Source: a virus (taxonomy: Duplodnaviria; Caudoviricetes). Taken from it: a stretch of 64,000 nucleotides of DNA. Both the position numbers and the translations under genes were made by a program. The stretch lies in the IMG/VR virus record IMGVR_UViG_3300021425_003554. One strand, written 5' to 3'. Below the pieces are notes generated by a model that worked only from the letters and a program-made list of their open reading frames with translations, did not search any database and was not told the origin of the DNA. Position 1 is the stretch's first letter; every line of letters begins with the position of its first letter. This document shows, piece by piece, positions 1 to 64,000 of the stretch.

Positions 1-990
1 GAACAAGCACCACAAACAGAGTTTGTTTCAAATCCAACATTTGTGGGGTCGTTTAATGACTGTGTTGTACATAGTTTGCCTTTTTTGATTACAAATGATA
101 ACCATCTGATCACAAATCATGTATGGCCTTTATTAGATAAAGTAAGGAACAAACCAAATAAATCACATAATTTATGGACAAAATGGGGAGACAATGTTGA
201 CATAGATCTTCCGTCAGTCTCAAAAGTTTTCAACGAAGAGCAAACCTATGTGTGGTTGCCTATCGACGAACCCAGTTCAGAAAATCCATGGCACATCTGG
301 ATAGATATTGTATCTAAATTTAGATTGGTGTTAAATGTTTGTAACAAACCCTTAAAAGATTTTGTTTTCATTTTAAGTAATGAAAGCAAGTATTTTAATC
401 GTGTTGTAAAAGAAATTTTTCCCAATATAAAATATCATGTGATGCCTAAACAATCAGTTTGGAAATTTAAACATTTGATAGTACCAACAATGAGCAATCA
501 CAAAGACGGCATACTTGTGCCCGACATGGCGACCTGGATTAGAAAAAATATACAAATTAAAAGTAGTGCTAACAACAGAAAAATTTTTATATCGAGAGAT
601 GATGCAGTTATTAGAAAATTAACAAATTCCGAGGAGTTGTTCATGTTCTTGAAAGGATGGGAAATAGTGACCTTATCAAAATTAACTATCAAAGAACAGA
701 TGAAAGTATTCGCAGAGGCTTCACACGTAATGAGCACACATGGTGCCGGTTTGACAAATCTTTTATGGTGTCAACCCGGAACCAAAGTATACGAATTAAG
801 TGTTCCAGAACAGATAACAAAAAAAGTTTATCCAGTATTAAGTTATTGCTTACATTTGAAGCATAAAGTAATATTAGGTGAATTAGTTAAACTTAATTTT
901 GACAAAAAACCTTCTAATATAAAACGTTTGAGAAACGACGGAAATATTAGAATAAATGTAAAAGATGTATTAGAAAAAATAAATCAATGA
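1..990 (+). CDS. Glycosyltransferase family 61 / DUF563-like protein (5' partial)
   Basis: Frame open from base 1; KIFISR, LSKLTIKEQMKVFAEA and STHGAGLTNLLW motifs typical of GT61. Confidence 0.8.
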   Translation, partial: EQAPQTEFVSNPTFVGSFNDCVVHSLPFLITNDNHLITNHVWPLLDKVRNKPNKSHNLWTKWGDNVDIDLPSVSKVFNEEQTYVWLPIDEPSSENPWHIWIDIVSKFRLVLNVCNKPLKDFVFILSNESKYFNRVVKEIFPNIKYHVMPKQSVWKFKHLIVPTMSNHKDGILVPDMATWIRKNIQIKSSANNRKIFISRDDAVIRKLTNSEELFMFLKGWEIVTLSKLTIKEQMKVFAEASHVMSTHGAGLTNLLWCQPGTKVYELSVPEQITKKVYPVLSYCLHLKHKVILGELVKLNFDKKPSNIKRLRNDGNIRINVKDVLEKINQ

Positions 991-1802
991 TTTACTTGAG
1001 CAATACCAACCGGAAAGTTACTGAAAAGTATATTGAATTTTTTCATAAAGGAATAAAAGATTCCTTAATAATTCCAACCAACGAGATATCGTCAAAGAAA
1101 GATATTGACGCTATTTGTTTTTTTGGTATTTTAAGAGGAACAAATTTAATTTGGGAATTTTGTAAAAAGAATAAAATCAATTTCTTTTACATGGATAGAC
1201 CGTATTGGGGAGAAAGCAGAACATCACCTCACTGGCTAAGGATAGTAAAAAACAACCATGTTAAAAATATGTTAGAGCAAAGACCCGATGACCGTTTTAA
1301 ACAATCGTATAAAGGAGATATAAAACCTTATCATAAAAGCGGTAAAAAAATATTAGTTTGTCCGCCAACCGAATCAATTGGTATTTTTTTTAATTGTACG
1401 AACTGGCTAGATGATACGTTGAAAATTCTTAGACAGCATACCGATAGAGAAATTTTAATTAGAGATAAGCCTTACAACCCGTCAGCATTTTTAGGAAAAG
1501 ACGGAATAATACACACAGGAAAAAATACCACTATGACAGACAAGGAAAAGATCAACTGGAATGACATCCATGCTGTGGTAACTTTTAATAGTTCAATAAC
1601 ACTCAAGGCATTGGCTAATGGAGTTCCGGTATTTACAGATGAAAACAATTGTGCTTTTCCAATAGCAGAAAAAGACTTTTCAAAAATTGAAAAACCATTG
1701 TATCAAGATCCCAGGCCGTTGTTTTACAGTCTTGCTTATGGTCAGTTTAATGCAAATGAAATGTCGGATGGAACAGCATGGAGAACATTAAATGGATGTT
1801 GA
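987..1802 (+). CDS. KpsS-like / GT-B-like polysaccharide-modification protein (paralog 1)
   Basis: KILVCPP, IRDKP, HAVVTFNSSITLKALANGVPVF C-terminal motif shared with 1792 and 4471 ORFs. Confidence 0.6.
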   Translation: MIYLSNTNRKVTEKYIEFFHKGIKDSLIIPTNEISSKKDIDAICFFGILRGTNLIWEFCKKNKINFFYMDRPYWGESRTSPHWLRIVKNNHVKNMLEQRPDDRFKQSYKGDIKPYHKSGKKILVCPPTESIGIFFNCTNWLDDTLKILRQHTDREILIRDKPYNPSAFLGKDGIIHTGKNTTMTDKEKINWNDIHAVVTFNSSITLKALANGVPVFTDENNCAFPIAEKDFSKIEKPLYQDPRPLFYSLAYGQFNANEMSDGTAWRTLNGC

Positions 1803-2775
1803 AATTTTTAGAAGAACAGTAAAAGATAGGAAAAGAGGAGCCAGTTGGAAATTACTAGAAGACATGGCCGACGGAATTCGTGCTTGTGGAGATAATCCAA
1901 TTATTATAAACAAAAATAAAGAAGGACCCACAGAACCGGGAGAAATGGTTCCAACCACAAAAATCTGTTGTATGTTTGGCTATGGTGGCACAAATCAAAA
2001 ACATCACACAAAAGGAAGACGTCTCGAACTTGTTAATAATGCAAAATCTAAAGGATCTTATGTTATAACATTCGATGGAGGAATTCTTTCTAGTTTTGGA
2101 AATACTATAACACACCCCGAACATCATTGGCGAGTATCTTTATTCAGTCCAATGAATAATGGAAATTTTTTATCGGATAATTCACCAAAGGACAGATGGG
2201 AAAATATGTGTAAAATTTGGAATGTCAAATACGAACCATGGAGAAAATCTAATACAAACGATCCAATATTGTTTGTTCTTCAGCCACAAGACAACTGGTC
2301 GATGAACGAATTAGATCCTATTAAATGGCTTAATGACGTGTATAATAAAATCAGACCGTTAACAAATCGACCGTTGATGGCTAGGCCACATCCAAATCAT
2401 ATGGCACAAATGATCAAAAGAAAAAACGAACTACCTAAAGATGTAGAACTATTAAGTGGACCGACTAGTTGGTCTGGGGATAATAAAAAATATTATAGAT
2501 TTAATTTTCAAGACGTAATTGCAAACTGTCATGCAGTAATAAGTCATAACTCAACTGCAACTGTTGATAGTTGTATTAGAGGAATTCCAACATTCTGTAC
2601 TTCGGATTTAGCATTATGTTGGCCTGTAGCAAATAAAGATCTAACAATGATAGAAACCCCAGAACTTCCTGATCGAACGCAATGGGTATATGATATAGGC
2701 TATAAGATGTGGAGTACTGAAGAAATCAAAAGTGGAAAAGTTTTTAAAAGATTCAAGGAAAAATTAGGATTATGA
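1792..2775 (+). CDS. KpsS-like / GT-B-like protein (paralog 2)
   Basis: RPHP, HAVISHNSTATVDSCIRGIPTF, W(S/T)xEEIxxG motif. Confidence 0.6.
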   Translation: MDVEIFRRTVKDRKRGASWKLLEDMADGIRACGDNPIIINKNKEGPTEPGEMVPTTKICCMFGYGGTNQKHHTKGRRLELVNNAKSKGSYVITFDGGILSSFGNTITHPEHHWRVSLFSPMNNGNFLSDNSPKDRWENMCKIWNVKYEPWRKSNTNDPILFVLQPQDNWSMNELDPIKWLNDVYNKIRPLTNRPLMARPHPNHMAQMIKRKNELPKDVELLSGPTSWSGDNKKYYRFNFQDVIANCHAVISHNSTATVDSCIRGIPTFCTSDLALCWPVANKDLTMIETPELPDRTQWVYDIGYKMWSTEEIKSGKVFKRFKEKLGL

Positions 2776-3551
2776 AATTTGCTAGATTCACTAGAATAGA
2801 ACAGGAATTAGAAAGTTGTGCTTTCTTAATTTTAAGTTTTCCTCGTTGTGGAAGAACATGGATGAAACATTTACTTGGTTATTATATTGAAAAAAAATAC
2901 GAAGTCCCTTTTACTAAATGGTTAGATAGACCTAGGAAAGGAATACCTCGTATTAGTTTTCGACACGATTTTATGAGCACCACAGGACATATCCCATGGG
3001 ACGTGTATTTTGAAATACAAGATAATAAAAAATTTATTTTTACGGACAGCATGAAACATAATAAAATTGTTTATCTTTTTAGAGATCCGTTGGATGTGTT
3101 ATTCAGTTATTGGCCTTACTTGCAAAGTATTCCATATAAAAATTTTACACCACCACAATATGAAAATATTTTAGACTTCGCACACGATAAAAAATGGGGT
3201 TTGAATATCATAATAAATTTTATGAATATGCAAGTTGAACACTATAAACAAAATACCAATAATAAACTTGTTATCAATTACGAAAATATGAAAAACAAAG
3301 ACACCGAATGGGAAAAATTAATCACTTTTATTTTTGGGGATTTTGATAAAAATATATTTCTTTATGCCAACGAACAAACGAAATTTTCTAAAATGCAAGA
3401 AAAAAATGATAAAAATAAGCCAGAAGATATAAGATTTTATAGACGCGGAGGTTCAAACTATATTAATGAATTACCAATATCACAACAAGAAATTTTAAAA
3501 AGTTGGCCGGGACTAAATCAAATTAAAAATAATATAAAAAATATAAGTTAA
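2772..3551 (+). CDS. Sulfotransferase domain protein
   Basis: 5'-PSB SFPRCGRTW, 3'-PB YLFRDPLDVLFSY, C-terminal FYRRGG. Confidence 0.85.
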   Translation: MKFARFTRIEQELESCAFLILSFPRCGRTWMKHLLGYYIEKKYEVPFTKWLDRPRKGIPRISFRHDFMSTTGHIPWDVYFEIQDNKKFIFTDSMKHNKIVYLFRDPLDVLFSYWPYLQSIPYKNFTPPQYENILDFAHDKKWGLNIIINFMNMQVEHYKQNTNNKLVINYENMKNKDTEWEKLITFIFGDFDKNIFLYANEQTKFSKMQEKNDKNKPEDIRFYRRGGSNYINELPISQQEILKSWPGLNQIKNNIKNIS

Positions 3552-3565
3552 ATATAAAAATCATA

Positions 3566-4474
3566 ATGAAAATTAAAGTAATAACATCGTACAAACCGGG
3601 TACCTGGGAACAATATTCTCGTAAAGGAATTGAAAGTATGGCTCATAATTTCCCGGCAGACGTTGATATAGTAGTATATGCAGAAGAACCAAAGCCTCAA
3701 TGCAGTTATGAAAGAATAAAATGGATTGATTTAAACTCCGCCGAACCAGAATTATTTAATTTTAAAAACAAACACAAACACGATCCTGTCGCCAACGGAG
3801 AACTTCAAGAGATACCAGGCGGTGTAAGAAGACCAATTGAGCTGAAAGACAAAGGTGGAAAAGATGCTACCAAAGGATCATTTTTATGGGCGGCTGTTCG
3901 ATTTGCTAACAAAGTGTTCTGTGTTATTAACGGTGTAAGAAATTCTAAAGATTACGATTATGTCATATGGGTCGATGCAGATACTTTTACATTTAGACCT
4001 GTACCAAAAAACTTTTTTGAATCTTTATTACCAGAAAACACCATGGTCACTTACCTAGGAAGAGAAAATCCCAATTTAAAGGATGGCGGAAAATATCCGG
4101 AATGTGGTTTTGTTGGTTATAATTTAAAACATCATGAGATACAAAATTTCGTAAACGAATGGGAACAACTTTATGTGACCGACGAAGTATTTAAATTATT
4201 GGAATGGCATGATTCATATGTGTTTTGGCATCTTGTAAAAAAATATCAAAAAGAAAAACATATAGCAGTCAACGATATAGGATACTGGAAAGGCATAAAA
4301 GGTCATCATGTTTTTGTTAATAGCGAACTTGGACTTTACATGGATCACATGAAAGGAAAAAGAAAAAAATTAGGGAGCAGTGCCAAAAATGATTTTAGAC
4401 AACAAAAATTAACAGATGTAAAAAACTTAACAGAAATAGAATACTGGACAAAAGTTCCACCAACATTAAAATGA
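3566..4474 (+). CDS. GT-A-fold nucleotide-diphospho-sugar transferase-like protein
   Basis: IWVDADT DxD motif, ECGFVGYNL, WHDSYVF, DHMKG. Confidence 0.7.
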   Translation: MKIKVITSYKPGTWEQYSRKGIESMAHNFPADVDIVVYAEEPKPQCSYERIKWIDLNSAEPELFNFKNKHKHDPVANGELQEIPGGVRRPIELKDKGGKDATKGSFLWAAVRFANKVFCVINGVRNSKDYDYVIWVDADTFTFRPVPKNFFESLLPENTMVTYLGRENPNLKDGGKYPECGFVGYNLKHHEIQNFVNEWEQLYVTDEVFKLLEWHDSYVFWHLVKKYQKEKHIAVNDIGYWKGIKGHHVFVNSELGLYMDHMKGKRKKLGSSAKNDFRQQKLTDVKNLTEIEYWTKVPPTLK

Positions 4475-5346
4475 AAATAGCAATCTTTCCAGAATACGGT
4501 AGTTTAAATTCAAAGCCTGTGTTTGATGCATTCATAAAACATCTACAAGAAAAAAATGAAAAGATTATGATTAACAAGTACGATAACACTTGTGATATTG
4601 CTGTTATATGGAGTGTGCTTTGGCGGGGAAGAATGGAAAAAAACAAGGAAGTTTGGGATTTTTTTAAAAAACATAATAAGCCAATAGTAGTATTAGAAGT
4701 GGGTGGAATCAAAAGAAATGTCACATGGAAAATGGGAATAAACGGAATTAATAGAGACGCCGATTTTGCCAATCATGTTTTTGATGACAAGAGATGGCCA
4801 AAATTTAATATAGAAATGAAACCATGGAAGAAAACTGGAAATGTCATTGTAATATGTGGACAACACGATACTAGTAACCAATGGGTAGGGCAACCCAAAA
4901 TGAATGTGTGGGTTGAACAACAAATAAAAGAAATAAGAAAATATACACAACGCCCGATCTTGGTTAGACCGCATCCTAGAAATCCTTTTGAATTAAAAAA
5001 TAAAACATGGCCCGCTGTAAGAATCAAACGTCCTATAAGAGATTTATCAACATACGACGATACAGATTTTAAAAAAACATTGACATCCACGTGGGCAGTT
5101 ATTAATCATTCTTCTAATCCTGCCATGGAATCTGTATTCAATGGTATACCTGTGTTTGTATCGGAATCTAGTTTATGTTATGACGTAGGAAATAGTTCAA
5201 TCACAGATATAGAACATCCGGCTATGCCAAACAGACAACAATGGGCAAATAAATTAGCATATACAGAATGGACAACTGACGAAATTAGAGACGGTATACC
5301 ATGGAGAAGAATTAGAGAAAGGTTGTTAGAAAAATACATTAAATAA
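4471..5346 (+). CDS. KpsS-like / GT-B-like protein (paralog 3)
   Basis: RPHP, WAVINHSSNPAMESVFNGIPVF, WTTDEIRDG. Confidence 0.6.
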   Translation: MKIAIFPEYGSLNSKPVFDAFIKHLQEKNEKIMINKYDNTCDIAVIWSVLWRGRMEKNKEVWDFFKKHNKPIVVLEVGGIKRNVTWKMGINGINRDADFANHVFDDKRWPKFNIEMKPWKKTGNVIVICGQHDTSNQWVGQPKMNVWVEQQIKEIRKYTQRPILVRPHPRNPFELKNKTWPAVRIKRPIRDLSTYDDTDFKKTLTSTWAVINHSSNPAMESVFNGIPVFVSESSLCYDVGNSSITDIEHPAMPNRQQWANKLAYTEWTTDEIRDGIPWRRIRERLLEKYIK

Positions 5347-5350
5347 AATT

Positions 5351-6094
5351 ATGAAAATAGTACATGATAAAAGAAAAGGTGTTATTGATCCGATTGAATG
5401 GGAACCTTATACAGGTGAAACAGTTATTGTGAGGACCGTGATAAAAGGTGGAAAGAAAACTCAAGAAACTGCTTTTTTTGAGGACAAAGTCAAAGCGGTT
5501 CCAACGGGAAATGCTTATTGTATCGGTAACGGACCAAGTCGTAAAAATTTTGATTTAACCTTATTAAAATCTACCGGACAAACGTATGGGTGTAATGCAT
5601 TATATAGAGATTTTACTCCAGACTATTTGTTTACAGTTGATAGACAAATGACAAAAGAAATTGTAGAAAATGAAGTTGATAAAAAAACTGTGTGTTATGC
5701 TCCTAGTTTGGAAGTAAATGCATATCCAGAAGCAAAATTAAATCTTATCCCGTACAACCAACACTATACCAGTGGTAATCAAGCCATATGGACAGCGGCC
5801 ATACACGGTCATAAAAATATCTACCTAATTGGATTTGATTTTAGAGAATACGGTAAGGGAGAACTAAACAACATTTATCAAGATTCAAAAAACTATGGAG
5901 AAAGAAATAGTGATATGATCTTTACCGAATGGTACAGCACTTTTCGAAAAATAATTAAACAACGACCTTATTGTAATTTTATAATTGTTCATGACAATCC
6001 TCCAAACTACTTGTACAATACTCAAACAGGAACAGATCTAGGCAATACTAAATTAATAACTTATAGAGAATTTACAGAGTCAATCCTAAATTAA
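5351..6094 (+). CDS. DUF115 / Maf / MptE-like protein
   Basis: IGNGPSR, YGCNALYRD, TSGNQA, IYLIGFD motifs. Confidence 0.65.
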   Translation: MKIVHDKRKGVIDPIEWEPYTGETVIVRTVIKGGKKTQETAFFEDKVKAVPTGNAYCIGNGPSRKNFDLTLLKSTGQTYGCNALYRDFTPDYLFTVDRQMTKEIVENEVDKKTVCYAPSLEVNAYPEAKLNLIPYNQHYTSGNQAIWTAAIHGHKNIYLIGFDFREYGKGELNNIYQDSKNYGERNSDMIFTEWYSTFRKIIKQRPYCNFIIVHDNPPNYLYNTQTGTDLGNTKLITYREFTESILN

Positions 6095-6548
6095 GTTTTT
6101 GTAGTTTGCTACGCCAACTGTAAAAGGATTTATTATGATTTGCTGTCTTGTCTTTTTTTATGGTCATTTGCCATAAATGAATCATTTCGTGTGCTAGTGT
6201 TTCAACAAAATCTTTCCAGGTAGGATACTTATAATTCATGTCTATATAATACTCGATAGAATGATGTTCTATATGAGGTATGTTTCCTTCCGGTACTTTT
6301 ACTACCCGAGCGTCCCAGGCACAGATACACTGCCCCCAGCAATCCTTTAATCTTCTTATGTAAAAAGGAGGCATTTTTAATGAGTTCTCAAATAGTCCTT
6401 TGTTTAATATATTGAACCAACTCTGACATTGTGCCACTGTTGGTCTATGATCCGTTACTTTGGCTCTTTTTTCTAGAGCATTTTTTACCTGATATCGCAC
6501 TTTTTTGAGTGCTAATTTTGATACTTTTTTTTGTTTTTTTAACTTCAT
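6072..6548 (-). CDS. SprT-like zinc metalloprotease
   Basis: TLAHEMIHLWQ (HExxH) and downstream HNKSF; start refined to ATG at 6548. Confidence 0.75.
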   Translation of the reverse strand: MKLKKQKKVSKLALKKVRYQVKNALEKRAKVTDHRPTVAQCQSWFNILNKGLFENSLKMPPFYIRRLKDCWGQCICAWDARVVKVPEGNIPHIEHHSIEYYIDMNYKYPTWKDFVETLAHEMIHLWQMTIKKDKTANHNKSFYSWRSKLQKLNLGLTL

Positions 6549-6570
6549 ATAAAGTACGCACATAATGGGT

Positions 6571-6600
6571 GGTTGACTTTATTACCATATGTGCTATAAT
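6571..6600 (+). promoter_or_regulatory. Early sigma70-type promoter
   Basis: GGTTGAC-N17-TATAAT with TGn extended -10. Confidence 0.8.
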
Positions 6601-6619
6601 ATAATTATCAAAAATTACC

Positions 6620-7945
6620 ATGCGTAAAACAACTAACATTTCTATATCAACAATTGAAGCCGCTATACGTGTTTTAGCGTATAATGAGTATTTTTGGGAA
6701 GGATTTCAACCTCATCATAAAGACAAAAAAACGGTGATAAGTTTAGCCGACTCGCCTTATACTTGGACAGAGAAACAGGCAAAACTGGCTTTGGCAATAC
6801 TAAAAAGATATCACACACTTTTTCAAAAATACCAAATTGACCTTTCTGACTTATTAAACAATCCCATATACGAAAATCCTTTTAGAATAATTGACTTTGT
6901 TAAATCAGTTGATGTTTATGTCGATGAAGAATTAAAGAAAGAAATTATTGAATTAAAATTTCCGTACGATGAAAAGATTATTAGACTGATAAGGTGCTTA
7001 AAAAATCATAAAACAGAAAGTCTATTACCAATGAGTTACGACGGAGAATCAAAAAAATGGATCATACCTTACACCGAAGTTACTTGTTATTATGTAACAT
7101 TGATAGCAGTGAGATATGACTTCAAAATTTTGAATACTGTTTTACTAGACGATTACGAGGAAATAAAAAAAGAAAAAATTTTATATAAAACTCCTTGTAT
7201 TAAATTTGAAAATAAAGAATTATCTATAGTAAACGGTAATGAAAATTTAGTAGACTGGTGGAACGAATATCAAAAGAAAAATATTTTACATCAATTTGAC
7301 GTAATAAAAAACTTACAAATTGATTCCTTAATACCTAAAATTGATTTAACCAATAACAAATTATCAGAAAAAATTGCTTTATCGATGAAAACAGATTTGT
7401 GGATAGATAGAACAAAATATTCAAAAGTAGATTTTTTAAAAGCATTAGAAGAATTAGATATGTTTCCAGCAATAGCACCCATGAGCGGACTTCTTGAAAA
7501 TTTTAAACAAGTAACCGAATTTGAAGAATGGTATGAAGCATTTTATAAAATGAACTATGATGTAAATCAAATAGCCTGGGGAGTAACACTAGAAGATCCG
7601 CCAGATGTTTATAATTCACAAAGAGAAAAAGATTTTGTGTATGCTGGAGACCCAGATTACATTTATGGTAAAGATACATCATTGAGCGATAGAATGTTGA
7701 TGCAGGATAGGTGGTTTAATATAGTGTTAGAATCTAAAGCATCAAAATACATAGACAAAAATACCAAAATTATAATTATTCGAAACAGAATACCAAGAAC
7801 ATTAATCAAATCAAAAGTAAAAATAAAATGTAGTTTTGCTTTACAAGATACCGTATTTTGGCCAACATCGTCGGAATCTATTAAGAGAATGGTTGATAAC
7901 CTTCCAAAAAGATTGTATTATATTAGTACAAAACCAAGTTTTTAA
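6620..7945 (+). CDS. Hypothetical phage protein (441 aa)
   Basis: Long ORF directly after a consensus promoter and before the helicase. Confidence 0.8.
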   Translation: MRKTTNISISTIEAAIRVLAYNEYFWEGFQPHHKDKKTVISLADSPYTWTEKQAKLALAILKRYHTLFQKYQIDLSDLLNNPIYENPFRIIDFVKSVDVYVDEELKKEIIELKFPYDEKIIRLIRCLKNHKTESLLPMSYDGESKKWIIPYTEVTCYYVTLIAVRYDFKILNTVLLDDYEEIKKEKILYKTPCIKFENKELSIVNGNENLVDWWNEYQKKNILHQFDVIKNLQIDSLIPKIDLTNNKLSEKIALSMKTDLWIDRTKYSKVDFLKALEELDMFPAIAPMSGLLENFKQVTEFEEWYEAFYKMNYDVNQIAWGVTLEDPPDVYNSQREKDFVYAGDPDYIYGKDTSLSDRMLMQDRWFNIVLESKASKYIDKNTKIIIIRNRIPRTLIKSKVKIKCSFALQDTVFWPTSSESIKRMVDNLPKRLYYISTKPSF

Positions 7946-7963
7946 AACTGATATAAAACAATT

Positions 7964-9433
7964 ATGAGTTCATGTAAATTAGTAATTAAGGATGAAGTGA
8001 ATGTTAAATTTGAAAATTTATCATTAGAGTTTCGTAAAAAATTACACAATAAATTTAAATTTGAGATTCCATATGCCCGTCATCTACCAGCAGTGAAATT
8101 AGGAAGATGGGATGGAAAAGTTAGTTTTTTTGGTTTGGGAGGTACCAGTTATCTAGCATTAGTGCCTCAAATTTTACCAATACTTGAAGAACATAATGTT
8201 TATGTCGACCTTAACGACGAGCGTGAAAATCATAATTTTGAATTTAAACTGATAGACAAAAATTATTTAAGTGATATTACTTGGCCCACAAATCATCCGT
8301 GTGGAGGACAACCGATAGAATTACGAGACTATCAAGTCGAAATAATTAATAAATTTTTAGAAAATCCTCAGTGTATACAAGAAGTTGCCACCGGTGCAGG
8401 TAAAACAATTATCACTGCCGCACTATGTAAACTAGTCGAAGATTACGGAAGAACATTAACAATAGTTCCAAATAAAAGTTTAGTAACACAAACCGAGGAC
8501 GATTTTCTTGCTTGTAATTTAGATGTGGGAGTTTATTATGGAGATCGCAAAGAACTAGGAAGACAAAACACAATAGCCACTTGGCAATCTCTTAATGTGC
8601 TAGAAAAAAGAAGTAAAGACGATCACTCTACTGAATTTTTAGAAGCAATACAAAATGTCAATACAATTATAGTTGACGAGGTACATATGGCCAAGGCCGA
8701 TGTTTTAAAAAGAATGTTGACGGGACCATTTGCTCATTGTGGTATACGTTGGGGTCTCACAGGAACAGTGCCTAAAGCAGATTTTGAATTTTATGGATTA
8801 AAATGTTCAATTGGTGAAGTTGTAAATAAAATACCCGCTAAAGAATTACAAGATAAAGGAGTGTTAGCAAAATGTGATGTAAATATTTTACAAACACAAG
8901 ATCATCCTGCATTTAAAAATTATCAAGAAGAATTAAAATGGCTGACAACAGATGAAACACGAATGGAATGGATTGCTAAAACTGTTGACAGTATAGCAAG
9001 TTCAGGTAATACATTAATTTTAGTTGATAGAATATCTGCTGGAGAGATTTTAGAAAAAAAATTGAAAGGATCAACTTTTATTTCGGGAGCAACAAAAAAT
9101 ATAGATAGAAAGGAACACTATGATGAAGTATCTACTGCAACAAATAAAATTATTATTGCCACATATGGAGTTGCCAGTGTTGGCATTAATATCCCTCGTA
9201 TTTTTAATTTGGTTCTTATAGAACCTGGTAAATCGTTTGTCAGAGTAATACAATCGATAGGACGAGGAATAAGAAAAGCCGAAGATAAAGATTCAGTACA
9301 AATCTGGGATATAACCAGTTCGTGTAAATTTGCAAAAAGACATTTAACTGAAAGAAAAAAGTTTTACAAAGAGGCAAATTACCCTTATAATATAGATAAA
9401 ATAAATTATGAAAATCCTTACATTAGAAAATAG
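7964..9433 (+). CDS. uvsW: SF2 DNA helicase, UvsW-like
   Basis: LRDYQ Q-motif, ATGAGKT Walker A, DEVH, GLTGT, QSIGRGIR motif VI. Confidence 0.85.
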   Translation: MSSCKLVIKDEVNVKFENLSLEFRKKLHNKFKFEIPYARHLPAVKLGRWDGKVSFFGLGGTSYLALVPQILPILEEHNVYVDLNDERENHNFEFKLIDKNYLSDITWPTNHPCGGQPIELRDYQVEIINKFLENPQCIQEVATGAGKTIITAALCKLVEDYGRTLTIVPNKSLVTQTEDDFLACNLDVGVYYGDRKELGRQNTIATWQSLNVLEKRSKDDHSTEFLEAIQNVNTIIVDEVHMAKADVLKRMLTGPFAHCGIRWGLTGTVPKADFEFYGLKCSIGEVVNKIPAKELQDKGVLAKCDVNILQTQDHPAFKNYQEELKWLTTDETRMEWIAKTVDSIASSGNTLILVDRISAGEILEKKLKGSTFISGATKNIDRKEHYDEVSTATNKIIIATYGVASVGINIPRIFNLVLIEPGKSFVRVIQSIGRGIRKAEDKDSVQIWDITSSCKFAKRHLTERKKFYKEANYPYNIDKINYENPYIRK

Positions 9434-9911
9434 AACATATACCTTAGAAAAAATACCAGAGTATGTTGACGATAATTTGAGATTTGCAGTTTTAGATAAT
9501 AGCAATCCTGCTGATCCAGATTATTTTTATGTGCCTTTAATTTTTTTAGAATCTTTTAATGCTCCGGCGGCTGTTTTGTCTATCGGAAACTACAAGATCA
9601 AAATGCCGTTAGATTGGAAAATGATTGTAGGTGATCCAGAGGAAGGCGAATTATTTGTTATGCCTATCACTAGTTTAAATGATAGAGGCTTTGAAGCATT
9701 TGTGTTTAATCCCATGACTAGTGCCAAACCCGAGTTTATGCTAGTTGATATAGAAGATATCTATCAAGAAGTAAAATGGTACTTTCCAAAGTTAAAATCA
9801 GGACAGATATTAGCAGTTCCGTTGGAGGACGGCAAGGATCCCAAGTGTGCTTATTTTGTTAAAGATATATCAAGACAGTCTGAACAACTGGATTATGGAT
9901 CGGTATGGTAA
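9408..9911 (+). CDS. Stand-alone degenerate Hint (intein-like) domain protein
   Basis: Beta-strand pattern resembling Hint blocks (MPLDWKMIVG, ITSLNDRG, IEDIYQEVKWYFPKL) without Cys1, block-B His or terminal Asn. Confidence 0.5.
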   Translation: MKILTLENRTYTLEKIPEYVDDNLRFAVLDNSNPADPDYFYVPLIFLESFNAPAAVLSIGNYKIKMPLDWKMIVGDPEEGELFVMPITSLNDRGFEAFVFNPMTSAKPEFMLVDIEDIYQEVKWYFPKLKSGQILAVPLEDGKDPKCAYFVKDISRQSEQLDYGSVW

Positions 9912-10357
9912 AAGAAAAAAATAGAAAATTTTTTGAGCTCAGGAATGGCATGAAAGCCGTTGATTTTCGTAATAAGGATTATTATGATCGTATCGATGAT
10001 AAAGAAAAAAGTTTATATTCTCCATATATGATCATGAGATATGCTAGTTCTGTATCCGGCGATAAATTTTATCAAGAACACTATGTTGAGATGATTAACG
10101 AGTGTGTTAACAAACATCTTTTTACGTTGTCCAGCAAACACAAAAAACTCTGCTGGATATTGACTGCCATGTGCGGTGGATTAAAACAACAGTTTCATCC
10201 ATGGGTCAAACCAATGAAGAAGACAGTTAATAAAAGTATGCAACAACTATTAGAAATATATCCTCATATGAAGGAAGACGATATTGAAACTCTTGACAAG
10301 ATATTAACCGATGCCGAGCTCGAAGAAATATTAGAATCATATGGAAAACAATCTTAA
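9905..10357 (+). CDS. Clamp-loader small subunit, T4 gp62-like
   Basis: YSPYMIMRYAS, VNKHLF, QFHPWVK pattern; replication-gene context. Confidence 0.6.
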   Translation: MVKEKNRKFFELRNGMKAVDFRNKDYYDRIDDKEKSLYSPYMIMRYASSVSGDKFYQEHYVEMINECVNKHLFTLSSKHKKLCWILTAMCGGLKQQFHPWVKPMKKTVNKSMQQLLEIYPHMKEDDIETLDKILTDAELEEILESYGKQS

Positions 10358-11027
10358 TACTTGTACATACTGTAATAAAACTTTTCAAAAAGAAAGAACA
10401 TTACAAGTTCATGTATGCGAACCCAAAAGAAGACATTTGCAAAAGGACGAAAAATGGGTTAAAAATGGATTCCTTGTTTTTCAAAAATTTTATGAAGTTC
10501 ATCAAAATACCGGAAAGCCAAAAACATATAAACAATTTTGTGACTCGTCCTATTATAATGCATTTGTAAAATTTGGTAGGTATCTTATGTACATCAATCC
10601 TTTATATCCAGACAAATATATAGATTTTATTGTAAGATCAAAAGTTAAATTAGATCATTGGGCAAGAGATGAACTATATGAATCTTACTTGATTGAAACT
10701 TTAAAAACAGAACCTTTAGAATCTGCTCTACAAAGATCTATTAAAACAATGATGGAATGGGCCGACGAACAAAAAGTACAATGGGCAGATTATTTTCGTT
10801 TAGTTAGTACCAATAGAGCAGTTTCACATATACAAAAAGGCAGTATATCTCCATGGTTGATCCTCGGATGTCCTGCGGGTAAAAAAATGTTGAAATCTTT
10901 TTCGGATGAACAATTACAAATGGTACAACGATTTATAAATCCCGAATTTTGGTCTAACAAATTTAGATCAAATCCGGCCGATGCAATTTTTGTAAACGAA
11001 ACAGCCAAGGAGGCAAGAATTGAGTAA
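10341..11027 (+). CDS. Zinc-finger-containing phage protein
   Basis: N-terminal CTYCNKTFQKERTLQVHVC C2H2-like finger. Confidence 0.7.
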   Translation: MENNLNTCTYCNKTFQKERTLQVHVCEPKRRHLQKDEKWVKNGFLVFQKFYEVHQNTGKPKTYKQFCDSSYYNAFVKFGRYLMYINPLYPDKYIDFIVRSKVKLDHWARDELYESYLIETLKTEPLESALQRSIKTMMEWADEQKVQWADYFRLVSTNRAVSHIQKGSISPWLILGCPAGKKMLKSFSDEQLQMVQRFINPEFWSNKFRSNPADAIFVNETAKEARIE

Positions 11028-11244
11028 AGTAGATATTGCTATTGATGATCATTTAGATATTGAAGCGGGCGACAGTGTTGTTGTAATAAAAGCCGACGGG
11101 TCGGTAGGCAAAGTAATTTTACCCGAAATGAATCAAGAAACTCAATACAGCAAAGGTTATAAAAAAATGTTACAAGTTTTAGACTTACTTAAACCCGGGA
11201 TCAAAGAAAAGTTTAACGATTATAATAAAGGAAAATTACACTAA
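11020..11244 (+). CDS. Hypothetical protein
   Basis: Coupled to both neighbours (TTG start, TAATG junction). Confidence 0.6.
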   Translation: MSKVDIAIDDHLDIEAGDSVVVIKADGSVGKVILPEMNQETQYSKGYKKMLQVLDLLKPGIKEKFNDYNKGKLH

Positions 11245-11843
11245 TGCCTGATGTAGATATAGATTTTTTTGATAGAGAAAATGCGTTGAAGTTATTCAAA
11301 CATATTCCGGCTTCTATAATAAAAAAAGAAAATGCCGAGAAACATAAAACAGGAATATATTTTCACGATGCTCCGGTTGACCCATTGAGAGGTTTTTGTA
11401 GTTTAGATTATAAAAGAGCAGAAGATAGAAAATATTTTAAGATTGATTGTTTAAATGTTAGTGTTTACGAAAAAGTTAAATCCGAAGAACACTTAATTGA
11501 ATTAATGTTGACAGAGCCCGACTGGAATATGTTATTAGATATAAATGTTGTAAATCAATTGTTCCATTTGAACGGACATTTTGACATTGTCTCAAAACTT
11601 GAGCCTAAAAATATTGAACAACTTGCGGCTGTATTGGCAATTATAAGACCAGCAAAAAGAGGATTGATGTATAAAGACTGGAACACGATATTAACCGAGG
11701 TCTGGACACGTCCAACAGACGGTAGTTATTTTTTTAAAAAATCTCATGCGATTGCTTATGCCCAGTTGATAGTTGTGCAGATGAATCTAATTTCAAATGA
11801 TAAATACATTTTTGATGCACCATCAAAAAAAGAAAAAACTTAA
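11244..11843 (+). CDS. Miniature DNA polymerase III alpha (DnaE/PolC palm)-like protein
   Basis: PDVDIDF, KIDCLNV, LAAVLAIIRP, FKKSHAIAY correspond to DnaE motifs; only 199 aa. Confidence 0.8.
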   Translation: MPDVDIDFFDRENALKLFKHIPASIIKKENAEKHKTGIYFHDAPVDPLRGFCSLDYKRAEDRKYFKIDCLNVSVYEKVKSEEHLIELMLTEPDWNMLLDINVVNQLFHLNGHFDIVSKLEPKNIEQLAAVLAIIRPAKRGLMYKDWNTILTEVWTRPTDGSYFFKKSHAIAYAQLIVVQMNLISNDKYIFDAPSKKEKT

Positions 11844-11944
11844 AAAATCAAAAAAAAGAAATCAACAAACATCAATAGAGTATAGTTCGTATCAGCCAAA
11901 TAATCCACTGACTATATATTACTTGAAATACATTGAGAAAAAAC

Positions 11945-12328
11945 CTAACTAGGTCTTCTCATTAATTGAATTGTTCTTCTTTTAATTCGTTTTTTAGATA
12001 TCTCATCGAGCCTAAGCACAGGACCGTGTACAACTTCGATATCTTTAGTGGTAAGTGTTACCAGTGTAGATCTAAAGTATTGGAAATCTTTTTTTAAAAA
12101 TATGTTAATAGGTATTTTTCTATTTGATTCCCACCACCATATTTCACCATATTTCAAAAAATCCATTTTATCTTCTGGAGACATGATTCTACCATAATCA
12201 TAAAAACTTGTCACTTGATTATCTTGGTTTTGCACGATCCCCACAAACTCCATATCTCCCTTTCGTATAAGAGATAAAAATGGAAATTTCTTTCTTAATG
12301 TTTCAAAAATTTCATTCATATGTTTCAA
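11945..12328 (-). CDS. Hypothetical phage protein
   Basis: 127-aa ORF divergent from 12351 ORF. Confidence 0.7.
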   Translation of the reverse strand: MKHMNEIFETLRKKFPFLSLIRKGDMEFVGIVQNQDNQVTSFYDYGRIMSPEDKMDFLKYGEIWWWESNRKIPINIFLKKDFQYFRSTLVTLTTKDIEVVHGPVLRLDEISKKRIKRRTIQLMRRPS

Positions 12329-12350
12329 TAAATACTGTTAAATATGTGTT

Positions 12351-13166
12351 ATGCAAACAGTTACAAGGTATTTAATAAACAATGTGGTAATAGCCTACAT
12401 TAATGGTTATAATGGAAGGAACTCAAAAGTGTACGATAGACGTCTAAAAGTGTATAAAGGTGTATCAAATCCAATAACATTTGTATTCAAAAACGAAGAT
12501 CAAGCAGTACAAAGCATTACGACCAAAGAATTTGAATTTGATCTGATCGACACAAAAAACGACAGATCGGTCATTAAAAAAACATTAACACTTGTAGACG
12601 ACGGGTCAACTGTTAGCACGAGAGGAAAAGCAACAGTAACATTAACCGACGGAGATTTATTAGATCTAGAGCCGGGATTTTACAATTACAGTATTAGAGA
12701 AATTGCAATAGGAGATGATTCTACTGTGACTTATACTGTGACCTATGCTAATACCTCATATAATTCTGAAGGGACACTTGAGATACTAGACGGTGCATTT
12801 CCAAAATTTGTGCCTAGCAATGAAACAATCACATGGCCTGTAACAACAGGACCATATTCAAAAACATCTGCTTACATCGACGGTAAGTCTAGTCAAAATG
12901 GTAATAACTCTTTGCACACGATCGCTGTTTATACCAACGGATTTACTGGAACATTTAAGATACAGGGCACATTGGTCACAACAGCAGTACAAGACTCGGA
13001 CTTCGCAGACATCACAGCAACTGATCAAACCAACCCAATTACATTTACCAATTCAACTGGAGTCAAATACTTTAATTTCATTGGAGTTTGGGAAAACATC
13101 AGATTCAGTTGGCAAAACACCGGCAGTAACAACGGTGTGATTGACAAAATCTTATATAGACAGTAA
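12351..13166 (+). CDS. Virion structural protein, BppU-like N-terminal domain
   Basis: Thr/Gly-rich beta protein, GKATVTLT..DLEPGFYNYSI; late-promoter motif TTAAATA 6 nt before ATG. Confidence 0.5.
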   Translation: MQTVTRYLINNVVIAYINGYNGRNSKVYDRRLKVYKGVSNPITFVFKNEDQAVQSITTKEFEFDLIDTKNDRSVIKKTLTLVDDGSTVSTRGKATVTLTDGDLLDLEPGFYNYSIREIAIGDDSTVTYTVTYANTSYNSEGTLEILDGAFPKFVPSNETITWPVTTGPYSKTSAYIDGKSSQNGNNSLHTIAVYTNGFTGTFKIQGTLVTTAVQDSDFADITATDQTNPITFTNSTGVKYFNFIGVWENIRFSWQNTGSNNGVIDKILYRQ

Positions 13167-13169
13167 AAT
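13141..13169 (+). promoter_or_regulatory. sigma70 promoter for primase-helicase
   Basis: TTGACA-N17-TAAAAT ending 7 nt before ATG. Confidence 0.7.
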
Positions 13170-13176
13170 ATAGAAT

Positions 13177-14193
13177 ATGAATTTAATTCAGTCTACTATT
13201 CTGAATTCTCTTCCTAGCGGAAAGAAAAAAACACCCTCTGGTTGGTTATCTTTTAATGCTCCGTGTTGTATACACAACGGCACAGGTGCTGATAAAAGAA
13301 AACGTGGAGGCATCATGACTTCTGCCGACGGTACTTTAAGTTATCATTGTTTTAATTGTGGTTATAAAACTTCGTATGTTGTTGGAAGAAAACTCAATGC
13401 GAAAACAAGACAACTCATGAGCTGGTTAGGAATTAGTGAAGAAACTATAAGAAAATTATCAATAGAGGCCATGCGTTATGAAGAATCCGGCAATACATTT
13501 GAAACAAAAAAAAATATAAATTTTGCTATCAAGACGTTGCCAAAAAATTCACACACACTAGATTATTGGTTGGAAAAATATATTGCAAAAGATCTAACAG
13601 AAGTTCAATATAAAAAAATTGATCAATTATTAAACTACTTAAAAAAAAGAGGTATTTCTCCCGATTGGTATAAATTTTATTATAGTCCGGATCAAACAGG
13701 AGATTTCCATAGAAGAGTAATTGTGCCTTTTTATTGGAAAAATAATATAGTAGGACACACAGGAAGAATTTTTGATACAAGAAACAAGGAAGTTAAATAT
13801 TGGACAGAAACACAACCGGGTTATGTGTTTAACATAGATGTCCAGGATTGGAAAAGAAAGTTTGTGATTGTGACCGAAGGTCCTTTTGATGCTATCACTG
13901 TTTCGGGTGTGAGCATTTTAGGTTCAGAGGTCAATGATACGCAGAAAGATATTATAAACAGTTTGAATAGACAGGTAATTGTAGTGCCGGATCAAGACAA
14001 AGCCGGAGAAAAACTAATAGACCAAGCAATAGAGTTTGGGTGGTCTGTATCTTTTCCAGAATGGCAAAAAGGAGTTGATGATGTGGCCGAATCTGTGTTA
14101 CAATATGGAAGATTATATACAATACAGTCGATACTAAAAGGAACAGAAACTAATAAACTTAAGATCGATTTAAAAAGAAAAATAAATGGCTGA
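13177..14193 (+). CDS. DNA primase (gp61/DnaG-like)
   Basis: Zn-binding CCIH..HCFNC; TOPRIM EGPFDA and PDQD. Confidence 0.9.
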   Translation: MNLIQSTILNSLPSGKKKTPSGWLSFNAPCCIHNGTGADKRKRGGIMTSADGTLSYHCFNCGYKTSYVVGRKLNAKTRQLMSWLGISEETIRKLSIEAMRYEESGNTFETKKNINFAIKTLPKNSHTLDYWLEKYIAKDLTEVQYKKIDQLLNYLKKRGISPDWYKFYYSPDQTGDFHRRVIVPFYWKNNIVGHTGRIFDTRNKEVKYWTETQPGYVFNIDVQDWKRKFVIVTEGPFDAITVSGVSILGSEVNDTQKDIINSLNRQVIVVPDQDKAGEKLIDQAIEFGWSVSFPEWQKGVDDVAESVLQYGRLYTIQSILKGTETNKLKIDLKRKING

Positions 14194-15616
14194 ATATACA
14201 TTTGACGTACAAAAACTTTATTTAGAAATGCTAATGGCAGATGCTGAATCATTTGCTAGGGCACAAAATATTTTTGAACCTGCAAATTTTGACAGGAAAC
14301 TACAACCAATTGCAAAATTTGTTAAGGATTATGTCGATGAATATAAAGTCATGCCCGACGTTGAACAAATTAATGCTGTACATGATACAAAATTAAAAAC
14401 TGCAAAGGATCTAGATCCGGCACATTTTAATTGGCTACTAGATGAATTTGAAACATTTTCTAGGCACAAATCAATGGAGAGAGCAATATTGGAGTCTGCA
14501 GATTTGCTCGAAAAAGGAGATTATAATCCAGTAGAAGACAAGATCAAAGCGGCTGTTAGTATAAGTCTTACTAAAGATCTAGGAACAAACTATTTTGAAA
14601 ACCCTAAAAAAAGATTAGAGGATCTTAAGAGTGCCAACGGACAGGTTAGCACAGGATGGATAAACGTAGATAAAAAATTGTTTGGTGGATTTAATAAAGG
14701 AGAATTAAACATTTTTGCTGGAGGATCGGGTGCAGGTAAATCTATTTTCCTACAGAATCTTGCTGTGAATTGGGCAACTGCCGGGTTGAATACTTGCTAT
14801 CTTTCATTTGAATTAAGTGAATCATTGGTGGCAATGAGACTCGATGCCATGATGTCTGGCATAGCAACAAGAAGAATATTTCCAGAAATTGACAACGTGG
14901 AAATGAAAGTAAAAATGATTGAGAAAAAATCCGGTGCTTTACAGATAAAATATCTACCAAGTGGCAGTAACGTAAATGACATTAAAGCGTATCTCAAAGA
15001 ACTTGAATTGAAAAATAAAAAGAAATTTGATTGTATATTGATTGATTATTTGGATCTGATGATGCCTAAAAGTAAACGTATCAGTCCTGCAGATCTTTTT
15101 ATAAAAGACAAATATGTATCGGAAGAACTTAGAAATTTCGCAACTGAATCTCAGATGATCATGGTAACGGCATCACAATTGAATAGAGCATCGGTTGAAG
15201 AAATCGAGTTTGACCATTCACATATTTCGGGCGGGTTGAGTAAGATTCAAACAGCAGATAACGTGATTGGTATCTTTACAAGTCGTGCAATGAAAGAGCG
15301 TGGACGTTATCAAATACAGTTTATGAAAACAAGAAGTTCAAGCGGTGTGGGACAAAAAGTGGATTTAGAATTTGATTTAGATACTCTTAGAATAAAAGAT
15401 TTACTCGAAGAGGAAGGCGATCATTCACAATTTAAAAAACCAGCAACAGCAATGTACGATTCTTTAAAACAAAAAAGTAAAATTATTAATGATAGTAACA
15501 AAAATATTACTATCGATCCTACAAAAGGAAACGATATAGGTAAAGTTAAAGCCACAGTTGAAGGGGCCAAATTGAGACAATTATTAAATGATTTACACTC
15601 AGATGAAGAGCAATAA
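14186..15616 (+). CDS. Replicative SF4 helicase (gp41/DnaB-like)
   Basis: GGSGAGKS Walker A, SFELSE, IDYLDLM, TASQLNR, MKTR. Confidence 0.9.
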   Translation: MAEYTFDVQKLYLEMLMADAESFARAQNIFEPANFDRKLQPIAKFVKDYVDEYKVMPDVEQINAVHDTKLKTAKDLDPAHFNWLLDEFETFSRHKSMERAILESADLLEKGDYNPVEDKIKAAVSISLTKDLGTNYFENPKKRLEDLKSANGQVSTGWINVDKKLFGGFNKGELNIFAGGSGAGKSIFLQNLAVNWATAGLNTCYLSFELSESLVAMRLDAMMSGIATRRIFPEIDNVEMKVKMIEKKSGALQIKYLPSGSNVNDIKAYLKELELKNKKKFDCILIDYLDLMMPKSKRISPADLFIKDKYVSEELRNFATESQMIMVTASQLNRASVEEIEFDHSHISGGLSKIQTADNVIGIFTSRAMKERGRYQIQFMKTRSSSGVGQKVDLEFDLDTLRIKDLLEEEGDHSQFKKPATAMYDSLKQKSKIINDSNKNITIDPTKGNDIGKVKATVEGAKLRQLLNDLHSDEEQ

Positions 15617-15767
15617 TAGACATAGTTTATGATAAATAGTGTCTGTAAAAAAAATGAAAAAACAACATTTCATAAAAGTTACCATATAGAAAAAATCAAT
15701 TAAAATTCCCAGAAGTTTAAAGAATTTGTGAATGGCTTTACAGCCACACAAAAATAAGGAGAAAACT

Positions 15768-16706
15768 ATGAAAATAACAAAGAAAAAAATAGGCCTAGGT
15801 GTAGCGATTATTATTGCACTTGGCATATTATGGTCGGTTTTAAAACCGGCTCCAGCAGAAGCGGCTGATATGAAAGTTTATGGTTCATTAAACTATATGC
15901 TTTCTAATAACGAGGACGCTAACGGCGTGGCGACATCGAAAGCGGAGAACAACGGTTCTTCTATCGGTGTTGATTTCTCGAGCAACCTATCAGAAGGTAT
16001 CGACGGCTTTGCCAAATTAGAAGTGGACATCGATGCAGATGATTCTGGCTCAACACCATTTGATTCAAAACTAGCATATGCTGGTGTTGACATGGGCGAT
16101 GCAGGTATGCTGTCAGCAGGTAGACAAAACTCTGTATTCAAAGGTGCAGTAACATCTAAAACAGATGTGTTCCCAGAATATGGTAATAGTGCATCACAAA
16201 AACTGTTCAGTAGAGATTCACACACAGTAATCTACTCTAACACATTTGGTGCAATACAGTTGGATAACTTGATCAAAGTTGACGGAACAACTGGTAAATC
16301 AGGTGTTGATGTTTATGAAACTGCGGCTTCTATGGATGTAAGTGATGAACTAAACGTAGGTATTGCTTACTCAGATGACAAAGTAAATTCGATCGAGTAC
16401 AAAGGTGCGGGTTTAAATTTTGATTTGAACGATGCTGTTACAATTGGTTACAATTATACAATTAAATCAGTTGAGTCAACATCATTAGACACTACTGCGA
16501 ATGAACTAGTTGGTTCATACACCATTGGACAAACAACATTTTCAGCAGGTTACGGTGAGATCGAAGATGGTAACAAGTATCATACGTATGGTGCCGAGAA
16601 AAAAATTGGTAGCAACTTTAGTATGTACGCCGGTTACGAAATCACTGACGTACCATCAGGTACAGACACAAACGACATGGCAGTAGGAATGAAATTTACA
16701 TTCTAA
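15768..16706 (+). CDS. Gram-negative porin
   Basis: AAGGAG RBS, signal peptide ending AEA, VYGSLN, amphipathic strands, terminal Phe (GMKFTF). Confidence 0.85.
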   Translation: MKITKKKIGLGVAIIIALGILWSVLKPAPAEAADMKVYGSLNYMLSNNEDANGVATSKAENNGSSIGVDFSSNLSEGIDGFAKLEVDIDADDSGSTPFDSKLAYAGVDMGDAGMLSAGRQNSVFKGAVTSKTDVFPEYGNSASQKLFSRDSHTVIYSNTFGAIQLDNLIKVDGTTGKSGVDVYETAASMDVSDELNVGIAYSDDKVNSIEYKGAGLNFDLNDAVTIGYNYTIKSVESTSLDTTANELVGSYTIGQTTFSAGYGEIEDGNKYHTYGAEKKIGSNFSMYAGYEITDVPSGTDTNDMAVGMKFTF

Positions 16707-16718
16707 TTGTTATTTTTT

Positions 16719-16747
16719 ATGTTTGCCTGTGTAATGCAGGCAAACAT
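16719..16747. terminator. Hairpin between convergent genes
   Basis: ATGTTTGCCTG-TGTAATG-CAGGCAAACAT inverted repeat. Confidence 0.65.
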
Positions 16748-16748
16748 A

Positions 16749-18305
16749 TTATAAGAATTTTTCTTTTACTTTCTTAATATAATCATCCAAAAAAACTTTT
16801 TTATAATTCTTATACTCATCTGACAGTAGATCTGTATGATATTTTGTCAATGCTTCTTTATACGATATACCATAATTTAAAATCGAAGCCATACGCCAAG
16901 CATCTAATTTAGATTTATTATTTGTTCTAGCGTATTCGTTCCATTGTCTACTTAACCTGTCTGTCATAAAACTGTCCCAGTGTTCGTTCTTCCAAGCATC
17001 TCCGTTTCTACCGGGCATATTATTTTCAAATACATCGTAACCGTAATCTTTGTAATTCCTATCAAACTCACTTGAAAAACTTCTGGACTTACCTCTGTTT
17101 CTGACTATGCTTAGGCTATGCCATGTATAACTGTCTAATCCTATTGTACCATCCAACAATTCTTTATTATTTTGTTCAATGGTGTCTATTGTTTCATGAG
17201 GTAATCCCACAACAAAATTTCCGTGTAGGTGTATGTCATTGTGCCATTCTTTCTTCATGAGAGACAACGCTTTTATTGTTTTTTCTTTACCCAAACCTTT
17301 TCCGATTGCTTTAGATGAGGGATCGTGTAAACTTTCTATTCCAAAATTGGCGAAACGTAATCCAACCTTTTTTAACAACGGTATTTGTTTTTCTTGATGT
17401 GCATGAACTAGATCTAATCTAATATATGCAGTCAAATTTAATTCAAGTTTGAGATCGTCAACAACATCTGCAAGTGTTTGTAATTTTTCAGTTGTTTCAT
17501 TAAAAGTATCACACAAGACAAAATAATTAGTAACTCCCCATGTGTCGTAATTAAATTTAAGTTCTTCCTTAATACTATTTTTACTTCTTAGATATCTATG
17601 TTCTTTTGGATTTTTTCCTAACAGAGGATATGAACAAAATTTACATTTGAATCTACAACCTCTGCTTAATTCTAAAGGTAATGTTTCGTTTGGAAGTATT
17701 ACATCGTTTTTTGAAAACATGGGTGGACAATTATGAAAATCATATAATAAACCTAAAGGATCTCCGGGTAATATTTTTTCAACAGGATTTGATTTATTTG
17801 ATTTACAATTATTTAAAAATTGAATCATAGAACTTTCACCAAAACCTTTTATCCAGTAATCAATAAAGTTAAAAGGCAAATTTCCAAAAATGTTATAAAT
17901 GGCGACAGACCCGGAACTGTGTCCTCCTAACAATATTTTTAGATTTGGATGATTTTTTTTGATGTATGTAAAAAGTTTATAAAAACAATTGAACCATTTG
18001 GCATCTGAATATTGTCCGGTACCTTCATATGTGATGCTATCATTTATTGTGACTTTTTTGTGATCAAAGTCTAAACTAGAAAACCAAGTTCCGCTAATTG
18101 CTAAAGCATAAGTTTCTTTGGTAATTTGCTTGGATAAGATATTGAAAAAAGATACCGGGTCTTTATCTACAAAATAACTGAAATGATCTAAAACATTTAC
18201 AGAGTGTCCGTGCTGTCTGCAAGATGAGGCTATCCTATATGCACCAGCAGTTTTTGATGGTACATCGTAAGTTGGTAAATCATTTAAAATTATAAGATTT
18301 GTCAT
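16749..18305 (-). CDS. B12-binding-domain radical SAM enzyme
   Basis: ELSRGCRFKCKFC CxxxCxxC, ILLGG, FGIESL, NFVVGLPHET. Confidence 0.85.
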   Translation of the reverse strand: MTNLIILNDLPTYDVPSKTAGAYRIASSCRQHGHSVNVLDHFSYFVDKDPVSFFNILSKQITKETYALAISGTWFSSLDFDHKKVTINDSITYEGTGQYSDAKWFNCFYKLFTYIKKNHPNLKILLGGHSSGSVAIYNIFGNLPFNFIDYWIKGFGESSMIQFLNNCKSNKSNPVEKILPGDPLGLLYDFHNCPPMFSKNDVILPNETLPLELSRGCRFKCKFCSYPLLGKNPKEHRYLRSKNSIKEELKFNYDTWGVTNYFVLCDTFNETTEKLQTLADVVDDLKLELNLTAYIRLDLVHAHQEKQIPLLKKVGLRFANFGIESLHDPSSKAIGKGLGKEKTIKALSLMKKEWHNDIHLHGNFVVGLPHETIDTIEQNNKELLDGTIGLDSYTWHSLSIVRNRGKSRSFSSEFDRNYKDYGYDVFENNMPGRNGDAWKNEHWDSFMTDRLSRQWNEYARTNNKSKLDAWRMASILNYGISYKEALTKYHTDLLSDEYKNYKKVFLDDYIKKVKEKFL

Positions 18306-18419
18306 TGATTATCTTTTTACTTATTGCGTAAAATTTACAAAAAATTATTTTAGCGAAGCGTAAATTAGCGTAAGATTTATTTGACCTTTATGTTTTTACC
18401 ATTAAATATATCTATCAAG

Positions 18420-19706
18420 ATGAATCAAAATCAGCACAGACGCGAACTAAACATCTCTTCGAAGCCAGGAAAACTTTGCGAGTTGCCATGGTCGGGTCTC
18501 ACGATCAACCCGGACGGAAATTTGGTTGTGTGCTGTTCTTCCGTAAATCCTATAATCAAACATATTAGCAAGGTCGACGACTTACAAAAGTTTTTTACTA
18601 ACTCCATCGAGTATAATAGTATGAGACAGAAATTTAAAAACAACGTATTTCCTGAATATTGTTTCACATGTGAATTTAAAAAAAGTAGAGGACTTTCTGC
18701 ACCCATTGATACCTGGACTGCGGACGTTGTTCCAAACAACAATCCTCCCAAAAACTTATCTAACAAAGATATGCCAATACTGTATTTAGATCTTTCGTTA
18801 TCAAATGTTTGCAATCAAACTTGTATCATGTGTGGTCCTCTTTATAGTTCAAAATGGTATGATCTAGAAAAAAAGATACAAAAGGAACAAACAGAAATAG
18901 AAACCATGGAAGGCAGAGAAGGAAGACTGATCGAGGGAAAGAGATTGTTCATGAACAAATTGTCCGAAGAAGATTTCCAAAAAATTTTAAAAGTGTTGCC
19001 TACTGTGGAAGTAATACAATTGAAAGGTGGAGAACCGTTGGTAGAAAAAAGAAACTTTATAGTGATGTCCGAAGCGGCCAGGCAAAAAAGACCACCTCGT
19101 ATAGTCATGACCACAAACCTCAGTTTGATATCAAAGGATGCATGGAAAGCCGTTGAAGAATATCCTCGAGGAAAGTTAGGAATCAACATCAGCCTAGACG
19201 GTATAGGTAAGCAATATGAATGGATCAGGGGCGGTGATTATTCTAATACTATGAAAAACATAGAAAGGTTGTGTAAGAGTGGACACAGTATATGTGTACG
19301 TACATCCTTGACGTTACACTCGTCTTTTAACGTTCCGGAACAGATACAAGTAATACATGACAACACAGACATAAGAGAAATGGATATAGGACTTGTGACG
19401 TCGCCCACGTATACTTCTAATCGTTTGATACCTCAACCCATGTTAGAGGAACAAAAATCTCGCACCGCGGATGCAGTAAATCATTATACCCAAAAAGGAA
19501 TGAAGTTTCACGAATTGGAAAATTTTTACAACGTTAGATGTGTTAACACACTGGCGGATGTACTTAAAATGACACAAGGAGAAACGGAAATTTTCTATCA
19601 ACAAAAATTACACCAAGCCAAACTGTGGACTGATTTTTTTAACAAACAACGTGGTATTGCAATACAAGATCATGTTCCGGAATTAAAACGGTTGTTTAAT
19701 TATTAA
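18420..19706 (+). CDS. Radical SAM enzyme with N-terminal SPASM/twitch domain
   Basis: CELPW..NPDGNLVVCC, CNQTCIMC, KGGEPL, ISLDG. Confidence 0.85.
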   Translation: MNQNQHRRELNISSKPGKLCELPWSGLTINPDGNLVVCCSSVNPIIKHISKVDDLQKFFTNSIEYNSMRQKFKNNVFPEYCFTCEFKKSRGLSAPIDTWTADVVPNNNPPKNLSNKDMPILYLDLSLSNVCNQTCIMCGPLYSSKWYDLEKKIQKEQTEIETMEGREGRLIEGKRLFMNKLSEEDFQKILKVLPTVEVIQLKGGEPLVEKRNFIVMSEAARQKRPPRIVMTTNLSLISKDAWKAVEEYPRGKLGINISLDGIGKQYEWIRGGDYSNTMKNIERLCKSGHSICVRTSLTLHSSFNVPEQIQVIHDNTDIREMDIGLVTSPTYTSNRLIPQPMLEEQKSRTADAVNHYTQKGMKFHELENFYNVRCVNTLADVLKMTQGETEIFYQQKLHQAKLWTDFFNKQRGIAIQDHVPELKRLFNY

Positions 19707-19725
19707 AAATATTATATAATGAATT

Positions 19726-20271
19726 ATGAAAACAATTAAAACATTTAAAAGAATAGTAACAGGAATCAACGAACAAGGCAAATCAACAGTAATGTCAAAC
19801 GATATTGCCAAGGGAGTTTTAGATTTTGGCGACGACCGACCGTTCCATACGCACACGTATCTCTGGAAAACCAAAAACGAAAAACAAGATTTCACAGGAT
19901 TCAACGATCCAATTGATTCTAATTTCAAAACCTTTCCGGCACCGGGAGGTACAACTTTTTTGGTTGTACAGTTTGATCCACAAGACGACGAAGTACTGAA
20001 AAAATTAAATCCCCAGGACGGTTTTAAAAAAATGAATGCCTTAGAAAATCTTAAGCCTAGCAAGAGACATCCTTATATGCACACAACACCAACTGTTGAT
20101 TATGGATATGTTATTTCTGGAAAAATAAAACTACTGCTCGACGAAGGAGACGAAGAAGTTGAATTATCACAGGGAGATGTTTTAGTACAGCGAGGAGCTC
20201 GCCATGCCTGGTATAATCCTTTTAATGAACCTTGTGTGATAGCATTCACACTAGTCGACGGACAGCAATAA
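19726..20271 (+). CDS. Cupin_2 domain protein
   Basis: MHTTPTVDYGYVISG and GDVLVQRGARHAW. Confidence 0.85.
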   Translation: MKTIKTFKRIVTGINEQGKSTVMSNDIAKGVLDFGDDRPFHTHTYLWKTKNEKQDFTGFNDPIDSNFKTFPAPGGTTFLVVQFDPQDDEVLKKLNPQDGFKKMNALENLKPSKRHPYMHTTPTVDYGYVISGKIKLLLDEGDEEVELSQGDVLVQRGARHAWYNPFNEPCVIAFTLVDGQQ

Positions 20272-20276
20272 TTTTT

Positions 20277-21101
20277 TTAGGCAAGTGTGTGTCTGGCATT
20301 CAAACGCCAGAGTAATCGTTCGTGTTTTGGGTCTAGGCTATCTACTGTTCCTCTAGCCGAATGTAGTAAAGAAATATTATCCCACATTAAAAAATCTTTT
20401 TCTTCCCAATGGTGCTCATAAACATAATTTTCGTTTATTGCGTGTTCTTGTAACGTCTTCATGAGTGCATCACTTTTGTCTTGTTCCATTCCCAATATTT
20501 TTCTAATATGACCAAACACAGAAAATAAACAATTTTCACCTGTCGTCCAGTGTGGCATAACCAGTGGATGATATACAGGTTCTCCCCCACCAATTCCTTT
20601 TAGTTCATCCGGATTGGGTACAGCCGCTAGATGATAGTCAGTAGCGTGTTCGTGTACACAAACTTTTCCTGTAATTTTCTTTTTTAAATCTAGGGGAAGA
20701 TCTCTATACACAGCCGATTGATCAGAGAACACAGTTGTTCCACCTTCCTGAGCCACTTTTAATGAATATAAAAAACTATGCGTAGGAGGATTTTGTAAAA
20801 ATGATTGATCGATATGCCAAATCTCTGGACTCAATTGTCCTTTGGTTTTGTCATTTGTGAGCACATATATTTCTGGATGACTCTGCAATGCATTGGTTCT
20901 CCATTTTGCATGTCTGACTGGCTCACCCACTTTTTTTATAATCGATACCAGTTGATCTGCTGAAAGATCAATGTTCTTAAAAATAAGTAATTTATACTGA
21001 TCTTGCAGTTGAACTATCTCGTCAAAGTTCTCGATCATCTCATCATATGATGTTTTAATTTTTACACCGTAACTACTGTTTTCTAAATTTTCAATTTCCA
21101 T
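20277..21101 (-). CDS. TauD/TfdA Fe(II)/2OG dioxygenase
   Basis: WHIDQSF HxD, GGTTVFSD, HPLV, WDNISLLHSA, LWR. Confidence 0.9.
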   Translation of the reverse strand: MEIENLENSSYGVKIKTSYDEMIENFDEIVQLQDQYKLLIFKNIDLSADQLVSIIKKVGEPVRHAKWRTNALQSHPEIYVLTNDKTKGQLSPEIWHIDQSFLQNPPTHSFLYSLKVAQEGGTTVFSDQSAVYRDLPLDLKKKITGKVCVHEHATDYHLAAVPNPDELKGIGGGEPVYHPLVMPHWTTGENCLFSVFGHIRKILGMEQDKSDALMKTLQEHAINENYVYEHHWEEKDFLMWDNISLLHSARGTVDSLDPKHERLLWRLNARHTLA

Positions 21102-21152
21102 ACTCTTATTTAATTACAAAAATAAATGGCTATTAATTTTGTGACTAATTAA

Positions 21153-22157
21153 ATGTGCATCATGATAAATCAACGTTTATTTGACTGGTATAACATAGAT
21201 ACAAGCAAAGATCTTAAGTTTAACTCTTACTGTACTAGACCTTTTGATACTGTTTTAATTGATAAAAACGGTTCCTGTTATCTTTGCGAATGCCAGGCCT
21301 GGTTACCACAGAGTGTTGGTAATATACAAGTACAACCTTTGGAAAAAATTATTACTTCAAACACAGCAAAAATACTTCAGGAATCTATTGCGGACGGATC
21401 GTACCGTTACTGCAATAATCATCAATGCACATTTTTGTTAAAAGACAGAGACCTAGGATGGCCGGAAACAGTACCAAATGTGAAAATAAAAAATATTAGA
21501 TTGGCCATTGATGAAAGTTGTAATTTATTTTGTCCAAGTTGTAGGAACAAACAGATATTTTACAAATCCGGACCCGAACTCAAAAAAAGAATGTCTATAG
21601 CAGATAAGATTATAGATTATTTGAAAAAACAACAGACTAATACAAATGTACACATCGGTAGTGACGGCGATCCTTTCGCAAGTTTGGTCTATAGATATTT
21701 TATAAAAAACACCAAACACCTTGAGCATCTGAAATTTAGCCTTCAAACTAACGGACTGCTTGTTAAAAAAATGTATATAAAAAACAAAGAGATGTTTGAT
21801 AGATTGACTGTGCTAGGCATCAGCATCGATGGTGCCACTAAAAATACATACGAAAAACTTCGACTGGGAGGCAACTTTGAAAAAATTCTAGAGAACCTCG
21901 AATTTATCAAGCACATCAAAGACAAATTTATTTTTAATTTGCACATGGTCGTACAAAAAGACAACTGGCACGAAATGCCTTTGATGTTAGATATCGCTCA
22001 TAGATATGATGTTGATAAAGTTTATTTTAACAAAATACAAAACTGGAACACCGCTCTAAATTTTTCTGAACAACAATTTACAGACATGGAAGAGTTTAAA
22101 AAAATATATTCTAAAATAAAGAAAGATACCAAAAGCCGTTTGTGGGCATTGACCTAA
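21153..22157 (+). CDS. Radical SAM enzyme with N-terminal SPASM/twitch domain
   Basis: CTRPF..GSCYLC, CNLFCPSC, GDPF, QTNG, SIDG. Confidence 0.85.
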   Translation: MCIMINQRLFDWYNIDTSKDLKFNSYCTRPFDTVLIDKNGSCYLCECQAWLPQSVGNIQVQPLEKIITSNTAKILQESIADGSYRYCNNHQCTFLLKDRDLGWPETVPNVKIKNIRLAIDESCNLFCPSCRNKQIFYKSGPELKKRMSIADKIIDYLKKQQTNTNVHIGSDGDPFASLVYRYFIKNTKHLEHLKFSLQTNGLLVKKMYIKNKEMFDRLTVLGISIDGATKNTYEKLRLGGNFEKILENLEFIKHIKDKFIFNLHMVVQKDNWHEMPLMLDIAHRYDVDKVYFNKIQNWNTALNFSEQQFTDMEEFKKIYSKIKKDTKSRLWALT

Positions 22158-22159
22158 AA

Positions 22160-22873
22160 TTATTTTATTTTACTACTAAAACGATTATAGATATTCTCAG
22201 CAAATGTACGGTGATGTTTTGTGCCATAGTGTATTCCATCCCTGGCCAGATCTGGTTTTTCTTCAATGGTTCTCCTAGCATCGGCACCATGGTGATTGTC
22301 CCACACAGGCCAACAAGATCTCAATGAACTGTCGTTGAGGACATATCTAGTATCGGGTATCATGTAGATATCTTGAGCAAAACAATGAAACACAACAGCA
22401 TTATTATATTCGGCAAATTTCTCAACCTGAAACACACACTTTAAAAAATTGTTTTGATCTGTGACACTGGTTTCATATTTCAGGGAATTGTCATCGCTTG
22501 TTATAGAAATTGGATATATGTCTAAACGTTCTCTTCTGCTCCATGCTGGCCAACACACTATAATAATTTTAGGAAACAACACTTTTTCAGATGCATACAA
22601 CATCCTTACACACATATCGGGAGATGCTCCGGGTTGTGCCAGATTCCAAAATCTTAACCTTTTATTATTCAATAATTTTTCTAACTGTGAGATCCAAATT
22701 TCGGGTTGTTCCAGACCTTCGCCGAAAGTATGAGAACATCCTAGAACTGCTATATTTTTTCCTCCGTCCGGCAGAGGAGAAAATTCTGGACATCTAAAAC
22801 CGTGTGAATTTGTTTTGTAATCTTTGTGATTAAATGTCGGAAATTGATTATCTGAATAATGTCCGTATTTCAT
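22160..22873 (-). CDS. SGNH-hydrolase-like phage protein
   Basis: GCSHTFG block I, NLAQPGAS, DGIHYG (DxxH). Confidence 0.7.
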   Translation of the reverse strand: MKYGHYSDNQFPTFNHKDYKTNSHGFRCPEFSPLPDGGKNIAVLGCSHTFGEGLEQPEIWISQLEKLLNNKRLRFWNLAQPGASPDMCVRMLYASEKVLFPKIIIVCWPAWSRRERLDIYPISITSDDNSLKYETSVTDQNNFLKCVFQVEKFAEYNNAVVFHCFAQDIYMIPDTRYVLNDSSLRSCWPVWDNHHGADARRTIEEKPDLARDGIHYGTKHHRTFAENIYNRFSSKIK

Positions 22874-22888
22874 GTTTGTATTTAATGT

Positions 22889-22963
22889 TGGCGGTCCCTA
22901 GGGGAATCGAACCCCTCTTTCGAGGATGAAAACCACGTGTCCTAACCGATAGACGAAGGGACC
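22889..22963 (-). tRNA. tRNA-Glu(UUC)
   Basis: GGTCCCT/AGGGACC acceptor, TT-TTC-AT loop, GTTCGATT T-loop, encoded CCA; T.T mismatch in anticodon stem. Confidence 0.9.
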
Positions 22964-22966
22964 GTT

Positions 22967-23042
22967 TGGTGGAGGTAGAGGGATTCGAACCCACGACCCC
23001 TTGAATGCAAATCAAGTGCTCTCCCAACTGAGCTATACCCCC
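22967..23042 (-). tRNA. tRNA-Ala(UGC)
   Basis: Canonical cloverleaf, G3.U70 identity pair, TT-TGC-AT loop, CCA. Confidence 0.95.
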
Positions 23043-23051
23043 ACATCGATG

Positions 23052-23127
23052 TGGTGCCCCAAGTCCGATTCGAACAGACGACCTACTGATTACAAATCAG
23101 TTGCTCTACCAACTGAGCTATTGGGGC
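23052..23127 (-). tRNA. tRNA-Thr(UGU)
   Basis: GCCCCAA/TTGGGGC acceptor, ACTGA-TTTGTAA-TCAGT anticodon arm, CCA. Confidence 0.95.
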
Positions 23128-23723
23128 CAAATACCGTATTCAATTATTTCTGAAATACCTGTATATAGAAAGTATACAGCAAGTATGCTAAAAATCCAAC
23201 GACTAATTTTAAAAATATTTTTGATGGGTAATTTTGTTATTTGATTATAGATTATTTTTGATACAGTCACCAATATTACCAAACCAGCCAAAATACCCAA
23301 ATATACCATTTGAATGTCCTGACTATCGATGATTATGCCTGTAAGAAATATAACCACTTCGACCCCTTCTCGAAACATTATACCAAAAACAGCAAGTCCT
23401 AATAACAAAGAGTTTCCAAAAGGTAAGGCTTTAACGTGCTGGCTGGCACTATGGCAGAACCATGCCACCCAGGCTAGTACAACACCCGTAATGACCCCTA
23501 TAAACCCTTCAAATCGCTCTGTATTTGCGTGATTGCCTAATAACTGGGCAGTTGTAGTGCCCAAAGCAATAGTGGCCAAAATAGACCCTAAAACTGCCCA
23601 TATAATGACTTTTATATGTTTGGGATTGTTGTTGGCCGCTGTGATGGCCAGCACCGCTATCAGCCATGCTTCAAGTCCTTCTCTGGCTATTACAAACGTG
23701 GTTGCTAGTAGAGTGGTAATCAT
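23118..23723 (-). CDS. FTR1-family iron permease (compact)
   Basis: Two RExxE motifs (REGLE, REGVE) and about six hydrophobic helices. Confidence 0.85.
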   Translation of the reverse strand: MITTLLATTFVIAREGLEAWLIAVLAITAANNNPKHIKVIIWAVLGSILATIALGTTTAQLLGNHANTERFEGFIGVITGVVLAWVAWFCHSASQHVKALPFGNSLLLGLAVFGIMFREGVEVVIFLTGIIIDSQDIQMVYLGILAGLVILVTVSKIIYNQITKLPIKNIFKISRWIFSILAVYFLYTGISEIIEYGIWPQ

Positions 23724-23807
23724 AATTTTATTAGTTGCGAATAGTTATTATTTGCATTTACTTATATCACACTATACACTATCAAACAAATTCGGTCAAC
23801 GATCAAC

Positions 23808-23871
23808 TTGACTTTTTTTGTTTTGGGTTGTAATATAAACATAGGTGATATGTGCTATTTGCATATAAATA
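23808..23871 (+). promoter_or_regulatory. Tandem sigma70 promoter and T4-type late promoter
   Basis: TTGACT-N17-TAATAT (23808-23836) and TATAAATA (23864-23871). Confidence 0.65.
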
Positions 23872-23876
23872 CTGAA

Positions 23877-23925
23877 CCATCCACATGGACATAAAGTGGC
23901 TGATCCACATCAGTTAAAAGTGGCC
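23877..23925 (+). ncRNA. Tandem CCAC-loop hairpin/pseudoknot leader RNA
   Basis: CCAT-CCAC-ATGG-ACATAAA-GTGG then CTGAT-CCAC-ATCAG-TTAAAA-GTGG; stems covary, loops conserved. Confidence 0.55.
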
Positions 23926-23951
23926 AACTTAAAGAAAAAAGGAGGTTACTT

Positions 23952-24152
23952 ATGTACACCAAAGATAGACACACTTATATGATGTCCTCATATTACAAAA
24001 AAAAAGACATCGAGCACAAAGAGAATGCTATGAAAAGAGCAGTTCAATCCGTTGACACATACGGAAACGGAACAACTGGCTACATGATCAAGCATGGATC
24101 AAATGCTGGCAAAATATTAAAACACATCAAAGTAGATCCGTCCAACTTCTAA
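23952..24152 (+). CDS. Small basic hypothetical protein
   Basis: AAGGAGG RBS, downstream terminator. Confidence 0.75.
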   Translation: MYTKDRHTYMMSSYYKKKDIEHKENAMKRAVQSVDTYGNGTTGYMIKHGSNAGKILKHIKVDPSNF

Positions 24153-24170
24153 ATTATTTGTGTATGGTAA

Positions 24171-24200
24171 CAACCGGTGAGCAGATTTGTTCACCGGTTG
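24171..24200. terminator. Stable hairpin / terminator
   Basis: CAACCGGTGAGCA-GATT-TGTTCACCGGTTG. Confidence 0.7.
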
Positions 24201-24249
24201 AAATTGTATTGACATATCGATATCAATCTATTATAAATATGGCGTAATT

Positions 24250-24498
24250 ATGAAATTTTTAAAAATTCAAAAAATATTGATATTATTTTTATTCGCCATT
24301 CTTTTGACAAGTTGTGCGTCTAAAAACAAAGACGTAGCAAGTAACAAAGAGCCGAACATATATGACGGATCTATTGGATTGGTCCTAGGTTGTATGTTCA
24401 ACCCGGCTGAATGTAACAAATTCAAGCAACAGGTTGAACAAGACGAGATAACCAAAGATTTTGAAGAGGTTGACAAAGCAACAAGCTCATCAAAATAA
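24250..24498 (+). CDS. Small lipoprotein
   Basis: Signal peptide with lipobox LLTSC; TTGACA-N17-TATAAATA upstream. Confidence 0.7.
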   Translation: MKFLKIQKILILFLFAILLTSCASKNKDVASNKEPNIYDGSIGLVLGCMFNPAECNKFKQQVEQDEITKDFEEVDKATSSSK

Positions 24499-24503
24499 TA
24501 GTA

Positions 24504-24704
24504 TTACTTCTTTTTTTCTATCAATTTACAATCTTCGGTGTTGGCCGGCAAACCAGAATTTTTGTCATATATCCATACATATGAATACGTGACCTTATCT
24601 GTAGACGCCAAACATTTTTTACCAAAAGAAACTTTTGGTGAAGTCGGCATAGCCGTGCATGACACGAGCATTACCGCGGTTGCTATCATTATCAAATGTT
24701 TCAT
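24504..24704 (-). CDS. Small lipoprotein
   Basis: Signal peptide with lipobox LVSC, further Cys pair. Confidence 0.65.
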   Translation of the reverse strand: MKHLIMIATAVMLVSCTAMPTSPKVSFGKKCLASTDKVTYSYVWIYDKNSGLPANTEDCKLIEKKK

Positions 24705-24718
24705 GTAAATACTTTCCT

Positions 24719-24994
24719 ATGCGTTATTTTTTTGTTATTATTATAACTGCTATTATATATATGTCGATCGGACACACCGATCATAAAAAATTTGAATTAG
24801 AATTTGAGGAGTTTCTGGCACGAGAGGAACTCATGACTTTTCAAATGAACTTGTGGGAGTTATTACAACAACTGGAATACACACACGGGGAACAACGTTC
24901 GGTTGTGAAGGATGAAATAACTGTGATGCGAGAAAATATTAATAAACAAATTATCAAGATATTAGAATTAGATTTTAAACATCATAAAGATTAA
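24719..24994 (+). CDS. Membrane-anchored hypothetical protein
   Basis: N-terminal hydrophobic helix MRYFFVIIITAIIYM; start refined. Confidence 0.55.
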   Translation: MRYFFVIIITAIIYMSIGHTDHKKFELEFEEFLAREELMTFQMNLWELLQQLEYTHGEQRSVVKDEITVMRENINKQIIKILELDFKHHKD

Positions 24995-25632
24995 ATTTTT
25001 TCTTCAAATATCTTTTTCCATGGTTCTACATTCCAATCAACAAAGATACTGACAATAATTCTTTCTTCTTTGCTGTCATTAATGACCGAATGTATATACT
25101 CTCCGGAATTTATAATTTTTGGTTTAAGATCAGAAAAGTCTACTAATCCGTTTTTGTAAATTTTAAAATAACAACCACGTGGCCAATTCAACGGAAAATA
25201 TATTTTGTGTGCAACAAAATTTGAATCTTTGTGTGGATATATGAATCCACCCGGACTCATTTTACTCATAGTTATAAGTAGAACACCGCCTAATAATTTT
25301 ATGTTTTTTAAAAAATTATTCCATTCAGGATATGATTCTGTATTGAAACACACCTCTTCTTTTTCGTCATGCTTCTGCTGTACAATAGGAATACCTATGA
25401 TATTACTTTCTGATTTAGATTTGTATAATAGAATGCGATCAATTTTTTCTAAACTCTTTGTTTTTCCAGGCCCGATCCAATCAAAACTAGATGCTTCTTC
25501 ATAAAGTTTAGATAGATCATAATCAAACGGGAAGTTTAAATTTTTGAAACTATTCGATGGTCCAAAATTGTTATCATAACGGAATAAATCCCGAATGATC
25601 TTTGGATATTTGTCTGAAAGATGAATTGTCAT
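24991..25632 (-). CDS. Aspartyl/asparaginyl beta-hydroxylase-like Fe/2OG oxygenase
   Basis: MSPGGFIYPHKD and HSVINDSKEERI. Confidence 0.7.
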   Translation of the reverse strand: MTIHLSDKYPKIIRDLFRYDNNFGPSNSFKNLNFPFDYDLSKLYEEASSFDWIGPGKTKSLEKIDRILLYKSKSESNIIGIPIVQQKHDEKEEVCFNTESYPEWNNFLKNIKLLGGVLLITMSKMSPGGFIYPHKDSNFVAHKIYFPLNWPRGCYFKIYKNGLVDFSDLKPKIINSGEYIHSVINDSKEERIIVSIFVDWNVEPWKKIFEEKI

Positions 25633-25960
25633 TGTTTATCCAATCTATATACCATTTCCATATGGGTGTATAAAAATAAAATTTTACGAAAATAGAATCT
25701 GCATTTCCTCTATTTTTATTACTAGTGAATCCATGATGAATAAAATAACGAGTGTCTATACCATCAAGTTCCAAACGATTTACTACAACGTTACCTTTTA
25801 TAGTTATTGAATTAAATTTATGTTTGATTGCATGAACGTCAAATTTATTAACCTTAACATCTGATGTTATGTCTTCGAATAGTTTTTTTTCATTAAACAA
25901 TATACTGTATTTAGAATTTTGTTGTGCATCTATTTCTAGAACAACTGGAATACTATCCAT
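25574..25960 (-). CDS. Hypothetical protein
   Basis: 128-aa ORF between clpP and the oxygenase. Confidence 0.55.
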   Translation of the reverse strand: MDSIPVVLEIDAQQNSKYSILFNEKKLFEDITSDVKVNKFDVHAIKHKFNSITIKGNVVVNRLELDGIDTRYFIHHGFTSNKNRGNADSIFVKFYFYTPIWKWYIDWINNDNSSFRQISKDHSGFIPL

Positions 25961-25972
25961 AAATCAAAATTT

Positions 25973-26578
25973 TTAAATTGTTTCTGGACTTGGTCTCTTT
26001 GTTACTATTTCGTCGGCAAGTCCGTATTCTACTGATTGTTCGGGAGTCATAAAATTATCTCTTTCCATGTCCGCGGCCAACATTTCATAAGTTTTATTTT
26101 TGGTGTTGTGCTTAACATAGATTTCAGTAAGATACTTTTTCATTCTAGATATTTCATTGATGTGTATCTGTAGATCTGTGACTTGTCCTCTTGCTCCGCC
26201 TAATGGTTGATGTATCATGTGTCTTGCGTGTGGCAGAATAAAACGTTTACCGGCCGTGCCTGCTTGGGCTAACAATGATCCCATGGAACAGGCCTGTCCT
26301 AAAACCACAGTTCTTATATCACATCTGATGTATTGCATGGTATCATAAATTGCCATACCGGCTGTAACTGATCCTCCGGGAGAATTGATATACAGTGTAA
26401 TATCTTTGTCTGCTGATTGTGACTCTAGAAATAAAAGTTGTGCTGTTAGCACCGATGCTAGTCTTTCATCAACTACATCGTCCAGCATTATAATTCTATC
26501 TTTTAAAAGACGAGAAAAAATATCATAACTTCTTTCGCCTTTTGATGTTTGTTCAATAACAATTGGTGTAAGTGGCAT
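25973..26578 (-). CDS. clpP: ATP-dependent Clp protease proteolytic subunit
   Basis: [26 protein letters not shown] catalytic Ser, MIHQP, ERDNFM; TTGACA-N17-TACAAT promoter upstream. Confidence 0.97.
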
Positions 26579-26640
26579 AATACTCTAATTGTAACATTTT
26601 TTTTCTCACCTGTCAACACACAACTTAAATATAACTACTA

Positions 26641-27492
26641 ATGAAAACAATTATAACCTGTGCTGTAACTGGTGGTAAAACTGATCCAAACTCCACACCA
26701 TACTTGCCAATAACACCGGAACAAATTGCACAATCCTCGTTGGATGCCGCGGCGGCGGGTGCTTCCATAGTACACATACACGTTCGAAATCCAGATAACG
26801 GTAAACCGTCTATGGACAAAGATCTTTACCAAAAAACTGTTGACTTGATAAGAAACAAGAACGAAAATCTTATTATTAATCTCACAACAGGCCCGGGTGC
26901 TGTGTATAAGCCATTAACAAATGATAATTCTGGATTAATGGATGCTCAAACAAGAGTGGAACACATAGATAGTATACGTCCTGATATATGTAGTCTAGAC
27001 TTTAACACCATGATGCAAGATGACGACGGTGTTAGGATAAACTCTATTCCTGTCGTTGCTGAGATGCTTTTGAAAATACAGTCATATGGCACACTTCCGG
27101 AATTTGAAATTTTTGACAGCGGTGATCTCAGAATTGCAAAAAAACTCATTAGTGACGGACTTACGAGCAGACAACCCATATGGCAAATAGTGACGGGAGT
27201 CAAATACGGATGGGAGTCTTCCATCAACACAATTGATTATGCGTTAAAAATTTTACCGGAAGACTCAATTTGGTGTGCTCTGGGAGTAGGCAAGATGTCT
27301 TTGCCTATAGCAGAATATGTTCATCAAAAAGGTGGCCATGTTAGGGTTGGCATGGAAGATAACATCTACCTCGAAAAAAATGTGCTCGCGAAATCAAATG
27401 CAGAGCTAGTAGAACAATGCGTATCTTCGATAGAAAAAACAAATGGCTCTGTGGCTTCCGTCTCTGAAGCAAGAACAATATTAAAAATTTAG
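26641..27492 (+). CDS. Beta-keto acid cleavage enzyme (BKACE/DUF849)
   Basis: IITCAVTG, AGASIVHIHVR, PEFEIFD, GGHVRVGMED. Confidence 0.92.
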   Translation: MKTIITCAVTGGKTDPNSTPYLPITPEQIAQSSLDAAAAGASIVHIHVRNPDNGKPSMDKDLYQKTVDLIRNKNENLIINLTTGPGAVYKPLTNDNSGLMDAQTRVEHIDSIRPDICSLDFNTMMQDDDGVRINSIPVVAEMLLKIQSYGTLPEFEIFDSGDLRIAKKLISDGLTSRQPIWQIVTGVKYGWESSINTIDYALKILPEDSIWCALGVGKMSLPIAEYVHQKGGHVRVGMEDNIYLEKNVLAKSNAELVEQCVSSIEKTNGSVASVSEARTILKI

Positions 27493-27494
27493 TC

Positions 27495-27526
27495 AAAAAA
27501 AAAGGGCCGCCGAAGCGACCCTTTTT
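27495..27526. terminator. Bidirectional intrinsic terminator
   Basis: A-run, GGGCCGC-CGAA-GCGACCC, T-run between convergent genes. Confidence 0.85.
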
Positions 27527-27546
27527 AAAAGTTGATTTAAAACTAA

Positions 27547-28035
27547 CTAGGCTTTCTTGATTCTATCAAGTAATCCAGGTGAAAATGTTGGTTCGAACTT
27601 TTCGTACACCGTTTTAGTCTTTTCCTTGAACTCTGCTGTTTCTTCCGGGGTAAGCTCGTGAACGTTAACACCCTCTGATTTCAATCTAGCCTTGGCTTCT
27701 TCTCCATCAGCGATCGTTGTTTCACGTTCTTTTCTTCCGGCATCAATTGCGGCCGCTTTTAAAACAGCCTTGACTTCTGGAGATAATTTCTCATAGAAAT
27801 CATTACGCATGATCATGGTTGTTAAGAACAAACTGTGTTTCGTATCAATAACCGATTTGGTCACTTCGTTCTGGTCCAAAGGGTAAACTCTAGAGTAAAC
27901 TCCTTCTCCGCCTTCACATTTTCCTTCTTCGATTGCACCTTTTAGATCTTCTATTTCACAAACGTGTCTATCTGTGACACCTAGTGCTTTGAAGGTTTCT
28001 TGGGCAACCGGGTTTCTGTTAGTTCTAAGTTTCAT
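27547..28035 (-). CDS. TRAP DctP solute-binding protein, C-terminal half
   Basis: KLRT conserved Arg strand, HSLFLT..M, FYEKLSPEVKAVLKAAA. Confidence 0.8.
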   Translation of the reverse strand: MKLRTNRNPVAQETFKALGVTDRHVCEIEDLKGAIEEGKCEGGEGVYSRVYPLDQNEVTKSVIDTKHSLFLTTMIMRNDFYEKLSPEVKAVLKAAAIDAGRKERETTIADGEEAKARLKSEGVNVHELTPEETAEFKEKTKTVYEKFEPTFSPGLLDRIKKA

Positions 28036-28038
28036 TTA

Positions 28039-28509
28039 TTACGCAGTTAAGTCACCTAGTTTGCTAACTTTTTTGTTAGAAACTACGTTTCTGAAACCAC
28101 CTGAGTAAGTAAATGCCATACCTCTAACGTTAGATTTTTCAGTGATTTTATTTAATAATTCTTCACCTACTTCACCTTCTAACACTCTAGTTGCATGATC
28201 ATGATCTGCAAATATGAAAGGCATTTCTAATGCTAACATATCTTGTTCATAATGCTCTGCTAACCATGTAGTGTACATTTGAGACATTTCAATTTTACCT
28301 TGTTCCATCAAGTCTAATAAGTCGTGTTTAGTAACTAATACACCGTTGTTGTATTTGTCACTGTACTCTCTTAATGTCATGATTTCAACTTCGATTTTTT
28401 CTGCAGTCTGAGCTCTGTTCACGAAATCTTGGAAATCTTTAGCCGCTCTTACGAATAAAGATAAAGGCTCGTGTGCAATAACCCATCTGATTTTAGTTGT
28501 TTTTGTCAT
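28039..28509 (-). CDS. TRAP DctP solute-binding protein, N-terminal half (no signal peptide)
   Basis: LEMPFIFADHDHA..LEGEVG, YSGGFR, DL; ends TAA TAA in frame with next ATG. Confidence 0.8.
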   Translation of the reverse strand: MTKTTKIRWVIAHEPLSLFVRAAKDFQDFVNRAQTAEKIEVEIMTLREYSDKYNNGVLVTKHDLLDLMEQGKIEMSQMYTTWLAEHYEQDMLALEMPFIFADHDHATRVLEGEVGEELLNKITEKSNVRGMAFTYSGGFRNVVSNKKVSKLGDLTA

Positions 28510-28637
28510 TGTGTTTCTTCCTTTTTATTTAACGTTAAATCAAGGCTGTGTTTACATTCTTGACTTACTGATATTTACCAATTAAATCAATGATAATATG
28601 TGTTTTCTGGCTAGTTTTAAATAATATACGCATATAA

Positions 28638-29903
28638 CTATCCTTTGTACTCGCTCAGCATTTTATCATAAAAATTATCAACATCATGATTTGGTTGCCA
28701 ATATTGATCAAATAAGAGGTCCGGTTGTGTTATTTTTAATGCCGGTTGTTGTCCAGCAATCTTATTTTTATACTTGTAATACTCGGTCATCTTAGAATAG
28801 TCGAAAATATATTTTTTAACCAAAGATTTGTGTTTGGTCATGTCTGCTGTTGGAATAAGTGACTTTAAATTAGTATAGGACCACTGCTGGAACTTGTCTG
28901 TGTTGAAAAAAGTATTTTTAGAGAAAAATTTTTGTTTTTCAAAAGATATATGTTCTCCGCTGTTATTGTATAAAAACGGTCGTTGGCAACTGAACTCCCA
29001 TTTGAAATTGAAATATGTCCACCAATACCAATCTGCTATACTAGTGAGATAATCATTGTGTTTGTTTTCAATAATATTATTCGAGAGTTTTTCACAAAAC
29101 CAATCAACGCAGTTTTTTGAAAACTCCGAGATATGCTTGTCAGAAAGATAGTTTTCTGGCAAACTTATTTTATAAAAATTGGTTTTGTTTTCTAGAATTT
29201 GTATCAATGGTTTTTTTATTAGATCCATATTTTTTTGCCAGGATTCGTGGTGAACTCCTTGACGTATAGCCATTTTCATTCTGCTTATGCTGGGACCAAA
29301 CAAGCAGTCGGCTGGGTCTCCGTGTAATAGAATGTACTGATCTAGAAACTCGTTTGTGACTAAAAAGAAAACAGAACTTCGAATTGCTAGTTTTCTGTAA
29401 ATAAATTTCATAAAAAATTCTGGATGTTCAAAAATAGAATCGGTATTACAAATGACCTCTATCATGTCGTGTTCGTTGTTGGGTATGTTTTTCAACAACG
29501 AAACCAATACTGATGTGGAATCAATTCCACCACTCCACATCACTGCCAGTTTCTTGTTGGAGTTCTTGGCCTCGTTGTACAACTCCATGGCTCGTGAATC
29601 ATAAATGTCCTCTAATTTATCATCGATGAATTTCAATTCGGGCATGGCATACAGTGGATTGCTGGGTGCGTTCCATGGATTATTAAAAGTACCCGATCGG
29701 GCTCGCCAGTCTGAAATACCTTGCATTAATTTATAAATCTGACCCCAGTACATACCATAAGGATTTTCTGGATACACAGACCTACTCAAAGGAAGATCAT
29801 ATCCCATGCTTAAAAAATTTGATACTGTATTAGATTTTGCAAATTTGTCTTTGACAGATTTGGGTAATGGAGAATTTTGGAACTTAACGATCTGTAATTT
29901 CAT
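28638..29903 (-). CDS. Asparagine-synthetase-like PP-loop amide ligase, paralog A
   Basis: MWSGGIDST PP-loop, HGDPADCLFGP (cf. SGEGADELFG), QRPF; no Ntn glutaminase domain. Confidence 0.7.
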   Translation of the reverse strand: MKLQIVKFQNSPLPKSVKDKFAKSNTVSNFLSMGYDLPLSRSVYPENPYGMYWGQIYKLMQGISDWRARSGTFNNPWNAPSNPLYAMPELKFIDDKLEDIYDSRAMELYNEAKNSNKKLAVMWSGGIDSTSVLVSLLKNIPNNEHDMIEVICNTDSIFEHPEFFMKFIYRKLAIRSSVFFLVTNEFLDQYILLHGDPADCLFGPSISRMKMAIRQGVHHESWQKNMDLIKKPLIQILENKTNFYKISLPENYLSDKHISEFSKNCVDWFCEKLSNNIIENKHNDYLTSIADWYWWTYFNFKWEFSCQRPFLYNNSGEHISFEKQKFFSKNTFFNTDKFQQWSYTNLKSLIPTADMTKHKSLVKKYIFDYSKMTEYYKYKNKIAGQQPALKITQPDLLFDQYWQPNHDVDNFYDKMLSEYKG

Positions 29904-30732
29904 TTAATTTCTTGCTCAAAAAAAATCTTATATGTTCTATCATGCTGTGCTCTTGGATTAAGTCTTTATATAGATTTGGATTTTTTTGAAAAGAACTCAA
30001 ATTGTCAAATCCGTCTTCTAATAAAAAATATCGATAACGCGGACTCGTTGTGTTTTTTGTTTTTGATGTTTTATCTATCATGTCGTTAATAAAGTCTAGA
30101 ACACAGTCGTTGTTTGATATGTCTATTTTATTAAAAGAGTCGATTAATGATTTTGTAACATATTTTTGGTATTCGTGTAAATCTGCACTATGTCTATCGT
30201 TTAAATTTAGCTCTTGTTCAAATATTTTTTTTAATTCCTCACTATGATCTGGTGTGTCCACTAATAGTTTTAAAAAATTAAAAAATTCTTTTATTCCATT
30301 ATCTTTATCTCTAGTTGAATCTATTTTAAAATTTTTTATTGAATCTAACTGTATTTGAACAATTTCAAAAATTTCTAATATTATTTCTAATACGTCTTTC
30401 AATTTATAGGAAATATCTATGTCAGTTGGTGAAATCATGATACCGGATTCTTTGGCATTATGCAGTGACACTGTTTGCTCTAGACTTTGAATCATGGTAG
30501 TGTTGGCACCATATTTTACACAATTGGTATTGTCTATGTTATCTAATATTATATCTCTATACTCAGTATTATATTTTTTTTGGTAATCTATTGTTTGGGT
30601 TATGTTTAATACCGGATAGAAATATTTTTGCATTATGACAAATTGTACTTGTTTAATAGCAGAAAAATTTGTTGACACCACAACAAATTTATTAGCGGCC
30701 GGGTCTATTAATCCATATAACTCGTTTGACAT
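29884..30732 (-). CDS. Hypothetical protein
   Basis: 282-aa AT-rich ORF between paralogs A and B. Confidence 0.7.
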   Translation of the reverse strand: MSNELYGLIDPAANKFVVVSTNFSAIKQVQFVIMQKYFYPVLNITQTIDYQKKYNTEYRDIILDNIDNTNCVKYGANTTMIQSLEQTVSLHNAKESGIMISPTDIDISYKLKDVLEIILEIFEIVQIQLDSIKNFKIDSTRDKDNGIKEFFNFLKLLVDTPDHSEELKKIFEQELNLNDRHSADLHEYQKYVTKSLIDSFNKIDISNNDCVLDFINDMIDKTSKTKNTTSPRYRYFLLEDGFDNLSSFQKNPNLYKDLIQEHSMIEHIRFFLSKKLNEITDR

Positions 30733-30743
30733 AATGTTAATTA

Positions 30744-32006
30744 TTACCCTTTATAACGATCCAGAAGCAATCTGGAAGTTTTAGCGACCCTATGATCGTC
30801 TTCATTCCAGGCGTGTCCTACCCACTCGTCGTCATAATAAAAAGGATTTATCGTGCCGTCACTATTCACATTCACAGTTCTCAAAACATTTACCGGAGTT
30901 TTGGTTCCTACTTTTGTTTTTGTACTGAAGTAAATTTCATTGTGATCAAACTCGTACACATATTTTTTTAAATCTATTTTGTGTTGTGATACATCTTTAG
31001 GTATCAAATTTTTTAAATTGGTGTAGGACCATTGCTGGAACTTGTCTGTGTTGAAGAATGTGTTCTTGGCAAATTGCTCTTGATGTCCGTGTGGTATCGA
31101 TTTCTTGTGCATGGGTATTCTTTTGCTATCTTGCTGTAAAGATCTCATATAAAAGAATGGACGTTGGCAACTGAATTCCCACTTGAAGTTGAAGTATTGC
31201 CACCACCAGAAATCTGCAACAGTTGATACATAATCAGATTGTCCGGCCTGTTGTATTGTTTGATTTATCTTGTCATAGTACCATTGATTGAAATCAAAAC
31301 CTAATTGATATGTTGACAGCAAAGGGTGTTTGATGTTTATTTTATGTATGCTGTGTGGTTTTAAATGGATGCCCGATGACTCATAATTTTTAACAGTTTG
31401 ATTATTGCTCGACGGCATATTGGGACCAAACAAGCAGTCGGCTGGGTCTCCGTGTAATAGAATGTACTGATCTAGGAAATCAACATCTAGTTTTATGTCT
31501 ATGTAATTTTTTTGTTTTAACTTGTTACTGATGTGTTTAAAATAAAAATTAACATTCTCATATATCGAGGAAGTTGTCATGATGACCTCTATCATGTCGT
31601 GTTCGTTGTTGGGTATGTTTTTCAACAACGAAACCAATACCGCAGTGGAATCAATTCCACCACTCCACATCACTGCCAGTTTCTTGTTGGAGTTCTTGGC
31701 CTCGTTGTACAACTCCGTGGCTCTCTCGTCCAGCAAGTCACTCATTTTGTCGTTGATGAATTTCAATTCGGGCATGGCATACAGTGGATTGCTGGGTGCG
31801 TTCCATGGCGTGCTGAACGTGCCTCTGCGAGGACGAGTGTCATGAATTCCTAGCAATATCCTCGGAATAAGAATCCAAGCAACGGCAAAATTGTTTTTTT
31901 TCATTTCATTTAGGTATTGTTGGACCTCCCAGTTATCGACCATTCGAGATGATTTAATTTTTTTCACATGATCAACTGGATATTTTTTGCTGTGATAGTT
32001 TTCCAT
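30744..32006 (-). CDS. Asparagine-synthetase-like PP-loop amide ligase, paralog B
   Basis: Same motifs; shares exact DNA blocks with A and C. Confidence 0.7.
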   Translation of the reverse strand: MENYHSKKYPVDHVKKIKSSRMVDNWEVQQYLNEMKKNNFAVAWILIPRILLGIHDTRPRRGTFSTPWNAPSNPLYAMPELKFINDKMSDLLDERATELYNEAKNSNKKLAVMWSGGIDSTAVLVSLLKNIPNNEHDMIEVIMTTSSIYENVNFYFKHISNKLKQKNYIDIKLDVDFLDQYILLHGDPADCLFGPNMPSSNNQTVKNYESSGIHLKPHSIHKINIKHPLLSTYQLGFDFNQWYYDKINQTIQQAGQSDYVSTVADFWWWQYFNFKWEFSCQRPFFYMRSLQQDSKRIPMHKKSIPHGHQEQFAKNTFFNTDKFQQWSYTNLKNLIPKDVSQHKIDLKKYVYEFDHNEIYFSTKTKVGTKTPVNVLRTVNVNSDGTINPFYYDDEWVGHAWNEDDHRVAKTSRLLLDRYKG

Positions 32007-32021
32007 ATCTTTAATGTGTTG

Positions 32022-33245
32022 CTAACCCTCGTACCTTTCTATGAGATATCTCATACTTTTATCAACCGTGCTGTTGTCTTCGTTTCCACTATAACCTATC
32101 CAGTTGTTGTCATAATAAACTGGTCTATCGATATCTATGTGTTGTATGGGATTTTTGACTCCCACTTTTGGTTTTTCAACAAAATAAATTTCATTGTGAT
32201 CAAACTCATACACATATCTTTTTACATCTATTTTGTGTTGTGACCGGTCATCGTCAGGAATTAATCTTTTTAAATTGGTGTAGGACCACTGCTGGAACTT
32301 GTCTGTGTTGAAGAATGTGTTCTTGGCAAACTGTTGTTGATGCTCATATGATATTGGTTTCTTGTACAAGGGCATTCCGTCTTTGTCGCCGGTAGATCTC
32401 ATATAAAAGAATGGACGTTGGCAACTGAATTCCCACTTGAAGTTGAAATAGGTCCACCACCAGAAATCTGCAACAGTTGATACATAATCTTGCTGATCAA
32501 TCTCGCCTATGCTTTGACTTATTTTGTCATAGTACCATTGATTGAAATCTACTGCTAGATCGTCTGTCAAATAGTTTTTAATTTTTATTTTGTGTATGCT
32601 ATGCGGTTGTTTGTGCAGACCTTTGAGAAAATAATCTTTATACATGGGCATACTGGGACCAAACAAGCAGTCACCCGGATCACCGTGTAGTAAAATGTAT
32701 TTGTCAAGAAAGTATGTGTTCAAACTTATATCAAGATAAAAAGATTGTTTGATCTTTCCATTGATGTGTTTTTTCCAATATTCAACATTCTCATATATCG
32801 AGGAAGTTGTCATGATGACCTCTATCATGTCGTGTTCGTTGTTGGGTATGTTTTTCAACAACGATGTCAGCACTGCTGTGGAATCAATTCCACCACTCCA
32901 CATCACTGCCAGTTTCTTGTTGGAGTTCTTGGCCTCGTTGTACAACTCCGTGGCCCTCTCGTCCATTAGATCTGACAGCGTGTCGTTGATGAATTTCAAT
33001 TCGGGCATGGCATACAGTGGATTGCTGGGTGCGTTCCATGGCGTGTTGAACGTGCCTCTGCGAGCTCGCAGATCTTGTACTCCGATCAATATTTTTGGAG
33101 TTCGTCTCCAAACTTCGGCAAACTTGTTTGCATAGGTTCCGTTATTTTTCAAATCGGTTTTTGCACTGGGATAGGGTATCCAGTGGTTGTCGACCATCCG
33201 TGATGAACGTATTCCTTGTATGTGTGCCTGTGGATGATGTTTCAT
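32022..33245 (-). CDS. Asparagine-synthetase-like PP-loop amide ligase, paralog C
   Basis: Same motifs; TTAAATA 7 nt upstream of ATG. Confidence 0.7.
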   Translation of the reverse strand: MKHHPQAHIQGIRSSRMVDNHWIPYPSAKTDLKNNGTYANKFAEVWRRTPKILIGVQDLRARRGTFNTPWNAPSNPLYAMPELKFINDTLSDLMDERATELYNEAKNSNKKLAVMWSGGIDSTAVLTSLLKNIPNNEHDMIEVIMTTSSIYENVEYWKKHINGKIKQSFYLDISLNTYFLDKYILLHGDPGDCLFGPSMPMYKDYFLKGLHKQPHSIHKIKIKNYLTDDLAVDFNQWYYDKISQSIGEIDQQDYVSTVADFWWWTYFNFKWEFSCQRPFFYMRSTGDKDGMPLYKKPISYEHQQQFAKNTFFNTDKFQQWSYTNLKRLIPDDDRSQHKIDVKRYVYEFDHNEIYFVEKPKVGVKNPIQHIDIDRPVYYDNNWIGYSGNEDNSTVDKSMRYLIERYEG

Positions 33246-33275
33246 TTTTGTTTATTTAAATAAACAAAAAAACTT

Positions 33276-34019
33276 TTAAAAAATAGTGAGTATATCTGGT
33301 AAATGAAATATTACCAAAATGTAATCTTTGTTTTTTCCGGATTTGAAAAAAGTGTTTGCCAAAAATTTGTCGGGTGTCACTTCCAGCATGGTACCAGGTA
33401 CATGATCATATACTTTTTCCACGGTTAAATTGTCTAATCGATTATACGGATAACCGTTGTTCTGAATCACTGTGTGCCGTAGGTCATATCTAAAACTGTT
33501 GCTGTTTTCTGTTGGCGATATTGGTTGAGAACATCGTTCTAACATTTCCGTGTGATTGGAAGCCGTGTCCGAAAACACCAGTGTCTTGTCCGATGACGGG
33601 TCGGTGTTTATTGGCATTAAAAACATTTTAGTGACCTGCGTCGTATCATGACTAGAATGATGGTATAGGCCGTGAGGTGCATGGCATTCTTGTAGGAACA
33701 TAAAACGAGGCTGGGCAACTTTTAGTTCACTTTTGAAATGCTGTATCTTGTTGATCACTGCCTGTCTTATGCCGTTGCTTGGATCCACGTTGACAAATCT
33801 GGAAAGTGGTTGTAATCGTTCTACTGGTTTGAAAGGAAAGACCGATTCGGGCCTAGAACCGTTGCCGGGATCTACAAAGTTTTTGAAGTCATACGGTTTG
33901 CGTGCCGATGCTTTCAACTGTTTGATCTCGTGTCGTAGCCATTTCAACTGATTGCTGTTCCACACGTCCTTGTGTACATTTGCTACATTCCTGAAAGTGT
34001 CGTTTATATTGTTGCTCAT
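33276..34019 (-). CDS. Degenerate Fe/2OG-oxygenase-like protein
   Basis: Aligns by eye with 35811 ORF but lacks HxD and distal His. Confidence 0.5.
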   Translation of the reverse strand: MSNNINDTFRNVANVHKDVWNSNQLKWLRHEIKQLKASARKPYDFKNFVDPGNGSRPESVFPFKPVERLQPLSRFVNVDPSNGIRQAVINKIQHFKSELKVAQPRFMFLQECHAPHGLYHHSSHDTTQVTKMFLMPINTDPSSDKTLVFSDTASNHTEMLERCSQPISPTENSNSFRYDLRHTVIQNNGYPYNRLDNLTVEKVYDHVPGTMLEVTPDKFLANTFFKSGKNKDYILVIFHLPDILTIF

Positions 34020-34075
34020 ATATCTGTATTTAACTAATTTTCGCCGACTATTCTATGATCATTAAATAAAACATC

Positions 34076-34849
34076 ATGCAAAACATCAAAGAAGCCAGAC
34101 AACTGATACGTGCCGGGGAATACACTGGATATACCAGTGGATGGTGTAGAGACTATGTTCAGGGTAACTTGTGCATAGTGGACAAGTCGGATGCCGAGGA
34201 TTTCGCAGAGTTCTGCAGATTGAATCCAAAACCGTGTCCGGTGTTGGCACAGGGAGATCCCGGAGATCCAGTGTTGAAGTCATTGGGGGATATCAACATA
34301 TGTACCGATCTTCCCAGATATCGCGTGTGGCGTAAAGGTAAATTAGTGGACATAGTTTCTGACATTTCGTCATACTGGACCAACGACATGGTGGCCTTTG
34401 TTCTCGGATGCAGTTTCAGTTTTGATCAACTGTTCTTGGATGCAGGACTGCCGTTGCCTCATCTCAATGATGGTTCGATGGTGGCCATGTACCGCACCTG
34501 GAACGAATGCGAGTCCGTGGGCAAATTTCGAGGACGACTGGTGGTGAGCATGAGACAGTTCCGTGCGGACCATGCCATAGAATCCATAGCGATATCGTCA
34601 AGGTATCCACTGGCACATGGAACTCCTGTACACATCGGAGATCCCACACAGATAGGAATACGAGACCTAACCAAACCCGATTACGGAGATGTGCCCAAAG
34701 TTGTGCAGGGACATCTGCCTGTGTTCTGGGCCTGTGGTGTGACGCCACAGAGCATATTGACCACATCGCCGGATGTGGAGATAGCGATCACACACCAGCC
34801 TGGTTGTATGCTGTTGACCGATATACCTTATTCAAAAATAGCAGTGTGA
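34076..34849 (+). CDS. D-glutamate cyclase family (DUF1445/UPF0317)
   Basis: FCRLNPKPCPVL, TDLPRYRV, GCSFSF, HGTPVHIG, FWACGVTPQ, THQPGCML. Confidence 0.92.
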   Translation: MQNIKEARQLIRAGEYTGYTSGWCRDYVQGNLCIVDKSDAEDFAEFCRLNPKPCPVLAQGDPGDPVLKSLGDINICTDLPRYRVWRKGKLVDIVSDISSYWTNDMVAFVLGCSFSFDQLFLDAGLPLPHLNDGSMVAMYRTWNECESVGKFRGRLVVSMRQFRADHAIESIAISSRYPLAHGTPVHIGDPTQIGIRDLTKPDYGDVPKVVQGHLPVFWACGVTPQSILTTSPDVEIAITHQPGCMLLTDIPYSKIAV

Positions 34850-34857
34850 TAGATCTA

Positions 34858-35493
34858 TCACTGATCGATCATCAGATCATGTATTTGTTGGAAGTCATGA
34901 TCTTTTCTCATTTTGTTTTCTAATCGCAAACTCATGATTATCCTCTCATGTGTGGTAGAGGTGTTCCCCCAGTAATGCCACTCGCCGGTGTTTATCAACA
35001 TTGCCTGGTCGTTCTGTAGCACAGTGGTACAGGCCCGAGGTGTCTGTAGTTGACCTTGCATGTCCCACCATTCATCGTCCACGTTGTGTACATCGCTATA
35101 GATTGTCCGTGGATCATTCTTCAACACTTCATCATCCACCCAGTAGGTGTTGCAACATTGGTCCAGCACCTTTATGGGGAAATTCAATCCCACCAGGTCG
35201 TCGGCACCTGGGCCTTCGGTCCTGTCTCTGTGCAGTGAGGAATAATCTCCGGGCTGTGATATCAGAACACTTCCGATTCTTTGCCACGATATGCTGTCCG
35301 GGCCGGGCAGGCAATGATATATCTCTGACAGATCTATGCTTTTGCGAGTGTGCTTCCGGGCTGTCGGGAATGTGTGTGGTTGACAAACCCTGTCGTCATT
35401 GACGTGTGCCTGTAGCCAAGATATTATTTTGGGCAATCCGGGCCAGGTGATCGTGGTGTAATAGGGAGAGTGATCTGAGATGACTTTCATCAT
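34858..35493 (-). CDS. Fe/2OG-oxygenase-like protein
   Basis: SLHRD, LINTGEWH, ERIIMSLR; start refined to ATG behind GATAAATA. Confidence 0.65.
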   Translation of the reverse strand: MMKVISDHSPYYTTITWPGLPKIISWLQAHVNDDRVCQPHTFPTARKHTRKSIDLSEIYHCLPGPDSISWQRIGSVLISQPGDYSSLHRDRTEGPGADDLVGLNFPIKVLDQCCNTYWVDDEVLKNDPRTIYSDVHNVDDEWWDMQGQLQTPRACTTVLQNDQAMLINTGEWHYWGNTSTTHERIIMSLRLENKMRKDHDFQQIHDLMIDQ

Positions 35494-35562
35494 GTGCTGA
35501 TATTTATCGGCATGGATCAAACAGCATATTATGGTGACACACGCGATATTAAGTATTTTTGT

Positions 35563-35817
35563 ATGTACACCATAGAGCAGAGGAAGACCATATACCTCAT
35601 GACACGCAAACCGGTGTGGTATCACACTCACTGCCTCACACCGGGACCGGGCAAACCCCTGTGGTACGATCCCACGTGGGTCATAGGCGAGTGCGAACTG
35701 TGCCGCATGGACATAGCCGGCCAGGACTGGTGGAACGGTTGCAGTTATCGACAATCACAGAGAAAGGTGTACGACGGCCTGATCAATCAACGCCACTGGT
35801 TTGGTGTTGATCAGTAG
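35563..35817 (+). CDS. Small Cys/Trp-rich hypothetical protein
   Basis: MYTIEQRK..CELC..; fills the gap between minus-strand genes. Confidence 0.45.
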   Translation: MYTIEQRKTIYLMTRKPVWYHTHCLTPGPGKPLWYDPTWVIGECELCRMDIAGQDWWNGCSYRQSQRKVYDGLINQRHWFGVDQ

Positions 35818-36500
35818 GACTCGTTGCGGAACTGTCGGGCGAAGGGTCCTTGTTTGATGGTGGTGTGTATCAGCAGATAGTCCTTGTGTTGGCGTTCCGG
35901 TGAGTGCCTCTGCCAATCAGATCCAGCGTGTATGGCGTGTGCATCAAAACACACAGCATCTCCCAACCTGTACTCGAACACACCGGCCACTGTCATGTGA
36001 TCCACCACTGATTCACAGTGTTCCAGTTGATAGCGTAGTCGGTGATCACCCCTGTGGGGCCATGTGCTCGCACTGTGTATTATGCGTTGTTGGGCCTGGT
36101 GTGCATCGATCTGTTCCTGTCGTAGGTCAGTGATGGTGCTGTGATCAAACACCACTGTGCGATCCACGCCGGGGGTGACGTGTCGCAACGGCAACAGTAT
36201 GCTGTGTCCACGACCCTGATTGGGATGGTTGTCGGTGTGCAGGCTATTTGACCGGTGCTGTTCCACGAAGGCCATGAATGTGAGCTTCTCGTCGGGCAGG
36301 TCCTCCATGACACGCATCGCGAACTGCTGTGTGATGGGATAGAGGTGCTGTTGGGCATTGATCCTGTATCTCCGGGCCATTGCAGTGCGTCCCATGTCGG
36401 GCAGGGGTTCACGCTCCAGGCACTGATCCATTTCCGCACAGATCTGCTCCAGCTCTGCTGTGCTGACCACATCGTGCAGTACTCGGAAATCCACTGTCAT
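35811..36500 (-). CDS. Fe/2OG-oxygenase-like protein
   Basis: SLHTD HxD, distal HAGS; TATAAATA 5 nt upstream of ATG at 36500. Confidence 0.65.
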   Translation of the reverse strand: MTVDFRVLHDVVSTAELEQICAEMDQCLEREPLPDMGRTAMARRYRINAQQHLYPITQQFAMRVMEDLPDEKLTFMAFVEQHRSNSLHTDNHPNQGRGHSILLPLRHVTPGVDRTVVFDHSTITDLRQEQIDAHQAQQRIIHSASTWPHRGDHRLRYQLEHCESVVDHMTVAGVFEYRLGDAVCFDAHAIHAGSDWQRHSPERQHKDYLLIHTTIKQGPFARQFRNESY

Positions 36501-36524
36501 GCTGATATTTATAGGGTGATTGTT

Positions 36525-36570
36525 TGACCCGGCTCCGCTGTGGACGAAACCGGGCGGATCCCACAGTCCC
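36525..36570 (-). ncRNA. Pseudoknotted trailer RNA 3' of the atypical tRNA
   Basis: CTGTGG/CCACAG, TCCG/CGGA, CCCGG/CCGGG pairings in A-C-B-A'-C'-B' order. Confidence 0.5.
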
Positions 36571-36572
36571 TT

Positions 36573-36669
36573 TGGTACGGTCAACAGGACTCGAACCTGT
36601 AGTGCCCTCTCGAGCTCCAGCGTCAAAACACCGGATGTGTCTGGATACTCCTGATTTCACCATGACCGC
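36573..36669 (-). tRNA. Atypical class II (Leu-like) tRNA-like RNA with non-canonical D and anticodon arms
   Basis: 7-bp acceptor GCGGTCA/TGACCGT, A73, CCA, T-arm ACAGG-TTCGAGT-CCTGT, variable arm GCTC-GAGA-GGGC; TGTTATAAT just upstream. Confidence 0.75.
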
Positions 36670-36765
36670 ACACGCATTATAACATGGCCCCGATGGTAAT
36701 GCTAGACCTTTTTTTTCTGCTGTGCAAATTTTTTTGATCTGAGGAACACCGGGTGTAGGCAGTTT

Positions 36766-36936
36766 TTACAACAGCAATCGCCTGTCCACTTCGCTCGCGG
36801 GCACATCACACACCTGTACCAGATCATATCGCTGTTCCAGTGAGTCATGCAGTATGTCAGCGGATTCCCGATCCAACTGCACATAGCAACGATGTAGTAT
36901 ACGGCCCTTTTGACACATAACGTAGTAGTACTTCAT
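36766..36936 (-). CDS. Small hypothetical protein
   Basis: 56-aa ORF MKYYYVMCQKG.. Confidence 0.4.
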   Translation of the reverse strand: MKYYYVMCQKGRILHRCYVQLDRESADILHDSLEQRYDLVQVCDVPASEVDRRLLL

Positions 36937-37170
36937 GTAGGTTATTATACGTTCAAACGACACAGTTGTCAAACCTGGGTATGCAGGGTAAAAAAATCCG
37001 CTGTGCATTTTTTTTAATATGGGGGTATTTTAGCACCACCCCGGTCCTTTTTAGGCCATGGGGCTTACAAATTGCCAAATTTATTACCAAAATAAAAATG
37101 CTATGCGACCGGGGCCAGATCTTTTTCTTTCTGGGTCCAGCCGGCCGACCCTGATTATTAAATATAACAT

Positions 37171-37842
37171 ATGGACAGGATGCAGAGATTGGTGGCCTTT
37201 GGATGTAGCAACACCCTGGGCGAGGGACTGGAGGGCTTCCAGTGGCGACAGCCTCACCCACGGGCATGGCCGGCCGTGTTGGGTCAGCAACTGGACCGAC
37301 CGGTGTTGAACCTGGGCCACTCGGGCGCCAGCAACAGGTACATAATGGATCGTGTGTTGAACACACCGCTCACACGCACCGACACAGTGGTGATCATGTG
37401 GACCAGTTTCGCCAGGCACTGTTGGTTCGATGCGGGGGGACAGGTGCGGCGTGCATTGCCACACGACATAGGAAGGCCACACGAATGGCCACACGACGGA
37501 CCCGAGATCGATGGTCGGCTCAGCGAGCTCTATTACCAACACATATGGTCGGCGCACGATGCCTGGCACGCCAGCATGACACAGATCAACTGGACACAGG
37601 CCTACCTACAGCGGCTGGGCGTGAGATGCCTGCACCTGCTGTGGTGGGAGGGCGATCATCACCGGGACAGGCCCTCATGGAACCAGACCCTGATACACAA
37701 CCTGCCGTTCAGCCAGGAGGACCGTGCACCGGACGGCCACCATCCGGGCGTGAACTCACACCACACACAGGCCCTACGCATCCGGGAACTGCTGTTCCGC
37801 ACACACCCCAACCACCCGGCCACCCTGCGATCCCACAGTTGA
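37171..37842 (+). CDS. SGNH-hydrolase-like phage protein (paralog of 22160 ORF)
   Basis: GCSNTLG, NLGHSGASN, DGHHPG; TTAAATA 6 nt before ATG. Confidence 0.7.
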   Translation: MDRMQRLVAFGCSNTLGEGLEGFQWRQPHPRAWPAVLGQQLDRPVLNLGHSGASNRYIMDRVLNTPLTRTDTVVIMWTSFARHCWFDAGGQVRRALPHDIGRPHEWPHDGPEIDGRLSELYYQHIWSAHDAWHASMTQINWTQAYLQRLGVRCLHLLWWEGDHHRDRPSWNQTLIHNLPFSQEDRAPDGHHPGVNSHHTQALRIRELLFRTHPNHPATLRSHS

Positions 37843-38107
37843 TCTCTCCTTAGATGTGCCTCAATTACCAATAGATCGGGTTGATCTCTCCGTGTGCCCA
37901 CTCGGCACAACGAAGCTCACTGTGCGAACACTTGGTCAAAATGGTCCAAAATGGTACGCCAGGCCCGCCGCCAGCCCTGTGGTTATTGCATAGATTTTAC
38001 CAGATCAACTCGGTAATTGGATTGGCTATGTGGTTATCGCATGGCACTCGGACCGGTCGGGATCGCCCTTTACCACCACCAATCCGGCTGGGGATAAGTA
38101 CTCATAT

Positions 38108-38311
38108 ATGTTCAAGATGATAGTGGTGATATGTGCCCTGGGCAATCCCTGTGTGCAATTCGTGGAGAACCAACACCGGGTGTATGCCACACAAAACCAG
38201 TGCCTGGATCGTGCGGAGATCAAGTACCAACAGCTCACAGCAACACTGATCCAAGCGGGTTATCGACTGGCCGATTCCGGCTACTACTGTGTGAGGGACG
38301 ACAGCATATGA
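38108..38311 (+). CDS. Small Cys-containing, possibly secreted protein
   Basis: MFKMIVVICALGNPC..; GATAAGTA 7 nt before ATG. Confidence 0.55.
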   Translation: MFKMIVVICALGNPCVQFVENQHRVYATQNQCLDRAEIKYQQLTATLIQAGYRLADSGYYCVRDDSI

Positions 38312-38636
38312 TCTGGGATCTAGTGATAATAACGCTGTCAATGGTGGCCTATGCCTACATGGCCTGGTCACTGCATAAGTGAACCAACACACCCCCCACC
38401 GACCCCAAGGCATATTGTTCGCAGATCAGTACCGCTCCCTACCTTTGCACACGGTGGCCAATCGGTGGCCCTCACCCCGGCCAGATCAACCCCAACACGC
38501 CTTTAGGCGTTTGCGACCCAGATTTGCGTATCGAAGGTCACAATTCTTTTGGTAAGATCCTAAGGATGGGGCACTATGCTAAAATACGGCAACCGCTTTT
38601 AGCCACCATACGACACGATCCCGCATACATACTCGT

Positions 38637-38765
38637 ATGCCGTTTAGATACTATTGGGAATGGTTCCTGTTCTGGGTCACTGGCTATCCCTGTTGGGACT
38701 GTGTGAGGATACGCCTGATCATCCTGGTCCTGCTCGTCATCGTTGCCCATTTTTTGCTAGCCTAA
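38637..38765 (+). CDS. Small membrane protein with CxxC (not in ORF track)
   Basis: MPFRYYWEWFLFWVTGYPCWDCVRIRLIILVLLVIVAHFLLA. Confidence 0.5.
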   Translation: MPFRYYWEWFLFWVTGYPCWDCVRIRLIILVLLVIVAHFLLA

Positions 38766-39243
38766 ACAGCCTCCACCATAAACGACCCACGGTGCTCTAC
38801 CATTCCAATTGTGCTTCACACACTGAACTCGCAGGCGATCTAGCCAAGAGGAGTCAGGGTAGATCACAGTTGGGATTATCAGCAGGCACTCTAGGTTAGG
38901 ATAGGGCTCGGTGTCAAAAATTGCTGTCGCGATATGCCTGTAAGGCATATAATGGAAACAAGCATTTGGTAAAATTTTTGCGGCGCACCGCTTCGCGGAC
39001 AGGGCCTATGGCTTCCGGTTGGTAATACCATGTCTGTGTGCTCTGGGGGTGGCTAGGTTAGGGATTGGATGGACTATGGATTCACATACTGGCCACACTC
39101 AAAACCGTGATGGTCGTGAGGTAAGTGATCAGTAGGGTGTATATGGCTATCTTGAGCTTCAGCATCTGTTCCTTGTTGTTGGGATTGTTGAACCTAGACT
39201 ATATATCTGTGGTTGGTTTTTTTTGGGTGGATATGCGAGCCTA

Positions 39244-40134
39244 TTACTGTTGACCCGCATACTTGATTATGAACTTGAGAACTTCCTGTGTGAATACATC
39301 CTTGACTCCAGTGAAACCATGTGCGTCTGCCTGTACTCCGCAACCTCTGGGATCCTTGCCCGGTCCCTTCCAAGTTTCCTCACCGCCTGTTATCTTGACC
39401 AAATATGTGGGTCCGGCGTTCATGCCCTTGTCGGTGTATTTCTTGTATCTGTTCTTGGCCGCCCTGTAGGATGTGCTGGGACACTTGTCCTTCTCGTGGT
39501 GTATGATCAGGGCCGGTATGTTGAATTGCTGGACCTCCAGTCCTCGTTTGCCCGGATACGGAGCCGATTGATTGCCCCCGGACCATATGGCACCCGACAC
39601 CAGGGTTTGGTTCTCTTCCTGCATCAACAGATAGCCCGAGACTCCCTGGGCACCCGCCGAATGACCCATGATGAACACGGGTTTTCCAAATTGCTCGTGA
39701 GCCCACAGCACCACTGACTTGACTCTGGCCACATAGTCCTCGGACCATCTGCCCGGACCACCCCAATCACCGTTGGGCATCTTCTTGTCGTTCCTGATCT
39801 CATAGCCCACGTCAACACCCACGGTGGTAATGATGTTGGAAAGGTGTTCTATGGGACCAAAGTTCAGTGAGTTGACACGACCCCTGCCACCCTGCAACCA
39901 AACGATCACGGCCGGCGAGTCCTCAACGGCACTCACCACCATTTTGGTGAAGAGACCGGTCTGTCCCTTGTCTTTACAGTCCTCGGACACACACTCCACG
40001 AATCTGATGGAATCACCCGCCAAACCATGATGTGCCTTGGCCGGCAACGAAACCACGCCCAATAGCATCAACACCGCTATGGCACCACCCACGGTGCCCA
40101 CGGTCAATTTGACAAAATCAATGATGTTCCTCAT
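39244..40134 (-). CDS. Exported alpha/beta-hydrolase-like protein
   Basis: N-terminal hydrophobic segment, GHSAG nucleophile elbow, IIHHEKD, distal HGF. Confidence 0.7.
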   Translation of the reverse strand: MRNIIDFVKLTVGTVGGAIAVLMLLGVVSLPAKAHHGLAGDSIRFVECVSEDCKDKGQTGLFTKMVVSAVEDSPAVIVWLQGGRGRVNSLNFGPIEHLSNIITTVGVDVGYEIRNDKKMPNGDWGGPGRWSEDYVARVKSVVLWAHEQFGKPVFIMGHSAGAQGVSGYLLMQEENQTLVSGAIWSGGNQSAPYPGKRGLEVQQFNIPALIIHHEKDKCPSTSYRAAKNRYKKYTDKGMNAGPTYLVKITGGEETWKGPGKDPRGCGVQADAHGFTGVKDVFTQEVLKFIIKYAGQQ

Positions 40135-40358
40135 TGGGCCATCTCCCTCTCTGGATCGTATTCCGATATCTCGTAATTGTGGATCTCCAGAACCCGCTTC
40201 ATGTTCTCAACGGCCTCCAACCTATTGGTCCTTGTTGGAAAACCCGTGTCCGACAGGTCCAACTTGATCTTGTCAAACAGGTCCATCAACTTCGCCACTT
40301 CCTTGTCCGTCAGGTAGTCCTTGATATTGTATCTCATTTTATCTCCGATCTTTGACAT
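40131..40358 (-). CDS. Early hypothetical protein
   Basis: Coupled ORF starting MSKIGDKMR. Confidence 0.65.
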   Translation of the reverse strand: MSKIGDKMRYNIKDYLTDKEVAKLMDLFDKIKLDLSDTGFPTRTNRLEAVENMKRVLEIHNYEISEYDPEREMAQ

Positions 40359-40650
40359 TAGGCAACCGCCTTTCTAATACCATAACCCTCTGGTGGGTGG
40401 CAACCATCTACTGGATAAAACTTGTAAAAATATTCTGCCGGATCCAATCCTAACTCATAGGCATCCTTGACTAATTCTCGGATTCGTTCTCTGTGAGCGG
40501 TACCACTCTTCCATACACCTTGATCATCACTCATCTCATAGGTCCAATCGTGCTTCTTCAATTCGTGTGTGATCAACTCACCTAGAAAATGTCCTTTTAG
40601 TTCTGTTCTCATTTTATCTTCGATCTTTGACATTAGGCAACCGCCTTTCT
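40332..40650. repeat. 44-bp direct repeat spanning two gene junctions
   Basis: 40332-40375 and 40607-40650, one mismatch. Confidence 0.9.
40358..40633 (-). CDS. Early hypothetical protein
   Basis: Starts MSKIEDKMR, ends RKAVA. Confidence 0.65.
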   Translation of the reverse strand: MSKIEDKMRTELKGHFLGELITHELKKHDWTYEMSDDQGVWKSGTAHRERIRELVKDAYELGLDPAEYFYKFYPVDGCHPPEGYGIRKAVA

Positions 40651-40935
40651 TGTCACATTGTCCAACAGGATGTTCATCTGTTCTTCCACCGCGATCGCTT
40701 TTTTGAATAATTTTTTGGCATCACCGTCTCTCTTGAAACCGTACTCACTGGCGAAATCCATGGATGAAGAAGCCATCAAAGTGTCCTCAACACCGATCTC
40801 TGCCAGCATTCTGCCCAGTATGTTTGGATCCTCAGAAGCAACTTCTTTTCTCACACCCAATTCTGTGTAAGTGAAAACCAGTTTACCGTCTTCTGCGGAT
40901 ACGAAATTTATTTTTGTATTTTTTAATTGTGCCAT
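40633..40935 (-). CDS. Early hypothetical protein
   Basis: AGGAGGTGT RBS, promoter upstream; ends RKAVA. Confidence 0.7.
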   Translation of the reverse strand: MAQLKNTKINFVSAEDGKLVFTYTELGVRKEVASEDPNILGRMLAEIGVEDTLMASSSMDFASEYGFKRDGDAKKLFKKAIAVEEQMNILLDNVTRKAVA

Positions 40936-40954
40936 TAACACCTCCTATATAATC

Positions 40955-40984
40955 ATAATAACACGAAACACTATACGGTCAACC
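40955..40984 (-). promoter_or_regulatory. Early promoter
   Basis: GGTTGAC-N17-TATTAT with TGn. Confidence 0.75.
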
Positions 40985-41029
40985 ACCCAAAAAGTCGCAT
41001 AAAATGGAACTTTTTTACACCTTTTATGT

Positions 41030-41088
41030 GGGTAGACTCCAAAGAATCTACCCCATCTTCACTTACAGGGAGGTGTAAGATAGTGAAG
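41030..41088 (-). ncRNA. Two-hairpin element with CCUCCC anti-SD loop
   Basis: CTTCA..CTTACA-CCTCCC-TGTAAG-TGAAG followed by GGGTAGATT-CTTTGG-AGTCTACCC. Confidence 0.45.
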
Positions 41089-41090
41089 CC

Positions 41091-41165
41091 TTAAAACCTG
41101 TTTGTCCAATATGGACCTAGCAACAAGATCAATACCAAGATCACTGCGAATACCGGATCCATCAT
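41091..41165 (-). CDS. Small membrane peptide (24 aa, not in track)
   Basis: MMDPVFAVILVLILLLGPYWTNRF; ATGA coupling. Confidence 0.45.
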   Translation of the reverse strand: MMDPVFAVILVLILLLGPYWTNRF

Positions 41166-41263
41166 ACCGTGTTGGCCATCCAATACAATAACCAGACTGC
41201 CATGGGCAATAAATGGTAAAGTACAAAAACTGACAGAGCAATTATCACGGACGCCTTGATCAT
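41162..41263 (-). CDS. Small membrane peptide (33 aa, not in track)
   Basis: MIKASVIIALSVFVLYHLLPMAVWLLYWMANTV; coupled on both sides. Confidence 0.5.
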   Translation of the reverse strand: MIKASVIIALSVFVLYHLLPMAVWLLYWMANTV

Positions 41264-41442
41264 CAAACCACTTTCAGTTGAACATCACTTAGGTACAACT
41301 CCTCTTTCTGTGCCATCACTTTTGGATAACACTTCTTACAGAATTGAACCGGTATGATGCCCAACATTCCCACCAATGTGTCGTTGTCCTTGTGTTGGAA
41401 GGACACGGAACACACGGTGCATCTATGTTTCTTATTTCTCAT
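41263..41442 (-). CDS. Zinc-ribbon protein
   Basis: CTVC..CKKC; start refined to coupled ATG. Confidence 0.6.
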   Translation of the reverse strand: MRNKKHRCTVCSVSFQHKDNDTLVGMLGIIPVQFCKKCYPKVMAQKEELYLSDVQLKVV

Positions 41443-42494
41443 CAAGACCCCGCTCTCATACAGGTCTGCTCGGCCAACTGCTGGTACCTGTCCGGAGCCA
41501 TCTTCCAAAGATCTGCTATCTTCAATACCATCCTCAAAGATATCTCTCTCAGTCTTGTACGATTATCAAATATGAAATTGACCAATTGATCCTCGACCTC
41601 TTGTGACATCGAGTATTTGGATAATAGACCTTCACGACATATCTGTTTGATACGAAGCATTCTATCTCTCATGGAATCAATTGTGAGATCCAGGTAGTGA
41701 CATCTTGATTGTAATGCCTCTAGATGGTCTCTCAACTTCTTGGATTTGACATTATCAAATTTGACGTTAGTGATGAATATGATACCAGCATTGAAGTCAA
41801 ATGAGTTTGGAACTCCCTCGGCGTGTAGGAATCTCGATTCCGTGCCCCATTGTAGAGTTCTCTTCCTACCTGTGTCCAGTGCGGCCTTCAATAGGTTAAG
41901 TGCTAGGTCATCGTAAAGGATAACGTCACAGTCATCAAAACATACCACATGACCTGGATCCGCGTGTTCGTATAACTTCTTATACAGACCTATGGCACTC
42001 ATGGCACCTTTCACAACTTCAAACTTTCTTCGGTTTCCTGCTATGTCATCAAATGTGGAATACTTCATCAAAGAAGTTTCAACACCGTAAGACTTACCAA
42101 TGCCCGGAGGTCCCGAAACGATCATACCTTTGATCTGTTTCTGTGCTATGGCCTCGGTCATCTCATTCAAGATGGCAAAACGATCTCCAATTCTTTTGAT
42201 CGCTTGTTCATCACTTTCTGATTGAGGCTTTGGATCTGTCTGAGCCGAATCATTCAGTTCTTCTTTGAACTTCACATACTCGCCCTCCGGCACTATCTTG
42301 ATAGATTGGATGTTGGGTACATTTACTCTGACCTTGTCCAGACCTTCGTAGCCGTTCAGTTCCGTTGTGGTCACTGTGACGAAGCCACCCTCTCGGTTGC
42401 TGTGTTTTTGATAGTCCTTGAACAACGGAAACACTCTACCTGATTGGTCTATGTTTCTGTAGGACCCTTCTTCTATTTTAATGTATTTCTTCAA
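41442..42494 (-). CDS. AAA+ P-loop ATPase
   Basis: GPPGIGKS Walker A, VCFDDCD Walker B, FITN sensor 1, ALQSR Arg finger. Confidence 0.85.
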   Translation of the reverse strand: MKKYIKIEEGSYRNIDQSGRVFPLFKDYQKHSNREGGFVTVTTTELNGYEGLDKVRVNVPNIQSIKIVPEGEYVKFKEELNDSAQTDPKPQSESDEQAIKRIGDRFAILNEMTEAIAQKQIKGMIVSGPPGIGKSYGVETSLMKYSTFDDIAGNRRKFEVVKGAMSAIGLYKKLYEHADPGHVVCFDDCDVILYDDLALNLLKAALDTGRKRTLQWGTESRFLHAEGVPNSFDFNAGIIFITNVKFDNVKSKKLRDHLEALQSRCHYLDLTIDSMRDRMLRIKQICREGLLSKYSMSQEVEDQLVNFIFDNRTRLREISLRMVLKIADLWKMAPDRYQQLAEQTCMRAGS

Positions 42495-42513
42495 ATTAAC
42501 CTCCCGTTTTGAT

Positions 42514-42669
42514 TTAAAGATATGTTATGTTTTTAATTGATACTCTCATTCCAGGATATCTTGCCTCACACAATGATTGAGCCATGGTCGATGATATGGC
42601 CTCGATCGTGTCAAACAACATACCTTTGGGTGAATTTATTATAAATTCTACTCTAACTTTGTTTTGCAT
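42514..42669 (-). CDS. Small hypothetical protein (51 aa, not in track)
   Basis: GGGAGG RBS, promoter upstream. Confidence 0.55.
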   Translation of the reverse strand: MQNKVRVEFIINSPKGMLFDTIEAISSTMAQSLCEARYPGMRVSIKNITYL

Positions 42670-42704
42670 TTTACCTCCCAATAAAAGTTTTTTTTAACTT
42701 CTTA

Positions 42705-42734
42705 ATTATAACACAGGTCTGTCTAGAGTCAACC
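42705..42734 (-). promoter_or_regulatory. Early promoter
   Basis: GGTTGAC-N17-TATAAT with TGn. Confidence 0.8.
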
Positions 42735-42743
42735 TGATGGTAA

Positions 42744-43289
42744 TTATTCATTTTCAATAGGTTTCCAATCTTCCACATAAACTTTACCATACTCTTTCTT
42801 ATCAACGATGTCATACCGTACTTCTCCGTCAATGATCAACTGCTCATCCTCTATCTGCCAGGTGTCCTGGTAATCATAGACCCAACCCATGCCCGATCTA
42901 CCTTCATCGTCGTTTGGATCTCCGTTGTACCATTTGTTTGAAAAATCATCCATGTCTTCATCGGTCCAATCACCATCAAAGTCAAAGTCCACGGCACAGA
43001 GATCATCTAGATCTGCTCCATGACCCACAGTTGGATCACAATAGGTCTGACCGTTCTGTGGCAGTATCAAATTGGGCCAATCTAGGTTGTCCCCATCCAT
43101 ATAACCATAACCCCAACGATAGGTTTCTCTCACTTCCACAAATCTATGTCCTGGTTCATTCACTGGTACATTGTAGAGTTGGATCATCTGTGTGATACTT
43201 TTCTTGTTCTTGGGTGTGAGCCTCACAAACACATCTTCCTTGGTGAAACCGTGTTTGAGATAATTAAATGTCTTCTGTTTGTCGTCCAT
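42744..43289 (-). CDS. Acidic hypothetical protein
   Basis: Coupled ORF, 181 aa. Confidence 0.7.
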   Translation of the reverse strand: MDDKQKTFNYLKHGFTKEDVFVRLTPKNKKSITQMIQLYNVPVNEPGHRFVEVRETYRWGYGYMDGDNLDWPNLILPQNGQTYCDPTVGHGADLDDLCAVDFDFDGDWTDEDMDDFSNKWYNGDPNDDEGRSGMGWVYDYQDTWQIEDEQLIIDGEVRYDIVDKKEYGKVYVEDWKPIENE

Positions 43290-43495
43290 TATTTCACACT
43301 TCGTTTTAGGTCATCTCGATTGTTCACAAAAACTCTTACCAACCTAGAAACATCTACTGTTTCTTCTTTGAGTGTTTTTGGATTAGTGAAGATCACTCTG
43401 CTTGAATTTACTTTTAAAATTTTGTCACCTGTGTCGTCTACTACAACGGCATCGTCGGTGTTCTTTCTCCAATCGTGTGATGAATATGCTGTCAT
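43289..43495 (-). CDS. Hypothetical protein
   Basis: Coupled ORF. Confidence 0.6.
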   Translation of the reverse strand: MTAYSSHDWRKNTDDAVVVDDTGDKILKVNSSRVIFTNPKTLKEETVDVSRLVRVFVNNRDDLKRSVK

Positions 43496-43872
43496 TTATT
43501 TCCTTTCATGAGTGAGATTTCTGTGGCCGCTTTTCTGCCCGACACATCATCATCGTCGGCAAATACCGGAACCTGGTTGCTCTTGTGCATGGTCGCGATA
43601 CCCACTAATTTTCTTTTACCGGAATAGGTCATGGGTTGTCTTTTACTGCCCACACCCGGAGTCATGACCGGGATCTTGTCACCGCAAGGTACTCCTTGTC
43701 TGTCCTCCAACCTTTCAGGTTCATAGTCGCCCGACGTGTCCTTGGGTTTAAGGTCATGGAGATTGTTCTTCTCTAACCATGCCCTGTGTTTGGCTCTTGC
43801 TTCTCTCAATCTTTTCGTGTTGCTCAATTTGATCCTAATCCTTTTCCGTTGTGGTATCTGAATGAATCCCAT
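43492..43872 (-). CDS. Basic hypothetical phage protein
   Basis: GIATMHKSNQVPVF C-terminal motif; coupled. Confidence 0.7.
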   Translation of the reverse strand: MGFIQIPQRKRIRIKLSNTKRLREARAKHRAWLEKNNLHDLKPKDTSGDYEPERLEDRQGVPCGDKIPVMTPGVGSKRQPMTYSGKRKLVGIATMHKSNQVPVFADDDDVSGRKAATEISLMKGNK

Positions 43873-43882
43873 GACAAATAGA

Positions 43883-44122
43883 TTATTTCTCCTGTTCCGC
43901 GATTGCTTCTTTTAGTAGGTTGTTCATAAATGTCTTTATATTATATTCTAGATCTATATTTGAGTCAACCATACCCATCAAAGGTCTCATCTCACCTTCC
44001 GTCCATATGACCCTTTTCTGTAGGTCTTTCACGGCCACGGCCAGGTAAATCAACAAACCTAATATGGCGAGATTAATCGCCATATTAACCAATCCAGAAT
44101 TTTCAGATATCTTATTCTTCAT
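43883..44122 (-). CDS. Membrane-anchored hypothetical protein
   Basis: One TM helix. Confidence 0.6.
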   Translation of the reverse strand: MKNKISENSGLVNMAINLAILGLLIYLAVAVKDLQKRVIWTEGEMRPLMGMVDSNIDLEYNIKTFMNNLLKEAIAEQEK

Positions 44123-44390
44123 TGTTCTTTTTTCCTGTTGTTAGGTTACCAAAAAATTTCTTGATCGTGGCAATATTTTTTGCTGTCTGCTCCTTGCCCG
44201 ATTCCCAACTTGTTTTTTGGTATTCTTTGATGTCTGTCCATTCGTTTTTGATATGTTCAGATATCTTGCCCGGTACAGCCACTACCGTGTCCGCAAATTC
44301 TTTTGTGGTCACTGTCTTGGTCTGTTCTGCCATTGCCTGTCCAGATAATGTAATCATACATATCAAAACAAGTGTCTTTATCTTTGCCAT
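44112..44390 (-). CDS. Secreted hypothetical protein
   Basis: Signal peptide ending AMA. Confidence 0.6.
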   Translation of the reverse strand: MAKIKTLVLICMITLSGQAMAEQTKTVTTKEFADTVVAVPGKISEHIKNEWTDIKEYQKTSWESGKEQTAKNIATIKKFFGNLTTGKKNNEE

Positions 44391-44391
44391 A

Positions 44392-44589
44392 TTATCCTCC
44401 TATTTGGTTTTTATAAAGTTCAAGTTCATTTGGTCTATACACCAGTTCATCGTCCGGAGACTCATATTCAGAGTACAAGTCTTTGATAACGATCTCATTG
44501 GTGTCATAATGAATTCTCAAGATTTCTCCAATTATATCTTGTTCAATATGTTTGACCATGTCTCCGATTTCAAATTTTCTGTCCGACAT
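44392..44589 (-). CDS. SH3/KOW-like small protein
   Basis: FEIGDMVKH..IGEI. Confidence 0.6.
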   Translation of the reverse strand: MSDRKFEIGDMVKHIEQDIIGEILRIHYDTNEIVIKDLYSEYESPDDELVYRPNELELYKNQIGG

Positions 44590-45017
44590 TAAAATGGTAC
44601 CTCCATGTTATCTTTTTTGTCTTCGGTAGATGCCTTGTTCTCATCGACCTGCCATTCGAACTCACTCTCGGTCCAATTGGGATCATCAAAATAGATGCCG
44701 TCGGAGTCTTCGTATGGAACACACTCTGCGACTTTTTTCACCAATGGACCTCTATACTTTTTATAGTCCTGATCATCCTGATCCGACCAATCCCAATCTG
44801 TGGCATACACTTCCACGGGCTCGTCTTTGTGATAACCGTCTTTCCATTCGATCTTTTCAATACCACCTTGATCAAATACCACATCTTGAGCCTCATCCTT
44901 GTTGTCGGCCACCACATCATATTCCACCCAGACCGAGTAGTGTTTTCTCACTCTGAATTTCTGTTTGCCGATGTCCTTGTGTGGATTATCTTTTGAATAT
45001 ACTTGTCTCTCTGACAT
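44589..45017 (-). CDS. Acidic hypothetical protein
   Basis: GGAGG RBS, coupled. Confidence 0.65.
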   Translation of the reverse strand: MSERQVYSKDNPHKDIGKQKFRVRKHYSVWVEYDVVADNKDEAQDVVFDQGGIEKIEWKDGYHKDEPVEVYATDWDWSDQDDQDYKKYRGPLVKKVAECVPYEDSDGIYFDDPNWTESEFEWQVDENKASTEDKKDNMEVPF

Positions 45018-45018
45018 A

Positions 45019-45276
45019 TTATTTTCCTCCCTTTTTCAATTTATTGATAATATCCTTCTGTTCCATATCATAACTCATTGAATACCAGTGCCATAACATA
45101 CCGATTGGAACCAGCAATCCAACGAGTGGTAAGAACAAATCTCTCACATCAAAGTAGATCAAGACCTTGATCAACAGTATCATTGCCAACACCAGTCCTG
45201 CTCCCTTCAATAACCATTTAAAATTTTTCTTACCGTCTTTGTAGATTTCTCGAACTATCCAATTTAATCTATTCAT
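45019..45276 (-). CDS. Two-TM membrane protein
   Basis: Two hydrophobic segments. Confidence 0.6.
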   Translation of the reverse strand: MNRLNWIVREIYKDGKKNFKWLLKGAGLVLAMILLIKVLIYFDVRDLFLPLVGLLVPIGMLWHWYSMSYDMEQKDIINKLKKGGK

Positions 45277-45277
45277 A

Positions 45278-45640
45278 TTATCTGCCCTCTATCGCATCGT
45301 TTTCCAGGTCCATCAATATTTCTGCTTCTGCCTCTTCCTGTTCTGTCAATTTGATTTCTTCTTCCTCGTCCTGGTCCTCGTCCTCGTGTATGAACACAGG
45401 AGCCTCTCTGTCTGCTGGAACGAAATCAAAACAGAATTCGTCGCCTAGGGCATACATATTCACGCCACCTGCTGGGTTGATATTGTCCTTGTAAAAAGTT
45501 CTGATAACTCTGTGGAAATGATCAAACTTTTCCGGTTGTACCAATGTCACATATAAAGTTCCATGAACCATTTCGTGTCTTTCTGTTAGACCTGTTAATC
45601 TTGTAAAGTCTAAAATTCTTTTTTCTATTGAGTTTAACAT
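45278..45640 (-). CDS. Early hypothetical protein with acidic tail
   Basis: AGGAGGTGT RBS after promoter cassette. Confidence 0.7.
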   Translation of the reverse strand: MLNSIEKRILDFTRLTGLTERHEMVHGTLYVTLVQPEKFDHFHRVIRTFYKDNINPAGGVNMYALGDEFCFDFVPADREAPVFIHEDEDQDEEEEIKLTEQEEAEAEILMDLENDAIEGR

Positions 45641-45675
45641 TTTAACACCTCCTATATTAATTAAATGTATAATTC

Positions 45676-45705
45676 AGTATAGCATGGAACGAATATGCGT
45701 CAACC
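45676..45705 (-). promoter_or_regulatory. Early promoter
   Basis: GGTTGAC-N17-TATACT with TGn. Confidence 0.8.
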
Positions 45706-45771
45706 ACCTAAAAGTTTCCATTTTATGCGACTTTTTAGTCAGATCAACTATTTTTTTCACAATATCTTGTG

Positions 45772-45993
45772 TCATTTTCTTTTTTTGGTATATTTTTCAG
45801 GATTGGTGTAGGGTTCTATCATTTTATCAAACTGATCTTTGGTAATCATCTCCAACTCCACTGCGTCGGCTCCATCCTTGTAGAGTTGTTTCACATCATC
45901 CATTACCATCTTATATGGAAAATATCCCCAATGACGGATATCAATTTTCTTGCCTTTGGTTATCTTGACCTTGTAGAAACAATCATCCTTCAT
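45772..45993 (-). CDS. Hypothetical protein
   Basis: Coupled ORF. Confidence 0.6.
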   Translation of the reverse strand: MKDDCFYKVKITKGKKIDIRHWGYFPYKMVMDDVKQLYKDGADAVELEMITKDQFDKMIEPYTNPEKYTKKRK

Positions 45994-46331
45994 CGGTCTG
46001 TTTTCTTTTCAGAGAAATCATACAACGGAATCCACTTCTTACACACGGTCTCAACCCCGCCATCCAGTAGTCGTTTCAATTTACAGTCATAACCGGTTAT
46101 GGAAGACAGGAACATATCATCTGTGGTTTTTTTATCCTTTGATGCCAAACCTATATCAACGGCACTCTTCACATAGGATACAGATTTATAAGATTCATAC
46201 CCCGCCGTTCCCGAGCCTATGAACCCGCCAATGGATCCACAGGCCGTCATGAAAGATAATGAGATTATTAATGAGATCCTAGTAATATTTCTCATAATAT
46301 TCTGTATCGATCGCCTCACCGTTCTCGTCAT
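45990..46331 (-). CDS. Putative lipoprotein
   Basis: Lipobox-like MTAC after hydrophobic stretch. Confidence 0.55.
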   Translation of the reverse strand: MTRTVRRSIQNIMRNITRISLIISLSFMTACGSIGGFIGSGTAGYESYKSVSYVKSAVDIGLASKDKKTTDDMFLSSITGYDCKLKRLLDGGVETVCKKWIPLYDFSEKKTDR

Positions 46332-46497
46332 ACTCTACATCGTCATCGTCTTGATGCATACCTGTTCTTGGTGCCTTACATCTAGGACACTTGGTCTTCT
46401 CTCCATCGATGTCGTCCATATTACATTCGCCACATATCCAAGGCTTCTCTGCCTCATCACTCTCTGCGTCAAACATAAAATCATATAAGTCGTCCAT
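46279..46497 (-). CDS. Zinc-ribbon acidic protein
   Basis: WICGEC..CPRCKAP (RanBP2-like); AAGGAG RBS. Confidence 0.6.
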   Translation of the reverse strand: MDDLYDFMFDAESDEAEKPWICGECNMDDIDGEKTKCPRCKAPRTGMHQDDDDVEYDENGEAIDTEYYEKYY

Positions 46498-46794
46498 ATT
46501 TCTCTCCTTTGTTGATTGTTAGACTTTTATACAAATTCTTAACCATACCTCCACCATAACCATATCATAGCGATAACGGCAATGGTCAGATATTGCCATA
46601 AAGTTGGTTCCGTTGATACTTCTATCATCTGTTCTCCTTTCAGTCATCTGTCAATTTAAAATAATTTTATCAAGATTATAACCTGTATCACAAGGATGAA
46701 GAATGGTACGATCGTTCTAATCAATTCCATTGTGTGATTGTATTCATCCAACTTCCTCTCAAATTTATTTCTTTTCTTTTTTCTCATATTCCTC

Positions 46795-47367
46795 CTATTC
46801 CGGTTTCATAAATGTGTGATTGCCTATCACTTCTATCAATTCAAATTCTTTGGCCCAATGTGGATACACAAGGTTATGGTTATAATAGTATGTGGCTCCT
46901 TGAGTGTTATCATATAGATGTCCTGATATGGTGTCCAGAGCAATATGCACCGAATCTCTCCATGCTGTCATATTGGCTTCTATGGTCGTGCCATCCATAT
47001 ATTGGATCCAAATAGTGTCCTTCTCTCCATCACACCACCATGAAAATTGGCATCTGTGTTTCCTAGGAATATACACTCTGTCTTCTTTAGACAATGTGGG
47101 ATCCTTCTTTGTCTTCCAACTTTCTCTCACTGGACCTTCCTTGACCACTTCACAATATGTGTTGGGGTGTGCCTCACTCTTAACTCTATTACGGGTCACA
47201 TTGGCCACCGCCTGTTTGCCTGAATGCGATTCTGCTCTGGCTTCGAAATATATGTTCTGCGATAGACACCATAATTCTTTTTGATCAATCTGGATATGGT
47301 TGTCTGCCCCAAACTGGGTCATTAGACTGATCATCAGTGCCATTGCCGCTTCGTTGATTATATTCAT
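46795..47367 (-). CDS. Cell wall hydrolase (Hydrolase_2/SleB/CwlJ family)
   Basis: CLSQNIYFEARAE, VANVTRNR, CQFSWWCDG, GATYYY, IGNHTF. Confidence 0.92.
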   Translation of the reverse strand: MNIINEAAMALMISLMTQFGADNHIQIDQKELWCLSQNIYFEARAESHSGKQAVANVTRNRVKSEAHPNTYCEVVKEGPVRESWKTKKDPTLSKEDRVYIPRKHRCQFSWWCDGEKDTIWIQYMDGTTIEANMTAWRDSVHIALDTISGHLYDNTQGATYYYNHNLVYPHWAKEFELIEVIGNHTFMKPE

Positions 47368-47528
47368 TTCATATCCTTCCAATCCATAGTAGGATCTGTG
47401 TCTAATTTTGTAATATCAGTCACAGTATAATCCGGAAATCTAGAAACGATATCCTCGCCTGTGTCTGAATAGACATGAGTTGTAATAGTTCTATCTGTCA
47501 TCTTCAATGTAAAACTCCATGCCTGCAT
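47364..47528 (-). CDS. Small hypothetical protein (54 aa, not in track)
   Basis: Coupled to both neighbours. Confidence 0.55.
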   Translation of the reverse strand: MQAWSFTLKMTDRTITTHVYSDTGEDIVSRFPDYTVTDITKLDTDPTMDWKDMK

Positions 47529-47851
47529 TATTCGTCCTTTGCCAGAGCATCTGCCATATGGTCTGCTCTGCCCTGTTCGTATTCGTCGTTTTCGTCATTG
47601 TTAAAATAGTCTTCCCAAAACTCATCTGTCTCTTTCTCCCTTAACAGGTTTGAGTGTAATTGGCTCTCCTCGTCGATCAAGCCCAGCTCTCTGAAATCAT
47701 GGAGCATATCTTCAAATGGTATTTGGTCATTGCTATTCCATCTGACCACGCCTTCATGATCAATATGGGCACCTGTGTGACCGTTGGTACCAAACCAGTT
47801 GTCTCTGATCTGGTCTTCGTTGTATCTACAATCGTTGATCAATTTAACCAT
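47528..47851 (-). CDS. Hypothetical protein
   Basis: GGAGG RBS, TAATG junction. Confidence 0.65.
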   Translation of the reverse strand: MVKLINDCRYNEDQIRDNWFGTNGHTGAHIDHEGVVRWNSNDQIPFEDMLHDFRELGLIDEESQLHSNLLREKETDEFWEDYFNNDENDEYEQGRADHMADALAKDE

Positions 47852-48231
47852 TAAGCCACCTCCTTTAAAAGTTCTGTAGCCGGTTCCCAATCAATACCGT
47901 TGTCTGAATATTGCCAAGTACCCTTCATGAATAAAAATAAATGACCGATGTGTTTTCTCATTTCTTCCTTGTTCCAAGAAAGATTAGATTCAATAACATC
48001 ACCAAATCCATCCACATACCAATAATCATCTTTTCGGAAAGTTGGCATCAGAGTAGGTGAGTCCACCGCTTTCATGGCATCTTCTTTAGTTGGATATTTG
48101 TTCAAAAGTATTTGAGCCATAGCCGTATAACTTACATTCCAACCTGTTTCGATGGCAACCACATTTGACGAAGCGTCAATGTATCCTACCATGATACCGT
48201 GTTTATTTGTATAATCAATTTTGTTTAACAT
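47851..48231 (-). CDS. Early hypothetical protein
   Basis: AGGAGGTGT RBS after promoter; distantly resembles 49741 ORF. Confidence 0.7.
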   Translation of the reverse strand: MLNKIDYTNKHGIMVGYIDASSNVVAIETGWNVSYTAMAQILLNKYPTKEDAMKAVDSPTLMPTFRKDDYWYVDGFGDVIESNLSWNKEEMRKHIGHLFLFMKGTWQYSDNGIDWEPATELLKEVA

Positions 48232-48262
48232 TTTTTACACCTCCTGTTTAAATGTATAATTC

Positions 48263-48362
48263 AGTATAACACGGAACCAAATACGGTCAACCTGGTGATC
48301 TTGCTAAAAGATACTATATCTAGTGCCACCCTTCCGAGCTCGATACTACATCTAGTATCTTT
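48263..48362 (-). promoter_or_regulatory. Early promoter plus upstream stem-loop cassette (copy 1)
   Basis: GGTTGAC-N17-TATACT (48263-48292) plus imperfect ~19-bp IR with 20-nt loop (48307-48362). Confidence 0.8.
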
Positions 48363-48387
48363 CTAAAAAACCTATATTTTTTGGAAA

Positions 48388-48618
48388 TTATTTGGTGATT
48401 TTTTTGTAGATCGAATGTAATACATAAAACCAAACACCGTTGATCGCGGGTTCTATCAAGGCCACTGCTCCCGACTGCCATAGACTGGCTCCGGTCATCA
48501 CACTTACCACAATCATGGCGATGCAGATGTGTCCTATGGTGTAAATGATCGCCAACATAAGGCTGGATCCCTGTAGGAGTCGTTTCAGAAAATTAAATGC
48601 GCCTTCGTTTATTTCCAT
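48388..48618 (-). CDS. DUF2061-like membrane protein
   Basis: YTIGHICIAM, ALIEP..WFYVLH. Confidence 0.65.
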   Translation of the reverse strand: MEINEGAFNFLKRLLQGSSLMLAIIYTIGHICIAMIVVSVMTGASLWQSGAVALIEPAINGVWFYVLHSIYKKITK

Positions 48619-48634
48619 ATCAATCTATAATTAG

Positions 48635-48677
48635 CAACCAGCAAGGTGAGGTGTAAAGTATGAATCCTTGCTGGTTG
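48635..48677. other. 12-bp perfect hairpin with SD/anti-SD loop
   Basis: CAACCAGCAAGG-19 nt containing GAGGTGTAA-CCTTGCTGGTTG. Confidence 0.6.
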
Positions 48678-48838
48678 TATTCCCTACGGAATTCTTTAAT
48701 CCTTTTCCTCCCACCAAAGTTTTTCTGATTTTTTCTCTTCATCATTGAAATATTTTGGTAAAATTTTGAGAGCGAGGTAAAAACCCCCCACGGTCAATAT
48801 CATGCCCAAGGCGAACAATCCAAATCCTGCTTCTACCG

Positions 48839-49072
48839 TCATTGTTCTAGATACACTCCGTTCTCCTCCAATGCTTTCTCAATGATGCCCCTGTCTTTGT
48901 AGGTCCAAACCTCGAAACCGGCCGAGTTCATCTCGTCACCGTCCACCACACAATCAATACCTTCTCCTGATAGGATTGATTTTATGCTCGGAACAATGCT
49001 CCTGTCCTCATCCAGATCCCAACTTCCTATGTCAGCGACTTGGAAATAATGTTTTTTAGTTTTATCAGTCAT
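48839..49072 (-). CDS. Hypothetical protein
   Basis: Start refined to coupled ATG. Confidence 0.6.
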   Translation of the reverse strand: MTDKTKKHYFQVADIGSWDLDEDRSIVPSIKSILSGEGIDCVVDGDEMNSAGFEVWTYKDRGIIEKALEENGVYLEQ

Positions 49073-49073
49073 T

Positions 49074-49271
49074 TTATTTTCCAACCATCTTTTTGAAATT
49101 TTGATTGATAAGATGATGATCTCTAGCATCGGCCACCGTCTCCGGTTTTGGGGTGTCGTGGTCTATCAATTGGTTGATCATATCGATCGCCAGATCATTG
49201 TTCCCATCCTGGATACTTTCTTTTATGGCAGTCAATACCTGCAACTTATCGGTCATTCCGTTTATGTTCAT
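49074..49271 (-). CDS. Hypothetical protein
   Basis: GGAGG RBS. Confidence 0.6.
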   Translation of the reverse strand: MNINGMTDKLQVLTAIKESIQDGNNDLAIDMINQLIDHDTPKPETVADARDHHLINQNFKKMVGK

Positions 49272-49501
49272 TATGCCTCCTCCTTCACTAAACCTAAGTC
49301 ATAAAGCCTATCGGCTATCCACACTTGGGGATCTCCGTCTCTGGCTTTGGCTGTACCATATGGCATCTCTCCTGATCCCACATAGTAATCATATAAATCA
49401 TCATACAACGGTCCTCCCACATCGGCTAGATCGTCTAGATCTCCGCCCAGAGCATCGTGTTTGATCAATATGTTTTTCACTTCATCGTATTCACTTGTCA
49501 T
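49271..49501 (-). CDS. Hypothetical phage protein
   Basis: GEMPYGTAKARDGDP motif; coupled. Confidence 0.7.
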   Translation of the reverse strand: MTSEYDEVKNILIKHDALGGDLDDLADVGGPLYDDLYDYYVGSGEMPYGTAKARDGDPQVWIADRLYDLGLVKEEA

Positions 49502-49741
49502 CTATGCTACCTCCCTTTCTAAATGATTTATGGGTCTACCATACTTTGTGAAAAGATAATCATTGGCTTGGCAATGTTCATCAATTTCAATATCAGTCAT
49601 ATCTGAAAAATAACGGAACTCAAATTCTCCTTTGTCATTCTCCACTTCGATGGGTACTTCATCCAACCAAATCCTCACAGAAGCCTTGCCTGCTTCATCC
49701 AAATCATTGTAATCGTATGCCTCAATCTTGATTATTTTCAT
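49502..49741 (-). CDS. Hypothetical protein
   Basis: Coupled ORF. Confidence 0.65.
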   Translation of the reverse strand: MKIIKIEAYDYNDLDEAGKASVRIWLDEVPIEVENDKGEFEFRYFSDMTDIEIDEHCQANDYLFTKYGRPINHLEREVA

Positions 49742-50259
49742 TATGCCACCTTCCTTTCCTTCTTGTCATTGAGATATCTCTGTAGGCTCTCGATGTGTTC
49801 CTGGATGGCCTTTTCTTCCACAGGATTGAAACCCGCGGCATCTGAATAATGGGCATAGAACCAAGTCATACAAGGTTTGCCCAAGAAATCCTTCTCGCCC
49901 GCATCCTTCATTAGGTAGATGTATTCCTCACCAGAGTTGAATCCATCTTTGAGATACTCTGCTTCATTTTTGAATATCCTAGGGCCTTGATCCCGCTCAC
50001 CTCGGTCTCTCATATAATAACAATTCATATGCTCAAAGTCCGATCCAAACCTTGCCTTGTCGAAGTCGTGCTTCTCACCTATTGTGACGCCCCACTTGGA
50101 TGAATTGCCCAGTTTGATCGCCTTTAATACCTTTTTGGAATCTGTCCAGTTTTCACATAGGTTGTAGCCTAGACCCGAAAGGTATCCATCCCAATGTTGA
50201 TATGCGGAAATGATTGTTCCGTTTTTTTGTTTTATTCCTATTCTTGCTCTTGTTGCCAT
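49741..50259 (-). CDS. Conserved phage hypothetical protein
   Basis: MATRARIG..YQHWDGY..GEEYIYL pattern. Confidence 0.75.
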   Translation of the reverse strand: MATRARIGIKQKNGTIISAYQHWDGYLSGLGYNLCENWTDSKKVLKAIKLGNSSKWGVTIGEKHDFDKARFGSDFEHMNCYYMRDRGERDQGPRIFKNEAEYLKDGFNSGEEYIYLMKDAGEKDFLGKPCMTWFYAHYSDAAGFNPVEEKAIQEHIESLQRYLNDKKERKVA

Positions 50260-50333
50260 TATGCCACCATCCCTTCTTTTAGTTTGTCGTTGATTTTCAT
50301 ATATGCTCTAACAGTTTCAAATTTTGGTTCTTT

Positions 50334-50651
50334 TTACAATTGATTGATTGCCACCAACTCTGCTTCTGCCTTGTGATATGCTCTTTCATTGTCGATAGTT
50401 TTTTTAATATCGTTTAGGTAATATGATCTATCTGATGAACCAAAACCTTCCTCTTCTGGCCAATCGTTCAAAGACCAAAGACATTCATTGGCAACTCCTA
50501 ACTCGTGTCTAGTTTTAACCCAACCTTCTCTAACGGCACTGATCATCAATGATCGAACTAGATCTGTTTCACCTGTATAATTTTCAATTATTTCATTTTC
50601 TAACTCTGATTGAGTAAGATTTTTGGTATAGTGTTCACATTTTTTATACAT
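50334..50651 (-). CDS. Early hypothetical protein (possibly nonsense-truncated)
   Basis: GAGGTG RBS; stop followed by 24 in-frame sense codons. Confidence 0.6.
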   Translation of the reverse strand: MYKKCEHYTKNLTQSELENEIIENYTGETDLVRSLMISAVREGWVKTRHELGVANECLWSLNDWPEEEGFGSSDRSYYLNDIKKTIDNERAYHKAEAELVAINQL

Positions 50652-50677
50652 TTTCACCTCTCCTTTGTTCATAATTC

Positions 50678-50778
50678 AGTATAGCATGGATGGTAATAGC
50701 GTCAACCTGGTGATCTTGCTAAAAGATACTATATCTAGTGCCACTCCTTCGAGCTCGATACTACATCTAGTATCTTTT
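50678..50778 (-). promoter_or_regulatory. Early promoter plus upstream stem-loop cassette (copy 2)
   Basis: Near-identical to 48296-48362 across the hairpin; promoter part identical to 53786-53825. Confidence 0.8.
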
Positions 50779-50806
50779 AAAAAAATCATATTTTCTAAGG
50801 GTTTTT

Positions 50807-51025
50807 TCATCCAAATATCAAACCTGCCACATAGATCAGAGTTAGACCAGCATTCAGAACGATCAAAGAGTTCTCTCTCCAAAGTATGCCTATTACCACC
50901 CATATGCCATTTGCCACACAGAACAGATACACATACCAAGGATACAAGTTGAATGCCGCCAGTGTGGCCGCCATGATCAGTATGACTGTCCCAGTCCATG
51001 CCAAGGGTTGGTAAGGTTTAATCAT
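50807..51025 (-). CDS. Three-TM small membrane protein
   Basis: LAWTGTVIL..NLYPWY..GILWRE..LNAG. Confidence 0.65.
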   Translation of the reverse strand: MIKPYQPLAWTGTVILIMAATLAAFNLYPWYVYLFCVANGIWVVIGILWRENSLIVLNAGLTLIYVAGLIFG

Positions 51026-51302
51026 TGGTTCTTTCATATAAAGTAAATCTATCTGCGAATTTTTTGTGGCAATATGCCGACGGTCTCGAATAAACACATA
51101 CCCTACCCTCTTCTATGAATACCGATGATCCACGGTACTTTTTTCTGATCTTAACAACCTTTGCCAGTCTACTCGCCATGTAATGATTATACCAATTGTT
51201 AGGTATGTCTTTGGCAAAAGCCGATTCAGACTCTGGTGCCTTGTATTGTTTCAACCATACCTGTATATCTACGGGCAGACAAAATTTAACTAAACTGTCC
51301 AT
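51018..51302 (-). CDS. Hypothetical protein
   Basis: Coupled ORF. Confidence 0.6.
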   Translation of the reverse strand: MDSLVKFCLPVDIQVWLKQYKAPESESAFAKDIPNNWYNHYMASRLAKVVKIRKKYRGSSVFIEEGRVCVYSRPSAYCHKKFADRFTLYERTND

Positions 51303-52051
51303 TAGACGTCGTCACCCTCCATCACATAGAAACTTGATGACTTACCGGTGCTGTCTTCTTGAAGGTAATGAATTTCACCATCATACTCGATCTCATTGAA
51401 ACACTTGAATCCATCACAATTTTCATAGGCTATCTTCATCCTCTTGAAGTCAAACCCATCTGGTCCGGTCTTGATAACGCCTTCGGTACCCCAACCACCT
51501 TTGTTGAAATACTGGCCGAACAGGTAATACTTGTCCTTGCAAGAGTCAGATCCGGAATGATGTTCTGCCAAACAATTGACCTTGACACCAAGTTTCTTGA
51601 ACTTCTCCATCTCGACCTGTTGATCCTCAACGAACCCACCATCGTCGTCTCGTAGGGCATTGCCGTCTTTGTCCGTCTCCGTTATCGTCACATACTGACC
51701 ATCAGAGAACTCCGGTCCGCTCATATGGCAGATGTCCTCGTACTCGTAGAACTCCTTATCAAATCTTGCATTTTCAGGCACACCATATTTCTCATTGGCC
51801 TCCGCTGGATCGAATCCTCTGTCGTTTAGGTATTGTGCCAGGTCATCCTTGCCTTCCCAGAAGTCAAATTGCTCCTTGGTTATCGAACCCATTGCCACTT
51901 CTCCTCCGTACCTACCAAAGTCCAACTTGAAATACCTTTCCGGTGTCTTGATTGCTTTTATCAATCGCTTCTGTTCCTTGATCTTCTTGGCTGTTTTCTT
52001 CACAGCCTTCTTGGTCTTCTTGGGTGTTGCCTTTTTCTTTTTCTTCGCCAT
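51302..52051 (-). CDS. Hypothetical protein with Lys-rich N-terminus
   Basis: AAGGAG RBS, 249 aa. Confidence 0.75.
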   Translation of the reverse strand: MAKKKKKATPKKTKKAVKKTAKKIKEQKRLIKAIKTPERYFKLDFGRYGGEVAMGSITKEQFDFWEGKDDLAQYLNDRGFDPAEANEKYGVPENARFDKEFYEYEDICHMSGPEFSDGQYVTITETDKDGNALRDDDGGFVEDQQVEMEKFKKLGVKVNCLAEHHSGSDSCKDKYYLFGQYFNKGGWGTEGVIKTGPDGFDFKRMKIAYENCDGFKCFNEIEYDGEIHYLQEDSTGKSSSFYVMEGDDV

Positions 52052-52063
52052 AGTCTCTCCTTG

Positions 52064-52327
52064 TTATCCGTTTAAGAAATGCCCCAGGTGATCTGGTTGT
52101 CTGTTCTTGGCAGGTGTATGACCCAGGTAATTGTGGCCTTCGTTGACCACTTGGGGTCTACCACCACCTATGTCAATCACCCAACCTGCAGGCCCTTGCA
52201 TAACTGCCTTGCCTTTGCAGACTTGACCAACATTGTTTTTATACCAAACCCGGTCGCCCTTCTGGATCTCGTCAAACAATTCGTCCTCCCATGCTTCGTC
52301 CTTTAATGGAAAATATTTTTCTGGCAT
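52064..52327 (-). CDS. SH3-like small protein
   Basis: IQKGDRVWY..GKAVM. Confidence 0.6.
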   Translation of the reverse strand: MPEKYFPLKDEAWEDELFDEIQKGDRVWYKNNVGQVCKGKAVMQGPAGWVIDIGGGRPQVVNEGHNYLGHTPAKNRQPDHLGHFLNG

Positions 52328-52665
52328 TATACCTTCTCCTTTTCAAGTTCGTGGATAGGGTCTTCTTGGTATGGTTCAAAGTCCAATGACGCCGACTCAT
52401 ACAATTCGTACCATCTATCCTCTATCTGTTTATATTCCTCTATCAGCTCGCTCGGTTCCATGTTATGGAAACCCTTGAAACCACCTTCCAAGATGTGGGT
52501 CAGTGTAGAGTAATCACCCTCACGATAATCTGACATGATGCCCGCGAACTCCGCCTGTAGGCATCTCTCTGCCATCACATAGGGTGTCAGTTTCATAGCA
52601 CGATTGTCTTCGTATAAGTGATCCTCGTGTCTGTCCATTATGATGTCTGCCAGTCTAGTTCCCAT
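52327..52665 (-). CDS. Hypothetical protein
   Basis: Coupled ORF. Confidence 0.65.
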   Translation of the reverse strand: MGTRLADIIMDRHEDHLYEDNRAMKLTPYVMAERCLQAEFAGIMSDYREGDYSTLTHILEGGFKGFHNMEPSELIEEYKQIEDRWYELYESASLDFEPYQEDPIHELEKEKV

Positions 52666-52835
52666 TATATTTCCTCCGTTTCAATATGTTCTCTATATTC
52701 CCAATCTTCATTGTCGACTTCGCCCTCACCGTTGTGGGCCATTTGGTAGGCCTCATCTTCGTCCTTGGCTTCTACTATGAAAGTCTTTTGAACATCATAA
52801 CTCAGAACGACTGAGAATTGTTTTTTGTCTGCCAT
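52665..52835 (-). CDS. Small acidic protein (56 aa, not in track)
   Basis: MADKKQFSVVLSY..VEAKDEDEA; coupled both sides. Confidence 0.6.
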   Translation of the reverse strand: MADKKQFSVVLSYDVQKTFIVEAKDEDEAYQMAHNGEGEVDNEDWEYREHIETEEI

Positions 52836-53470
52836 TATGCCTCCTCACCTATGTTGATCGCATTGCCTTTCACATACTCCGTGACATCTTCTTTCTCGGC
52901 TTCCTGTTCGGCTTCCCATTCTGCCATGGACTCTGTGATATTGAACATCTCGTCCAGTGTGGAACCAACGCCGTCCTGCCAAAAGTCATCTGTGGATTCG
53001 TAATCGCTGGGTTTATAACAATCATCTGCTCCATTGTCCCACTCACCCATGAAGTCACATCCACCTTCATAGTAGTATGCCTTCAATGAACATTCCTCGT
53101 TCTTGGCAAGGAAGTATTCATAAGCACCGATGGGTGGTGACCAGGCCGATGAGAATGCGAACGAAATAGTTGATTCGCCCTCACTCTGTTCTGTTAGATA
53201 TTGTCTGTCCACTCCGTAGAACTCATTGACGTCCCACTTGGTGCTCCAATTATCGCAGGCCCAACTGTACCAGTCTGAGTAGCCATACTTGGCCTTCAAC
53301 TTCTTGTTTTCTGAACCATCCGCCGTTGTGTTTCTCAACTCCTCAGGCATTGGATGGAAGAAGTTCAGAAGTCCACCACTATCTTTTTCTTCCTTTACTA
53401 TCTTCTCGATCTTGTCTATCACGGAGTTTGGCCCCGTGATAGTGACTTGATTATCGCACCAATTAGGCAT
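52835..53470 (-). CDS. Api92-like / DUF1281 ferredoxin-like domain protein
   Basis: MPNWC N-terminus, WYSWACDNWSTKW, FSSAWSPP, YYEGG. Confidence 0.8.
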   Translation of the reverse strand: MPNWCDNQVTITGPNSVIDKIEKIVKEEKDSGGLLNFFHPMPEELRNTTADGSENKKLKAKYGYSDWYSWACDNWSTKWDVNEFYGVDRQYLTEQSEGESTISFAFSSAWSPPIGAYEYFLAKNEECSLKAYYYEGGCDFMGEWDNGADDCYKPSDYESTDDFWQDGVGSTLDEMFNITESMAEWEAEQEAEKEDVTEYVKGNAINIGEEA

Positions 53471-53759
53471 TGATCGCCTCCTTGGTTTTGATTGGCGTTA
53501 AGTGAGAACCAGGTACATTCCATCTAGTTCCACTATCAGTTCTTACCAACACATATTTGATCTTGATCTTTTCAACAGTACCTTTTTCTGTTCTGCCGTA
53601 TCTGCCTTGGAAAGACACCCTGTCACCAACTTTCAATGAACGAGCATCCAATGAGTGTAATTGATTTCTTCTCAATTTCACCGCATCTATAACTTGATTC
53701 AATTCATCCGTGTTCAAAGTGTAGATGTCTTGGATCATTTTGTTTAGTTTTATATACAT
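53463..53759 (-). CDS. Early SH3-like protein
   Basis: LKVGDRVSF..GTVEK..WNVP; AGGAGGTGT RBS. Confidence 0.7.
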   Translation of the reverse strand: MYIKLNKMIQDIYTLNTDELNQVIDAVKLRRNQLHSLDARSLKVGDRVSFQGRYGRTEKGTVEKIKIKYVLVRTDSGTRWNVPGSHLTPIKTKEAINA

Positions 53760-53792
53760 ATTCTTAACACCTCCTATTAATGTTTATAATTC

Positions 53793-53854
53793 AGTATAGC
53801 ATGGATGGTAATAGCGTCAACCTGGCAAAAAGTCGCATAGAATGGAAGGTTTTT
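53793..53854 (-). promoter_or_regulatory. Early promoter plus upstream TCGCATA(G/A)AATGGAA element
   Basis: GGTTGAC-N17-TATACT; motif at 53827-53854. Confidence 0.8.
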
Positions 53855-53893
53855 AATTATTTTTGGTGTGAAATATATAGAAATAATTACAGT

Positions 53894-54781
53894 ATGCCTG
53901 ATTTGATAGTGAGACTTGATAAAAATAATGATCATAATGACACATACGATTTAAACTATAATTTTTTGGATAACTCTTTTGTATCAAAATGGATAGATCG
54001 TTATCGTTTTTCACAGAGCCGAGGCGATGACATATCCACCCGGGATCAGTTCTATGGATTGAATTCAGAATGGACCGCGGAAAAGACCATATCGATCATC
54101 AACGAACGAGTGGATCAAATTAATCAATTGGTACCCGGTCTCATAGATAAAAAAGTGAATGATATAAATGATCAAGACACTCTCAATTATCTACACTCTT
54201 TCTTTGAACGATATCACGGCAAAGTAGATGCATGGTTGTCCGACCCGTGGTGGCAGGATAAACCTCGTGAATTAAGACCCATATGGTCAGACCTAAACAA
54301 TTACATTCACAGGTTGGAAGGATACAGGAACGGCAATCCAACACCCAGGATCAAGGTGTGTTGGTATGACACTCCCAAGATCAAAACATTTGATCCGGAA
54401 GACTATGCTCTGTTTGAAACAGGACATCGTTTTGGTTATATGTATTCGCTCTATGCTGATGTGGGCAAGGACATCAGATCATTGGCCTACGACGATGACG
54501 ATCACCATTTGGATTTTGTTCCACCCACTTACTACTCGGCCGACTTCCATTTGAGATTTCAAACTGAATCACAGGAAAAGATAAATGAGGTAGAAACTCG
54601 TTGTCGATCTTTCTACAATCAGAATAGCAACTATTTCATATCAAAAGGATTTGATGCTGATGATCCTAGATTGGTCATGGGATCCATACCCATTTCAAAA
54701 TTAGACTATGATGGTGACCAAGATCAATTACTGAAAGATTTAGGCAATTACAATCGTATCCAAGGTGTGTACCTTGTTTAA
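53894..54781 (+). CDS. Hypothetical phage protein
   Basis: Long plus-strand ORF; start refined since the track start overlaps the promoter repeat. Confidence 0.7.
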   Translation: MPDLIVRLDKNNDHNDTYDLNYNFLDNSFVSKWIDRYRFSQSRGDDISTRDQFYGLNSEWTAEKTISIINERVDQINQLVPGLIDKKVNDINDQDTLNYLHSFFERYHGKVDAWLSDPWWQDKPRELRPIWSDLNNYIHRLEGYRNGNPTPRIKVCWYDTPKIKTFDPEDYALFETGHRFGYMYSLYADVGKDIRSLAYDDDDHHLDFVPPTYYSADFHLRFQTESQEKINEVETRCRSFYNQNSNYFISKGFDADDPRLVMGSIPISKLDYDGDQDQLLKDLGNYNRIQGVYLV

Positions 54782-55002
54782 TTGATGCTTTCTCTTTCTT
54801 TTTGTAATTCGTGTTCAGACACATCTTCAAACCAAACACCGTTGGTTATCTTGTCCAGTGTGTCTTTGACCTCATACAGATCGTCTTCCAACTTCTTTAT
54901 TTTTTCAGATCTTGTTTCAAATTGAATTTGATCCTCTAAAGAAATCTTCTGCCTGATCAACTCTCTTATCTGTCTTTTTTTATCGTCTGTCATGATTTCC
55001 AT
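54778..55002 (-). CDS. Coiled-coil hypothetical protein
   Basis: GGAGG RBS; start refined. Confidence 0.55.
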   Translation of the reverse strand: MEIMTDDKKRQIRELIRQKISLEDQIQFETRSEKIKKLEDDLYEVKDTLDKITNGVWFEDVSEHELQKERESIN

Positions 55003-55009
55003 ATGCCTC

Positions 55010-55240
55010 CTAGTCCAATAGTACCATGTATTCTTTGGGATAGTATTTTTGGAACCAGGCGATGCCTTTTTCCATGTGGTCATAATTGCCCAACATCTCC
55101 GCACCCTTGATAGTATCATAGACTGCCACCGCATCGGGTGATAGTTCAACTTCCTGACCCGAGTATGGATTTTTTATCGTTTCCGGTTTGTCTCCCACCA
55201 CACATTCGAATGGTAAGACCGGTGCCACTGATTTACTCAT
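55010..55240 (-). CDS. Hypothetical phage protein
   Basis: NPYSGQEVEL..YDTIKG..WF..Y..EYMVLLD; promoter at 55262-55291. Confidence 0.7.
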   Translation of the reverse strand: MSKSVAPVLPFECVVGDKPETIKNPYSGQEVELSPDAVAVYDTIKGAEMLGNYDHMEKGIAWFQKYYPKEYMVLLD

Positions 55241-55261
55241 ATCATCTCCTTTGTTAATTTG

Positions 55262-55291
55262 ATTATATAATAGATTACCATACGGTCAACC
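55262..55291 (-). promoter_or_regulatory. Early promoter
   Basis: GGTTGAC-N17-TATAAT. Confidence 0.7.
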
Positions 55292-55559
55292 TTGCCTCTT
55301 TGAGTGCCCGTTCTATGGCTGTTCTCCTGCCCTCTTCGGTGTTGGGCGAGGTATATCTGTATGTCCAATCGGGTGATCCATCGCCATCGGTGTGACCCCT
55401 GGGATATTTCTGGCCGTTGATCCTGACCAACCACCCTGCCACATTCACACACTCCAGTTCGTCGGAATCCTCATACTTTCTATTCCAATAATCGTTGTCG
55501 GTCCACTCGGTCTGTATCTTGAGTGGGATACCCTCATTCGCTATCGCTCTACTGATCAT
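55275..55559 (-). CDS. Hypothetical protein
   Basis: AAGAGG RBS. Confidence 0.6.
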   Translation of the reverse strand: MISRAIANEGIPLKIQTEWTDNDYWNRKYEDSDELECVNVAGWLVRINGQKYPRGHTDGDGSPDWTYRYTSPNTEEGRRTAIERALKEARLTVW

Positions 55560-55749
55560 CTTTTATCCTCTTTATTATTTTGGGTTTTCTTGGAGCCAAT
55601 TGATTCCTGATATGTTCCTCGTCAAAACCCATCATCCTTTTGAATTTTCCGTTTACCTTGACTGAATAATTGTATGGTGGTCCGGACCACGGAGACAACT
55701 CTATGTTCTCGTATCCGACCACCATCTGCTTTTTGGATTTTTTTACCAA
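55549..55749 (-). CDS. Hypothetical protein
   Basis: Coupled basic ORF. Confidence 0.55.
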   Translation of the reverse strand: MVKKSKKQMVVGYENIELSPWSGPPYNYSVKVNGKFKRMMGFDEEHIRNQLAPRKPKIIKRIKDDQ

Positions 55750-56133
55750 TTAGTCCGCTCTACTTTCTGAATAAACCCTCATTCCATATTTTTCAAGTTC
55801 ATTGGCAAAGGCATCACAGGCTATTTCTTTTATGCTCATCGATTGAGTCATTCTGTATTGATGATCTTTTGGCATGATGTCATAGTAAGATATCCTGTAT
55901 CCACCTCTGAAACCCGAATCACCTATTCCGTTGTTCTTACAGAACTTGACGAATCGTCCTCTCGCCGGATGTATTGAAACATTGGCGAAACCACAGTATA
56001 ATGGTTCACCGTGTTTGGCTGTATAGGCATCAACAGCCTCAATCGCTCGGTTTCTGGCATTATCAAACATAACCCCAGGTTCAATACCTTCTGCATTAAA
56101 TTTTAATAAAGTTTTATTGTCTTCTGTAATCAT
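55750..56133 (-). CDS. Early hypothetical phage protein
   Basis: CGFANV..QSMSIKE..AFA..L; AGGAGGTGT RBS. Confidence 0.7.
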   Translation of the reverse strand: MITEDNKTLLKFNAEGIEPGVMFDNARNRAIEAVDAYTAKHGEPLYCGFANVSIHPARGRFVKFCKNNGIGDSGFRGGYRISYYDIMPKDHQYRMTQSMSIKEIACDAFANELEKYGMRVYSESRAD

Positions 56134-56163
56134 TACACCTCCTGTTTTAAAAATTACTCTTTC

Positions 56164-56290
56164 ATTATAACATGGATGGTATTATGGTCAACCTGACTAA
56201 TAACTCGCATAAAATGGAAGTTTTTTGTTCGGCTTTATATATTATAATATAACTTTACCAGGTTGACCGTATTTGGTTCCGTGTTATAAT
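56164..56290. promoter_or_regulatory. Divergent early promoter pair with shared upstream motif
   Basis: Minus 56164-56193 and plus 56261-56290, both GGTTGAC-N17-TATAAT; motif 56202-56226. Confidence 0.8.
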
Positions 56291-56296
56291 GACAGT

Positions 56297-56572
56297 ATGA
56301 TATATTTGGAAACAAAAAACGGTCAAATGGTCAAATCTTTGGAAACCTTGTATGAAGAATTCATAGATGGATACATCCAAGGCAATTTCATCGAAGGGGT
56401 CTGCTCTTGGAACGGAGACGATGCTTTGATGGGACCTAGATCATTCTCACATAAATTCAAAAAAGAAGCATCCAAATTGGGATTTGGTTATGAAGAATAC
56501 ATTGGTTTCGCCAATGAGTTGGAAGAGTGGTGCCAATCATATCTAGGTAATTTGGAGATGAAATTTAGATGA
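56297..56572 (+). CDS. Hypothetical protein (leaderless)
   Basis: ATG 6 nt after TATAAT. Confidence 0.6.
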   Translation: MIYLETKNGQMVKSLETLYEEFIDGYIQGNFIEGVCSWNGDDALMGPRSFSHKFKKEASKLGFGYEEYIGFANELEEWCQSYLGNLEMKFR

Positions 56573-56775
56573 GTATAGAAGGATTGATAGGCGGAGTGAT
56601 GATGTTGATGGCATCTGTGTCAAACACGGGCACGGTGGATTCAAAAACTGTCTGGAATGCTGTGGTACTTGCGGACAAGGCCATGATCAAGACCGAACAA
56701 GGCACTTGGGGTGATTCGATCCACGAGGAATCATATCAGATAATCAAGGATACCATTAGGAAAATTGGTAGATAG
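56569..56775 (+). CDS. Small exported hypothetical protein
   Basis: GGAG RBS, hydrophobic N-terminus. Confidence 0.55.
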   Translation: MSIEGLIGGVMMLMASVSNTGTVDSKTVWNAVVLADKAMIKTEQGTWGDSIHEESYQIIKDTIRKIGR

Positions 56776-56776
56776 A

Positions 56777-57250
56777 TTATTTAGGCTTAACTATTTTAGA
56801 CTTCTGTAATTTCTTTTTAGAGGCGAGACCCTTACCTTTTTTCAACTTCTTGCCTTTTTTCATTTTGGCAGTTCCGGTCTTCCTTTGCCCGATCTGTATG
56901 TTTTTCAATCTAGTGGATGCTCCACCTGACTTTATTGTTCTTGCTCTCTTCTGGGCGGTCTGCTTGGCTTTGGCCAATCGTTTCTGTGAAATCTTGGCAC
57001 CTGTTTTTGGTTTCAAAGGTGCGGAACAGGTATCCTGGTTGGCCACGATACGACCTTTCCTAGGACCTGCTATACATCTAAAACCTCTTTTCAAACCCTT
57101 GCCTTTGGTTCTTCGGAGGATTTGACCTATGCCTTCTGCTATGGCCGAATGGTCCGATGATGATACTATATCTTGTGCCACAATATCTTGTGCCTTTGAT
57201 TCGGTTATGGCACTAGAAGATTTGATTTGGATGATTTCGTTAATTCTCAT
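56777..57250 (-). CDS. Lys/Arg-rich late protein
   Basis: ATAAATA upstream; FRCIAGPRKGRIVA motif. Confidence 0.65.
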   Translation of the reverse strand: MRINEIIQIKSSSAITESKAQDIVAQDIVSSSDHSAIAEGIGQILRRTKGKGLKRGFRCIAGPRKGRIVANQDTCSAPLKPKTGAKISQKRLAKAKQTAQKRARTIKSGGASTRLKNIQIGQRKTGTAKMKKGKKLKKGKGLASKKKLQKSKIVKPK

Positions 57251-57447
57251 TATGACACTATTTATGGATCTTACACACCTTACAACCCGCTTAAGAACTT
57301 AAACACTCTTATAACTTAATCGCTTATAGGTTATAACTTAACCGCTGAACTGTTCTAAAACTGACACTATTACATGACAATGACAAAGTTGATCTTGCTC
57401 TTTTGTAACAATGATATAAGATCAACTTTAGACGGTTAAATACACAT

Positions 57448-57684
57448 ATGCGAATATTTGAAGTGATACAACTCAAAGACAACATAGGACCCGCACCGCG
57501 TGGCGTGTGTTCCAAACCCACATCATCACTGCCGGCATCGTGGGTGTCATCTTGTAAATCACAAGGTAAACGAAAAAGAACCGGTGCTAGGAAACAAAAA
57601 GTCAAAGGAAAAACCATCAAGGTTGCCAATAAAAGAATCAAGGGCAAGAAATATGGCGGCCCTCTGCCCGATTACTCCGCTTAA
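57448..57684 (+). CDS. Small basic late protein
   Basis: TTAAATA 5 nt before ATG; GPAPRGVC..SCKSQG..YGGPLP. Confidence 0.65.
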   Translation: MRIFEVIQLKDNIGPAPRGVCSKPTSSLPASWVSSCKSQGKRKRTGARKQKVKGKTIKVANKRIKGKKYGGPLPDYSA

Positions 57685-57757
57685 CATCAAAAAATTAAAA
57701 ACCTAATAGCGAGCCAAACTGCTATACAAAACCTAATAGCGAGCCATAATTAACTGT

Positions 57758-58897
57758 ATGCGTATAGGATTTGTAGGACTTGGTAAATTGGGTATGCCTT
57801 GTGCGGAAGCCATGGCCGAACGTGGTACCACAGTGAGTGGCTATGACATAGTGCCAAAAGTCAGTGAATACATTGATATAAAGTCTAACATCAGAGAAGC
57901 AGTGGAAGGGCAGGACATAGTGTTCGTGGCCACACCCACTCCACACACAGAAGGCTATGATGGTAGGAATCCAACCAGTCATCTAGAGCCACGTGACTTC
58001 AATTACGACGCCGTGATAGAAGTTCTGAAACAATGTGATCAACACATGAACAAAGATCAGATACTGGTATTGATATCAACGGTGTTGCCTGGAACCACTC
58101 GCAGAGAGTTTGATCCTTTGATAAAAAACACTCGCTTTGTATATAATCCTTATTTGATCGCCATGGGAACAGTGAAAGCAGATTTCCTATCTCCAGAGAT
58201 GTTGATAGTGGGCACCAAGAATGGTAGCATGACAGAGGAAGCAAACACCCTGATCAATTTTTATCAAAAAGTTTTGGGATATTTTCCCAGGATAGAAACA
58301 GGCACATGGGAAGAAGCGGAAGCCATAAAGATATTCTACAACACATTCATATCCACAAAGATCGCTCTGGTCAACATGATACAGGACGTGGCACAGAAGT
58401 TGGGCAACACCAATGTTGATAGAGTGACCACAGCATTGGCCAACAGCACCAAACGTATAATAAGTTCAAAGTACATGAAAGCAGGCATGGGAGATGGTGG
58501 AGCCTGTCATCCCAGGGACAACATCGCCCTGAGATGGTTATCCAAAGAACTGAAATTGGGTTATGATCTTTTTGATGCTGTGATGACTGCTCGTGAACGT
58601 CAGGCGGAAAACATGGCATTGGAAATATTGAAGTATGGAAACAATATACATTTCACTTCCGACAGTTACAAACCCGGAACAAATCTCACCGATGGATCAT
58701 ACAGTATTTTGGTTCAACATTATGTAAATAAACACGGAGGACAGTTGGTTAACGGATTTGATAATGTTGTGGAAGTAATTGTGAGAGTGCATGAGTCAGA
58801 TCAATTCACAACAGACGACAAAGTGATTATCTTCGATCCATGGAGGACATACCCCAAAGCAGACAACGTGATTTATTATGGCGAGACTACCCAGTAA
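57758..58897 (+). CDS. UDP-glucose/GDP-mannose 6-dehydrogenase family
   Basis: GFVGLGKLG, FVATPTP, STVLPGTT, KIFYN, GDGGACHPRD, YKPGT. Confidence 0.92.
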   Translation: MRIGFVGLGKLGMPCAEAMAERGTTVSGYDIVPKVSEYIDIKSNIREAVEGQDIVFVATPTPHTEGYDGRNPTSHLEPRDFNYDAVIEVLKQCDQHMNKDQILVLISTVLPGTTRREFDPLIKNTRFVYNPYLIAMGTVKADFLSPEMLIVGTKNGSMTEEANTLINFYQKVLGYFPRIETGTWEEAEAIKIFYNTFISTKIALVNMIQDVAQKLGNTNVDRVTTALANSTKRIISSKYMKAGMGDGGACHPRDNIALRWLSKELKLGYDLFDAVMTARERQAENMALEILKYGNNIHFTSDSYKPGTNLTDGSYSILVQHYVNKHGGQLVNGFDNVVEVIVRVHESDQFTTDDKVIIFDPWRTYPKADNVIYYGETTQ

Positions 58898-59255
58898 AAC
58901 GGTAATGAGAAAGTTCGGAACTTTCAACAAGATGAGTAAGATCTATTCCCCACACAGAAAAAGTTTCATATTCGAAGGCAGAGTTTACTGGATACATTTC
59001 AAAACAGTCGAGGAAGCATTAGATTATTTTTTTACTCCAAAGGCACTGGCAAGTTACAAATACTGTCATAGATTTGAAAAAAAGTTGATTGACAATTATT
59101 CATTACACTGGACCATTGATTTTGGTGTGCCCGAAAATCCCAATGAAAAACCCTGGGCCGACCGCTGGAAAGATATCAAAGAGATGTTGACAGATCGGGG
59201 TTTGTGGTTCAATCATCCAACAACAATCACACACGACGCTCCTCATCTATTTTAA
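58878..59255 (+). CDS. Hypothetical protein
   Basis: GGAG RBS, overlaps upstream gene end. Confidence 0.6.
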   Translation: MARLPSKTVMRKFGTFNKMSKIYSPHRKSFIFEGRVYWIHFKTVEEALDYFFTPKALASYKYCHRFEKKLIDNYSLHWTIDFGVPENPNEKPWADRWKDIKEMLTDRGLWFNHPTTITHDAPHLF

Positions 59256-59261
59256 AGTCAT

Positions 59262-59297
59262 AAAAAAAGGGCGACACATTTCTGTACTGCCCTTTTT
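59262..59297. terminator. Bidirectional intrinsic terminator
   Basis: A-run GGGC..GCCC T-run between convergent genes. Confidence 0.8.
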
Positions 59298-59308
59298 ATA
59301 CTCTAAAT

Positions 59309-59509
59309 TTATGCTACTGATAGATTCACAGCACTAGGTCCTTTTGGACCATCCTGTGTTTCAAACGTAACCGTGTCGCCTTCGTTCAACGAGTTTAGGC
59401 CTGCGGCCTCCACTGCTGAGATGTGTACGAACACATCCTTGTCTTCGCTGGCGATGAATCCAAAACCCTTGGAGGCGTTGAACCATTTAACTGTTCCTTG
59501 ATTGCTCAT
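59309..59509 (-). CDS. cspA: Cold-shock protein
   Basis: GTVKWFN..KGFGFI, DVFVHIS, GPSAVNL. Confidence 0.97.
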
Positions 59510-59628
59510 GTTTGCTCTTTCTTTATTGTTTATGTTATGAGGTAGTCTGTATCTAAAATAGGGCGGGAGGTTTGTTATATCTTCTGCGTCTTGTCTTGTT
59601 ACTCTTGTCTCATCTTTACTTATGCCTT

Positions 59629-59660
59629 AAAAAAAGGGCGATAGTTTCCTACCGCCCTTT
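59629..59660 (-). terminator. Intrinsic terminator
   Basis: AAAGGGCGGTAG-GAAA-CTATCGCCC followed by T7. Confidence 0.85.
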
Positions 59661-59684
59661 AACAACTAAATCTAAACGATTAGA

Positions 59685-59999
59685 TTATGCAGAAAAGTTA
59701 ATTACTTTTCTTCCAGACTTTTTAAGTAATGAAATAATGTTTGATTTCATTTCTAATGCTGATGATTGAGGAGCAACTCCTAATACATTAACATTAAAGT
59801 CAATACCTTTAGATAACAACTTGTTAGTCGCTGTTTTTCTTGCAGTGTTTTTAACTGCTAGGTTTTTGAACTTGATTTTACCACCATGAACTGAACCGTT
59901 CACTGTGTAAGCCTTAGCCGGCTCCGCGAATACACCGATTTGTTTAGCTCTTGATTTGAACTCTCTAGTGTATACAACGTATTGTGTGCTTTTTGCCAT
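59685..59999 (-). CDS. Small basic host-like hypothetical protein
   Basis: AAGGAAG RBS; biased codon usage (AAA, GCT, AAC); own terminator. Confidence 0.7.
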   Translation of the reverse strand: MAKSTQYVVYTREFKSRAKQIGVFAEPAKAYTVNGSVHGGKIKFKNLAVKNTARKTATNKLLSKGIDFNVNVLGVAPQSSALEMKSNIISLLKKSGRKVINFSA

Positions 60000-60174
60000 T
60001 TTCTCTTCCTTTGTAGTTTTAGAAGAGGTTGTTTTTTTACCAAATAGATTAAAAAACATAGTTGCCTCTTTCTGTTAATTTAGATGAAGAATTTATTTTC
60101 AACATCATATTAAAATATATTTTACACTAAAAAGTTGTTTTGGTCAACCTTTAAAAAAGGCTGTAAAAATGGAA

Positions 60175-60630
60175 TTAATTGTCCTTGACTTTGGGCACAT
60201 GAAATAAATCTATGCCTTTATCTAGCAATTTGTTTGTTTCTTCTTCTGTGGCTGTGCCAAAAAACTGATCATTTCTTTCACCTTGATCACATTTGATGGC
60301 TTCCTCGTAGAATCTATTGCCCACGTTCTCAAAATTTTTGGTAATGTATTTGCCAATACGTCTCAGTACATTGGAAGCCTGTGAAGCCGGCATCATTTGT
60401 TCAGAAGACAGAGATTCCTCTCTCATTTGTTGTAGTCTTTCTTTCTTGGATTCAGATCTTGTTTTTGTTTTCTTGACATTGGGCGCCATGATGGCCTTGT
60501 TGACATAGGGACTGTCGCACACAGGACAAAGCAGTTGTCCTTTTTTCTTTTGTTTGGTAAATTCTTTACTATCTGGAAACCAACCGTCAAACTCGTGATC
60601 CAAATCACAGATAAGTCGATATTTTATCAT
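60175..60630 (-). CDS. DUF1178 family protein
   Basis: MIKYRLIC..HEFDGWF..LLCPVC..KAIMAP..NFENVG.RFYEEA. Confidence 0.9.
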   Translation of the reverse strand: MIKYRLICDLDHEFDGWFPDSKEFTKQKKKGQLLCPVCDSPYVNKAIMAPNVKKTKTRSESKKERLQQMREESLSSEQMMPASQASNVLRRIGKYITKNFENVGNRFYEEAIKCDQGERNDQFFGTATEEETNKLLDKGIDLFHVPKVKDN

Positions 60631-60689
60631 ATACATACTTATTATAAAAGCAATTTGACAACAAGTCAATATTGTATTAGTATTATTAC

Positions 60690-61235
60690 ATGAAGTATAA
60701 AATTGAGGACACAGTAGACAAAACAGGAGAACCTGTTTCGATATGGCATTCTGATTGTTTCGTACAAAACAAAGAACTTTACACGATATATGAAAAATCA
60801 ATAGCCTTCATGATGGAGAAAGGCTGGGCAATGAATCCATCAGGACTCATAAAGTCCGATCACAAGGTTATATTTGCAGAGAACAAGGATGGACGACCCA
60901 TGGGAGGAGTTGTGTATGAATACCATCCATGGAATAGGCAAGGATGGATCGTGTTAATTTTCACAGCGGACGAATTCAGAGGCAGACATATTTACAGTCT
61001 ACTACAAAAAGCACTCGAAGATGAGACCATCAAGTTGGGTGGTACCAGCATAGCCAGTCTGGCACACAAGGACAATGAACCCAGAATCAAGGCAGGAGCC
61101 AGGGAAGGAATGCATCCACAATATCTTCGATTGTACAAAGATCTTTCCAATGAGTTAGAAAAAAGAAAAACTTATATGCAAATCAAATTAAAAAAAGAAT
61201 GGAAAGACATCACTAAAGAAAGATGGAGAGGCTAA
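60690..61235 (+). CDS. GNAT-family acetyltransferase-like protein
   Basis: IFTADEFRGRHIYSLL acetyl-CoA motif A variant. Confidence 0.65.
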   Translation: MKYKIEDTVDKTGEPVSIWHSDCFVQNKELYTIYEKSIAFMMEKGWAMNPSGLIKSDHKVIFAENKDGRPMGGVVYEYHPWNRQGWIVLIFTADEFRGRHIYSLLQKALEDETIKLGGTSIASLAHKDNEPRIKAGAREGMHPQYLRLYKDLSNELEKRKTYMQIKLKKEWKDITKERWRG

Positions 61236-61236
61236 C

Positions 61237-61422
61237 ATGGCGTTAGAAATCAAACACAAAAACAAAATCGAAGAATACACACTGACCAATGAAGAACTAC
61301 AAATACAAATTAAATTATTATCGGCACAGATAGGTAATCTAGAAGTTCAAATAGCAGATTATAAACAGATTGTTGTAGAACTTTCACAAAAAATTAAAAA
61401 TTTAGAGGCACAAATAAAGTAG
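61237..61422 (+). CDS. Coiled-coil small protein
   Basis: Heptad pattern, GAGG RBS. Confidence 0.55.
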   Translation: MALEIKHKNKIEEYTLTNEELQIQIKLLSAQIGNLEVQIADYKQIVVELSQKIKNLEAQIK

Positions 61423-61475
61423 ATATCAGTTAAATATATAGACAACAAGCAAAAATGTGTTAATATATTAAAATT

Positions 61476-61781
61476 ATGAAAAGAAGAACAAAAAGTATCC
61501 TCGAAGAATTAAGTTCAGTAAGAATTAACAAAGATGAATCTGAGCATTTTGTGGAGTCTAGAGCATCGCATATCATCGACTCTGCCATAAATTTGATATA
61601 TTTCATAAGAGAAAATTTTACCCCGGAGACTGCTTACATCCTAGAAAAAAAGTTTAATTCGTCGATAAAGAACCTCGATGCCAGTAAGTTCACAAGAGGT
61701 GTCAACAAACTAAAAGATCTAAAAGAAGTCAAGAAGTCTTTAACTATCAAAGAGGGTGAATTACAAGAAGAGGACGACTAA
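61476..61781 (+). CDS. Hypothetical phage protein
   Basis: Coupled to 61781 ORF. Confidence 0.7.
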   Translation: MKRRTKSILEELSSVRINKDESEHFVESRASHIIDSAINLIYFIRENFTPETAYILEKKFNSSIKNLDASKFTRGVNKLKDLKEVKKSLTIKEGELQEEDD

Positions 61782-63001
61782 TGTTAATTGAAGAAGTCCT
61801 TAGAGAGTTCAAAAGAACACACCTAGAGCACATTGAAGATATTATCCTCACATCCGGATATCAAGGAGGTGAAGCAGTAGTCGGCTATTTCACTGACATA
61901 TATAATATGCTGAAAGGACAGAGTTCAACAGCATTACAGATGTCAGTGAAATGGGATGGTGCTCCTGCTGTTATTTGTGGCATCAATCCTGCAAATGGAA
62001 AATTTTTCGTTGGTACCAAATCAGTATTTGCCAAATCACCAAAAATAAATTATACCAAAAAAGATATCGCAACAAATCACGGAACTGGAGATTTGGGAGA
62101 GAAACTATTAAAATGTTTGGTGCATTTGTCCAAATTGAACATACAAGGAGTTGTACAGGGAGATATGATGTTTACCGACAACGATCTTGTGAGACAAAAG
62201 ATCAACGGAGAAAACTTTATCACATTCAAACCCAACGAAATTGTTTATGCTGTTCCCGAAAATTCCGAAATAGGCAAAACGATATCACAAGCAAAAGTAG
62301 GAATTATTTTTCACACAACATACACAGGTGAATCATTGGGAGAAATGAACGCCCAAGCAGGCGCAGATATATCTTCTTTCGTTAAAACTAACGATGTATG
62401 GTATGACAACGCCACTTATAAAAATGTTTCGGGCTCGGCCACTTTTACAGCATCTGAATCTAAAAGTTTTGCCAGTGGTATCCAAACACTAAAAAAACTT
62501 TTGTCAAACGTTCCACAAAATTTATCAGCCATGTTATCAACCAACAAAGAGTTCATTCCGATGTTCCAGATGTTTATAAACTCAGAAGTCAAACAAGGAC
62601 GTTTGCCTGATAACGTCAATCAATTTCTAAAAGGTTTTCAAGAATTCTATGTTGCAAGAATGAATCAACAAATGGCTGGACTGAAAGCACAAAAGGCCAT
62701 TCAACTAAGACAACAAAAAATGAAACAGATGCCGGCATTTATGAACACAATAAAAAAACCATTACAGGTCATGCTGACTTTTTACAAACAAGTGCAAATA
62801 CTAAAAGCAGAAGCACTCCAAAAAATGAACCAAGCCATGCAGGTTGGCACATTTGCTCAGACTGAGAATGGTTTGGAAGTCACAGACCCGGAAGGTTTTG
62901 TTGCTGTTGGATCGGACGGTGGTGCAGTCAAATTAGTGGACAGGCTCACATTCTCAAGAAGAAACTTGAGTGCCATCAAAAAATTTGATAAAACCCAATA
63001 A
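61781..63001 (+). CDS. DUF6267-like protein with ligase-superfamily motifs
   Basis: HLEHIED, VKWDG (KxDG), VQGD, PEGFV, KLVDR. Confidence 0.7.
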   Translation: MLIEEVLREFKRTHLEHIEDIILTSGYQGGEAVVGYFTDIYNMLKGQSSTALQMSVKWDGAPAVICGINPANGKFFVGTKSVFAKSPKINYTKKDIATNHGTGDLGEKLLKCLVHLSKLNIQGVVQGDMMFTDNDLVRQKINGENFITFKPNEIVYAVPENSEIGKTISQAKVGIIFHTTYTGESLGEMNAQAGADISSFVKTNDVWYDNATYKNVSGSATFTASESKSFASGIQTLKKLLSNVPQNLSAMLSTNKEFIPMFQMFINSEVKQGRLPDNVNQFLKGFQEFYVARMNQQMAGLKAQKAIQLRQQKMKQMPAFMNTIKKPLQVMLTFYKQVQILKAEALQKMNQAMQVGTFAQTENGLEVTDPEGFVAVGSDGGAVKLVDRLTFSRRNLSAIKKFDKTQ

Positions 63002-64000
63002 GGTTTTGTTTATTTCATTCTGTAGAGCAGACCTATTAAAAAAATGTTTTGAATTGTGGTCTCTGATAAGTGTTGACTCTTTGTATAACTCTTCGGCTTT
63101 CTGATCTTTCAAAAACTTACACAACTTAACAATGGCATCAATTCTTTTATCACTGTCATTTTCTTTATCATAACTCTCGTCGAACAAGGTACTGAAAGTT
63201 TTAAATCCCATCTCATTTAACTCCTGTAGATAATTTGGTTTGCTGTGTACTATGAATATCTGTTTCATTAATATGGGTTTCCATATTTTTTCTGTTATGA
63301 ATGTCTCACCAAAGTCGTGTGTTTCCGAAACTATATTGTAGGAAGAATGATTGTACGGAAGTTCATAGATGTCTCTATCTTTTCCGTACTTTGGATAATT
63401 GTTGACATCCACCCATGGTAATTCATATTTTGGATCTAAGTTTTTGTTTTCGCTAAGGAAACTGTACAAACTATCGGCCAATAATCCCTCTGACTGTAAC
63501 TTTTTAAACAGTTTTATCCTGTGAGGTCTTTCCTGTTTGTTTAGATAAAAAAAATCAAATGTTTTTTTTGAATGATCTATGTCAAATTTCTGATCTTTGT
63601 ACCTTTCAAACATCATCCACCAAAACCAACTTGATCCCCCGGTCCAGTAGGTATATCTGTTTTCTTCTATGACGATTTTTCTTAATTGCTTTATGATTGT
63701 GTGCTTGGACTCCCAGGGATTTGAAATTATCATAACAAACTTGTTTTTGACAAGATATTCGATTCGATCGTACAAGTCTTTCCAATAAAAATCATTTTCC
63801 CATAATTTGTAGTTTCCTATTCGATGATCTATCACAGCAAACTTTCTTTTATACTTTTTTAAATCATAAGAGGGTATGGAGTACCAATCACTGGTGCATT
63901 CAAATGTTTGATCATTCAACGAATGCATATCGATAAAAGATTGTAACTGTTGATGGTTTCCAGTCTTGAGTATATCGGTTAATATTAAGTTGTGTTCCAT
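62954..64000 (-). CDS. Glycosyltransferase-like phage protein (GT10/exostosin-like C-terminus)
   Basis: YLNK..RPHR, NIVSET..FITEKIWKPI, GFKTF..FDESYD; may extend beyond the window. Confidence 0.6.
   Translation of the reverse strand: MEHNLILTDILKTGNHQQLQSFIDMHSLNDQTFECTSDWYSIPSYDLKKYKRKFAVIDHRIGNYKLWENDFYWKDLYDRIEYLVKNKFVMIISNPWESKHTIIKQLRKIVIEENRYTYWTGGSSWFWWMMFERYKDQKFDIDHSKKTFDFFYLNKQERPHRIKLFKKLQSEGLLADSLYSFLSENKNLDPKYELPWVDVNNYPKYGKDRDIYELPYNHSSYNIVSETHDFGETFITEKIWKPILMKQIFIVHSKPNYLQELNEMGFKTFSTLFDESYDKENDSDKRIDAIVKLCKFLKDQKAEELYKESTLIRDHNSKHFFNRSALQNEINKTLLGFIKFFDGTQVSS

Follow-up and report, generated by a model that had tools for sequence, protein, structure and literature searches.

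The gene at positions 11244-11843 (plus strand) of the window, the whole 64,000-nucleotide stretch of phage DNA that was analysed (IMG/VR record IMGVR_UViG_3300021425_003554), encodes the C-terminal half of an already published split DNA polymerase. Its 199-residue product is very probably a subunit of a reduced, intein-free nucleotidyl transferase of the C family (DnaE-like) that consists of two subunits and is typical of the group 2.2 jumbo phages, namely those resembling Rak2, PA5oct and Atu_ph07. The open reading frame (ORF) is a real, conserved and functional gene and an ortholog of the published family. It is not new, because the two-piece enzyme, a minimal Pol III alpha accompanied by a family B polymerase, was described for these phages by Iyer, Anantharaman, Krishnan, Burroughs and Aravind (Iyer et al. 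2021, Viruses 13:63, PMC7824862). The window itself adds no new kind of element. The additions made here are natural single-chain fusions of the two halves, a strictly conserved split point and invariant flanking genes, which make the published hypothesis directly testable.

The C-terminal half and its relation to DnaE

The features of the window that are needed below are as follows.

7964-9433, plus strand: superfamily 2 helicase of the UvsW type, which anchors a conserved replication/recombination module on the upstream side
10341-11027, plus strand: 228-residue zinc-finger-like protein (PHROG 11058)
11020-11244, plus strand: 74-residue ORF with a stop codon that overlaps the start codon of the C-half
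11244-11843, plus strand: C-half of the split minimal Pol III alpha, 199 residues (assigned by PHROG 11778, motifs and AF2 model)
11945-12328, minus strand: 127-residue protein (PHROG 11637)
13177-14193, plus strand: DnaG/Toprim-type primase
14186-15616, plus strand: DnaB-like replicative helicase
41442-42494, minus strand: AAA+ ATPase with weak similarity to clamp loaders (E = 2.7e-6; PHROG 1250, E = 4e-81)

Translation of the C-half ORF gives 199 codons without an internal stop. Its ATG shares bases with the TAA stop codon of the 74-residue ORF (TAATG, positions 11242-11246), and the two therefore form a translationally coupled pair, as the original prediction, made from the DNA letters, had stated. 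The four motifs on which that prediction was based, PDVDIDF, KIDCLNV, IRP and FKKSHA, are all found in the protein. The chain carries D5 and D7, K66 and D68, and R135-P136, K138, K165 and H168, the last five of which are a remnant of the fingers. In a set of 93 homologs, most of them 32-52% identical to the 199-residue protein, K66, D68 and P136 are invariant, and D3, D5, D7, R135, K138, K165 and H168 are at least 90% conserved. Loss of the aspartate triad was looked for in the same set and is not seen, D68 being present throughout and D5 and D7 nearly so.

The relationship to the bacterial replicative polymerases is not apparent from a single sequence. Searches of Pfam, NCBIfam and the PDB with the single protein gave nothing significant, and the Pfam scan returned no model at an E-value of 0.01 or better. 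PHROG 11778 ('DNA polymerase', 197 positions) matches residues 3-186 of the 199 with E = 3e-65. DnaE was reached by the family profile and by the structure model only. The family profile, compared with the PDB, retrieved DnaE chains exclusively (Taq, 3e0d, E = 5e-6), and its match to the Taq enzyme consists of three colinear blocks.

Taq 460-521: DxD motif
Taq 601-709: K-x-D to RP motif
Taq 809-824: FNKSHA motif

The AF2 model of the 199-residue chain has a pLDDT of 95.2. All of the top 17 rows of a Foldseek search with this model are C-family polymerases, as are the top 16 rows of a VIA-align comparison, where the next fold follows at Z 2.9. The best VIA-align superpositions are on Taq Pol III alpha, where 187 residues align within positions 461-838 at Z 9.6 with an rmsd of 3.6, and on positions 400-781 of the E. 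coli enzyme (Z 8.9), and the structural alignments to DnaE and PolC span 185-187 of the 199 residues. Since both the profile and the structure search lead to C-family polymerases, the earlier reading of the motifs was right.

The protein thus has the polymerase-beta-like palm, the three catalytic aspartates and the motif order of DnaE. Because the alignment covers only Taq 461-838, in separated blocks with two large gaps, the PHP domain, most of the thumb and the domains that follow the fingers are absent, also in agreement with the original prediction. None of the PHP domain, full thumb, clamp-binding/HhH domain and OB fold is found in the ORF. The fingers have lost about 100 residues (Taq 710-808), so that substrate handling may differ from that of DnaE, and everything C-terminal of the fingers is missing as well. 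The domain names applied to the DnaE and phage regions are those of the DnaE structure papers.

Such a small protein, compared with cellular DnaE, could be debris, left over from a pseudogene or produced by misassembly of a full-length dnaE, and its partner half was indeed termed 'truncated' in earlier genome papers. This possibility is negligible. A large protein collection, searched in the range of 109-349 residues, contains 3556 homologs, the best 120 of which are 188-204 residues long; several of the latter also occur in the Tara Oceans data. Near-identical copies (98-99%, plus one of 100%) are present on seven independent IMG/VR contigs, and the gene order around the C-half, described below, is fixed in about 80 loci. 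Furthermore, the median pairwise dN/dS is 0.068 for 81 copies of the gene (534 pairs with dS of 0.1-1.5). The C-half gene is therefore real and undamaged, and purifying selection on it is strong, with no sign of the relaxed selection or the misassembly that were looked for, and the earlier opinion that it does not look like debris is borne out.

The same data bear on a second possibility, that the protein is a non-catalytic relic retained as a scaffold, as a decoy or for regulation, for instance by binding the replisome of the host or of the phage. The loss of the PHP, thumb, clamp-binding and OB domains would agree with such a function, and so would the family B replicase that the phage group already has. 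However, D5, D7, D68 and K66, residues that serve catalysis only, are invariant or nearly so in the 93 homologs, and a dN/dS of 0.068 also speaks against a relic, which makes this explanation very unlikely.

A tblastn search with the C-half matched 96 phage records, nearly all of them genomes of 280-490 kb. The identity is about 55% to Atu_ph07 and Phosso and 48% to the PA5oct-type Pseudomonas phages (overall range 48-56%), and 36-37% to the Rak2/121Q-type enterobacterial phages; XacN1 was also matched. A few of the GenBank phage records label the protein DnaE-like or DNA polymerase III alpha. The family is abundant, with thousands of database homologs, many of them from marine metagenomes, and no smaller version of the bacterial replicative polymerase core is known.

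The N-terminal partner and the natural fusions

The ORF begins right at the DxDxD strand, and the segment with the GS nucleotide-binding motif, which precedes this strand in every DnaE, is absent from the chain because the ORF starts after it. This part of the DnaE palm binds the triphosphate of the incoming nucleotide. In relatives of the phage, an N-terminal half (N-half) of about 170 residues, ending in EFL[RK], stops exactly where the 199-residue ORF starts. A search of the Phosso and PAC2 genomes with Pfam PF07733 found one such gene in each, above the curated cut-off, encoding 177 and 169 residues, respectively. The N-half and C-half genes are separated by 224 kb in Phosso and 44 kb in PAC2. 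The C-termini of the two N-halves have the form ...VWGVGRGSSVASYVLFLIG.H.V....Y.LD..EFL[NK]-stop, which includes GVGRGSSVASY. In GenBank they are named 'DnaE-like DNA polymerase III alpha' and 'DNA-pol3-alpha domain-containing protein'.

The point of the break is fixed, because nearly all N-halves stop within one residue after EF[LIF] (all but three of 35 diverse aligned sequences); the GVGRGSS motif is present in all 35. An intein at the break was considered and rejected: the N-halves end at the break, the C-half starts M-P-D-V-D, and neither terminus carries an intein fragment.

The two halves occur together. The tblastn counts of N-half and C-half are equal for phages of Escherichia (34/34), Salmonella (8/8), Erwinia (8/8), Xanthomonas (4/4), Yersinia (4/4) and Agrobacterium (2/2). 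Three uncultivated genomes that were chosen through their N-half, G007 (372 kb, terminal repeats, 100% complete), G008 (345 kb) and G009 (270 kb), each contain both halves at least 140 kb apart. Together with Phosso and PAC2, both halves are present in five of the five complete or near-complete genomes checked. Of the complete isolates, the two that were examined for a family B polymerase both have one.

The halves are also found joined. A 375-residue protein from the representative search, P0177, matches the 199-residue ORF with its residues 190-371; its N-terminal part is the N-half, and a short linker restores the DnaE-like spacing from EF[IL]K to DxDxD. Two further fused forms of 376 residues, P0392 and P0393, are 78-81% identical to P0177, and the three proteins come from three separate assemblies. 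P0177 was folded with an alignment input in which both halves align correctly, giving an AF2 model with a pLDDT of 90.6 and a pTM of 0.89. The model superimposes on C-family polymerases over 323-339 of its 375 residues with Z scores of 15-21. DnaE1 of M. tuberculosis scores Z 21.4 over 326 residues, the ternary complex of Taq Pol III alpha Z 20.4 over 323 residues with an rmsd of 4.0, and PolC Z 17.9. Outside the C family, the top rows are small transferases of the polymerase-beta fold with Z of 4.6 or less. The superposition of the P0177 model on DnaE supports the notion that the N-half and the C-half together form one DnaE-like core. The fused form gave no match in IMG/VR, and no mention of single-chain fusions was seen in the available part of the text of Iyer et al. 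(PMC7824862). Fusions of the P0177 type could be handy single-chain constructs for biochemistry.

The 199-residue protein could, on the other hand, act by itself as a minimal polymerase or nucleotidyl transferase, without a second chain, as the leading version of the original prediction had it when it suggested a new activity. The three carboxylates and the lysine of the K-x-D motif all reside in one chain, this chain alone is predicted to fold with high confidence (pLDDT 95.2), and no N-half was found in the window. However, the GS-motif segment that precedes DxDxD in every C-family polymerase is missing from the ORF, is encoded by a separate and equally conserved gene in five of five complete or near-complete relatives, and is fused to the C-half, as part of the N-half, in three natural proteins. 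A self-sufficient enzyme is hence a highly improbable reading, and the suggestion of a new activity is not supported either; the two-piece enzyme had already been published in 2021. The other candidate that had been put forward, one piece of a split polymerase, is the one that agrees with the separate N-half gene of the relatives, the co-occurrence of the halves and the natural fusions.

The alignments of the P0177 model begin at residues 10-18 of DnaE and at residues 344-346 of PolC, positions that are known from the first and last aligned residues alone. We take these positions to be about where the PHP domain starts. The first ~75 residues of the N-half (P0177 1-75) may, according to the model, be a vestige of the PHP domain.

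In PAC2 (Pseudomonas phage vB_Pa-PAC2, record positions 202949-206726, L089/L091), the family B matches lie in two frames, of 825 and 379 residues, and the family B replicase of this phage may itself be interrupted or split. An annotated AAA ATPase is located 0.7-2.6 kb from the N-half gene in PAC2 and Phosso.

The gene neighbourhood in the window

The C-half gene occupies a fixed place in a conserved locus. The order is UvsW, o167, o150, the 228-residue zinc-finger-like protein, the 74-residue ORF (not in every locus), the C-half, the 127-residue protein on the other strand, o271, the primase and DnaB, and it is the same in this phage, Phosso, the PA5oct-type phages and uncultivated complete genomes. 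The 228-residue protein is immediately upstream of the C-half in 80 of 80 related loci, the 127-residue ORF on the opposite strand is immediately downstream in 77 of 77, and the 74-residue ORF is upstream in 78 of 84. UvsW, the DnaG-type primase and DnaB are a replication/recombination gene set of the T4 type, and their order around the C-half is kept in 50-80 related loci. The 228-residue protein is a candidate accessory factor, and both it and the 127-residue neighbour may be accessory subunits. A protein atlas search with the 228-residue protein gave no functional lead.

The gene had been placed among clamp loader, primase and helicase genes. The primase and helicases are there (UvsW, the DnaG-type primase and DnaB), whereas no clamp loader adjoins the C-half gene. 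The only protein with weak clamp-loader similarity is the AAA+ ATPase at 41442-42494, about 30 kb from the C-half and with no N-half nearby.

The N-half was sought in the 64-kb window in three ways: by tblastn with the N-halves of PAC2 and Phosso, by a search for the GRGS and ERFL motifs, and with a profile, unfiltered, against all frames of at least 50 residues. None of these found it, the best E-value being 0.067, and the window certainly does not contain the N-half. Related marine contigs of up to 122 kb also contain no N-half, as is expected if its gene is far away. Contigs with an N-half from the IMG/VR samples that have a 99% identical C-half were not present among the 80 loci listed. 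As regards a family B polymerase, the longest ORF in the window encodes 518 residues and has no PHROG match. Judging from its relatives, the phage probably carries both an N-half and a family B polymerase elsewhere in its own genome.

Over its first 34 kb, the window has a G+C content of about 30-36%, and phage genes lie there, including those for a head maturation protease, radical SAM enzymes, the UvsW-type helicase, the DnaG-type primase and DnaB. The G+C content climbs to 49-54% at positions 34000-40000; long ORFs are scarce at 34-56 kb and the GC skew is strongly negative at 40-54 kb. The IMG/VR record closest to the window, a 37.5-kb fragment (G001), stops near window position 33,100.

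Comparison with other polymerases and possible role

The protein has the same length, the same DxDxD start and the same C-terminal Mg2+- and template-binding subdomain as the family of Iyer et al. (PMC7824862), it is 48-56% identical to the copies from Atu_ph07, Phosso and the PA5oct-type phages, and it has the same neighbourhood of UvsW, zinc-finger protein, C-half, primase and DnaB. The present copy differs in coming from an uncultured marine lineage. The N-half had been noticed before as a 'truncated' Pol III alpha in genome papers (CBB, Atu_ph07). The searched literature yielded no biochemical or genetic study of either half.

Like bacterial DnaE and PolC (PDB 2hnh, 2hpi, 3e0d, 5lew and 3f2b), the phage enzyme has the three aspartates and the lysine, a polymerase-beta-like palm and the same order of motifs. 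Unlike them, it has no PHP domain, almost no thumb, a deletion of about 100 residues in the fingers, no clamp-binding/HhH domain, no OB fold and no tau-binding tail, and its palm is divided between two genes.

Division of a C-family polymerase between two distant genes is also found in cyanobacteria, where DnaE-n and DnaE-c are encoded by two genes and are joined by intein trans-splicing. In contrast, the phage split has no intein and interrupts the palm, directly ahead of the catalytic aspartates, rather than the fingers, and the phage product would have to be a non-covalent heterodimer. The split family B polymerase of the chimalliviruses (bioRxiv 2026, PMC13648687) is likewise a phage polymerase made from separately encoded pieces, but it belongs to an unrelated polymerase family, and Pol III/DnaE is unmentioned in that report.

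In the most probable arrangement, the C-half supplies the palm strands with D5, D7 and D68, the neighbouring K66 and the shortened fingers (IRP and FKKSHA), and the distantly encoded partner of about 170 residues, ending GVGRGSS...EFL[RK], would supply the GS-motif part of the palm. The two chains would bind each other without a covalent link, forming a core of about 375 residues that is presumably catalytically active. Because this core would have no PHP domain, almost no thumb, no clamp-binding/HhH domain and no OB fold, it is expected to be a distributive, non-proofreading polymerase. It may work beside the family B replicase, for example by extending primers, filling gaps or carrying out synthesis linked to recombination, and such an auxiliary role fits the fixed place of the gene, which has the UvsW helicase on one side and the primase and DnaB genes on the other. 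Iyer et al. (PMC7824862) suggested that the enzyme cooperates with the family B polymerase in the synthesis of one strand or in repair, and put the minimal Pol III alpha forward as a model of what the ancestral Pol III was like.

A bolder and rather improbable proposal is that the halves are kept apart on distant genes to restrict formation of the enzyme to one set stage of infection, and that the domain-poor heterodimer does what a family B replicase cannot, with the 228-residue and 127-residue neighbours perhaps providing its missing thumb or DNA-binding parts. Hand-off primer extension, synthesis at recombination intermediates and untemplated or modified-nucleotide addition would be examples of such activities. 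If this were true, the enzyme would be a regulated, assembly-gated polymerase and not a simple helper.

A related marine jumbo phage, represented by a 51-kb IMG/VR contig (3300017697_000021), contains a minimal C-half (L088:1408-2076, plus strand). After DnaB and an endonuclease III gene, the same contig also has an unsplit, apparently PHP-less DnaE-like gene (...TRGSAGSS...ARFLNPNRDDLPDVDIDF...; PF07733, E = 1.7e-41), the ORF of which passes the end of the contig. One relative, therefore, has both split and unsplit C-family palms.

What the first reader, a model, noticed from the sequence alone, without database searches (positions are those of the whole stretch)
23864..24200. Tandem CCAC-loop mini-pseudoknot RNA heading a small-gene transcription unit
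Right after a TATAAATA late promoter come two 23-24-nt units: hairpin with invariant CCAC loop, A-rich linker, then GTGG complementary to the loop. The stems differ with compensatory changes (CCAT/ATGG vs CTGAT/ATCAG), a signature of selected structure. A GGAGG RBS, 66-aa ORF and 13-bp hairpin follow. Possible roles: riboswitch or protein-binding leader, or repeat pseudoknot antitoxin or decoy as in type III TA (ToxI-like). I do not recognise it as a known family.
Basis: partly seen in the sequence, partly recalled or inferred. Interest (0 to 1): 0.7.

Follow-up and report, generated by a model that had tools for sequence, protein, structure and literature searches.

The report
Tandem mini-pseudoknot leader of SAR11 phage gene
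The flagged stretch is a real, conserved RNA leader of two small pseudoknots, shared by SAR11 bacteria and their phages, that sits where relatives carry a glutamine riboswitch, so it is a strong candidate for a new metabolite- or factor-sensing RNA switch.

Summary
At 23877-23923 there are two about 24-nt units: a hairpin with a CCAC loop, an A-rich linker, then GUGG. They start at the predicted transcription start and are followed by GGAGG, a 66-aa ORF and a terminator hairpin.

The loop-to-tail pairing is real. In 45 distinct homologous leaders it is kept in 100% of cells for unit 1 and 96% for unit 2, with many two-sided changes (CCAC/GUGG, CUAC/GUAG, UCUC/GAGA, UCGC/GCGA, UCAC/GUGA).

The element is not phage-only. 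It occurs once per genome in 30 of 151 sampled Pelagibacteraceae (SAR11) chromosomes, always at the 5' end of a small basic-protein gene. That gene is found in 316 of 401 sampled SAR11 genomes.

In sister phages and other SAR11 genomes, the same gene carries a bona fide glutamine riboswitch (RF01739) in this position, followed by a similarly shaped Shine-Dalgarno-sequestering helix.

No Rfam 15 family matches. An orphan SAR11 candidate, the "RS05825 motif" (Stav 2019), may overlap a subtype.

Best reading: a riboswitch-like translational switch. The ligand is unknown, and glutamine or nitrogen status is the leading guess. The ToxI-like reading is rejected.

The parts
23840..23852 (+). Palindrome CATAGGTGATATG just upstream of the promoter. 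Related CATATCAGGTATG or GCATATC boxes lie upstream of many family members. It could be an operator or the upstream terminator.
   Evidence: Sequence. Similar boxes appear. Its function was not tested.
23864..23871 (+). TATAAATA promoter element, either a T4-type late promoter or an extended -10. It places the transcription start at about 23876-23877, the first base of hairpin 1.
   Evidence: It is conserved at the same distance in the relatives. Other copies carry a sigma-70-type promoter at the same distance. The start site is inferred, not measured.
23877..23899 (+). Unit 1: stem CCAU/AUGG, loop CCAC, linker ACAUAAA, tail GUGG that pairs with the loop (pseudoknot 1).
   Evidence: Loop-tail pairs are 100% kept in 45 distinct sequences, and 2 of the 4 pairs show two-sided changes. 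The stem extension covaries.
23900..23923 (+). Unit 2: stem CUGAU/AUCAG, loop CCAC, linker UUAAAA, tail GUGG that pairs with the loop (pseudoknot 2). It abuts tail 1 with no spacer.
   Evidence: The stem is 100% paired, with 2 pairs changed on both sides. The loop-tail helix is 96% paired, with 3 of 4 pairs changed on both sides. Cross-unit pairings are only about 82% kept.
23918..23951 (+). Predicted alternative helix P3. AAGUGGCC (23918-23925, includes tail 2) pairs with GGUUACUU (23944-23951, the last GG of the Shine-Dalgarno plus spacer), enclosing CUU/AAG. It is mutually exclusive with pseudoknot 2.
   Evidence: It is in the minimum-free-energy fold and in most phage relatives. 86% of cells pair but there is no two-sided covariation. 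Glutamine-riboswitch leaders of orthologues have a similarly shaped helix. Inferred, not shown.
23940..23945 (+). Shine-Dalgarno AGGAGG, 6 nt before the AUG.
   Evidence: It is conserved in alignment A3.
23952..24152 (+). ORF for a 66-aa basic protein: an N-terminal helix plus the conserved motif GNGTxGYxxKxGxNxGKxLxH. Function unknown (phrog_32989).
   Evidence: No Pfam, NCBIfam, PDB or PADLOC family matches. Homologues are present in 316 of 401 sampled SAR11 genomes.
24171..24200 (+). 13-bp GC-rich hairpin, the probable terminator of the unit.
   Evidence: The next gene has its own TTGACA-N17-TATAAATA promoter at 24209-24239.

Best explanation
The stretch is the roughly 75-nt 5' untranslated leader of a one-gene transcription unit. 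The RNA starts at hairpin 1 and folds into two consecutive mini-pseudoknots. In each unit a short hairpin is closed by invariant A-U and U-A pairs, and its four loop bases pair with four bases that follow an A-rich linker. The tail of unit 1 runs straight into the stem of unit 2, so the helices can stack into one rod. This part is shown by covariation.

The element belongs to a family shared by SAR11 (Pelagibacteraceae) chromosomes and their phages. It is single-copy and is always the leader of a small basic-protein gene.

In the window, the 3' tail of unit 2 can instead pair with the end of the Shine-Dalgarno and the spacer (helix P3). Pseudoknot 2 and ribosome-site occlusion therefore exclude each other. 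This is inferred from folding only.

Close orthologues carry a validated glutamine riboswitch class in exactly this place, in front of a similarly shaped P3 platform. I therefore infer that the tandem pseudoknots are a sensor domain: a bound ligand or factor stabilises pseudoknot 2, frees the ribosome site and turns translation on. The most likely signal is glutamine or a related nitrogen-status metabolite. This last step is a guess by analogy, not a result.
For: Structure: on a covariance-model alignment that carried no pseudoknot information, loop1-tail1 is 100% paired and loop2-tail2 96% paired in 45 distinct sequences. Five of these eight pairs change on both sides, and both stems covary. 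A script that required at least 3 of 4 loop-tail pairs, so it is selected for pairing, listed 11 loop1/tail1 and 8 loop2/tail2 combinations among 56 distinct leaders. G-U wobbles (UCAC/GUGG, CCAU/GUGG, UCUC/GAGG, UUGC/GCGA) fit RNA of this strand only.

Register: cross-unit pairings are only about 82% kept.

Conservation: the leader core is 85-94% identical where the coding sequences are 60-76% identical.

Exclusivity: there is one hit in the window and one per genome in 30 of 151 SAR11 genomes.

Context swap: RF01739 scores 39-61 bits directly upstream of orthologues in phages and in SAR11. The two SAR11 genomes with RF01739 lack the tandem motif. A riboswitch-bearing orthologue nests inside the tandem-motif clade (support 98/93), and homology between the two starts only inside the coding sequence.

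Platform: P3 is in the minimum-free-energy fold and has the same shape as the helix after the glutamine aptamer.

Against autoregulation: in some SAR11 genomes the same leader precedes a 48-aa protein with no detectable similarity to the main family.

Background: SAR11 lacks the PII system and relies on riboswitches (PMC3870248).
Against: Each unit is very small. With 0-1 nt between stem and paired loop, a closed tetraloop hairpin and a 4-bp loop-tail helix cannot both be fully formed in a classical H-type geometry. Either the invariant A-U/U-A pairs open, or the two pairings alternate. This is inference.

P3 has no two-sided covariation, and one position is mostly a G-G mismatch.

Many host leaders do not show Shine-Dalgarno sequestration in predicted folds, and some lineages have an alternative hairpin that could give the opposite logic.

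Small repetitive hairpins are also typical of protein-binding sites.

The downstream proteins have no known function, and the gene neighbourhood in SAR11 is variable, so the ligand guess rests on analogy only.
Confidence: 0.5

Rival explanations
1. It is a protein-binding leader. A trans-acting RNA-binding protein, or the encoded small basic protein itself, binds the two repeated units and controls translation or stability.
For: The units are a tandem pair of small hairpins with invariant unpaired bases, which is typical of dimeric protein sites. The product is small and very basic. mini-ykkC was at first read as a protein site for the same reason (PMC2864571).
Against: The same leader precedes two protein families with no detectable similarity, which argues against feedback by the product. 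Orthologues use a metabolite riboswitch in the same place. No candidate binding protein is linked to the locus.
Confidence: 0.25
2. It is a constitutive structural 5' element. A compact pseudoknotted cap at the first nucleotide protects the mRNA from 5'-end-dependent decay or enhances translation, with no sensing.
For: The element begins at the predicted +1 in phage and host copies with different promoter types. Host folds often leave the Shine-Dalgarno free.
Against: Simple stabilisers do not need invariant linker and loop bases, two covarying pseudoknots, or 85-94% sequence identity. It is exchanged with a true riboswitch in orthologues.
Confidence: 0.12
3. It is a DNA-level repeat: two operator sites for a DNA-binding regulator.
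For: The units are direct repeats next to a promoter, and a separate palindrome lies upstream.
Against: Compensatory changes keep RNA pairs, including G-U wobbles that would be mismatches in DNA or on the other strand. The element lies downstream of the predicted start site.
Confidence: 0.03
4. It is a ToxI-like type III antitoxin repeat RNA, or a decoy.
For: The units are tandem and pseudoknot-capable.
Against: There are only two units of about 24 nt. There is no ToxN-like endoribonuclease gene: the product is 66 aa with no PADLOC hit. The element is a single-copy chromosomal leader in SAR11.
Confidence: 0.01

Closest known systems
Glutamine riboswitches: glnA motif/glutamine-I (RF01739) and Downstream-peptide/glutamine-II (RF01704)
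   Same: They occupy the same place in front of orthologous small-protein genes in sister phages and SAR11 and are followed by a similarly shaped Shine-Dalgarno-sequestering helix. Glutamine-II also works through a ligand-stabilised pseudoknot and precedes short ORFs (PMC6698751, PMC2864571).
   Different: There is no sequence or model similarity (no cmscan hit at E up to 10). It has no three-way junction, no E-loop and no CGUUC/GGAAGUA/GAAGGAACG core. It is built from two repeated 24-nt units.
RS05825 motif, an orphan 'strong riboswitch candidate' of SAR11 strain HIMB5 (Stav et al. 2019, PMC6429828)
   Same: It is confined to SAR11, is always upstream of a small gene of unknown function, and is thought to control translation. 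Its spacing of P3 to the ribosome site fits the long-linker subtype seen here.
   Different: It is described as three hairpins, with an internal loop in P2 and no pseudoknots. No phage copies and no link to glutamine riboswitches were reported. Identity could not be checked: no alignment or HIMB5 sequence was available, and Rfam 15 gives no hit.
preQ1-I, SAM-II/V and guanidine-III riboswitches (small H-type pseudoknot aptamers)
   Same: They share a hairpin, an A-rich 3' strand and a tail that pairs with the loop, with translation control near the ribosome site.
   Different: Those have longer loops that form a pocket, whereas here the loop is 4-5 nt and fully paired. There is no model hit. 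Here there are two stacked units.
Guanidine-II (mini-ykkC)
   Same: It also has two tiny tandem hairpins with conserved tetraloops, and was once thought too simple to be a riboswitch (PMC2864571).
   Different: mini-ykkC loops (ACGR) kiss each other. Here each loop pairs with its own downstream tail.
ToxI (type III toxin-antitoxin)
   Same: It consists of tandem pseudoknot-forming repeats.
   Different: ToxI has 36-nt repeats processed by an adjacent ToxN toxin, and none is present here.

Membership tests
Glutamine-I riboswitch (RF01739) | Match to the covariance model: three-way junction, E-loop and the conserved CGUUC...GGAAGUA...GAAGGAACG core. | tested here: not met
   No hit in the window at the gathering score or at E up to 10 over 23700-24300. 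The same scan finds it at 39-61 bits in orthologous loci.
Glutamine-II riboswitch / Downstream-peptide (RF01704) | Match to the covariance model, with the pseudoknot helix carrying the conserved glutamine pocket. | tested here: not met
   No hit in the window or in host leaders.
Riboswitch (general) | A conserved, covarying structure in a 5' UTR. | tested here: met
Riboswitch (general) | An expression platform that competes with the sensor fold. | tested here: inconclusive
   P3 is predicted in the window and in phage relatives but lacks covariation and is not general in host copies.
Riboswitch (general) | Direct, selective binding of a small molecule. | not testable with these tools
   This needs in-line probing, ITC or reporter assays.
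RS05825 motif (Stav 2019) | Same sequence family as the HIMB5 intergenic region NC_018643.1:1096812-1096977. | not testable with these tools
   Only a verbal description and coordinates are held. The HIMB5 genome could not be identified among the unnamed handles.
Type III toxin-antitoxin (ToxIN-like) | A repeat array next to a ToxN/AbiQ-like endoribonuclease toxin gene. | tested here: not met
   The neighbours are a 66-aa protein, a lipoprotein-like ORF and an iron permease. There are no PADLOC hits.
T4-type late promoter | TATAAATA about 6 nt upstream of the start site, in a phage with a gp55-type late sigma factor. | tested here: inconclusive
   The motif is present and conserved in many phage copies. 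It occurs only 3 times in 64 kb, no more than chance. Sigma-70-type promoters replace it elsewhere. The late sigma factor and the transcript start were not examined.

The most novel reading that the evidence does not exclude
The tandem mini-pseudoknots are a third, structurally unrelated class of glutamine (or nitrogen-status) riboswitch. In SAR11, which lacks the PII system, and in its phages, the switch controls a small basic protein that acts like the cyanobacterial glutamine-synthetase inactivating factors. This would also give a ligand hypothesis for the orphan RS05825 candidate.
Probability: 0.25. Interest if true: 0.9.

Novelty: new variant of a known kind. Interest (0 to 1): 0.75.

Why it matters
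SAR11 is the most abundant heterotroph in the ocean. It has almost no protein regulators and lacks the usual PII nitrogen-sensing system.

A single-copy RNA element is conserved more tightly than the gene it precedes. It is shared with the phages, and in orthologous loci it is replaced by a glutamine riboswitch. Together these give a concrete, testable candidate for how these cells, and the viruses that reprogram them, sense nitrogen status.

Structurally, two stacked 24-nt pseudoknots with fully paired 4-5-nt loops would be among the smallest sensor modules known.

The work also links an uncharacterised small protein, found in 316 of 401 sampled SAR11 genomes, to nitrogen control, and it shows host-phage exchange of whole promoter-sensor cassettes.

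Tried and rejected
Not available:
- The window's own genome is not held.

Searches that found nothing useful:
- Cultured-phage searches found only tRNA matches and one distant protein homologue without the leader, in pelagiphage HTVC168P.
- Extra pattern scans of viral contigs for further loop/tail variants returned only known loci plus chance hits.
- The 66-aa protein has no Pfam, NCBIfam, PDB or PADLOC family. The language-model look-alikes are unnamed viral clusters.
- The AlphaFold model is confident only for the N-terminal helix (mean pLDDT 69), so no fold search was run.

Ideas tested and set aside:
- Cross-unit pairings (loop 1 with tail 2, tail 1 with loop 2) were rejected: about 82% kept, against 96-100% within units.
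- P3 was tested for covariation and showed none.
- The host gene neighbourhood is variable and uninformative.
- The 48-aa downstream protein shows no detectable relation to the main family (hhalign probability 0.1).

Other:
- I tried to locate HIMB5 to compare with the RS05825 motif and failed. One search was a mis-specified pattern and carries no information.
- No complex prediction was run, because binding of the small protein to glutamine synthetase is only a speculation here.

Full report
**1. What is in the window.**
- TATAAATA lies at 23864-23871.
- Unit 1 is CCAT-CCAC-ATGG, then ACATAAA, then GTGG (23877-23899).
- Unit 2 is CTGAT-CCAC-ATCAG, then TTAAAA, then GTGG (23900-23923).
- AGGAGG lies at 23940-23945.
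- The ORF is 23952-24152 (66 aa).
- A 13-bp hairpin lies at 24171-24200.

TATAAATA occurs only three times in 64 kb, no more than chance. The next gene has its own perfect TTGACA-N17-TATAAATA promoter at 24209-24239. The small gene is therefore a separate one-gene unit. No Rfam 15 family matches the leader, at gathering thresholds or at E up to 10.

**2. Origin of the window.** The window's own assembly is not held. The nearest record is an IMG/VR viral contig that is 99% identical over the locus. The window encodes phage-type primase, DnaB-like and other helicases and a virion-protein hit, three tRNAs and many metabolic genes. I treat it as a large marine phage.

**3. Homologous leaders in phages.** A pattern scan of viral contigs found the same tandem leader in front of homologous 64-66-aa proteins. 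Protein-guided scans of viral and metagenome contigs gave 160 loci, among them 23 distinct tandem leaders.

One lineage changes the unit-2 stem from CUGAU/AUCAG to CUCAU/AUGAG, and the loop/tail from CCAC/GUGG to CUAC/GUAG. Other lineages have loop 1 as CCAU or UCAC, which still pair with GUGG by wobble.

Promoters differ between copies: TATAAATA in many, TTGACA-N17-TACAAT in others. In both cases the -10 element ends 5-7 nt before hairpin 1, so the RNA most likely begins at the hairpin. This is inferred.

**4. The key context result.** More distant orthologues of the same protein carry, in exactly this position, a glutamine riboswitch (glnA motif, RF01739) at 39-61 bits against a gathering score of 35.
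- Of the 180 upstream regions classified, 54 carry the tandem motif, 65 the glutamine riboswitch, 7 a third hairpin type and 48 none of these. Six were too short to classify.
- Some of the unclassified copies are fused to, or directly follow, an S-adenosylmethionine decarboxylase gene.
- On a protein tree, a riboswitch-bearing orthologue nests inside the tandem-motif clade (support 98/93).
- An alignment of the two locus types shows that similarity begins only inside the coding sequence. Promoter, sensor and first codons were therefore exchanged as a cassette.

**5. The element is also chromosomal in SAR11.** A scan of species-representative genomes found the small protein on large Pelagibacteraceae contigs, up to 1.1 Mb. 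Their leaders have the same architecture with entirely different but complementary loops and tails, for example UCUC/GAGA in unit 1 and UCGC/GCGA in unit 2. Other SAR11 genomes have RF01739 there instead.

A covariance model of the two hairpins, which carries no pseudoknot information, gave these results:
- one hit per genome in 30 of 151 sampled Pelagibacteraceae;
- one hit in the window;
- 3 hits in 151 sampled Alphaproteobacteria, two of them the known SAR11 genomes.

RF01739 is present in 2 of the same 151 genomes, once each and upstream of the same gene. Those two genomes lack the tandem motif. The protein is single-copy in 108 of 151 and 316 of 401 genomes. It is annotated only as hypothetical and is seen on more than 1000 metagenome contigs.

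Further subtypes exist with a 20-22-nt linker 2 that holds a small hairpin. Gene neighbourhoods vary: pnp in one genome, SelO and DUF294 in another, a glyoxalase-family gene in a third.

**6. Structure.** On the model-derived alignment of 45 distinct sequences:
- loop 1 and tail 1 pair in 100% of cells;
- loop 2 and tail 2 pair in 96%;
- stem 2 pairs in 100%;
- five of the eight loop-tail pairs, and two stem-2 pairs, change on both sides;
- slid controls pair in only 23-34% of cells.

Pairing across units is only about 82% kept, with many broken cells. A script that required at least 3 of 4 loop-tail pairs listed 11 loop1/tail1 and 8 loop2/tail2 combinations among 56 distinct leaders. Because that script selects for pairing, it illustrates the diversity rather than testing it.

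The frequent G-U wobbles show that the selected structure is RNA of this strand. Several positions are invariant: CCAU/AUGG, the A-U/U-A pairs that close both loops, the last loop C with the first tail G, and the AAA(A)G linker ends. The core is 85-94% identical where coding sequences are 60-76% identical.

One caveat rests on established pseudoknot geometry, not on a test. With 0-1 nt between stem and paired loop, a closed hairpin and a 4-bp loop-tail helix cannot both be complete. Either the invariant A-U/U-A pairs open, or the two pairings alternate.

**7. Expression platform.** In the window, the minimum-free-energy fold pairs AAGUGGCC (which includes tail 2) with GGUUACUU (the end of the Shine-Dalgarno plus spacer), around CUU/AAG. 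The energy is -19.9 kcal/mol, z = -2.0. Most phage relatives fold likewise. Glutamine-riboswitch leaders have a similarly shaped helix immediately after the aptamer.

This suggests a shared platform, in which sensor folding frees the ribosome site. The support is limited. P3 shows no two-sided covariation. Many host leaders leave the Shine-Dalgarno unpaired, or have a different competing hairpin.

**8. The downstream proteins.** The 66-aa protein has an N-terminal helix and a conserved GNGTxGY...K.G.N.GK.L.H segment. No known family or structure matches it.

In at least eight sampled SAR11 genomes, the same leader precedes a 48-aa basic protein with no detectable similarity to the main family. 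This argues against feedback by the product. There is no defence-system hit.

**9. Literature.**
- Glutamine riboswitches control the glutamine-synthetase inactivating factor gifB in cyanobacteria, and occur in pelagimyophage-like phages (PMC6212724 abstract; PMC9004378).
- Glutamine-II acts by ligand-stabilised pseudoknot formation (PMC6698751).
- SAR11 lacks PII-type nitrogen regulators (PMC3870248).
- Stav et al. 2019 (PMC6429828) list an orphan 'RS05825 motif' in SAR11: 80 examples, upstream of an unknown small gene, three hairpins, no pseudoknots. It may be the long-linker subtype, but I could not verify this.
- No paper in the searched library holds 'glutamine-III' together with 'riboswitch'.

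**10. Verdict.** The element is a conserved cis-regulatory leader of SAR11 and its phages. In orthologous loci its place is taken by a glutamine riboswitch.

The riboswitch-like ON switch is my best reading (about 0.5), with glutamine as ligand at about 0.25. A protein-binding leader (0.25) and a constitutive structural cap (0.12) remain open. The ToxI-like and DNA-operator readings are rejected.

Noticed in passing
window 23840-23852; also L397-L402, L392-L396: The palindrome CATAGGTGATATG lies upstream of the promoter. Related CATATCAGGTATG or GCATATC(N)GATATGC boxes, some in triplicate, lie upstream of many members of this gene family, including a divergent subfamily in 1.3-1.5-Mb SAR11 genomes. 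They may be an operator or a terminator.
   Followed up: partly
window 24209-24498: A perfect TTGACA-N17-TATAAATA promoter is followed by an 82-aa ORF with a lipoprotein-like signal (LTSC). A convergent 66-aa lipoprotein-like ORF lies at 24504-24704.
   Followed up: no
window 22889-23127: A cluster of three tRNA genes (Glu-UUC, Ala-UGC, Thr-UGU) on the minus strand. The 3' end of an FTR1-like iron permease ORF (23118-23723, minus strand) overlaps the tRNA-Thr gene by about 10 nt.
   Followed up: partly
window 34000-56000: GC content rises to 0.49-0.55 at 34-40 kb. At 40-56 kb there is a strongly negative GC skew (-0.2) and few long ORFs. ARAGORN calls a 97-nt tRNA-Gly at 36573-36669 that Rfam does not confirm. 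The region may be foreign, non-coding or mis-assembled.
   Followed up: no
L078, L113, L167, L194 (fused); L084, L165, L166 (adjacent): In some phages the small-protein domain is fused to the C-terminus of S-adenosylmethionine decarboxylase, or directly follows that gene. This hints at a link to polyamine metabolism.
   Followed up: partly
L055 1724-1795: A freshwater-2 RNA (RF02980, 60.9 bits) lies immediately downstream of the small gene in a phage locus that carries the glutamine riboswitch upstream.
   Followed up: no
L309-L330, downstream of the host gene: A conserved GC-rich hairpin with a conserved loop (GGGGCACCUGGCAACAGAACGCCCC-like) follows the SAR11 small gene. It could be a terminator or a further RNA element.
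   Followed up: no
L347-L361: In several SAR11 genomes the same leader precedes a 48-aa basic protein (MFYKDFQLLRK...) with no detectable similarity to the 63-66-aa family.
   Followed up: partly
L304, L305, L392-L396: Freshwater SAR11 (LD12/Fonsibacter) copies have a third leader type: a single hairpin whose loop (for example ACUGA) is complementary to a segment (UCAGU) about 12 nt downstream. This may be a one-unit relative of the motif.
   Followed up: partly

What the first reader, a model, noticed from the sequence alone, without database searches (positions are those of the whole stretch)
28638..33245. Three tandem AsnB-like ligases built as DNA-level mosaics of exact shared blocks and variable segments
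All three share exact 72-bp and 54-bp blocks, including synonymous sites, around the PP-loop. Other blocks are pairwise: A=B at 29291-29345/31421-31475, and B=C at 31551-31585/32784-32818. Intervening and terminal segments are highly divergent and AT-richer, while shared blocks are GC-richer. This indicates ongoing segmental gene conversion or cassette shuffling that keeps the ATP-binding core and diversifies putative substrate-binding regions. The lack of a glutaminase domain resembles lasso cyclase or beta-lactam synthetase-type enzymes.
Basis: partly seen in the sequence, partly recalled or inferred. Interest (0 to 1): 0.75.

Follow-up and report, generated by a model that had tools for sequence, protein, structure and literature searches.

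The report
Gene-converted enzyme paralogs in jumbo phage
A marine jumbo phage carries three copies of an unnamed ATP-using enzyme (asparagine-synthetase-like fold) whose catalytic cores keep being copied onto one another while the rest stays distinct: a clean case of the well-known process of gene conversion, inside a five-gene block that related phages swap whole.

Summary
Genes A (28638-29903), B (30744-32006) and C (32022-33245), all on the minus strand, share exact 54-, 72- and 50-nt blocks around the PP-loop. They also share pairwise blocks of up to 81 nt. Overall they are only 59% (A-B, A-C) and 75% (B-C) identical in DNA. They are not strictly tandem: an unrelated 282-aa gene lies between A and B.

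The cause is ongoing segmental gene conversion. In the core, paralogs within a genome are closer (8-13%) than orthologs between genomes (13-19%). One related phage has a 228-nt identical core, and another has none (39% apart). Four near-identical strains differ by tracts that match a paralog, and they share polymorphisms across paralogs. About 40 tandem paralog pairs in other phages share at most 26 exact bases.

Five independent assemblies and contigs from four sequencing runs exclude an assembly artefact.

Converted codons are GC3-rich (0.63, against 0.24-0.42 elsewhere). This is suggestive of GC-biased conversion but does not prove it.

The proteins match no Pfam family. Their fold is closest to asparagine-synthetase-type synthetase domains (Z 7.7-11.4), and there is no glutaminase domain. 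The substrate is unknown.

The block P0005-C-B-P0004-A (about 28570-34025) is replaced whole on a 96-100% identical backbone.

The scan has judged gene conversion of tandem paralogs well known on other DNA (e1-3788140).

The parts
28638..29903 (-). Gene A, 421 aa. A-type PP-loop, AsnB-synthetase-fold enzyme.
   Evidence: ORF and translation with the AVMWSGGIDST motif. Orthologs occur in L006, L007, L012 and L096. dN/dS against its ortholog is 0.04-0.09.
29884..30732 (-). P0004, 282 aa. Partner gene whose end overlaps the start of A by 20 nt. No known family.
   Evidence: ORF. hhalign gives probability 94% and E 1e-7 to the ORF that precedes the PP-loop gene in distant jumbo phages. This family lies upstream of, or between, PP-loop genes in 43 viral loci. 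AF2 model pLDDT 80, with no convincing fold match.
30744..32006 (-). Gene B, 420 aa. BC-type paralog, a duplicate of C that is absent from two-copy relatives.
   Evidence: AF2 model pLDDT 90.
32022..33245 (-). Gene C, 407 aa. BC-type paralog.
33276..34019 (-). P0005, 247 aa. First gene of the block. No family; possibly a 2OG-Fe(II)-oxygenase-like protein (a lead only).
   Evidence: Syntenic in L007 and L012.
29625..29678 (-). 54-nt block identical in A, B (31755-31808) and C (32988-33041). Encodes PWNAPSNPLYAMPELKFI.
29515..29586 (-). 72-nt block identical in A, B (31645-31716) and C (32878-32949). Encodes the PP-loop.
29452..29501 (-). 50-nt block identical in A, B (31582-31631) and C (32815-32864).
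29291..29345 (-). 55-nt block identical in A and B (31421-31475). Encodes the HGDPADCLFGP motif.
31551..31631 (-). 81-nt block identical in B and C (32784-32864).
31074..31109 (-). Conversion tract in B that varies between strains. There are 13 differences between the window and strain G001, and in 12 of them the G001 allele equals gene C.
32313..32325 (-). Tract in C (with B 31056-31068) that changes in both genes together between strains. Four of five sites change to the A-type letters.
28570..34025 (-). The exchangeable five-gene block P0005-C-B-P0004-A. It is 54-74% identical to phage L096, whose flanks are 95-100% identical.
27547..28509 (-). Two in-frame halves of a DctP-family solute-binding protein, downstream on the same strand, with no strong terminator-like site before the one after them.
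   Evidence: Pfam PF03480. The same split is seen in L006, L007 and L012.
27499..27526 (-). Terminator-like hairpin (12 pairs followed by a T run) after the DctP halves. Likely end of the transcription unit.

Best explanation
A, B and C are old paralogs of an unnamed phage family of stand-alone PP-loop enzymes. The fold is that of the synthetase domain of asparagine synthetase B. They most likely adenylate a carboxylate with ATP and pass it to an amine, and each paralog probably has its own substrate or partner.

The A-type and BC-type genes diverged before the related phages split, and B and C are a later duplicate. In this lineage the phage's homologous recombination repeatedly copies short tracts (about 20-90 nt here, 228 nt in one relative) from one paralog onto another.

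Tracts start where the catalytic motifs already give enough identity. The process therefore feeds itself in the core and stops at the diverged, paralog-specific segments, which selection keeps apart.

The process is going on now in the population.

What is shown: the blocks, the concerted evolution, the differences between strains, the fold and the cassette exchange.

What is inferred: the chemistry, the division of labour between paralogs and the role of selection at tract borders.
For: Concerted evolution:
- Core (A residues 76-151) DNA distance between paralogs is 8-13% in the window's genome, 8-18% in L006, 0% in L012 and 39% in L007.
- Orthologs between the window and L006 are 13-19% apart.
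- Core dS is 0.25-0.46 for paralogs and 1.1-1.2 for the A and B orthologs (0.46 for C).
- Genome-specific residues are shared by all three copies: NNEHDM in the window and SNEHDI in L006.
- The core tree groups L006's three paralogs together (95% support), not with their orthologs. The tree of the rest separates the A type from the BC type (100%).

Ongoing process:
- The window and G001 are 98.85% identical over 33 kb, but the genes carry clustered differences that match a paralog.
- Nineteen alignment columns are polymorphic in two or more paralogs among four strains. My estimate of the chance expectation is about 5.5.

Not a constraint on the DNA itself: other phages' paralog pairs share at most 26 exact bases.

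Not an artefact:
- L094 is collinear with window 24746-36935 at 97.8%.
- Logan contigs of four runs from four studies match the unique segments: exactly in three runs, with strain variants in the fourth. They break at the shared blocks.

Enzyme:
- The SGGIDS motif is present.
- The AF2 model has pLDDT 90.
- The best folds are TsnB9 Z 11.4, beta-lactam synthetase 10.4, human ASNS 10.2, carbapenam synthetase 8.7 and AsnB 7.7.
- dN/dS is 0.04-0.21 for all three genes.
Against: - No biochemical data exist. The substrate and the reaction are inferred from fold alone.
- No Pfam or PDB sequence match goes beyond the PP-loop itself.
- The direction of the conversion events is unclear.
- Synonymous sites between the lineages are near saturation, so dating is rough.
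- All relatives are metagenomic assemblies. Linkage across the blocks rests on short-read assemblies and on collinearity with unconverted orthologs, not on long reads.
Confidence: 0.85

Rival explanations
1. Assembly artefact: the identical blocks, or the mosaic order, were made by a short-read assembler collapsing or switching between similar paralogs.
For: The IMG/VR contig G001 ends at window 33076 inside gene C, and L093 also starts inside C. Logan contigs break at the blocks. So the repeats do disturb assembly.
Against: The same three-gene order and blocks occur in the window, G001, L093, L094 and (diverged) L006, all from different samples. L094 spans the whole locus. The A-type and BC-type genes are collinear over their full length with orthologs in L007 and L096, which have no repeat longer than 13-18 nt to mislead an assembler. 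The differences between the blocks are kept, not smoothed away.
Confidence: 0.03
2. Selection on the DNA or RNA sequence itself (an embedded signal, an RNA structure or strict codon choice) keeps the blocks identical, without any copying.
For: The blocks coincide with the most conserved protein motifs of the family.
Against: The same amino acids are encoded with many synonymous differences in L007 (28 of 46 core codons), in orthologs (core dS 1.1-1.2) and in about 40 other paralog pairs. Block borders also differ between strains.
Confidence: 0.03
3. Young duplicates: the three genes arose recently, the blocks are what remains of their identity, and the variable segments diverged very fast under positive selection.
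For: B and C are the more similar pair (75%), and B is absent from the two-copy relatives.
Against: A-type and BC-type orthologs both exist in L006, L007, L012 and L096. The A/BC split is therefore older than these phages, yet core paralog distance (10-13%) is below ortholog distance (31% to L007). The variable parts have dN/dS 0.08-0.21 between orthologs.
Confidence: 0.03
4. A programmed diversity system: the conserved blocks serve as recombination sites for shuffling the variable segments among the copies to create new specificities.
For: Some tracts that vary between strains lie in moderately variable parts of B and C (31074-31109). T-even gp38 adhesins use conserved motifs around hypervariable segments in this way between phages (PMC3157838). 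The whole block is exchanged between phages.
Against: The variable segments of A, B and C stay with their own ortholog across strains and lineages. No silent donor cassettes were found in the window (tblastn). No reverse transcriptase or site-specific recombinase was seen in the Pfam scans of the neighbours, which were not exhaustive.
Confidence: 0.05

Closest known systems
Concerted evolution of tandem paralogs by segmental (domain-restricted) gene conversion, as in bacterial rRNA operons (PMC8022953) and many duplicated genes
   Same: Paralogs within a genome are closer than orthologs in bounded tracts. Silent sites are identical. Tree signals disagree between tracts and the rest. Polymorphisms are shared between paralogs.
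   Different: This case is in a virulent-type jumbo phage genome. The tracts are very short (20-90 nt) and limited to catalytic motifs. It is seen live among strains about 1% apart, and relatives range from no conversion to a fully identical core.
Asparagine synthetase B family synthetase domains (AsnB, human ASNS, beta-lactam synthetase, carbapenam synthetase, TsnB9, lasso cyclase McjC)
   Same: The PP-loop motif SGGxDS is present. The best fold matches cover the PP-loop domain and the C-terminal helical part (Z 7.7-11.4; McjC E 1.7e-3). There is a GDPxDxLFG motif where, from memory, AsnB has its second nucleotide motif.
   Different: There is no N-terminal glutaminase-type domain at all, only about 85 other residues. 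No PF00733 match reaches threshold. A conserved upstream partner gene of unknown fold is present. The family is a phage one, with 1130 clusters at 50% identity and no name.
Conserved-motif recombination in T-even phage gp38 adhesins (PMC3157838)
   Same: Conserved blocks alternate with variable segments in a phage gene, and recombination takes place at the conserved blocks.
   Different: There the exchange is between alleles of different phages and changes host range. Here it is between paralogs of one genome and homogenises the conserved parts.
QatB-QatC pair of the QatABCD defence system (PMC13376578)
   Same: A PP-loop ATPase is encoded next to a protein of no known family that may be its substrate.
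   Different: QatC is QueC-like, not AsnB-like. No sequence or fold link was found, and binding of P0004 to A is not shown.

Membership tests
PP-loop ATP pyrophosphatase superfamily | SGGxDS/T motif after the first strand of a Rossmann-like fold | tested here: met
   AVMWSGGIDST is present in all three proteins. S, G, G, D and S are invariant in 48 relatives. Weak PP-loop-only hits to LarE, TilS and QueC-like models.
Asparagine synthase family (Pfam PF00733) | Profile match at or above Pfam's gathering score | tested here: not met
   No hit for A, B or C at E 0.01. Only 2 of 48 relatives match, at best E 0.0024.
Asparagine synthase family (AsnB-type synthetase domain) | Fold of the synthetase domain, including the C-terminal helical subdomain | tested here: met
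   VIA-align results: TsnB9 Z 11.4 (282 aligned), beta-lactam synthetase Z 10.4, ASNS Z 10.2, CarA Z 8.7, AsnB Z 7.7. Other PP-loop families reach at most 7.2. Stand-alone Asn_synthase clusters in the Atlas give TM 0.53-0.54. The margin is moderate.
Glutamine-dependent asparagine synthetase (AsnB proper) | N-terminal class II glutaminase domain with Cys at position 2 | tested here: not met
   The proteins have only about 85-110 residues before the PP-loop and start MKLQ / MENY / MKHH. In most fold matches the alignment starts at model residue 68-87 and at target residue about 170-220.
Lasso peptide cyclase (McjC type) | Clustered with a leader peptidase (transglutaminase-like B protein or RRE) and a short precursor gene | tested here: inconclusive
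   The fold match to McjC is weak (E 1.7e-3, TM 0.32). No such Pfam domains were found in the scanned neighbours. Short precursor genes were not searched for.
Beta-lactam / carbapenam synthetase | Intramolecular amide (lactam) formation, with a catalytic Lys and a Tyr-Glu pair | not testable with these tools
   There is fold similarity only. No residue-level superposition was available.
Segmental gene conversion between paralogs | Tract-limited identity at silent sites, paralogs closer than orthologs, and discordant trees | tested here: met
Segmental gene conversion between paralogs | Events segregating in the population (differences between strains that match a paralog; polymorphisms shared between paralogs) | tested here: met
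GC-biased gene conversion | GC enrichment at silent sites confined to converted tracts | tested here: met
   GC3 of the core minus GC3 of the rest is +0.21 to +0.30 in all 16 copies from converting lineages. It is -0.015 +/- 0.06 (maximum 0.18) in 98 other family members. Codons identical in all three paralogs have GC3 0.63, against 0.24-0.42 elsewhere.
GC-biased gene conversion | Excess of AT-to-GC over GC-to-AT changes that donor composition cannot explain | tested here: inconclusive
   GC-to-AT loss is 2/24 in converted against 17/24 in unconverted codons of A (p 1.7e-5). AT-to-GC gain is 23/46 against 8/31 (p 0.057), with no difference in C. Where all outgroups agree there are 8 AT-to-GC and 0 GC-to-AT changes. 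However, the two outgroups are one lineage, the sites are saturated, and the BC-type core was already GC3-rich (0.54-0.55) without conversion.

The most novel reading that the evidence does not exclude
The conversion is GC-biased. In an AT-rich phage (GC3 about 0.33) the repeatedly converted codons have been driven to GC3 0.6-0.7. If so, this would be a direct footprint of GC-biased gene conversion in a phage genome. I found no paper on that among the open-access papers searched. Together with the whole-block replacement on a near-identical backbone, it would mark this enzyme-plus-partner block as a fast-turnover locus of phage-host conflict.
Probability: 0.35. Interest if true: 0.65.

Novelty: new member of a known kind. 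Interest (0 to 1): 0.45.

Why it matters
Gene conversion between paralogs is textbook biology, so the mechanism itself is not new. This locus has three points of value.

1. It is an unusually well-resolved natural case in a phage. The same genes are seen unconverted, patchily converted and fully converted in related phages, and events segregate among strains about 1% apart. This gives tract lengths (20-90 nt) and a possible GC bias for a phage recombination system.

2. It brings to light a large unnamed family of stand-alone asparagine-synthetase-fold enzymes (1130 clusters at 50% identity). A conserved upstream partner gene accompanies them in jumbo phages, often in two to four tandem copies. 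In Mu-like prophages and in bacteria the family sits next to a cupin. It is a good target for biochemistry.

3. The five-gene block is a discrete, highly diverged cassette on a near-identical backbone. That pattern is usual for genes involved in phage-host conflict.

Tried and rejected
- Pfam, NCBIfam, PHROGs and PDB sequence searches gave only PP-loop-motif hits.
- blastn and tblastn against deposited phage genomes found nothing for the locus or for protein B.
- Complex prediction of A with P0004 gave no verdict (score 0.05), so it says nothing either way about binding.
- P0004: VIA-align gave only generic helical matches (Z at most 7.9). The Atlas gave one viral hypothetical cluster (TM 0.47). 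A row for a viral class II glutaminase at TM 0.22 is too weak to use. Pfam at E 5 gave no consistent family.
- P0005 is not related to P0004, nor to the partner ORFs of distant phages, nor to the cupin that neighbours bacterial homologs.
- The cupin neighbour family is not clearly related to the window's own cupin at 19726-20271 (probability 31%).
- The window's own assembly is not held, so copies elsewhere in the genome could not be sought. tblastn of B against the window finds only A, B and C.
- The first related-loci query (A2) was too diverse to run.
- Mapping the variable segments onto the model's pocket was not possible, because no coordinates are returned.
- I first treated L096 as a second independent outgroup. 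It carries the same module type as L007 (89% identical), so the polarised substitution counts are weaker than they look.
- The sigma-70 promoter scan was at chance level (27 sites against 24.8 expected).
Full report
**1. What is at the coordinates**

The interval holds four minus-strand ORFs, not three tandem ones:
- A, 28638-29903, 421 aa.
- An unrelated 282-aa ORF, P0004, 29884-30732, whose end overlaps the start of A by 20 nt.
- B, 30744-32006, 420 aa.
- C, 32022-33245, 407 aa.

A 247-aa ORF, P0005 (33276-34019), precedes C. Two in-frame halves of a DctP-type solute-binding protein (28039-28509 and 27547-28035) follow A. A strong terminator-like hairpin lies at 27526-27499. The seven ORFs are therefore probably one transcription unit.

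A, B and C all carry AVMWSGGIDST, a PP-loop motif. At protein level A is 50% identical to B and 51% to C.

**2.

A codon alignment gives exact three-way DNA blocks of 54, 72, 50 and 23 nt. Overall DNA identity is only 59% (A-B), 59% (A-C) and 75% (B-C).

The identity includes silent sites:
- Among codons with the same amino acid, A and B differ in 7 of 65 in the core and in 52 of 112 outside it.
- The longest runs of identical codons are 22-31 codons, with permutation p of 0.0005-0.0085.

The blocks are richer in GC than the rest of the genes.

**3. Where the window comes from**

The window's own assembly is not held. The nearest record is an IMG/VR viral contig, G001, collinear with window 1-33076 at 98.85% identity.

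The window encodes a primase, a DnaB-type helicase, a UvsW-like helicase and three radical-SAM/SPASM proteins. It also encodes TauD, cupin, ClpP, BKACE and D-Glu-cyclase proteins and a cluster of tRNA genes. The helicase is about 50% identical to that of the Pseudomonas jumbo phage PA5oct.

The locus is held by 20 runs from 15 studies of seawater, estuary and salt-marsh metagenomes. This is therefore an uncultured marine or estuarine jumbo phage.

**4. Gene conversion, not constraint, youth or artefact**

Related contigs give a natural series:
- L006 has three copies.
- L007 and L012 have two copies each (one BC-type gene, a P0004-like gene and an A-type gene), in the same neighbourhood.
- L093, L094 and L095 (= G001) are strains 94-97% identical to gene B.

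In the core (A residues 76-151) the DNA distances are as follows.

| Comparison | Core distance |
|---|---|
| Paralogs, window | 8-13% |
| Paralogs, L006 | 8-18% |
| Paralogs, L012 | 0% (228 nt identical) |
| Paralogs, L007 | 39% |
| Orthologs, window to L006 | 13-19% |
| Window A to its L007 ortholog | 31% |

Outside the core, A-type and BC-type copies are 44-53% apart, except in L012, where they are 33% apart.

Further evidence:
- Core dS between paralogs is 0.25-0.46, against 1.1-1.2 between the A and B orthologs.
- Lineage-specific residues are shared by all three copies of a genome: PNNEHDM in the window and PSNEHDI in L006; FLDR and LKTLIP in all three L006 copies.
- The core tree groups L006's three paralogs together. 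The tree of the rest separates the A type from the BC type.

Because the A/BC split is older than these phages, paralogs that are closer than orthologs can only come from copying. The unconverted L007 pair encodes the same motifs with 28 of 46 codons differing synonymously. About 40 tandem paralog pairs of the family in other phages share no more than 10-26 exact bases. The DNA sequence itself is therefore not constrained.

**5. The process is going on now**

The window and G001 differ at 1.15% overall but at about 3% across the genes. The differences are clustered:
- In B, 13 differences fall within 31074-31109, and in 12 of them G001 carries the letter of gene C.
- Five sites change together in B (31056-31068) and C (32313-32325), four of them to the A-type letter.
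- Two new G-to-A changes appear at homologous sites of both B and C.
- One site is swapped between A/B and C.

Among four strains, 19 alignment columns are polymorphic in two or more paralogs, mostly with the same two letters. From the per-gene counts I estimate about 5.5 would be expected by chance. The longest shared block also shifts between strains, from 72 to 92 nt and at different borders.

**6. Assembly artefact excluded as far as short reads allow**

- Five assemblies from different samples give the same order.
- L094 spans window 24746-36935 at 97.8% identity, so the window is not chimeric where G001 stops at 33076.
- Logan contigs of four runs from four studies reproduce the unique segments: without a difference in three runs and with strain variants in the fourth. 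They end exactly at the shared blocks, as true repeats in a k=31 graph should.
- A-type and BC-type genes are collinear over their whole length with orthologs that have no long repeats.

Long reads are still desirable.

**7. GC enrichment of the converted codons**

- GC3 of the core minus GC3 of the rest is +0.21 to +0.30 in all 16 copies from converting lineages. It is -0.015 +/- 0.06 (maximum 0.18) in 98 other family members.
- Codons identical in all three window paralogs have GC3 0.63, against 0.24-0.42 for the others.
- At columns with the same amino acid, window A has GC3 0.64 where its unconverted L007 ortholog has 0.34. In the synonymous differences, A has G/C against A/T 30 times and the reverse 4 times. 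In unconverted codons the counts are 11 against 23.
- Polarised counts show far fewer GC-to-AT losses in converted codons (2/24 against 17/24 in A, p 1.7e-5). AT-to-GC gains give only a weak signal.

Caveats:
- The BC-type core is already GC3-rich (0.54-0.55) in unconverted relatives, so part of A's enrichment may come from its donor.
- The two outgroups turned out to be a single lineage.
- Silent sites are saturated.

GC-biased conversion is therefore a plausible reading but is not shown.

**8. What the proteins are**

The family is large: 218 hits in the word-indexed search, and 1130 clusters at 50% identity with E below 0.001 in the exhaustive search. It carries no Pfam domain.

An AF2 model of B is confident (pLDDT 90, pTM 0.91).
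- Foldseek matches to PDB are weak, with E about 4e-3 to AsnB-type enzymes.
- VIA-align ranks TsnB9 (Z 11.4), beta-lactam synthetase (10.4), human ASNS (10.2), carbapenam synthetase (8.7) and AsnB (7.7) above all other PP-loop enzymes (at most 7.2). The matches span model residues about 70-416.
- AlphaFold Swiss-Prot matches are asparagine synthetases and McjC.
- The Atlas search finds viral (Uroviricota) hypothetical clusters first (TM 0.68-0.77) and then stand-alone Asn_synthase proteins (TM 0.53-0.54).

There is no glutaminase domain. The three genes are under purifying selection (dN/dS 0.04-0.21).

The residues identical in the three paralogs are also the most conserved in the wider family (2.07 bits against 0.80). 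The tracts therefore sit on the catalytic motifs: the PW...P stretch, the PP-loop, GDPxDxLFG, DFWWW and FQxWS.

The most likely chemistry is ATP-dependent adenylation of a carboxylate followed by amide formation with free ammonia or an amine. This follows from established knowledge of the AsnB family and is an inference. The substrate is unknown. The co-transcribed signal-less DctP (a family of carboxylate binders) and the BKACE, D-Glu-cyclase and oxygenase neighbours suggest a small organic acid. That is a lead only.

**9. A conserved partner and recurrent tandem copies**

The P0004 family matches the ORF that directly precedes, and overlaps, the PP-loop gene in distant jumbo phages (hhalign probability 94%, E 1e-7; contexts).

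In a clustering of neighbours over 153 loci:
- This partner family lies upstream of, or between, PP-loop genes in 43 viral loci.
- 27 loci have two to four tandem PP-loop genes.
- Distant homologs (25-29% identity) occur in bacteria and in Mu-like prophages, after the baseplate genes (Baseplate_J, Mu gp48, GpP), usually next to a cupin-type protein of about 232 aa.

P0004 folds with fair confidence (pLDDT 80) into a small alpha/beta part plus a helical bundle. It has no convincing match.

**10. The whole block is an exchangeable cassette**

Phage L096 is 96-100% identical to the window at 24.5-28.5 kb and mostly 95-99% identical at 34.0-36.9 kb. It is only 54-74% identical from about 28570 to 34025, which is exactly the stretch P0005-C-(B)-P0004-A. 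It lacks B. Its A and BC genes are of the L007 type (89% and 88% identical to L007) and are unconverted.

Two very different versions of the block therefore circulate on one backbone. This is the only 'cassette shuffling' seen, and it acts on the whole block, not on segments within the genes.

**11. Verdict**

The AsnB-like label holds for the fold but not for family membership by profile. The idea that the mosaic diversifies the substrate regions is not supported.

The mechanism is a known one. What this locus adds:
- the resolution of the case in a phage;
- the possible GC bias;
- the unnamed enzyme-plus-partner family;
- the cassette-like turnover of the block.

Noticed in passing
window 27547-28509 (-); L006 4794-5756, L007 5103-6065, L012 7952-8914: The DctP-family solute-binding protein is split into in-frame ORFs of 156 and 162 aa with only 3 nt between them. 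The same split is called in three diverged relatives, so it is conserved rather than a chance pseudogene.
   Followed up: partly
window about 34000-40000: GC rises to 0.49-0.55 next to a genome of about 0.33 GC, and there is a GC gradient across the block (A 0.35, B 0.38, C 0.40, P0005 about 0.41). Against L096 this region also holds insertions, deletions and lower identity (35000-35500 absent; 37000-38000 at 75-77%).
   Followed up: partly
window 16749-22157: Three radical-SAM proteins lie here, two of them with the SPASM domain placed before the radical-SAM domain. A TauD dioxygenase, a cupin and an FTR1-like permease lie among and beside them. The set resembles a tailoring-enzyme island.
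   Followed up: no
window 13001-14000: There are 77 differences from G001 within 1 kb, against 1-17 per kb in most of the other bins. This is a second local hot spot of divergence or recombination, near the primase gene.
   Followed up: no
L017, L020, L159, L163 (about 500-8100): In Mu-like prophages of Comamonas and Xanthomonas, and in related viral contigs, a distant homolog of the PP-loop enzyme sits after the Baseplate_J and gp48 genes, in the tail-fibre region. A gene of about 150 aa and a cupin of 236 aa follow it.
   Followed up: partly
L008 7022-7249 and L010 5854-7137: In distant jumbo phages the partner-plus-enzyme pair lies just upstream of DNA polymerase B. Nearby are an acyl-carrier-type protein (PP-binding) in one phage and an isocitrate-lyase/PEP-mutase protein in the other.
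   Followed up: no
window 36573-36669 (-): ARAGORN calls a 97-nt tRNA-Gly that Rfam does not report. Earlier notes describe a tRNA-like RNA at this place.
   Followed up: no

What the first reader, a model, noticed from the sequence alone, without database searches (positions are those of the whole stretch)
36525..36572. Compact three-helix A-C-B-A'-C'-B' pseudoknot directly 3' of the atypical tRNA
Minus strand: GGGA-CTGTGG-GA-TCCG-CCCGG-TTTCGT-CCACAG-CGGA-G-CCGGG. Three perfect complementary block pairs occur in parallel order within 46 nt, a few nt after CCA and before the next late promoter. The position matches tRNA-associated HDV-like theta ribozymes of phages, but the P3/L3 core is absent, and hammerhead, twister and pistol cores do not match by eye. 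Candidate new self-cleaving ribozyme or exonuclease-blocking fold for tRNA 3' processing.
Basis: partly seen in the sequence, partly recalled or inferred. Interest (0 to 1): 0.8.

Follow-up and report, generated by a model that had tools for sequence, protein, structure and literature searches.

The report
Conserved folded tail of phage tRNA mimic
The 45 bases after this phage's tRNA-shaped RNA are a real, conserved folded RNA domain made of a 12-pair hairpin and a second helix that overlaps it; it is not the proposed three-helix knot, it matches no known ribozyme, and its function is still unproven.

Summary
The three block pairs are in the sequence where stated. As a bare pattern they are not beyond chance: 6 such places on this strand, against about 2 in random sequence.

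Relatives settle the structure. I found 16 related loci from marine, estuary and marsh metagenomes, giving 10 distinct trailers in three clades.
- **A-A' is supported.** It is 7 pairs long and two of its pairs changed on both sides (CUGUGG/CCACAG to CUGGUG/CACCAG).
- **B-B' is supported, but it is only the base of a 12-pair, G-U-rich hairpin** (36555-36527). That hairpin's loop is A'.
- **C-C' is refuted.** It shows no covariation and is broken in 6 of 40 cells. The same changes keep the hairpin paired.

A-A' and the full hairpin cannot form together within one molecule. They must be alternative folds, or the A-A' pairing forms between molecules.

Rfam gives no ribozyme or riboswitch match, and the HDV/theta core features are not met.

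The trailer belongs to a sporadic cassette: an extended -10 promoter, a tRNA-Leu-derived RNA with no anticodon, and this domain.

My best reading (0.42) is a domain that stabilises and processes the 3' end of this RNA. Function is inferred, not shown.

Other notes from this scan describe similar ideas on other DNA: structured elements fused to CCA ends, and tRNA mimics fused to a second domain. A sequence look-up found no shared sequence with them.

The parts
36676..36684 (-). Extended -10 promoter TGTTATAAT. Six bases separate it from G1 of the tRNA-like RNA, so transcription should start at or next to G1.
   Evidence: Sequence. TGnTAnnnT lies at the same 6-nt distance in all 16 related loci. 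Promoter activity is inferred.
36573..36669 (-). 97-nt tRNA-Leu-derived RNA that cannot decode. It has an acceptor stem, T arm, long variable arm with a GAGA loop, and an encoded ACCA. The anticodon arm is replaced by a 6-7 bp stem with a 4-6 nt loop.
   Evidence: ARAGORN. Rfam tRNA scores 30.9 bits. The stem covaries and the loop is UUCG in L008. L019 is a true tRNA-Leu(GAG) with the same acceptor, D and T parts.
36570..36572 (-). Variable single-stranded linker between CCA and the conserved domain. It is AAG here; relatives have AAA, UAAA(G), CAAU or UGG.
   Evidence: Structural alignment.
36567..36569 (-). Invariant GGA, complementary to the invariant UCC at 36558-36556. The two are predicted to form a 3-bp mini-stem that presents strand A as a loop.
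   Evidence: Invariant in 10 of 10 distinct sequences. Present in the RNAalifold consensus and in the minimum-energy folds. There is no covariation. A fourth pair appears in L011 (U-A) and in the L021 clade (G-C).
36560..36566 (-). Strand A, CUGUGGG. It pairs with A' over 7 bp; the last pair is G-U here and A-U in relatives that lack the extra G.
   Evidence: 100% of cells paired; columns 7/30 and 8/29 changed on both sides (UA to GC, GC to UA); one G-U in L025.
36556..36558 (-). Invariant UCC linker between strand A and the hairpin.
36527..36555 (-). 12-bp hairpin. The 5' strand is 36555-36544, the loop CCACA is 36543-36539, and the 3' strand is 36538-36527. It has four G-U pairs in the window.
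   Evidence: Minimum-energy and centroid fold at -20 kcal/mol. Present in the full-length folds of 9 variants. Covariation: 5 of 11 counted pairs changed on both sides and 98% of cells are paired. RNAalifold gives the same helix.
36538..36544 (-). Strand A', UCCACAG. It consists of the hairpin's loop plus its closing U-G pair.
36534..36537 (-). In the supported structure it belongs to the hairpin's 3' strand and pairs with UUCG at 36548-36545, not with UCCG.
   Evidence: C-C' has C.A mismatches in L014 and L008, and A.C or C.C mismatches in L011 and the L021 clade. The same substitutions keep the hairpin paired.
36519..36526 (-). A-rich tail after the hairpin (CAAACAAU). There is no U-run. The cassette ends about 15-20 nt after the hairpin.
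36506..36513 (-). TATAAATA motif 5 nt upstream of the ATG (36500) of the next gene. That gene is a 229-aa PhyH-like Fe(II)/2OG dioxygenase at 36500-35811. It is not part of the RNA cassette.

Best explanation
**What it is.** The trailer is the structured 3' domain of a small, self-contained phage RNA cassette. The cassette consists of an extended -10 promoter, a tRNA-Leu-derived RNA that has lost its anticodon loop, a 2-5 nt linker, and this 43-nt domain.

**Shown.** The domain's ground state is a 12-bp, G-U-rich hairpin. It is preceded by the invariant sequence GGA-CUGUGG(G)A-UCC. The 7-nt A segment is perfectly complementary to the hairpin's loop and covaries with it.

**Inferred.**
- Helix A and the complete hairpin cannot coexist in one molecule.
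- Helix A therefore forms either transiently, before the hairpin's 3' strand is transcribed, or together with only the lower 6 bp of the hairpin as an H-type pseudoknot.
- The stable hairpin closes the transcription unit and blocks 3'-to-5' exonucleases.
- That leaves the short linker after CCA as the only accessible site where a host endonuclease can free the CCA end.
- The domain would thus control the stability and 3' maturation of the tRNA mimic.
For: **Strict linkage.** A metagenome scan anchored only on the tRNA-like body left the trailer unconstrained. It returned 14 loci. Twelve tRNA-like hits had readable sequence beyond CCA, and every one of them carries the domain. One more hit (L022) is cut off 15 nt after CCA. 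The only other hit is a genuine tRNA-Leu(GAG) followed by a normal hairpin-plus-U terminator.

**Structure.** In the 18-pair model 98.9% of cells are paired and 7 pairs changed on both sides. No shuffle out of 500 reached the observed pairing or covariation score. Controls with partners slid by 1-3 columns are 38-44% paired. The G-U pairs place the RNA on the tRNA strand. The minimum-energy, centroid and alignment consensus folds all give the 12-bp hairpin.

**Conservation.** Within the window's own clade group the RNA is 81-97% identical, while the adjacent protein is only 52-57% identical.

**Cassette behaviour.**
- The unit sits upstream of three different genes.
- It is absent from otherwise homologous loci.
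- Its 3' border falls just after the hairpin.
- Each downstream gene has its own promoter-like motif.

**Comparison within the window.** The three genuine tRNAs in the window have an encoded CCA but no structured trailer.

**Geometry.** 11-12 bp of deep groove span 25-29 Å, against a 3-4 nt linker. 7 bp of shallow groove span 26 Å, against a 0 nt linker. Helix A plus the lower 6 bp of the hairpin is feasible.
Against: - No RNA ends were observed. Contigs from RNA libraries cover the region, but they break where strains differ, so they say nothing about processing.
- The hairpin is followed by an A-run, not a U-run, so it is not a canonical intrinsic terminator. The phage uses canonical terminators elsewhere.
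- A mere exonuclease barrier would not need an invariant GGA and UCC, nor a covarying loop-to-flank helix. Part of the function is therefore unexplained.
- The linker is not A/U-rich in the L021 clade, where it is UGG.
- The covariation rests on three clades, so only a few independent events support it.
Confidence: 0.42

Rival explanations
1. The domain is a functional small RNA in its own right. The tRNA-like body would serve as a promoter-proximal handle for processing or stability, as in the herpesvirus tRNA-miRNA units or the E. coli leuZ 3' trailer sponge. Two adjacent hairpins (the GGA/UCC mini-stem and the 12-bp hairpin) would display complementary 7-nt loops.
For: - A and A' covary although they are sterically barred from pairing alongside the full hairpin.
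- The consensus fold shows both segments as loops.
- GGA and UCC are invariant.
- At the same genomic spot, relatives carry a tRNA-less hairpin RNA under the same promoter type. It shares the 13 nt ACUGUGGGAUCCG with this trailer.
Against: - There is no evidence that the trailer accumulates.
- The GGA/UCC stem has only 3 bp and shows no true covariation.
- No target was identified.
- The 13-nt match is limited to one lineage.
- The named analogies come from my own knowledge and were not tested here.
Confidence: 0.2
2. It is simply the end of the transcription unit. The hairpin would act as a terminator or an RNA-stabilising stem, and the extra complementarity and conservation would have no separate function.
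For: - The hairpin is stable at -20 to -24 kcal/mol.
- It lies at the 3' border of the cassette.
- The true tRNA-Leu relative has a terminator at the same position.
Against: - There is no U-tract.
- The loop and the 5' flank are invariant or change together, which a plain terminator does not require.
Confidence: 0.12
3. It is a cis-acting switch, such as a riboswitch, an antiterminator or a translational control element, that regulates the gene downstream.
For: Two mutually exclusive conserved folds are typical of switches. The domain lies 26 nt upstream of the next start codon.
Against: - The downstream gene differs between clades: a dioxygenase, a 212-aa ORF, or a 58-aa ORF.
- Homologous genes exist without the cassette.
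- Each downstream gene has its own promoter-like motif.
- There is no Rfam riboswitch match.
Confidence: 0.07
4. [quoted passage not shown] This was the first reader's favoured idea.
For: - The position after a phage tRNA gene matches that of theta ribozymes (PMC10879173).
- Helix A has 7 bp, like P1 of HDV-like ribozymes.
- An invariant C (36537) follows A', and an invariant GGA precedes A.
Against: - No Rfam ribozyme model matches at E up to 10.
- The first pair of helix A is C-G, not G-U.
- Only 5 nt lie where P3/L3 should be, and those 5 nt covary as ordinary pairs.
- The J4/2 position holds paired purines.
- The core starts a variable 2-5 nt after CCA.
- CCA is encoded, which is the case for only 4.5% of theta-associated tRNAs.
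- One RNA-library contig runs uncut across the tRNA-like RNA, the trailer and the gene. This is weak, because DNA carry-over is possible.
Confidence: 0.06
5. The compact three-helix A-C-B-A'-C'-B' pseudoknot exists exactly.
For: All three block pairs are perfect in the window sequence.
Against: - C-C' is broken in 6 of 40 cells and has no compensatory change.
- Its 3' strand covaries with UUUCG instead.
- The linkers of 0-2 nt cannot span the helices.
- The pattern recurs by chance about twice per strand of the window.
Confidence: 0.03

Closest known systems
Theta ribozymes: minimal HDV-like ribozymes next to phage tRNA genes (Kienbeck et al. 2024, PMC10879173)
   Same: Both are compact pseudoknot-capable RNAs encoded directly 3' of a phage tRNA-type gene. 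tRNA-Leu is among the common theta partners. Helix A has 7 bp, like P1.
   Different: - There is no G1-U wobble, no P3/L3 and no unpaired catalytic C.
- The core begins a variable distance after an encoded CCA.
- The element comes from marine and estuarine samples, not from gut phages.
- No HDV-family Rfam match was found.
E. coli 3'ETS-leuZ trailer sponge and the MHV68 tRNA-miRNA (TMER) units (from my own knowledge, not tested here)
   Same: In both, a functional RNA is encoded as the 3' trailer of a tRNA or tRNA-like gene and is released by tRNA-processing enzymes.
   Different: Those trailers end in a normal terminator or are pre-miRNA hairpins. Here neither release nor a target is shown.
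   Same: Complementary loop sequences covary but cannot pair within one molecule. Loop-loop helices are 6-7 bp long.
   Different: No multimer has been shown. One 'loop' is closed by only 3 bp. There is no packaging context.
Classical H-type pseudoknots (S1-L1-S2-L2-S1'-L3-S2')
   Same: Helix A (7 bp) plus the lower hairpin (6 bp), with loops of 3-4, 5 and 5 nt, fits the H-type pattern and is sterically feasible.
   Different: Loops L2 and L3 are complementary to each other and covary. That extends S2 to 12 bp and excludes S1, which makes this a two-state arrangement rather than a fixed knot.
T4 stable RNAs species 1 and 2: tRNA-like phage RNAs of unknown function (from my own knowledge)
   Same: A large lytic phage encodes a tRNA-related RNA that does not decode.
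   Different: No sequence or structural similarity was tested or seen.

Membership tests
Theta / HDV-like self-cleaving ribozymes | P1 of about 7 bp that starts at the cleavage-site G1 with a G-U wobble, within about 1-5 nt of the tRNA 3' end | tested here: not met
   Helix A has 7 bp, but its first pair is an invariant C-G. It starts 6-8 nt after CCA, at a distance that varies.
Theta / HDV-like self-cleaving ribozymes | A P3 hairpin with an L3 loop, and a 2-bp P1.1, between the 5' strand of P2 and the 3' strand of P1 | tested here: not met
   Only 5 nt (UUUCG) lie there. They covary as a continuous helix with CGRRR.
Theta / HDV-like self-cleaving ribozymes | An unpaired catalytic cytosine at the first position of J4/2 (PMC10879173) | tested here: not met
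   The segment before the P2-like 3' strand is made of purines paired with U or C. The invariant C36537 sits in an invariant G-C pair of the hairpin, so its pairing can be neither confirmed nor excluded.
Theta / HDV-like self-cleaving ribozymes | Self-cleavage in vitro | not testable with these tools
   This needs a bench assay.
Any Rfam 15 family, including hammerhead, twister, twister-sister, pistol, hatchet, HDV, the pseudoknot riboswitches and YrlA | A covariance-model match | tested here: not met
   A cmscan of 36400-36800 at E up to 10 returned only tRNA, at 30.9 bits. The whole-window scan at gathering scores returned only the three true tRNAs.
Intrinsic (Rho-independent) terminator | A G+C-rich hairpin followed directly by a U-tract | tested here: not met
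   The hairpin is present, but the tail is CAAACAAU, and it is A-rich in all relatives. The terminator scan does not list it.
H-type pseudoknot | Two helices, each supported by covariation, in which the 3' strand of the first lies between the two strands of the second, with loops long enough to cross the grooves | tested here: inconclusive
   Both helices covary. The geometry allows helix A plus the lower 6 bp, but not helix A plus the full 12 bp. Which state forms in vivo is unknown.
Decoding tRNA (for the upstream gene) | A 7-nt anticodon loop on a 5-bp stem | tested here: not met
   The loops have 4-6 nt of variable sequence on a covarying 6-7 bp stem, and the loop is UUCG in L008. ARAGORN assigns Gly, Ser or Arg inconsistently.

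The most novel reading that the evidence does not exclude
The domain is a two-state or self-associating RNA device of a kind not described for tRNA-type genes. A 7-nt segment and the loop of the neighbouring 12-bp hairpin are kept complementary, although they cannot pair while the hairpin is whole. A new ribozyme class is a smaller share of this reading.
Probability: 0.2. Interest if true: 0.8.

Novelty: new variant of a known kind. Interest (0 to 1): 0.6.

Why it matters
Phage tRNA genes are usually read as simple codon-usage helpers. Here a phage lineage keeps a tRNA-Leu body that can no longer decode and has fused it to a conserved, covarying RNA domain that matches no catalogued family. 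The whole unit moves as a cassette between intergenic sites.

If the domain controls release of the CCA end, or links the RNAs together, it would be a second structured-trailer solution beside theta ribozymes. It would also give a handle on what anticodon-less tRNA mimics do in phages. Leucyl-tRNA synthetase does not read the anticodon, so such an RNA could in principle be charged without entering translation; that is my inference from established knowledge, not a result.

Practically, the alignment defines a new RNA motif that can be modelled and searched.

Tried and rejected
- **Rfam.** Scans at gathering scores and at E up to 10 found no family except tRNA. The neighbouring 'RNA-X' loci also gave nothing.
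- **HDV/theta fit by hand.** I tried several registers (P1 starting at GGAC, or at CUGUGG). None gives G1-U, P3/L3 or a free catalytic C.
- **BLAST against cultured phage genomes.** The window region and the L021-type RNA both gave no match.
- **IMG/VR pattern scans.** They found only two near-identical contigs.
- **Bacterial-genome scan, wasted by my error.** I set the gap to 11-13 nt when it should have been 10-12. The 9 hits are chance matches in coding DNA. Whether the motif occurs in bacterial genomes is therefore untested.
- **RNA-library contigs.** They cover the region, but the contig breaks at 36573, 36560 and 36533-36536 coincide with strain differences. They give no information on RNA ends or cleavage.
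- **MAFFT alignments of the trailer.** They mis-register the single-base indels. I replaced them with an alignment made by a covariance model and by a hand-parsed one.
- **Pairing of strand A with the CCA end,** a lead from another note of this scan. It gives 5 bp in L011, L014, L008 and the L021 clade, but only 3 bp in the window's clade and in L025. It is not consistent enough to claim.
- **A' as a mimic of the CCA end.** This fails in L025, where A' reads CUACA.
- **Long-range pairing between the trailer and the tRNA body.** I found only invariant or G-U-tolerant 4-5 bp matches.
- **A kissing interaction in cis** between the GGA/UCC mini-hairpin and the 12-bp hairpin. I rejected it on geometry.
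- **More trailer variants through homologs of the 58-aa downstream ORF.** None of those loci carries the cassette.

Full report
**Setting.** The window is part of a large dsDNA phage. It encodes a helicase, a primase, a DnaB-like helicase and a clamp-loader-like protein. Overall G+C is about 33%, with an island of 49-55% G+C at about 34-40 kb. The finding lies in that island on the minus strand, right after a 97-nt tRNA-like gene at 36669-36573. Near-identical DNA occurs in seawater, marine, marsh and estuary samples.

**The observation.** The quoted blocks are present exactly as described.
- As a bare pattern they are weak. Three mutually crossing perfect helices totalling at least 15 bp within 40 nt occur at 6 places on this strand. 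Composition-matched random sequences give a mean of 2.2.
- The folding energy of the region is ordinary, with z = -1.05.
B-B' continues through G-U pairs into a 12-bp hairpin, GCCCGGUUUCGU/CCACA/GCGGAGCCGGGU (36555-36527, -20 kcal/mol). This hairpin uses the bases of C' and has A' as its loop.

**Relatives.**
- Homologs of the downstream 229-aa protein led to contigs that carry the same RNA. The RNA there is 81-97% identical, although the protein is only 52-57% identical.
- I then scanned JGI metagenomes with a pattern anchored only on the tRNA-like body, so the trailer was not pre-selected. This gave 14 more loci.
- Twelve of the tRNA-like hits have readable sequence beyond CCA, and all twelve carry the trailer. 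One more (L022) is cut off 15 nt after CCA.
- The one remaining hit (L019) is a genuine tRNA-Leu(GAG). It has a 28-nt 5' leader and an ordinary hairpin-plus-U terminator.
- In all there are 10 distinct trailers in three clades: the window type, L025, and the L021 type.

**Structure from variation.** I used an alignment made with a covariance model.
- The model of helix A (7 bp) plus the hairpin (11 further bp) has 98.9% of cells paired and 7 pairs with changes on both sides. No shuffle out of 500 reached the observed pairing or covariation score. Controls with partners slid by 1-3 columns reach only 38-44% pairing.
- Helix A changes from CUGUGG/CCACAG to CUGGUG/CACCAG, which is two compensatory pairs. 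It shows one G-U in L025.
- In the hairpin, 5 of the 11 counted pairs changed on both sides. For example, C-G became U-A, G-C became C-G, and U-A became C-G.
- In the window's clade the three purines opposite UUU vary freely between A and G (GAG, GGA, GAA, AGG, AGA). They are all G wherever the 5' side is C.
- The many G-U pairs would be A.C mismatches on the other strand. The RNA is therefore read from the tRNA strand.
Every one of those substitutions keeps the hairpin paired.
- RNAalifold independently returns the 12-bp hairpin plus a 3-bp GGA/UCC mini-stem. Full-length folds of nine variants keep the cloverleaf and the hairpin.
- Caveat: three clades give only a few independent evolutionary events. 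The shuffle counts are not probabilities.

**Can the two helices coexist?** I used ideal A-form geometry.
- Spanning 11-12 bp across the deep groove needs 25-29 Å, but the linker has only 3-4 nt.
- Spanning 7 bp across the shallow groove needs about 26 Å, but that linker has 0 nt.
- Helix A and the complete hairpin are therefore mutually exclusive within one molecule.
- Helix A plus only the lower 6 bp is a feasible H-type pseudoknot with loops of 3-4, 5 and 5 nt.
- The hairpin state is more stable by several kcal/mol. Helix A alone is worth -6 to -8.5 kcal/mol, and it is the predicted fold of the nascent chain in several variants.
- The data therefore point to one of three things: two alternative folds, a transient co-transcriptional helix, or loop-to-loop pairing between molecules.

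**What it belongs to.**
- The upstream gene is not a decoding tRNA. Its 'anticodon arm' is a covarying 6-7 bp stem with a 4-6 nt loop of variable sequence, UUCG in one lineage. ARAGORN names a different amino acid in different relatives.
- All 16 loci have an extended -10 box exactly 6 nt before G1. The transcript should therefore start at G1 without a leader.
- The unit sits in front of three different genes: a PhyH-like Fe(II)/2OG dioxygenase here, a 212-aa ORF, or a 58-aa ORF followed by ClpP.
- It is missing from otherwise homologous loci.
- Its 3' border lies 15-20 nt past the hairpin.
- At the same spot some relatives carry a different hairpin RNA of about 90 nt under the same promoter type. 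It shares 13 nt (ACUGUGGGAUCCG) with this trailer.
- The three true tRNAs of the window have an encoded CCA and no structured trailer.

**Known families.**
- Rfam 15 gives no match other than tRNA at E up to 10.
- I compared the trailer with the defining features of theta/HDV-like ribozymes as described in PMC10879173. The G1-U wobble, P3/L3 with P1.1, and the free catalytic C of J4/2 are all not met. The core also starts a variable 2-5 nt after an encoded CCA.
- The hairpin has no U-tract, so it is not a canonical terminator. The phage has canonical terminators elsewhere.

**Function.** Nothing here shows function directly. The RNA-library contigs were uninformative.
- I favour a 3' domain that stabilises the tRNA mimic and governs release of its CCA end (0.42).

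**Verdict.** This is a real, conserved, uncatalogued RNA motif.

Noticed in passing
window 36573-36684 (-); loci L003-L030: The 'atypical tRNA' is a tRNA-Leu-derived RNA without an anticodon loop. A covarying 6-7 bp stem carries a 4-6 nt loop, which is UUCG in L008. It is transcribed from an extended -10 box placed so that G1 is the start. L019 holds a true tRNA-Leu(GAG) with the same acceptor, D and T parts. Since LeuRS does not read the anticodon (established knowledge), the RNA could perhaps be charged without being used in translation.
   Followed up: partly
window 35811-36500 (-): The 229-aa protein with no Pfam hit is a PhyH-like Fe(II)/2OG dioxygenase with HTD...H motifs. Its best structural matches are AsqJ, OkaE and FtmOx1, which are tailoring enzymes of cyclic-dipeptide-type natural products. 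It lies next to a D-glutamate cyclase.
   Followed up: partly
L048:420-560 and L040:760-890: At the spot where other relatives carry the tRNA-like cassette, these loci have a different hairpin RNA of about 90 nt under the same promoter type (T-run, GGTCTAGCAT, TGnTAnAAT). Its stem GGGAUCCG/CGGAUCCC covaries in L040. In L048 it shares 13 nt with the window's trailer. There is no Rfam match.
   Followed up: partly
window 36498-36513 (-): TATAAATA lies only 5 nt before the ATG and is conserved in relatives, which suggests a leaderless late mRNA. One RNA-library contig ends exactly at 36500. TATAAATA itself is not enriched in the window: 3 sites, against 5.7 expected.
   Followed up: no
window 34000-40000: An island of 49-55% G+C, about 6 kb long, sits inside a phage genome of about 33% G+C. 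It holds the RNA cassette, the dioxygenase, the D-Glu cyclase and a DUF6071 protein.
   Followed up: no
window 22889-23127 (-): Three ordinary tRNAs (Thr, Ala, Glu), all with an encoded CCA, are spaced 3-9 nt apart. They are followed directly by a TAAATA motif and an ATG, with no structured trailer.
   Followed up: yes
L029:476-1391; L048:567-1491: A conserved 58-61 aa ORF (MIPYT...) lies upstream of a phage ClpP protease. It is widespread in marine metagenomes, with 78 protein clusters. Its function is unknown.
   Followed up: no
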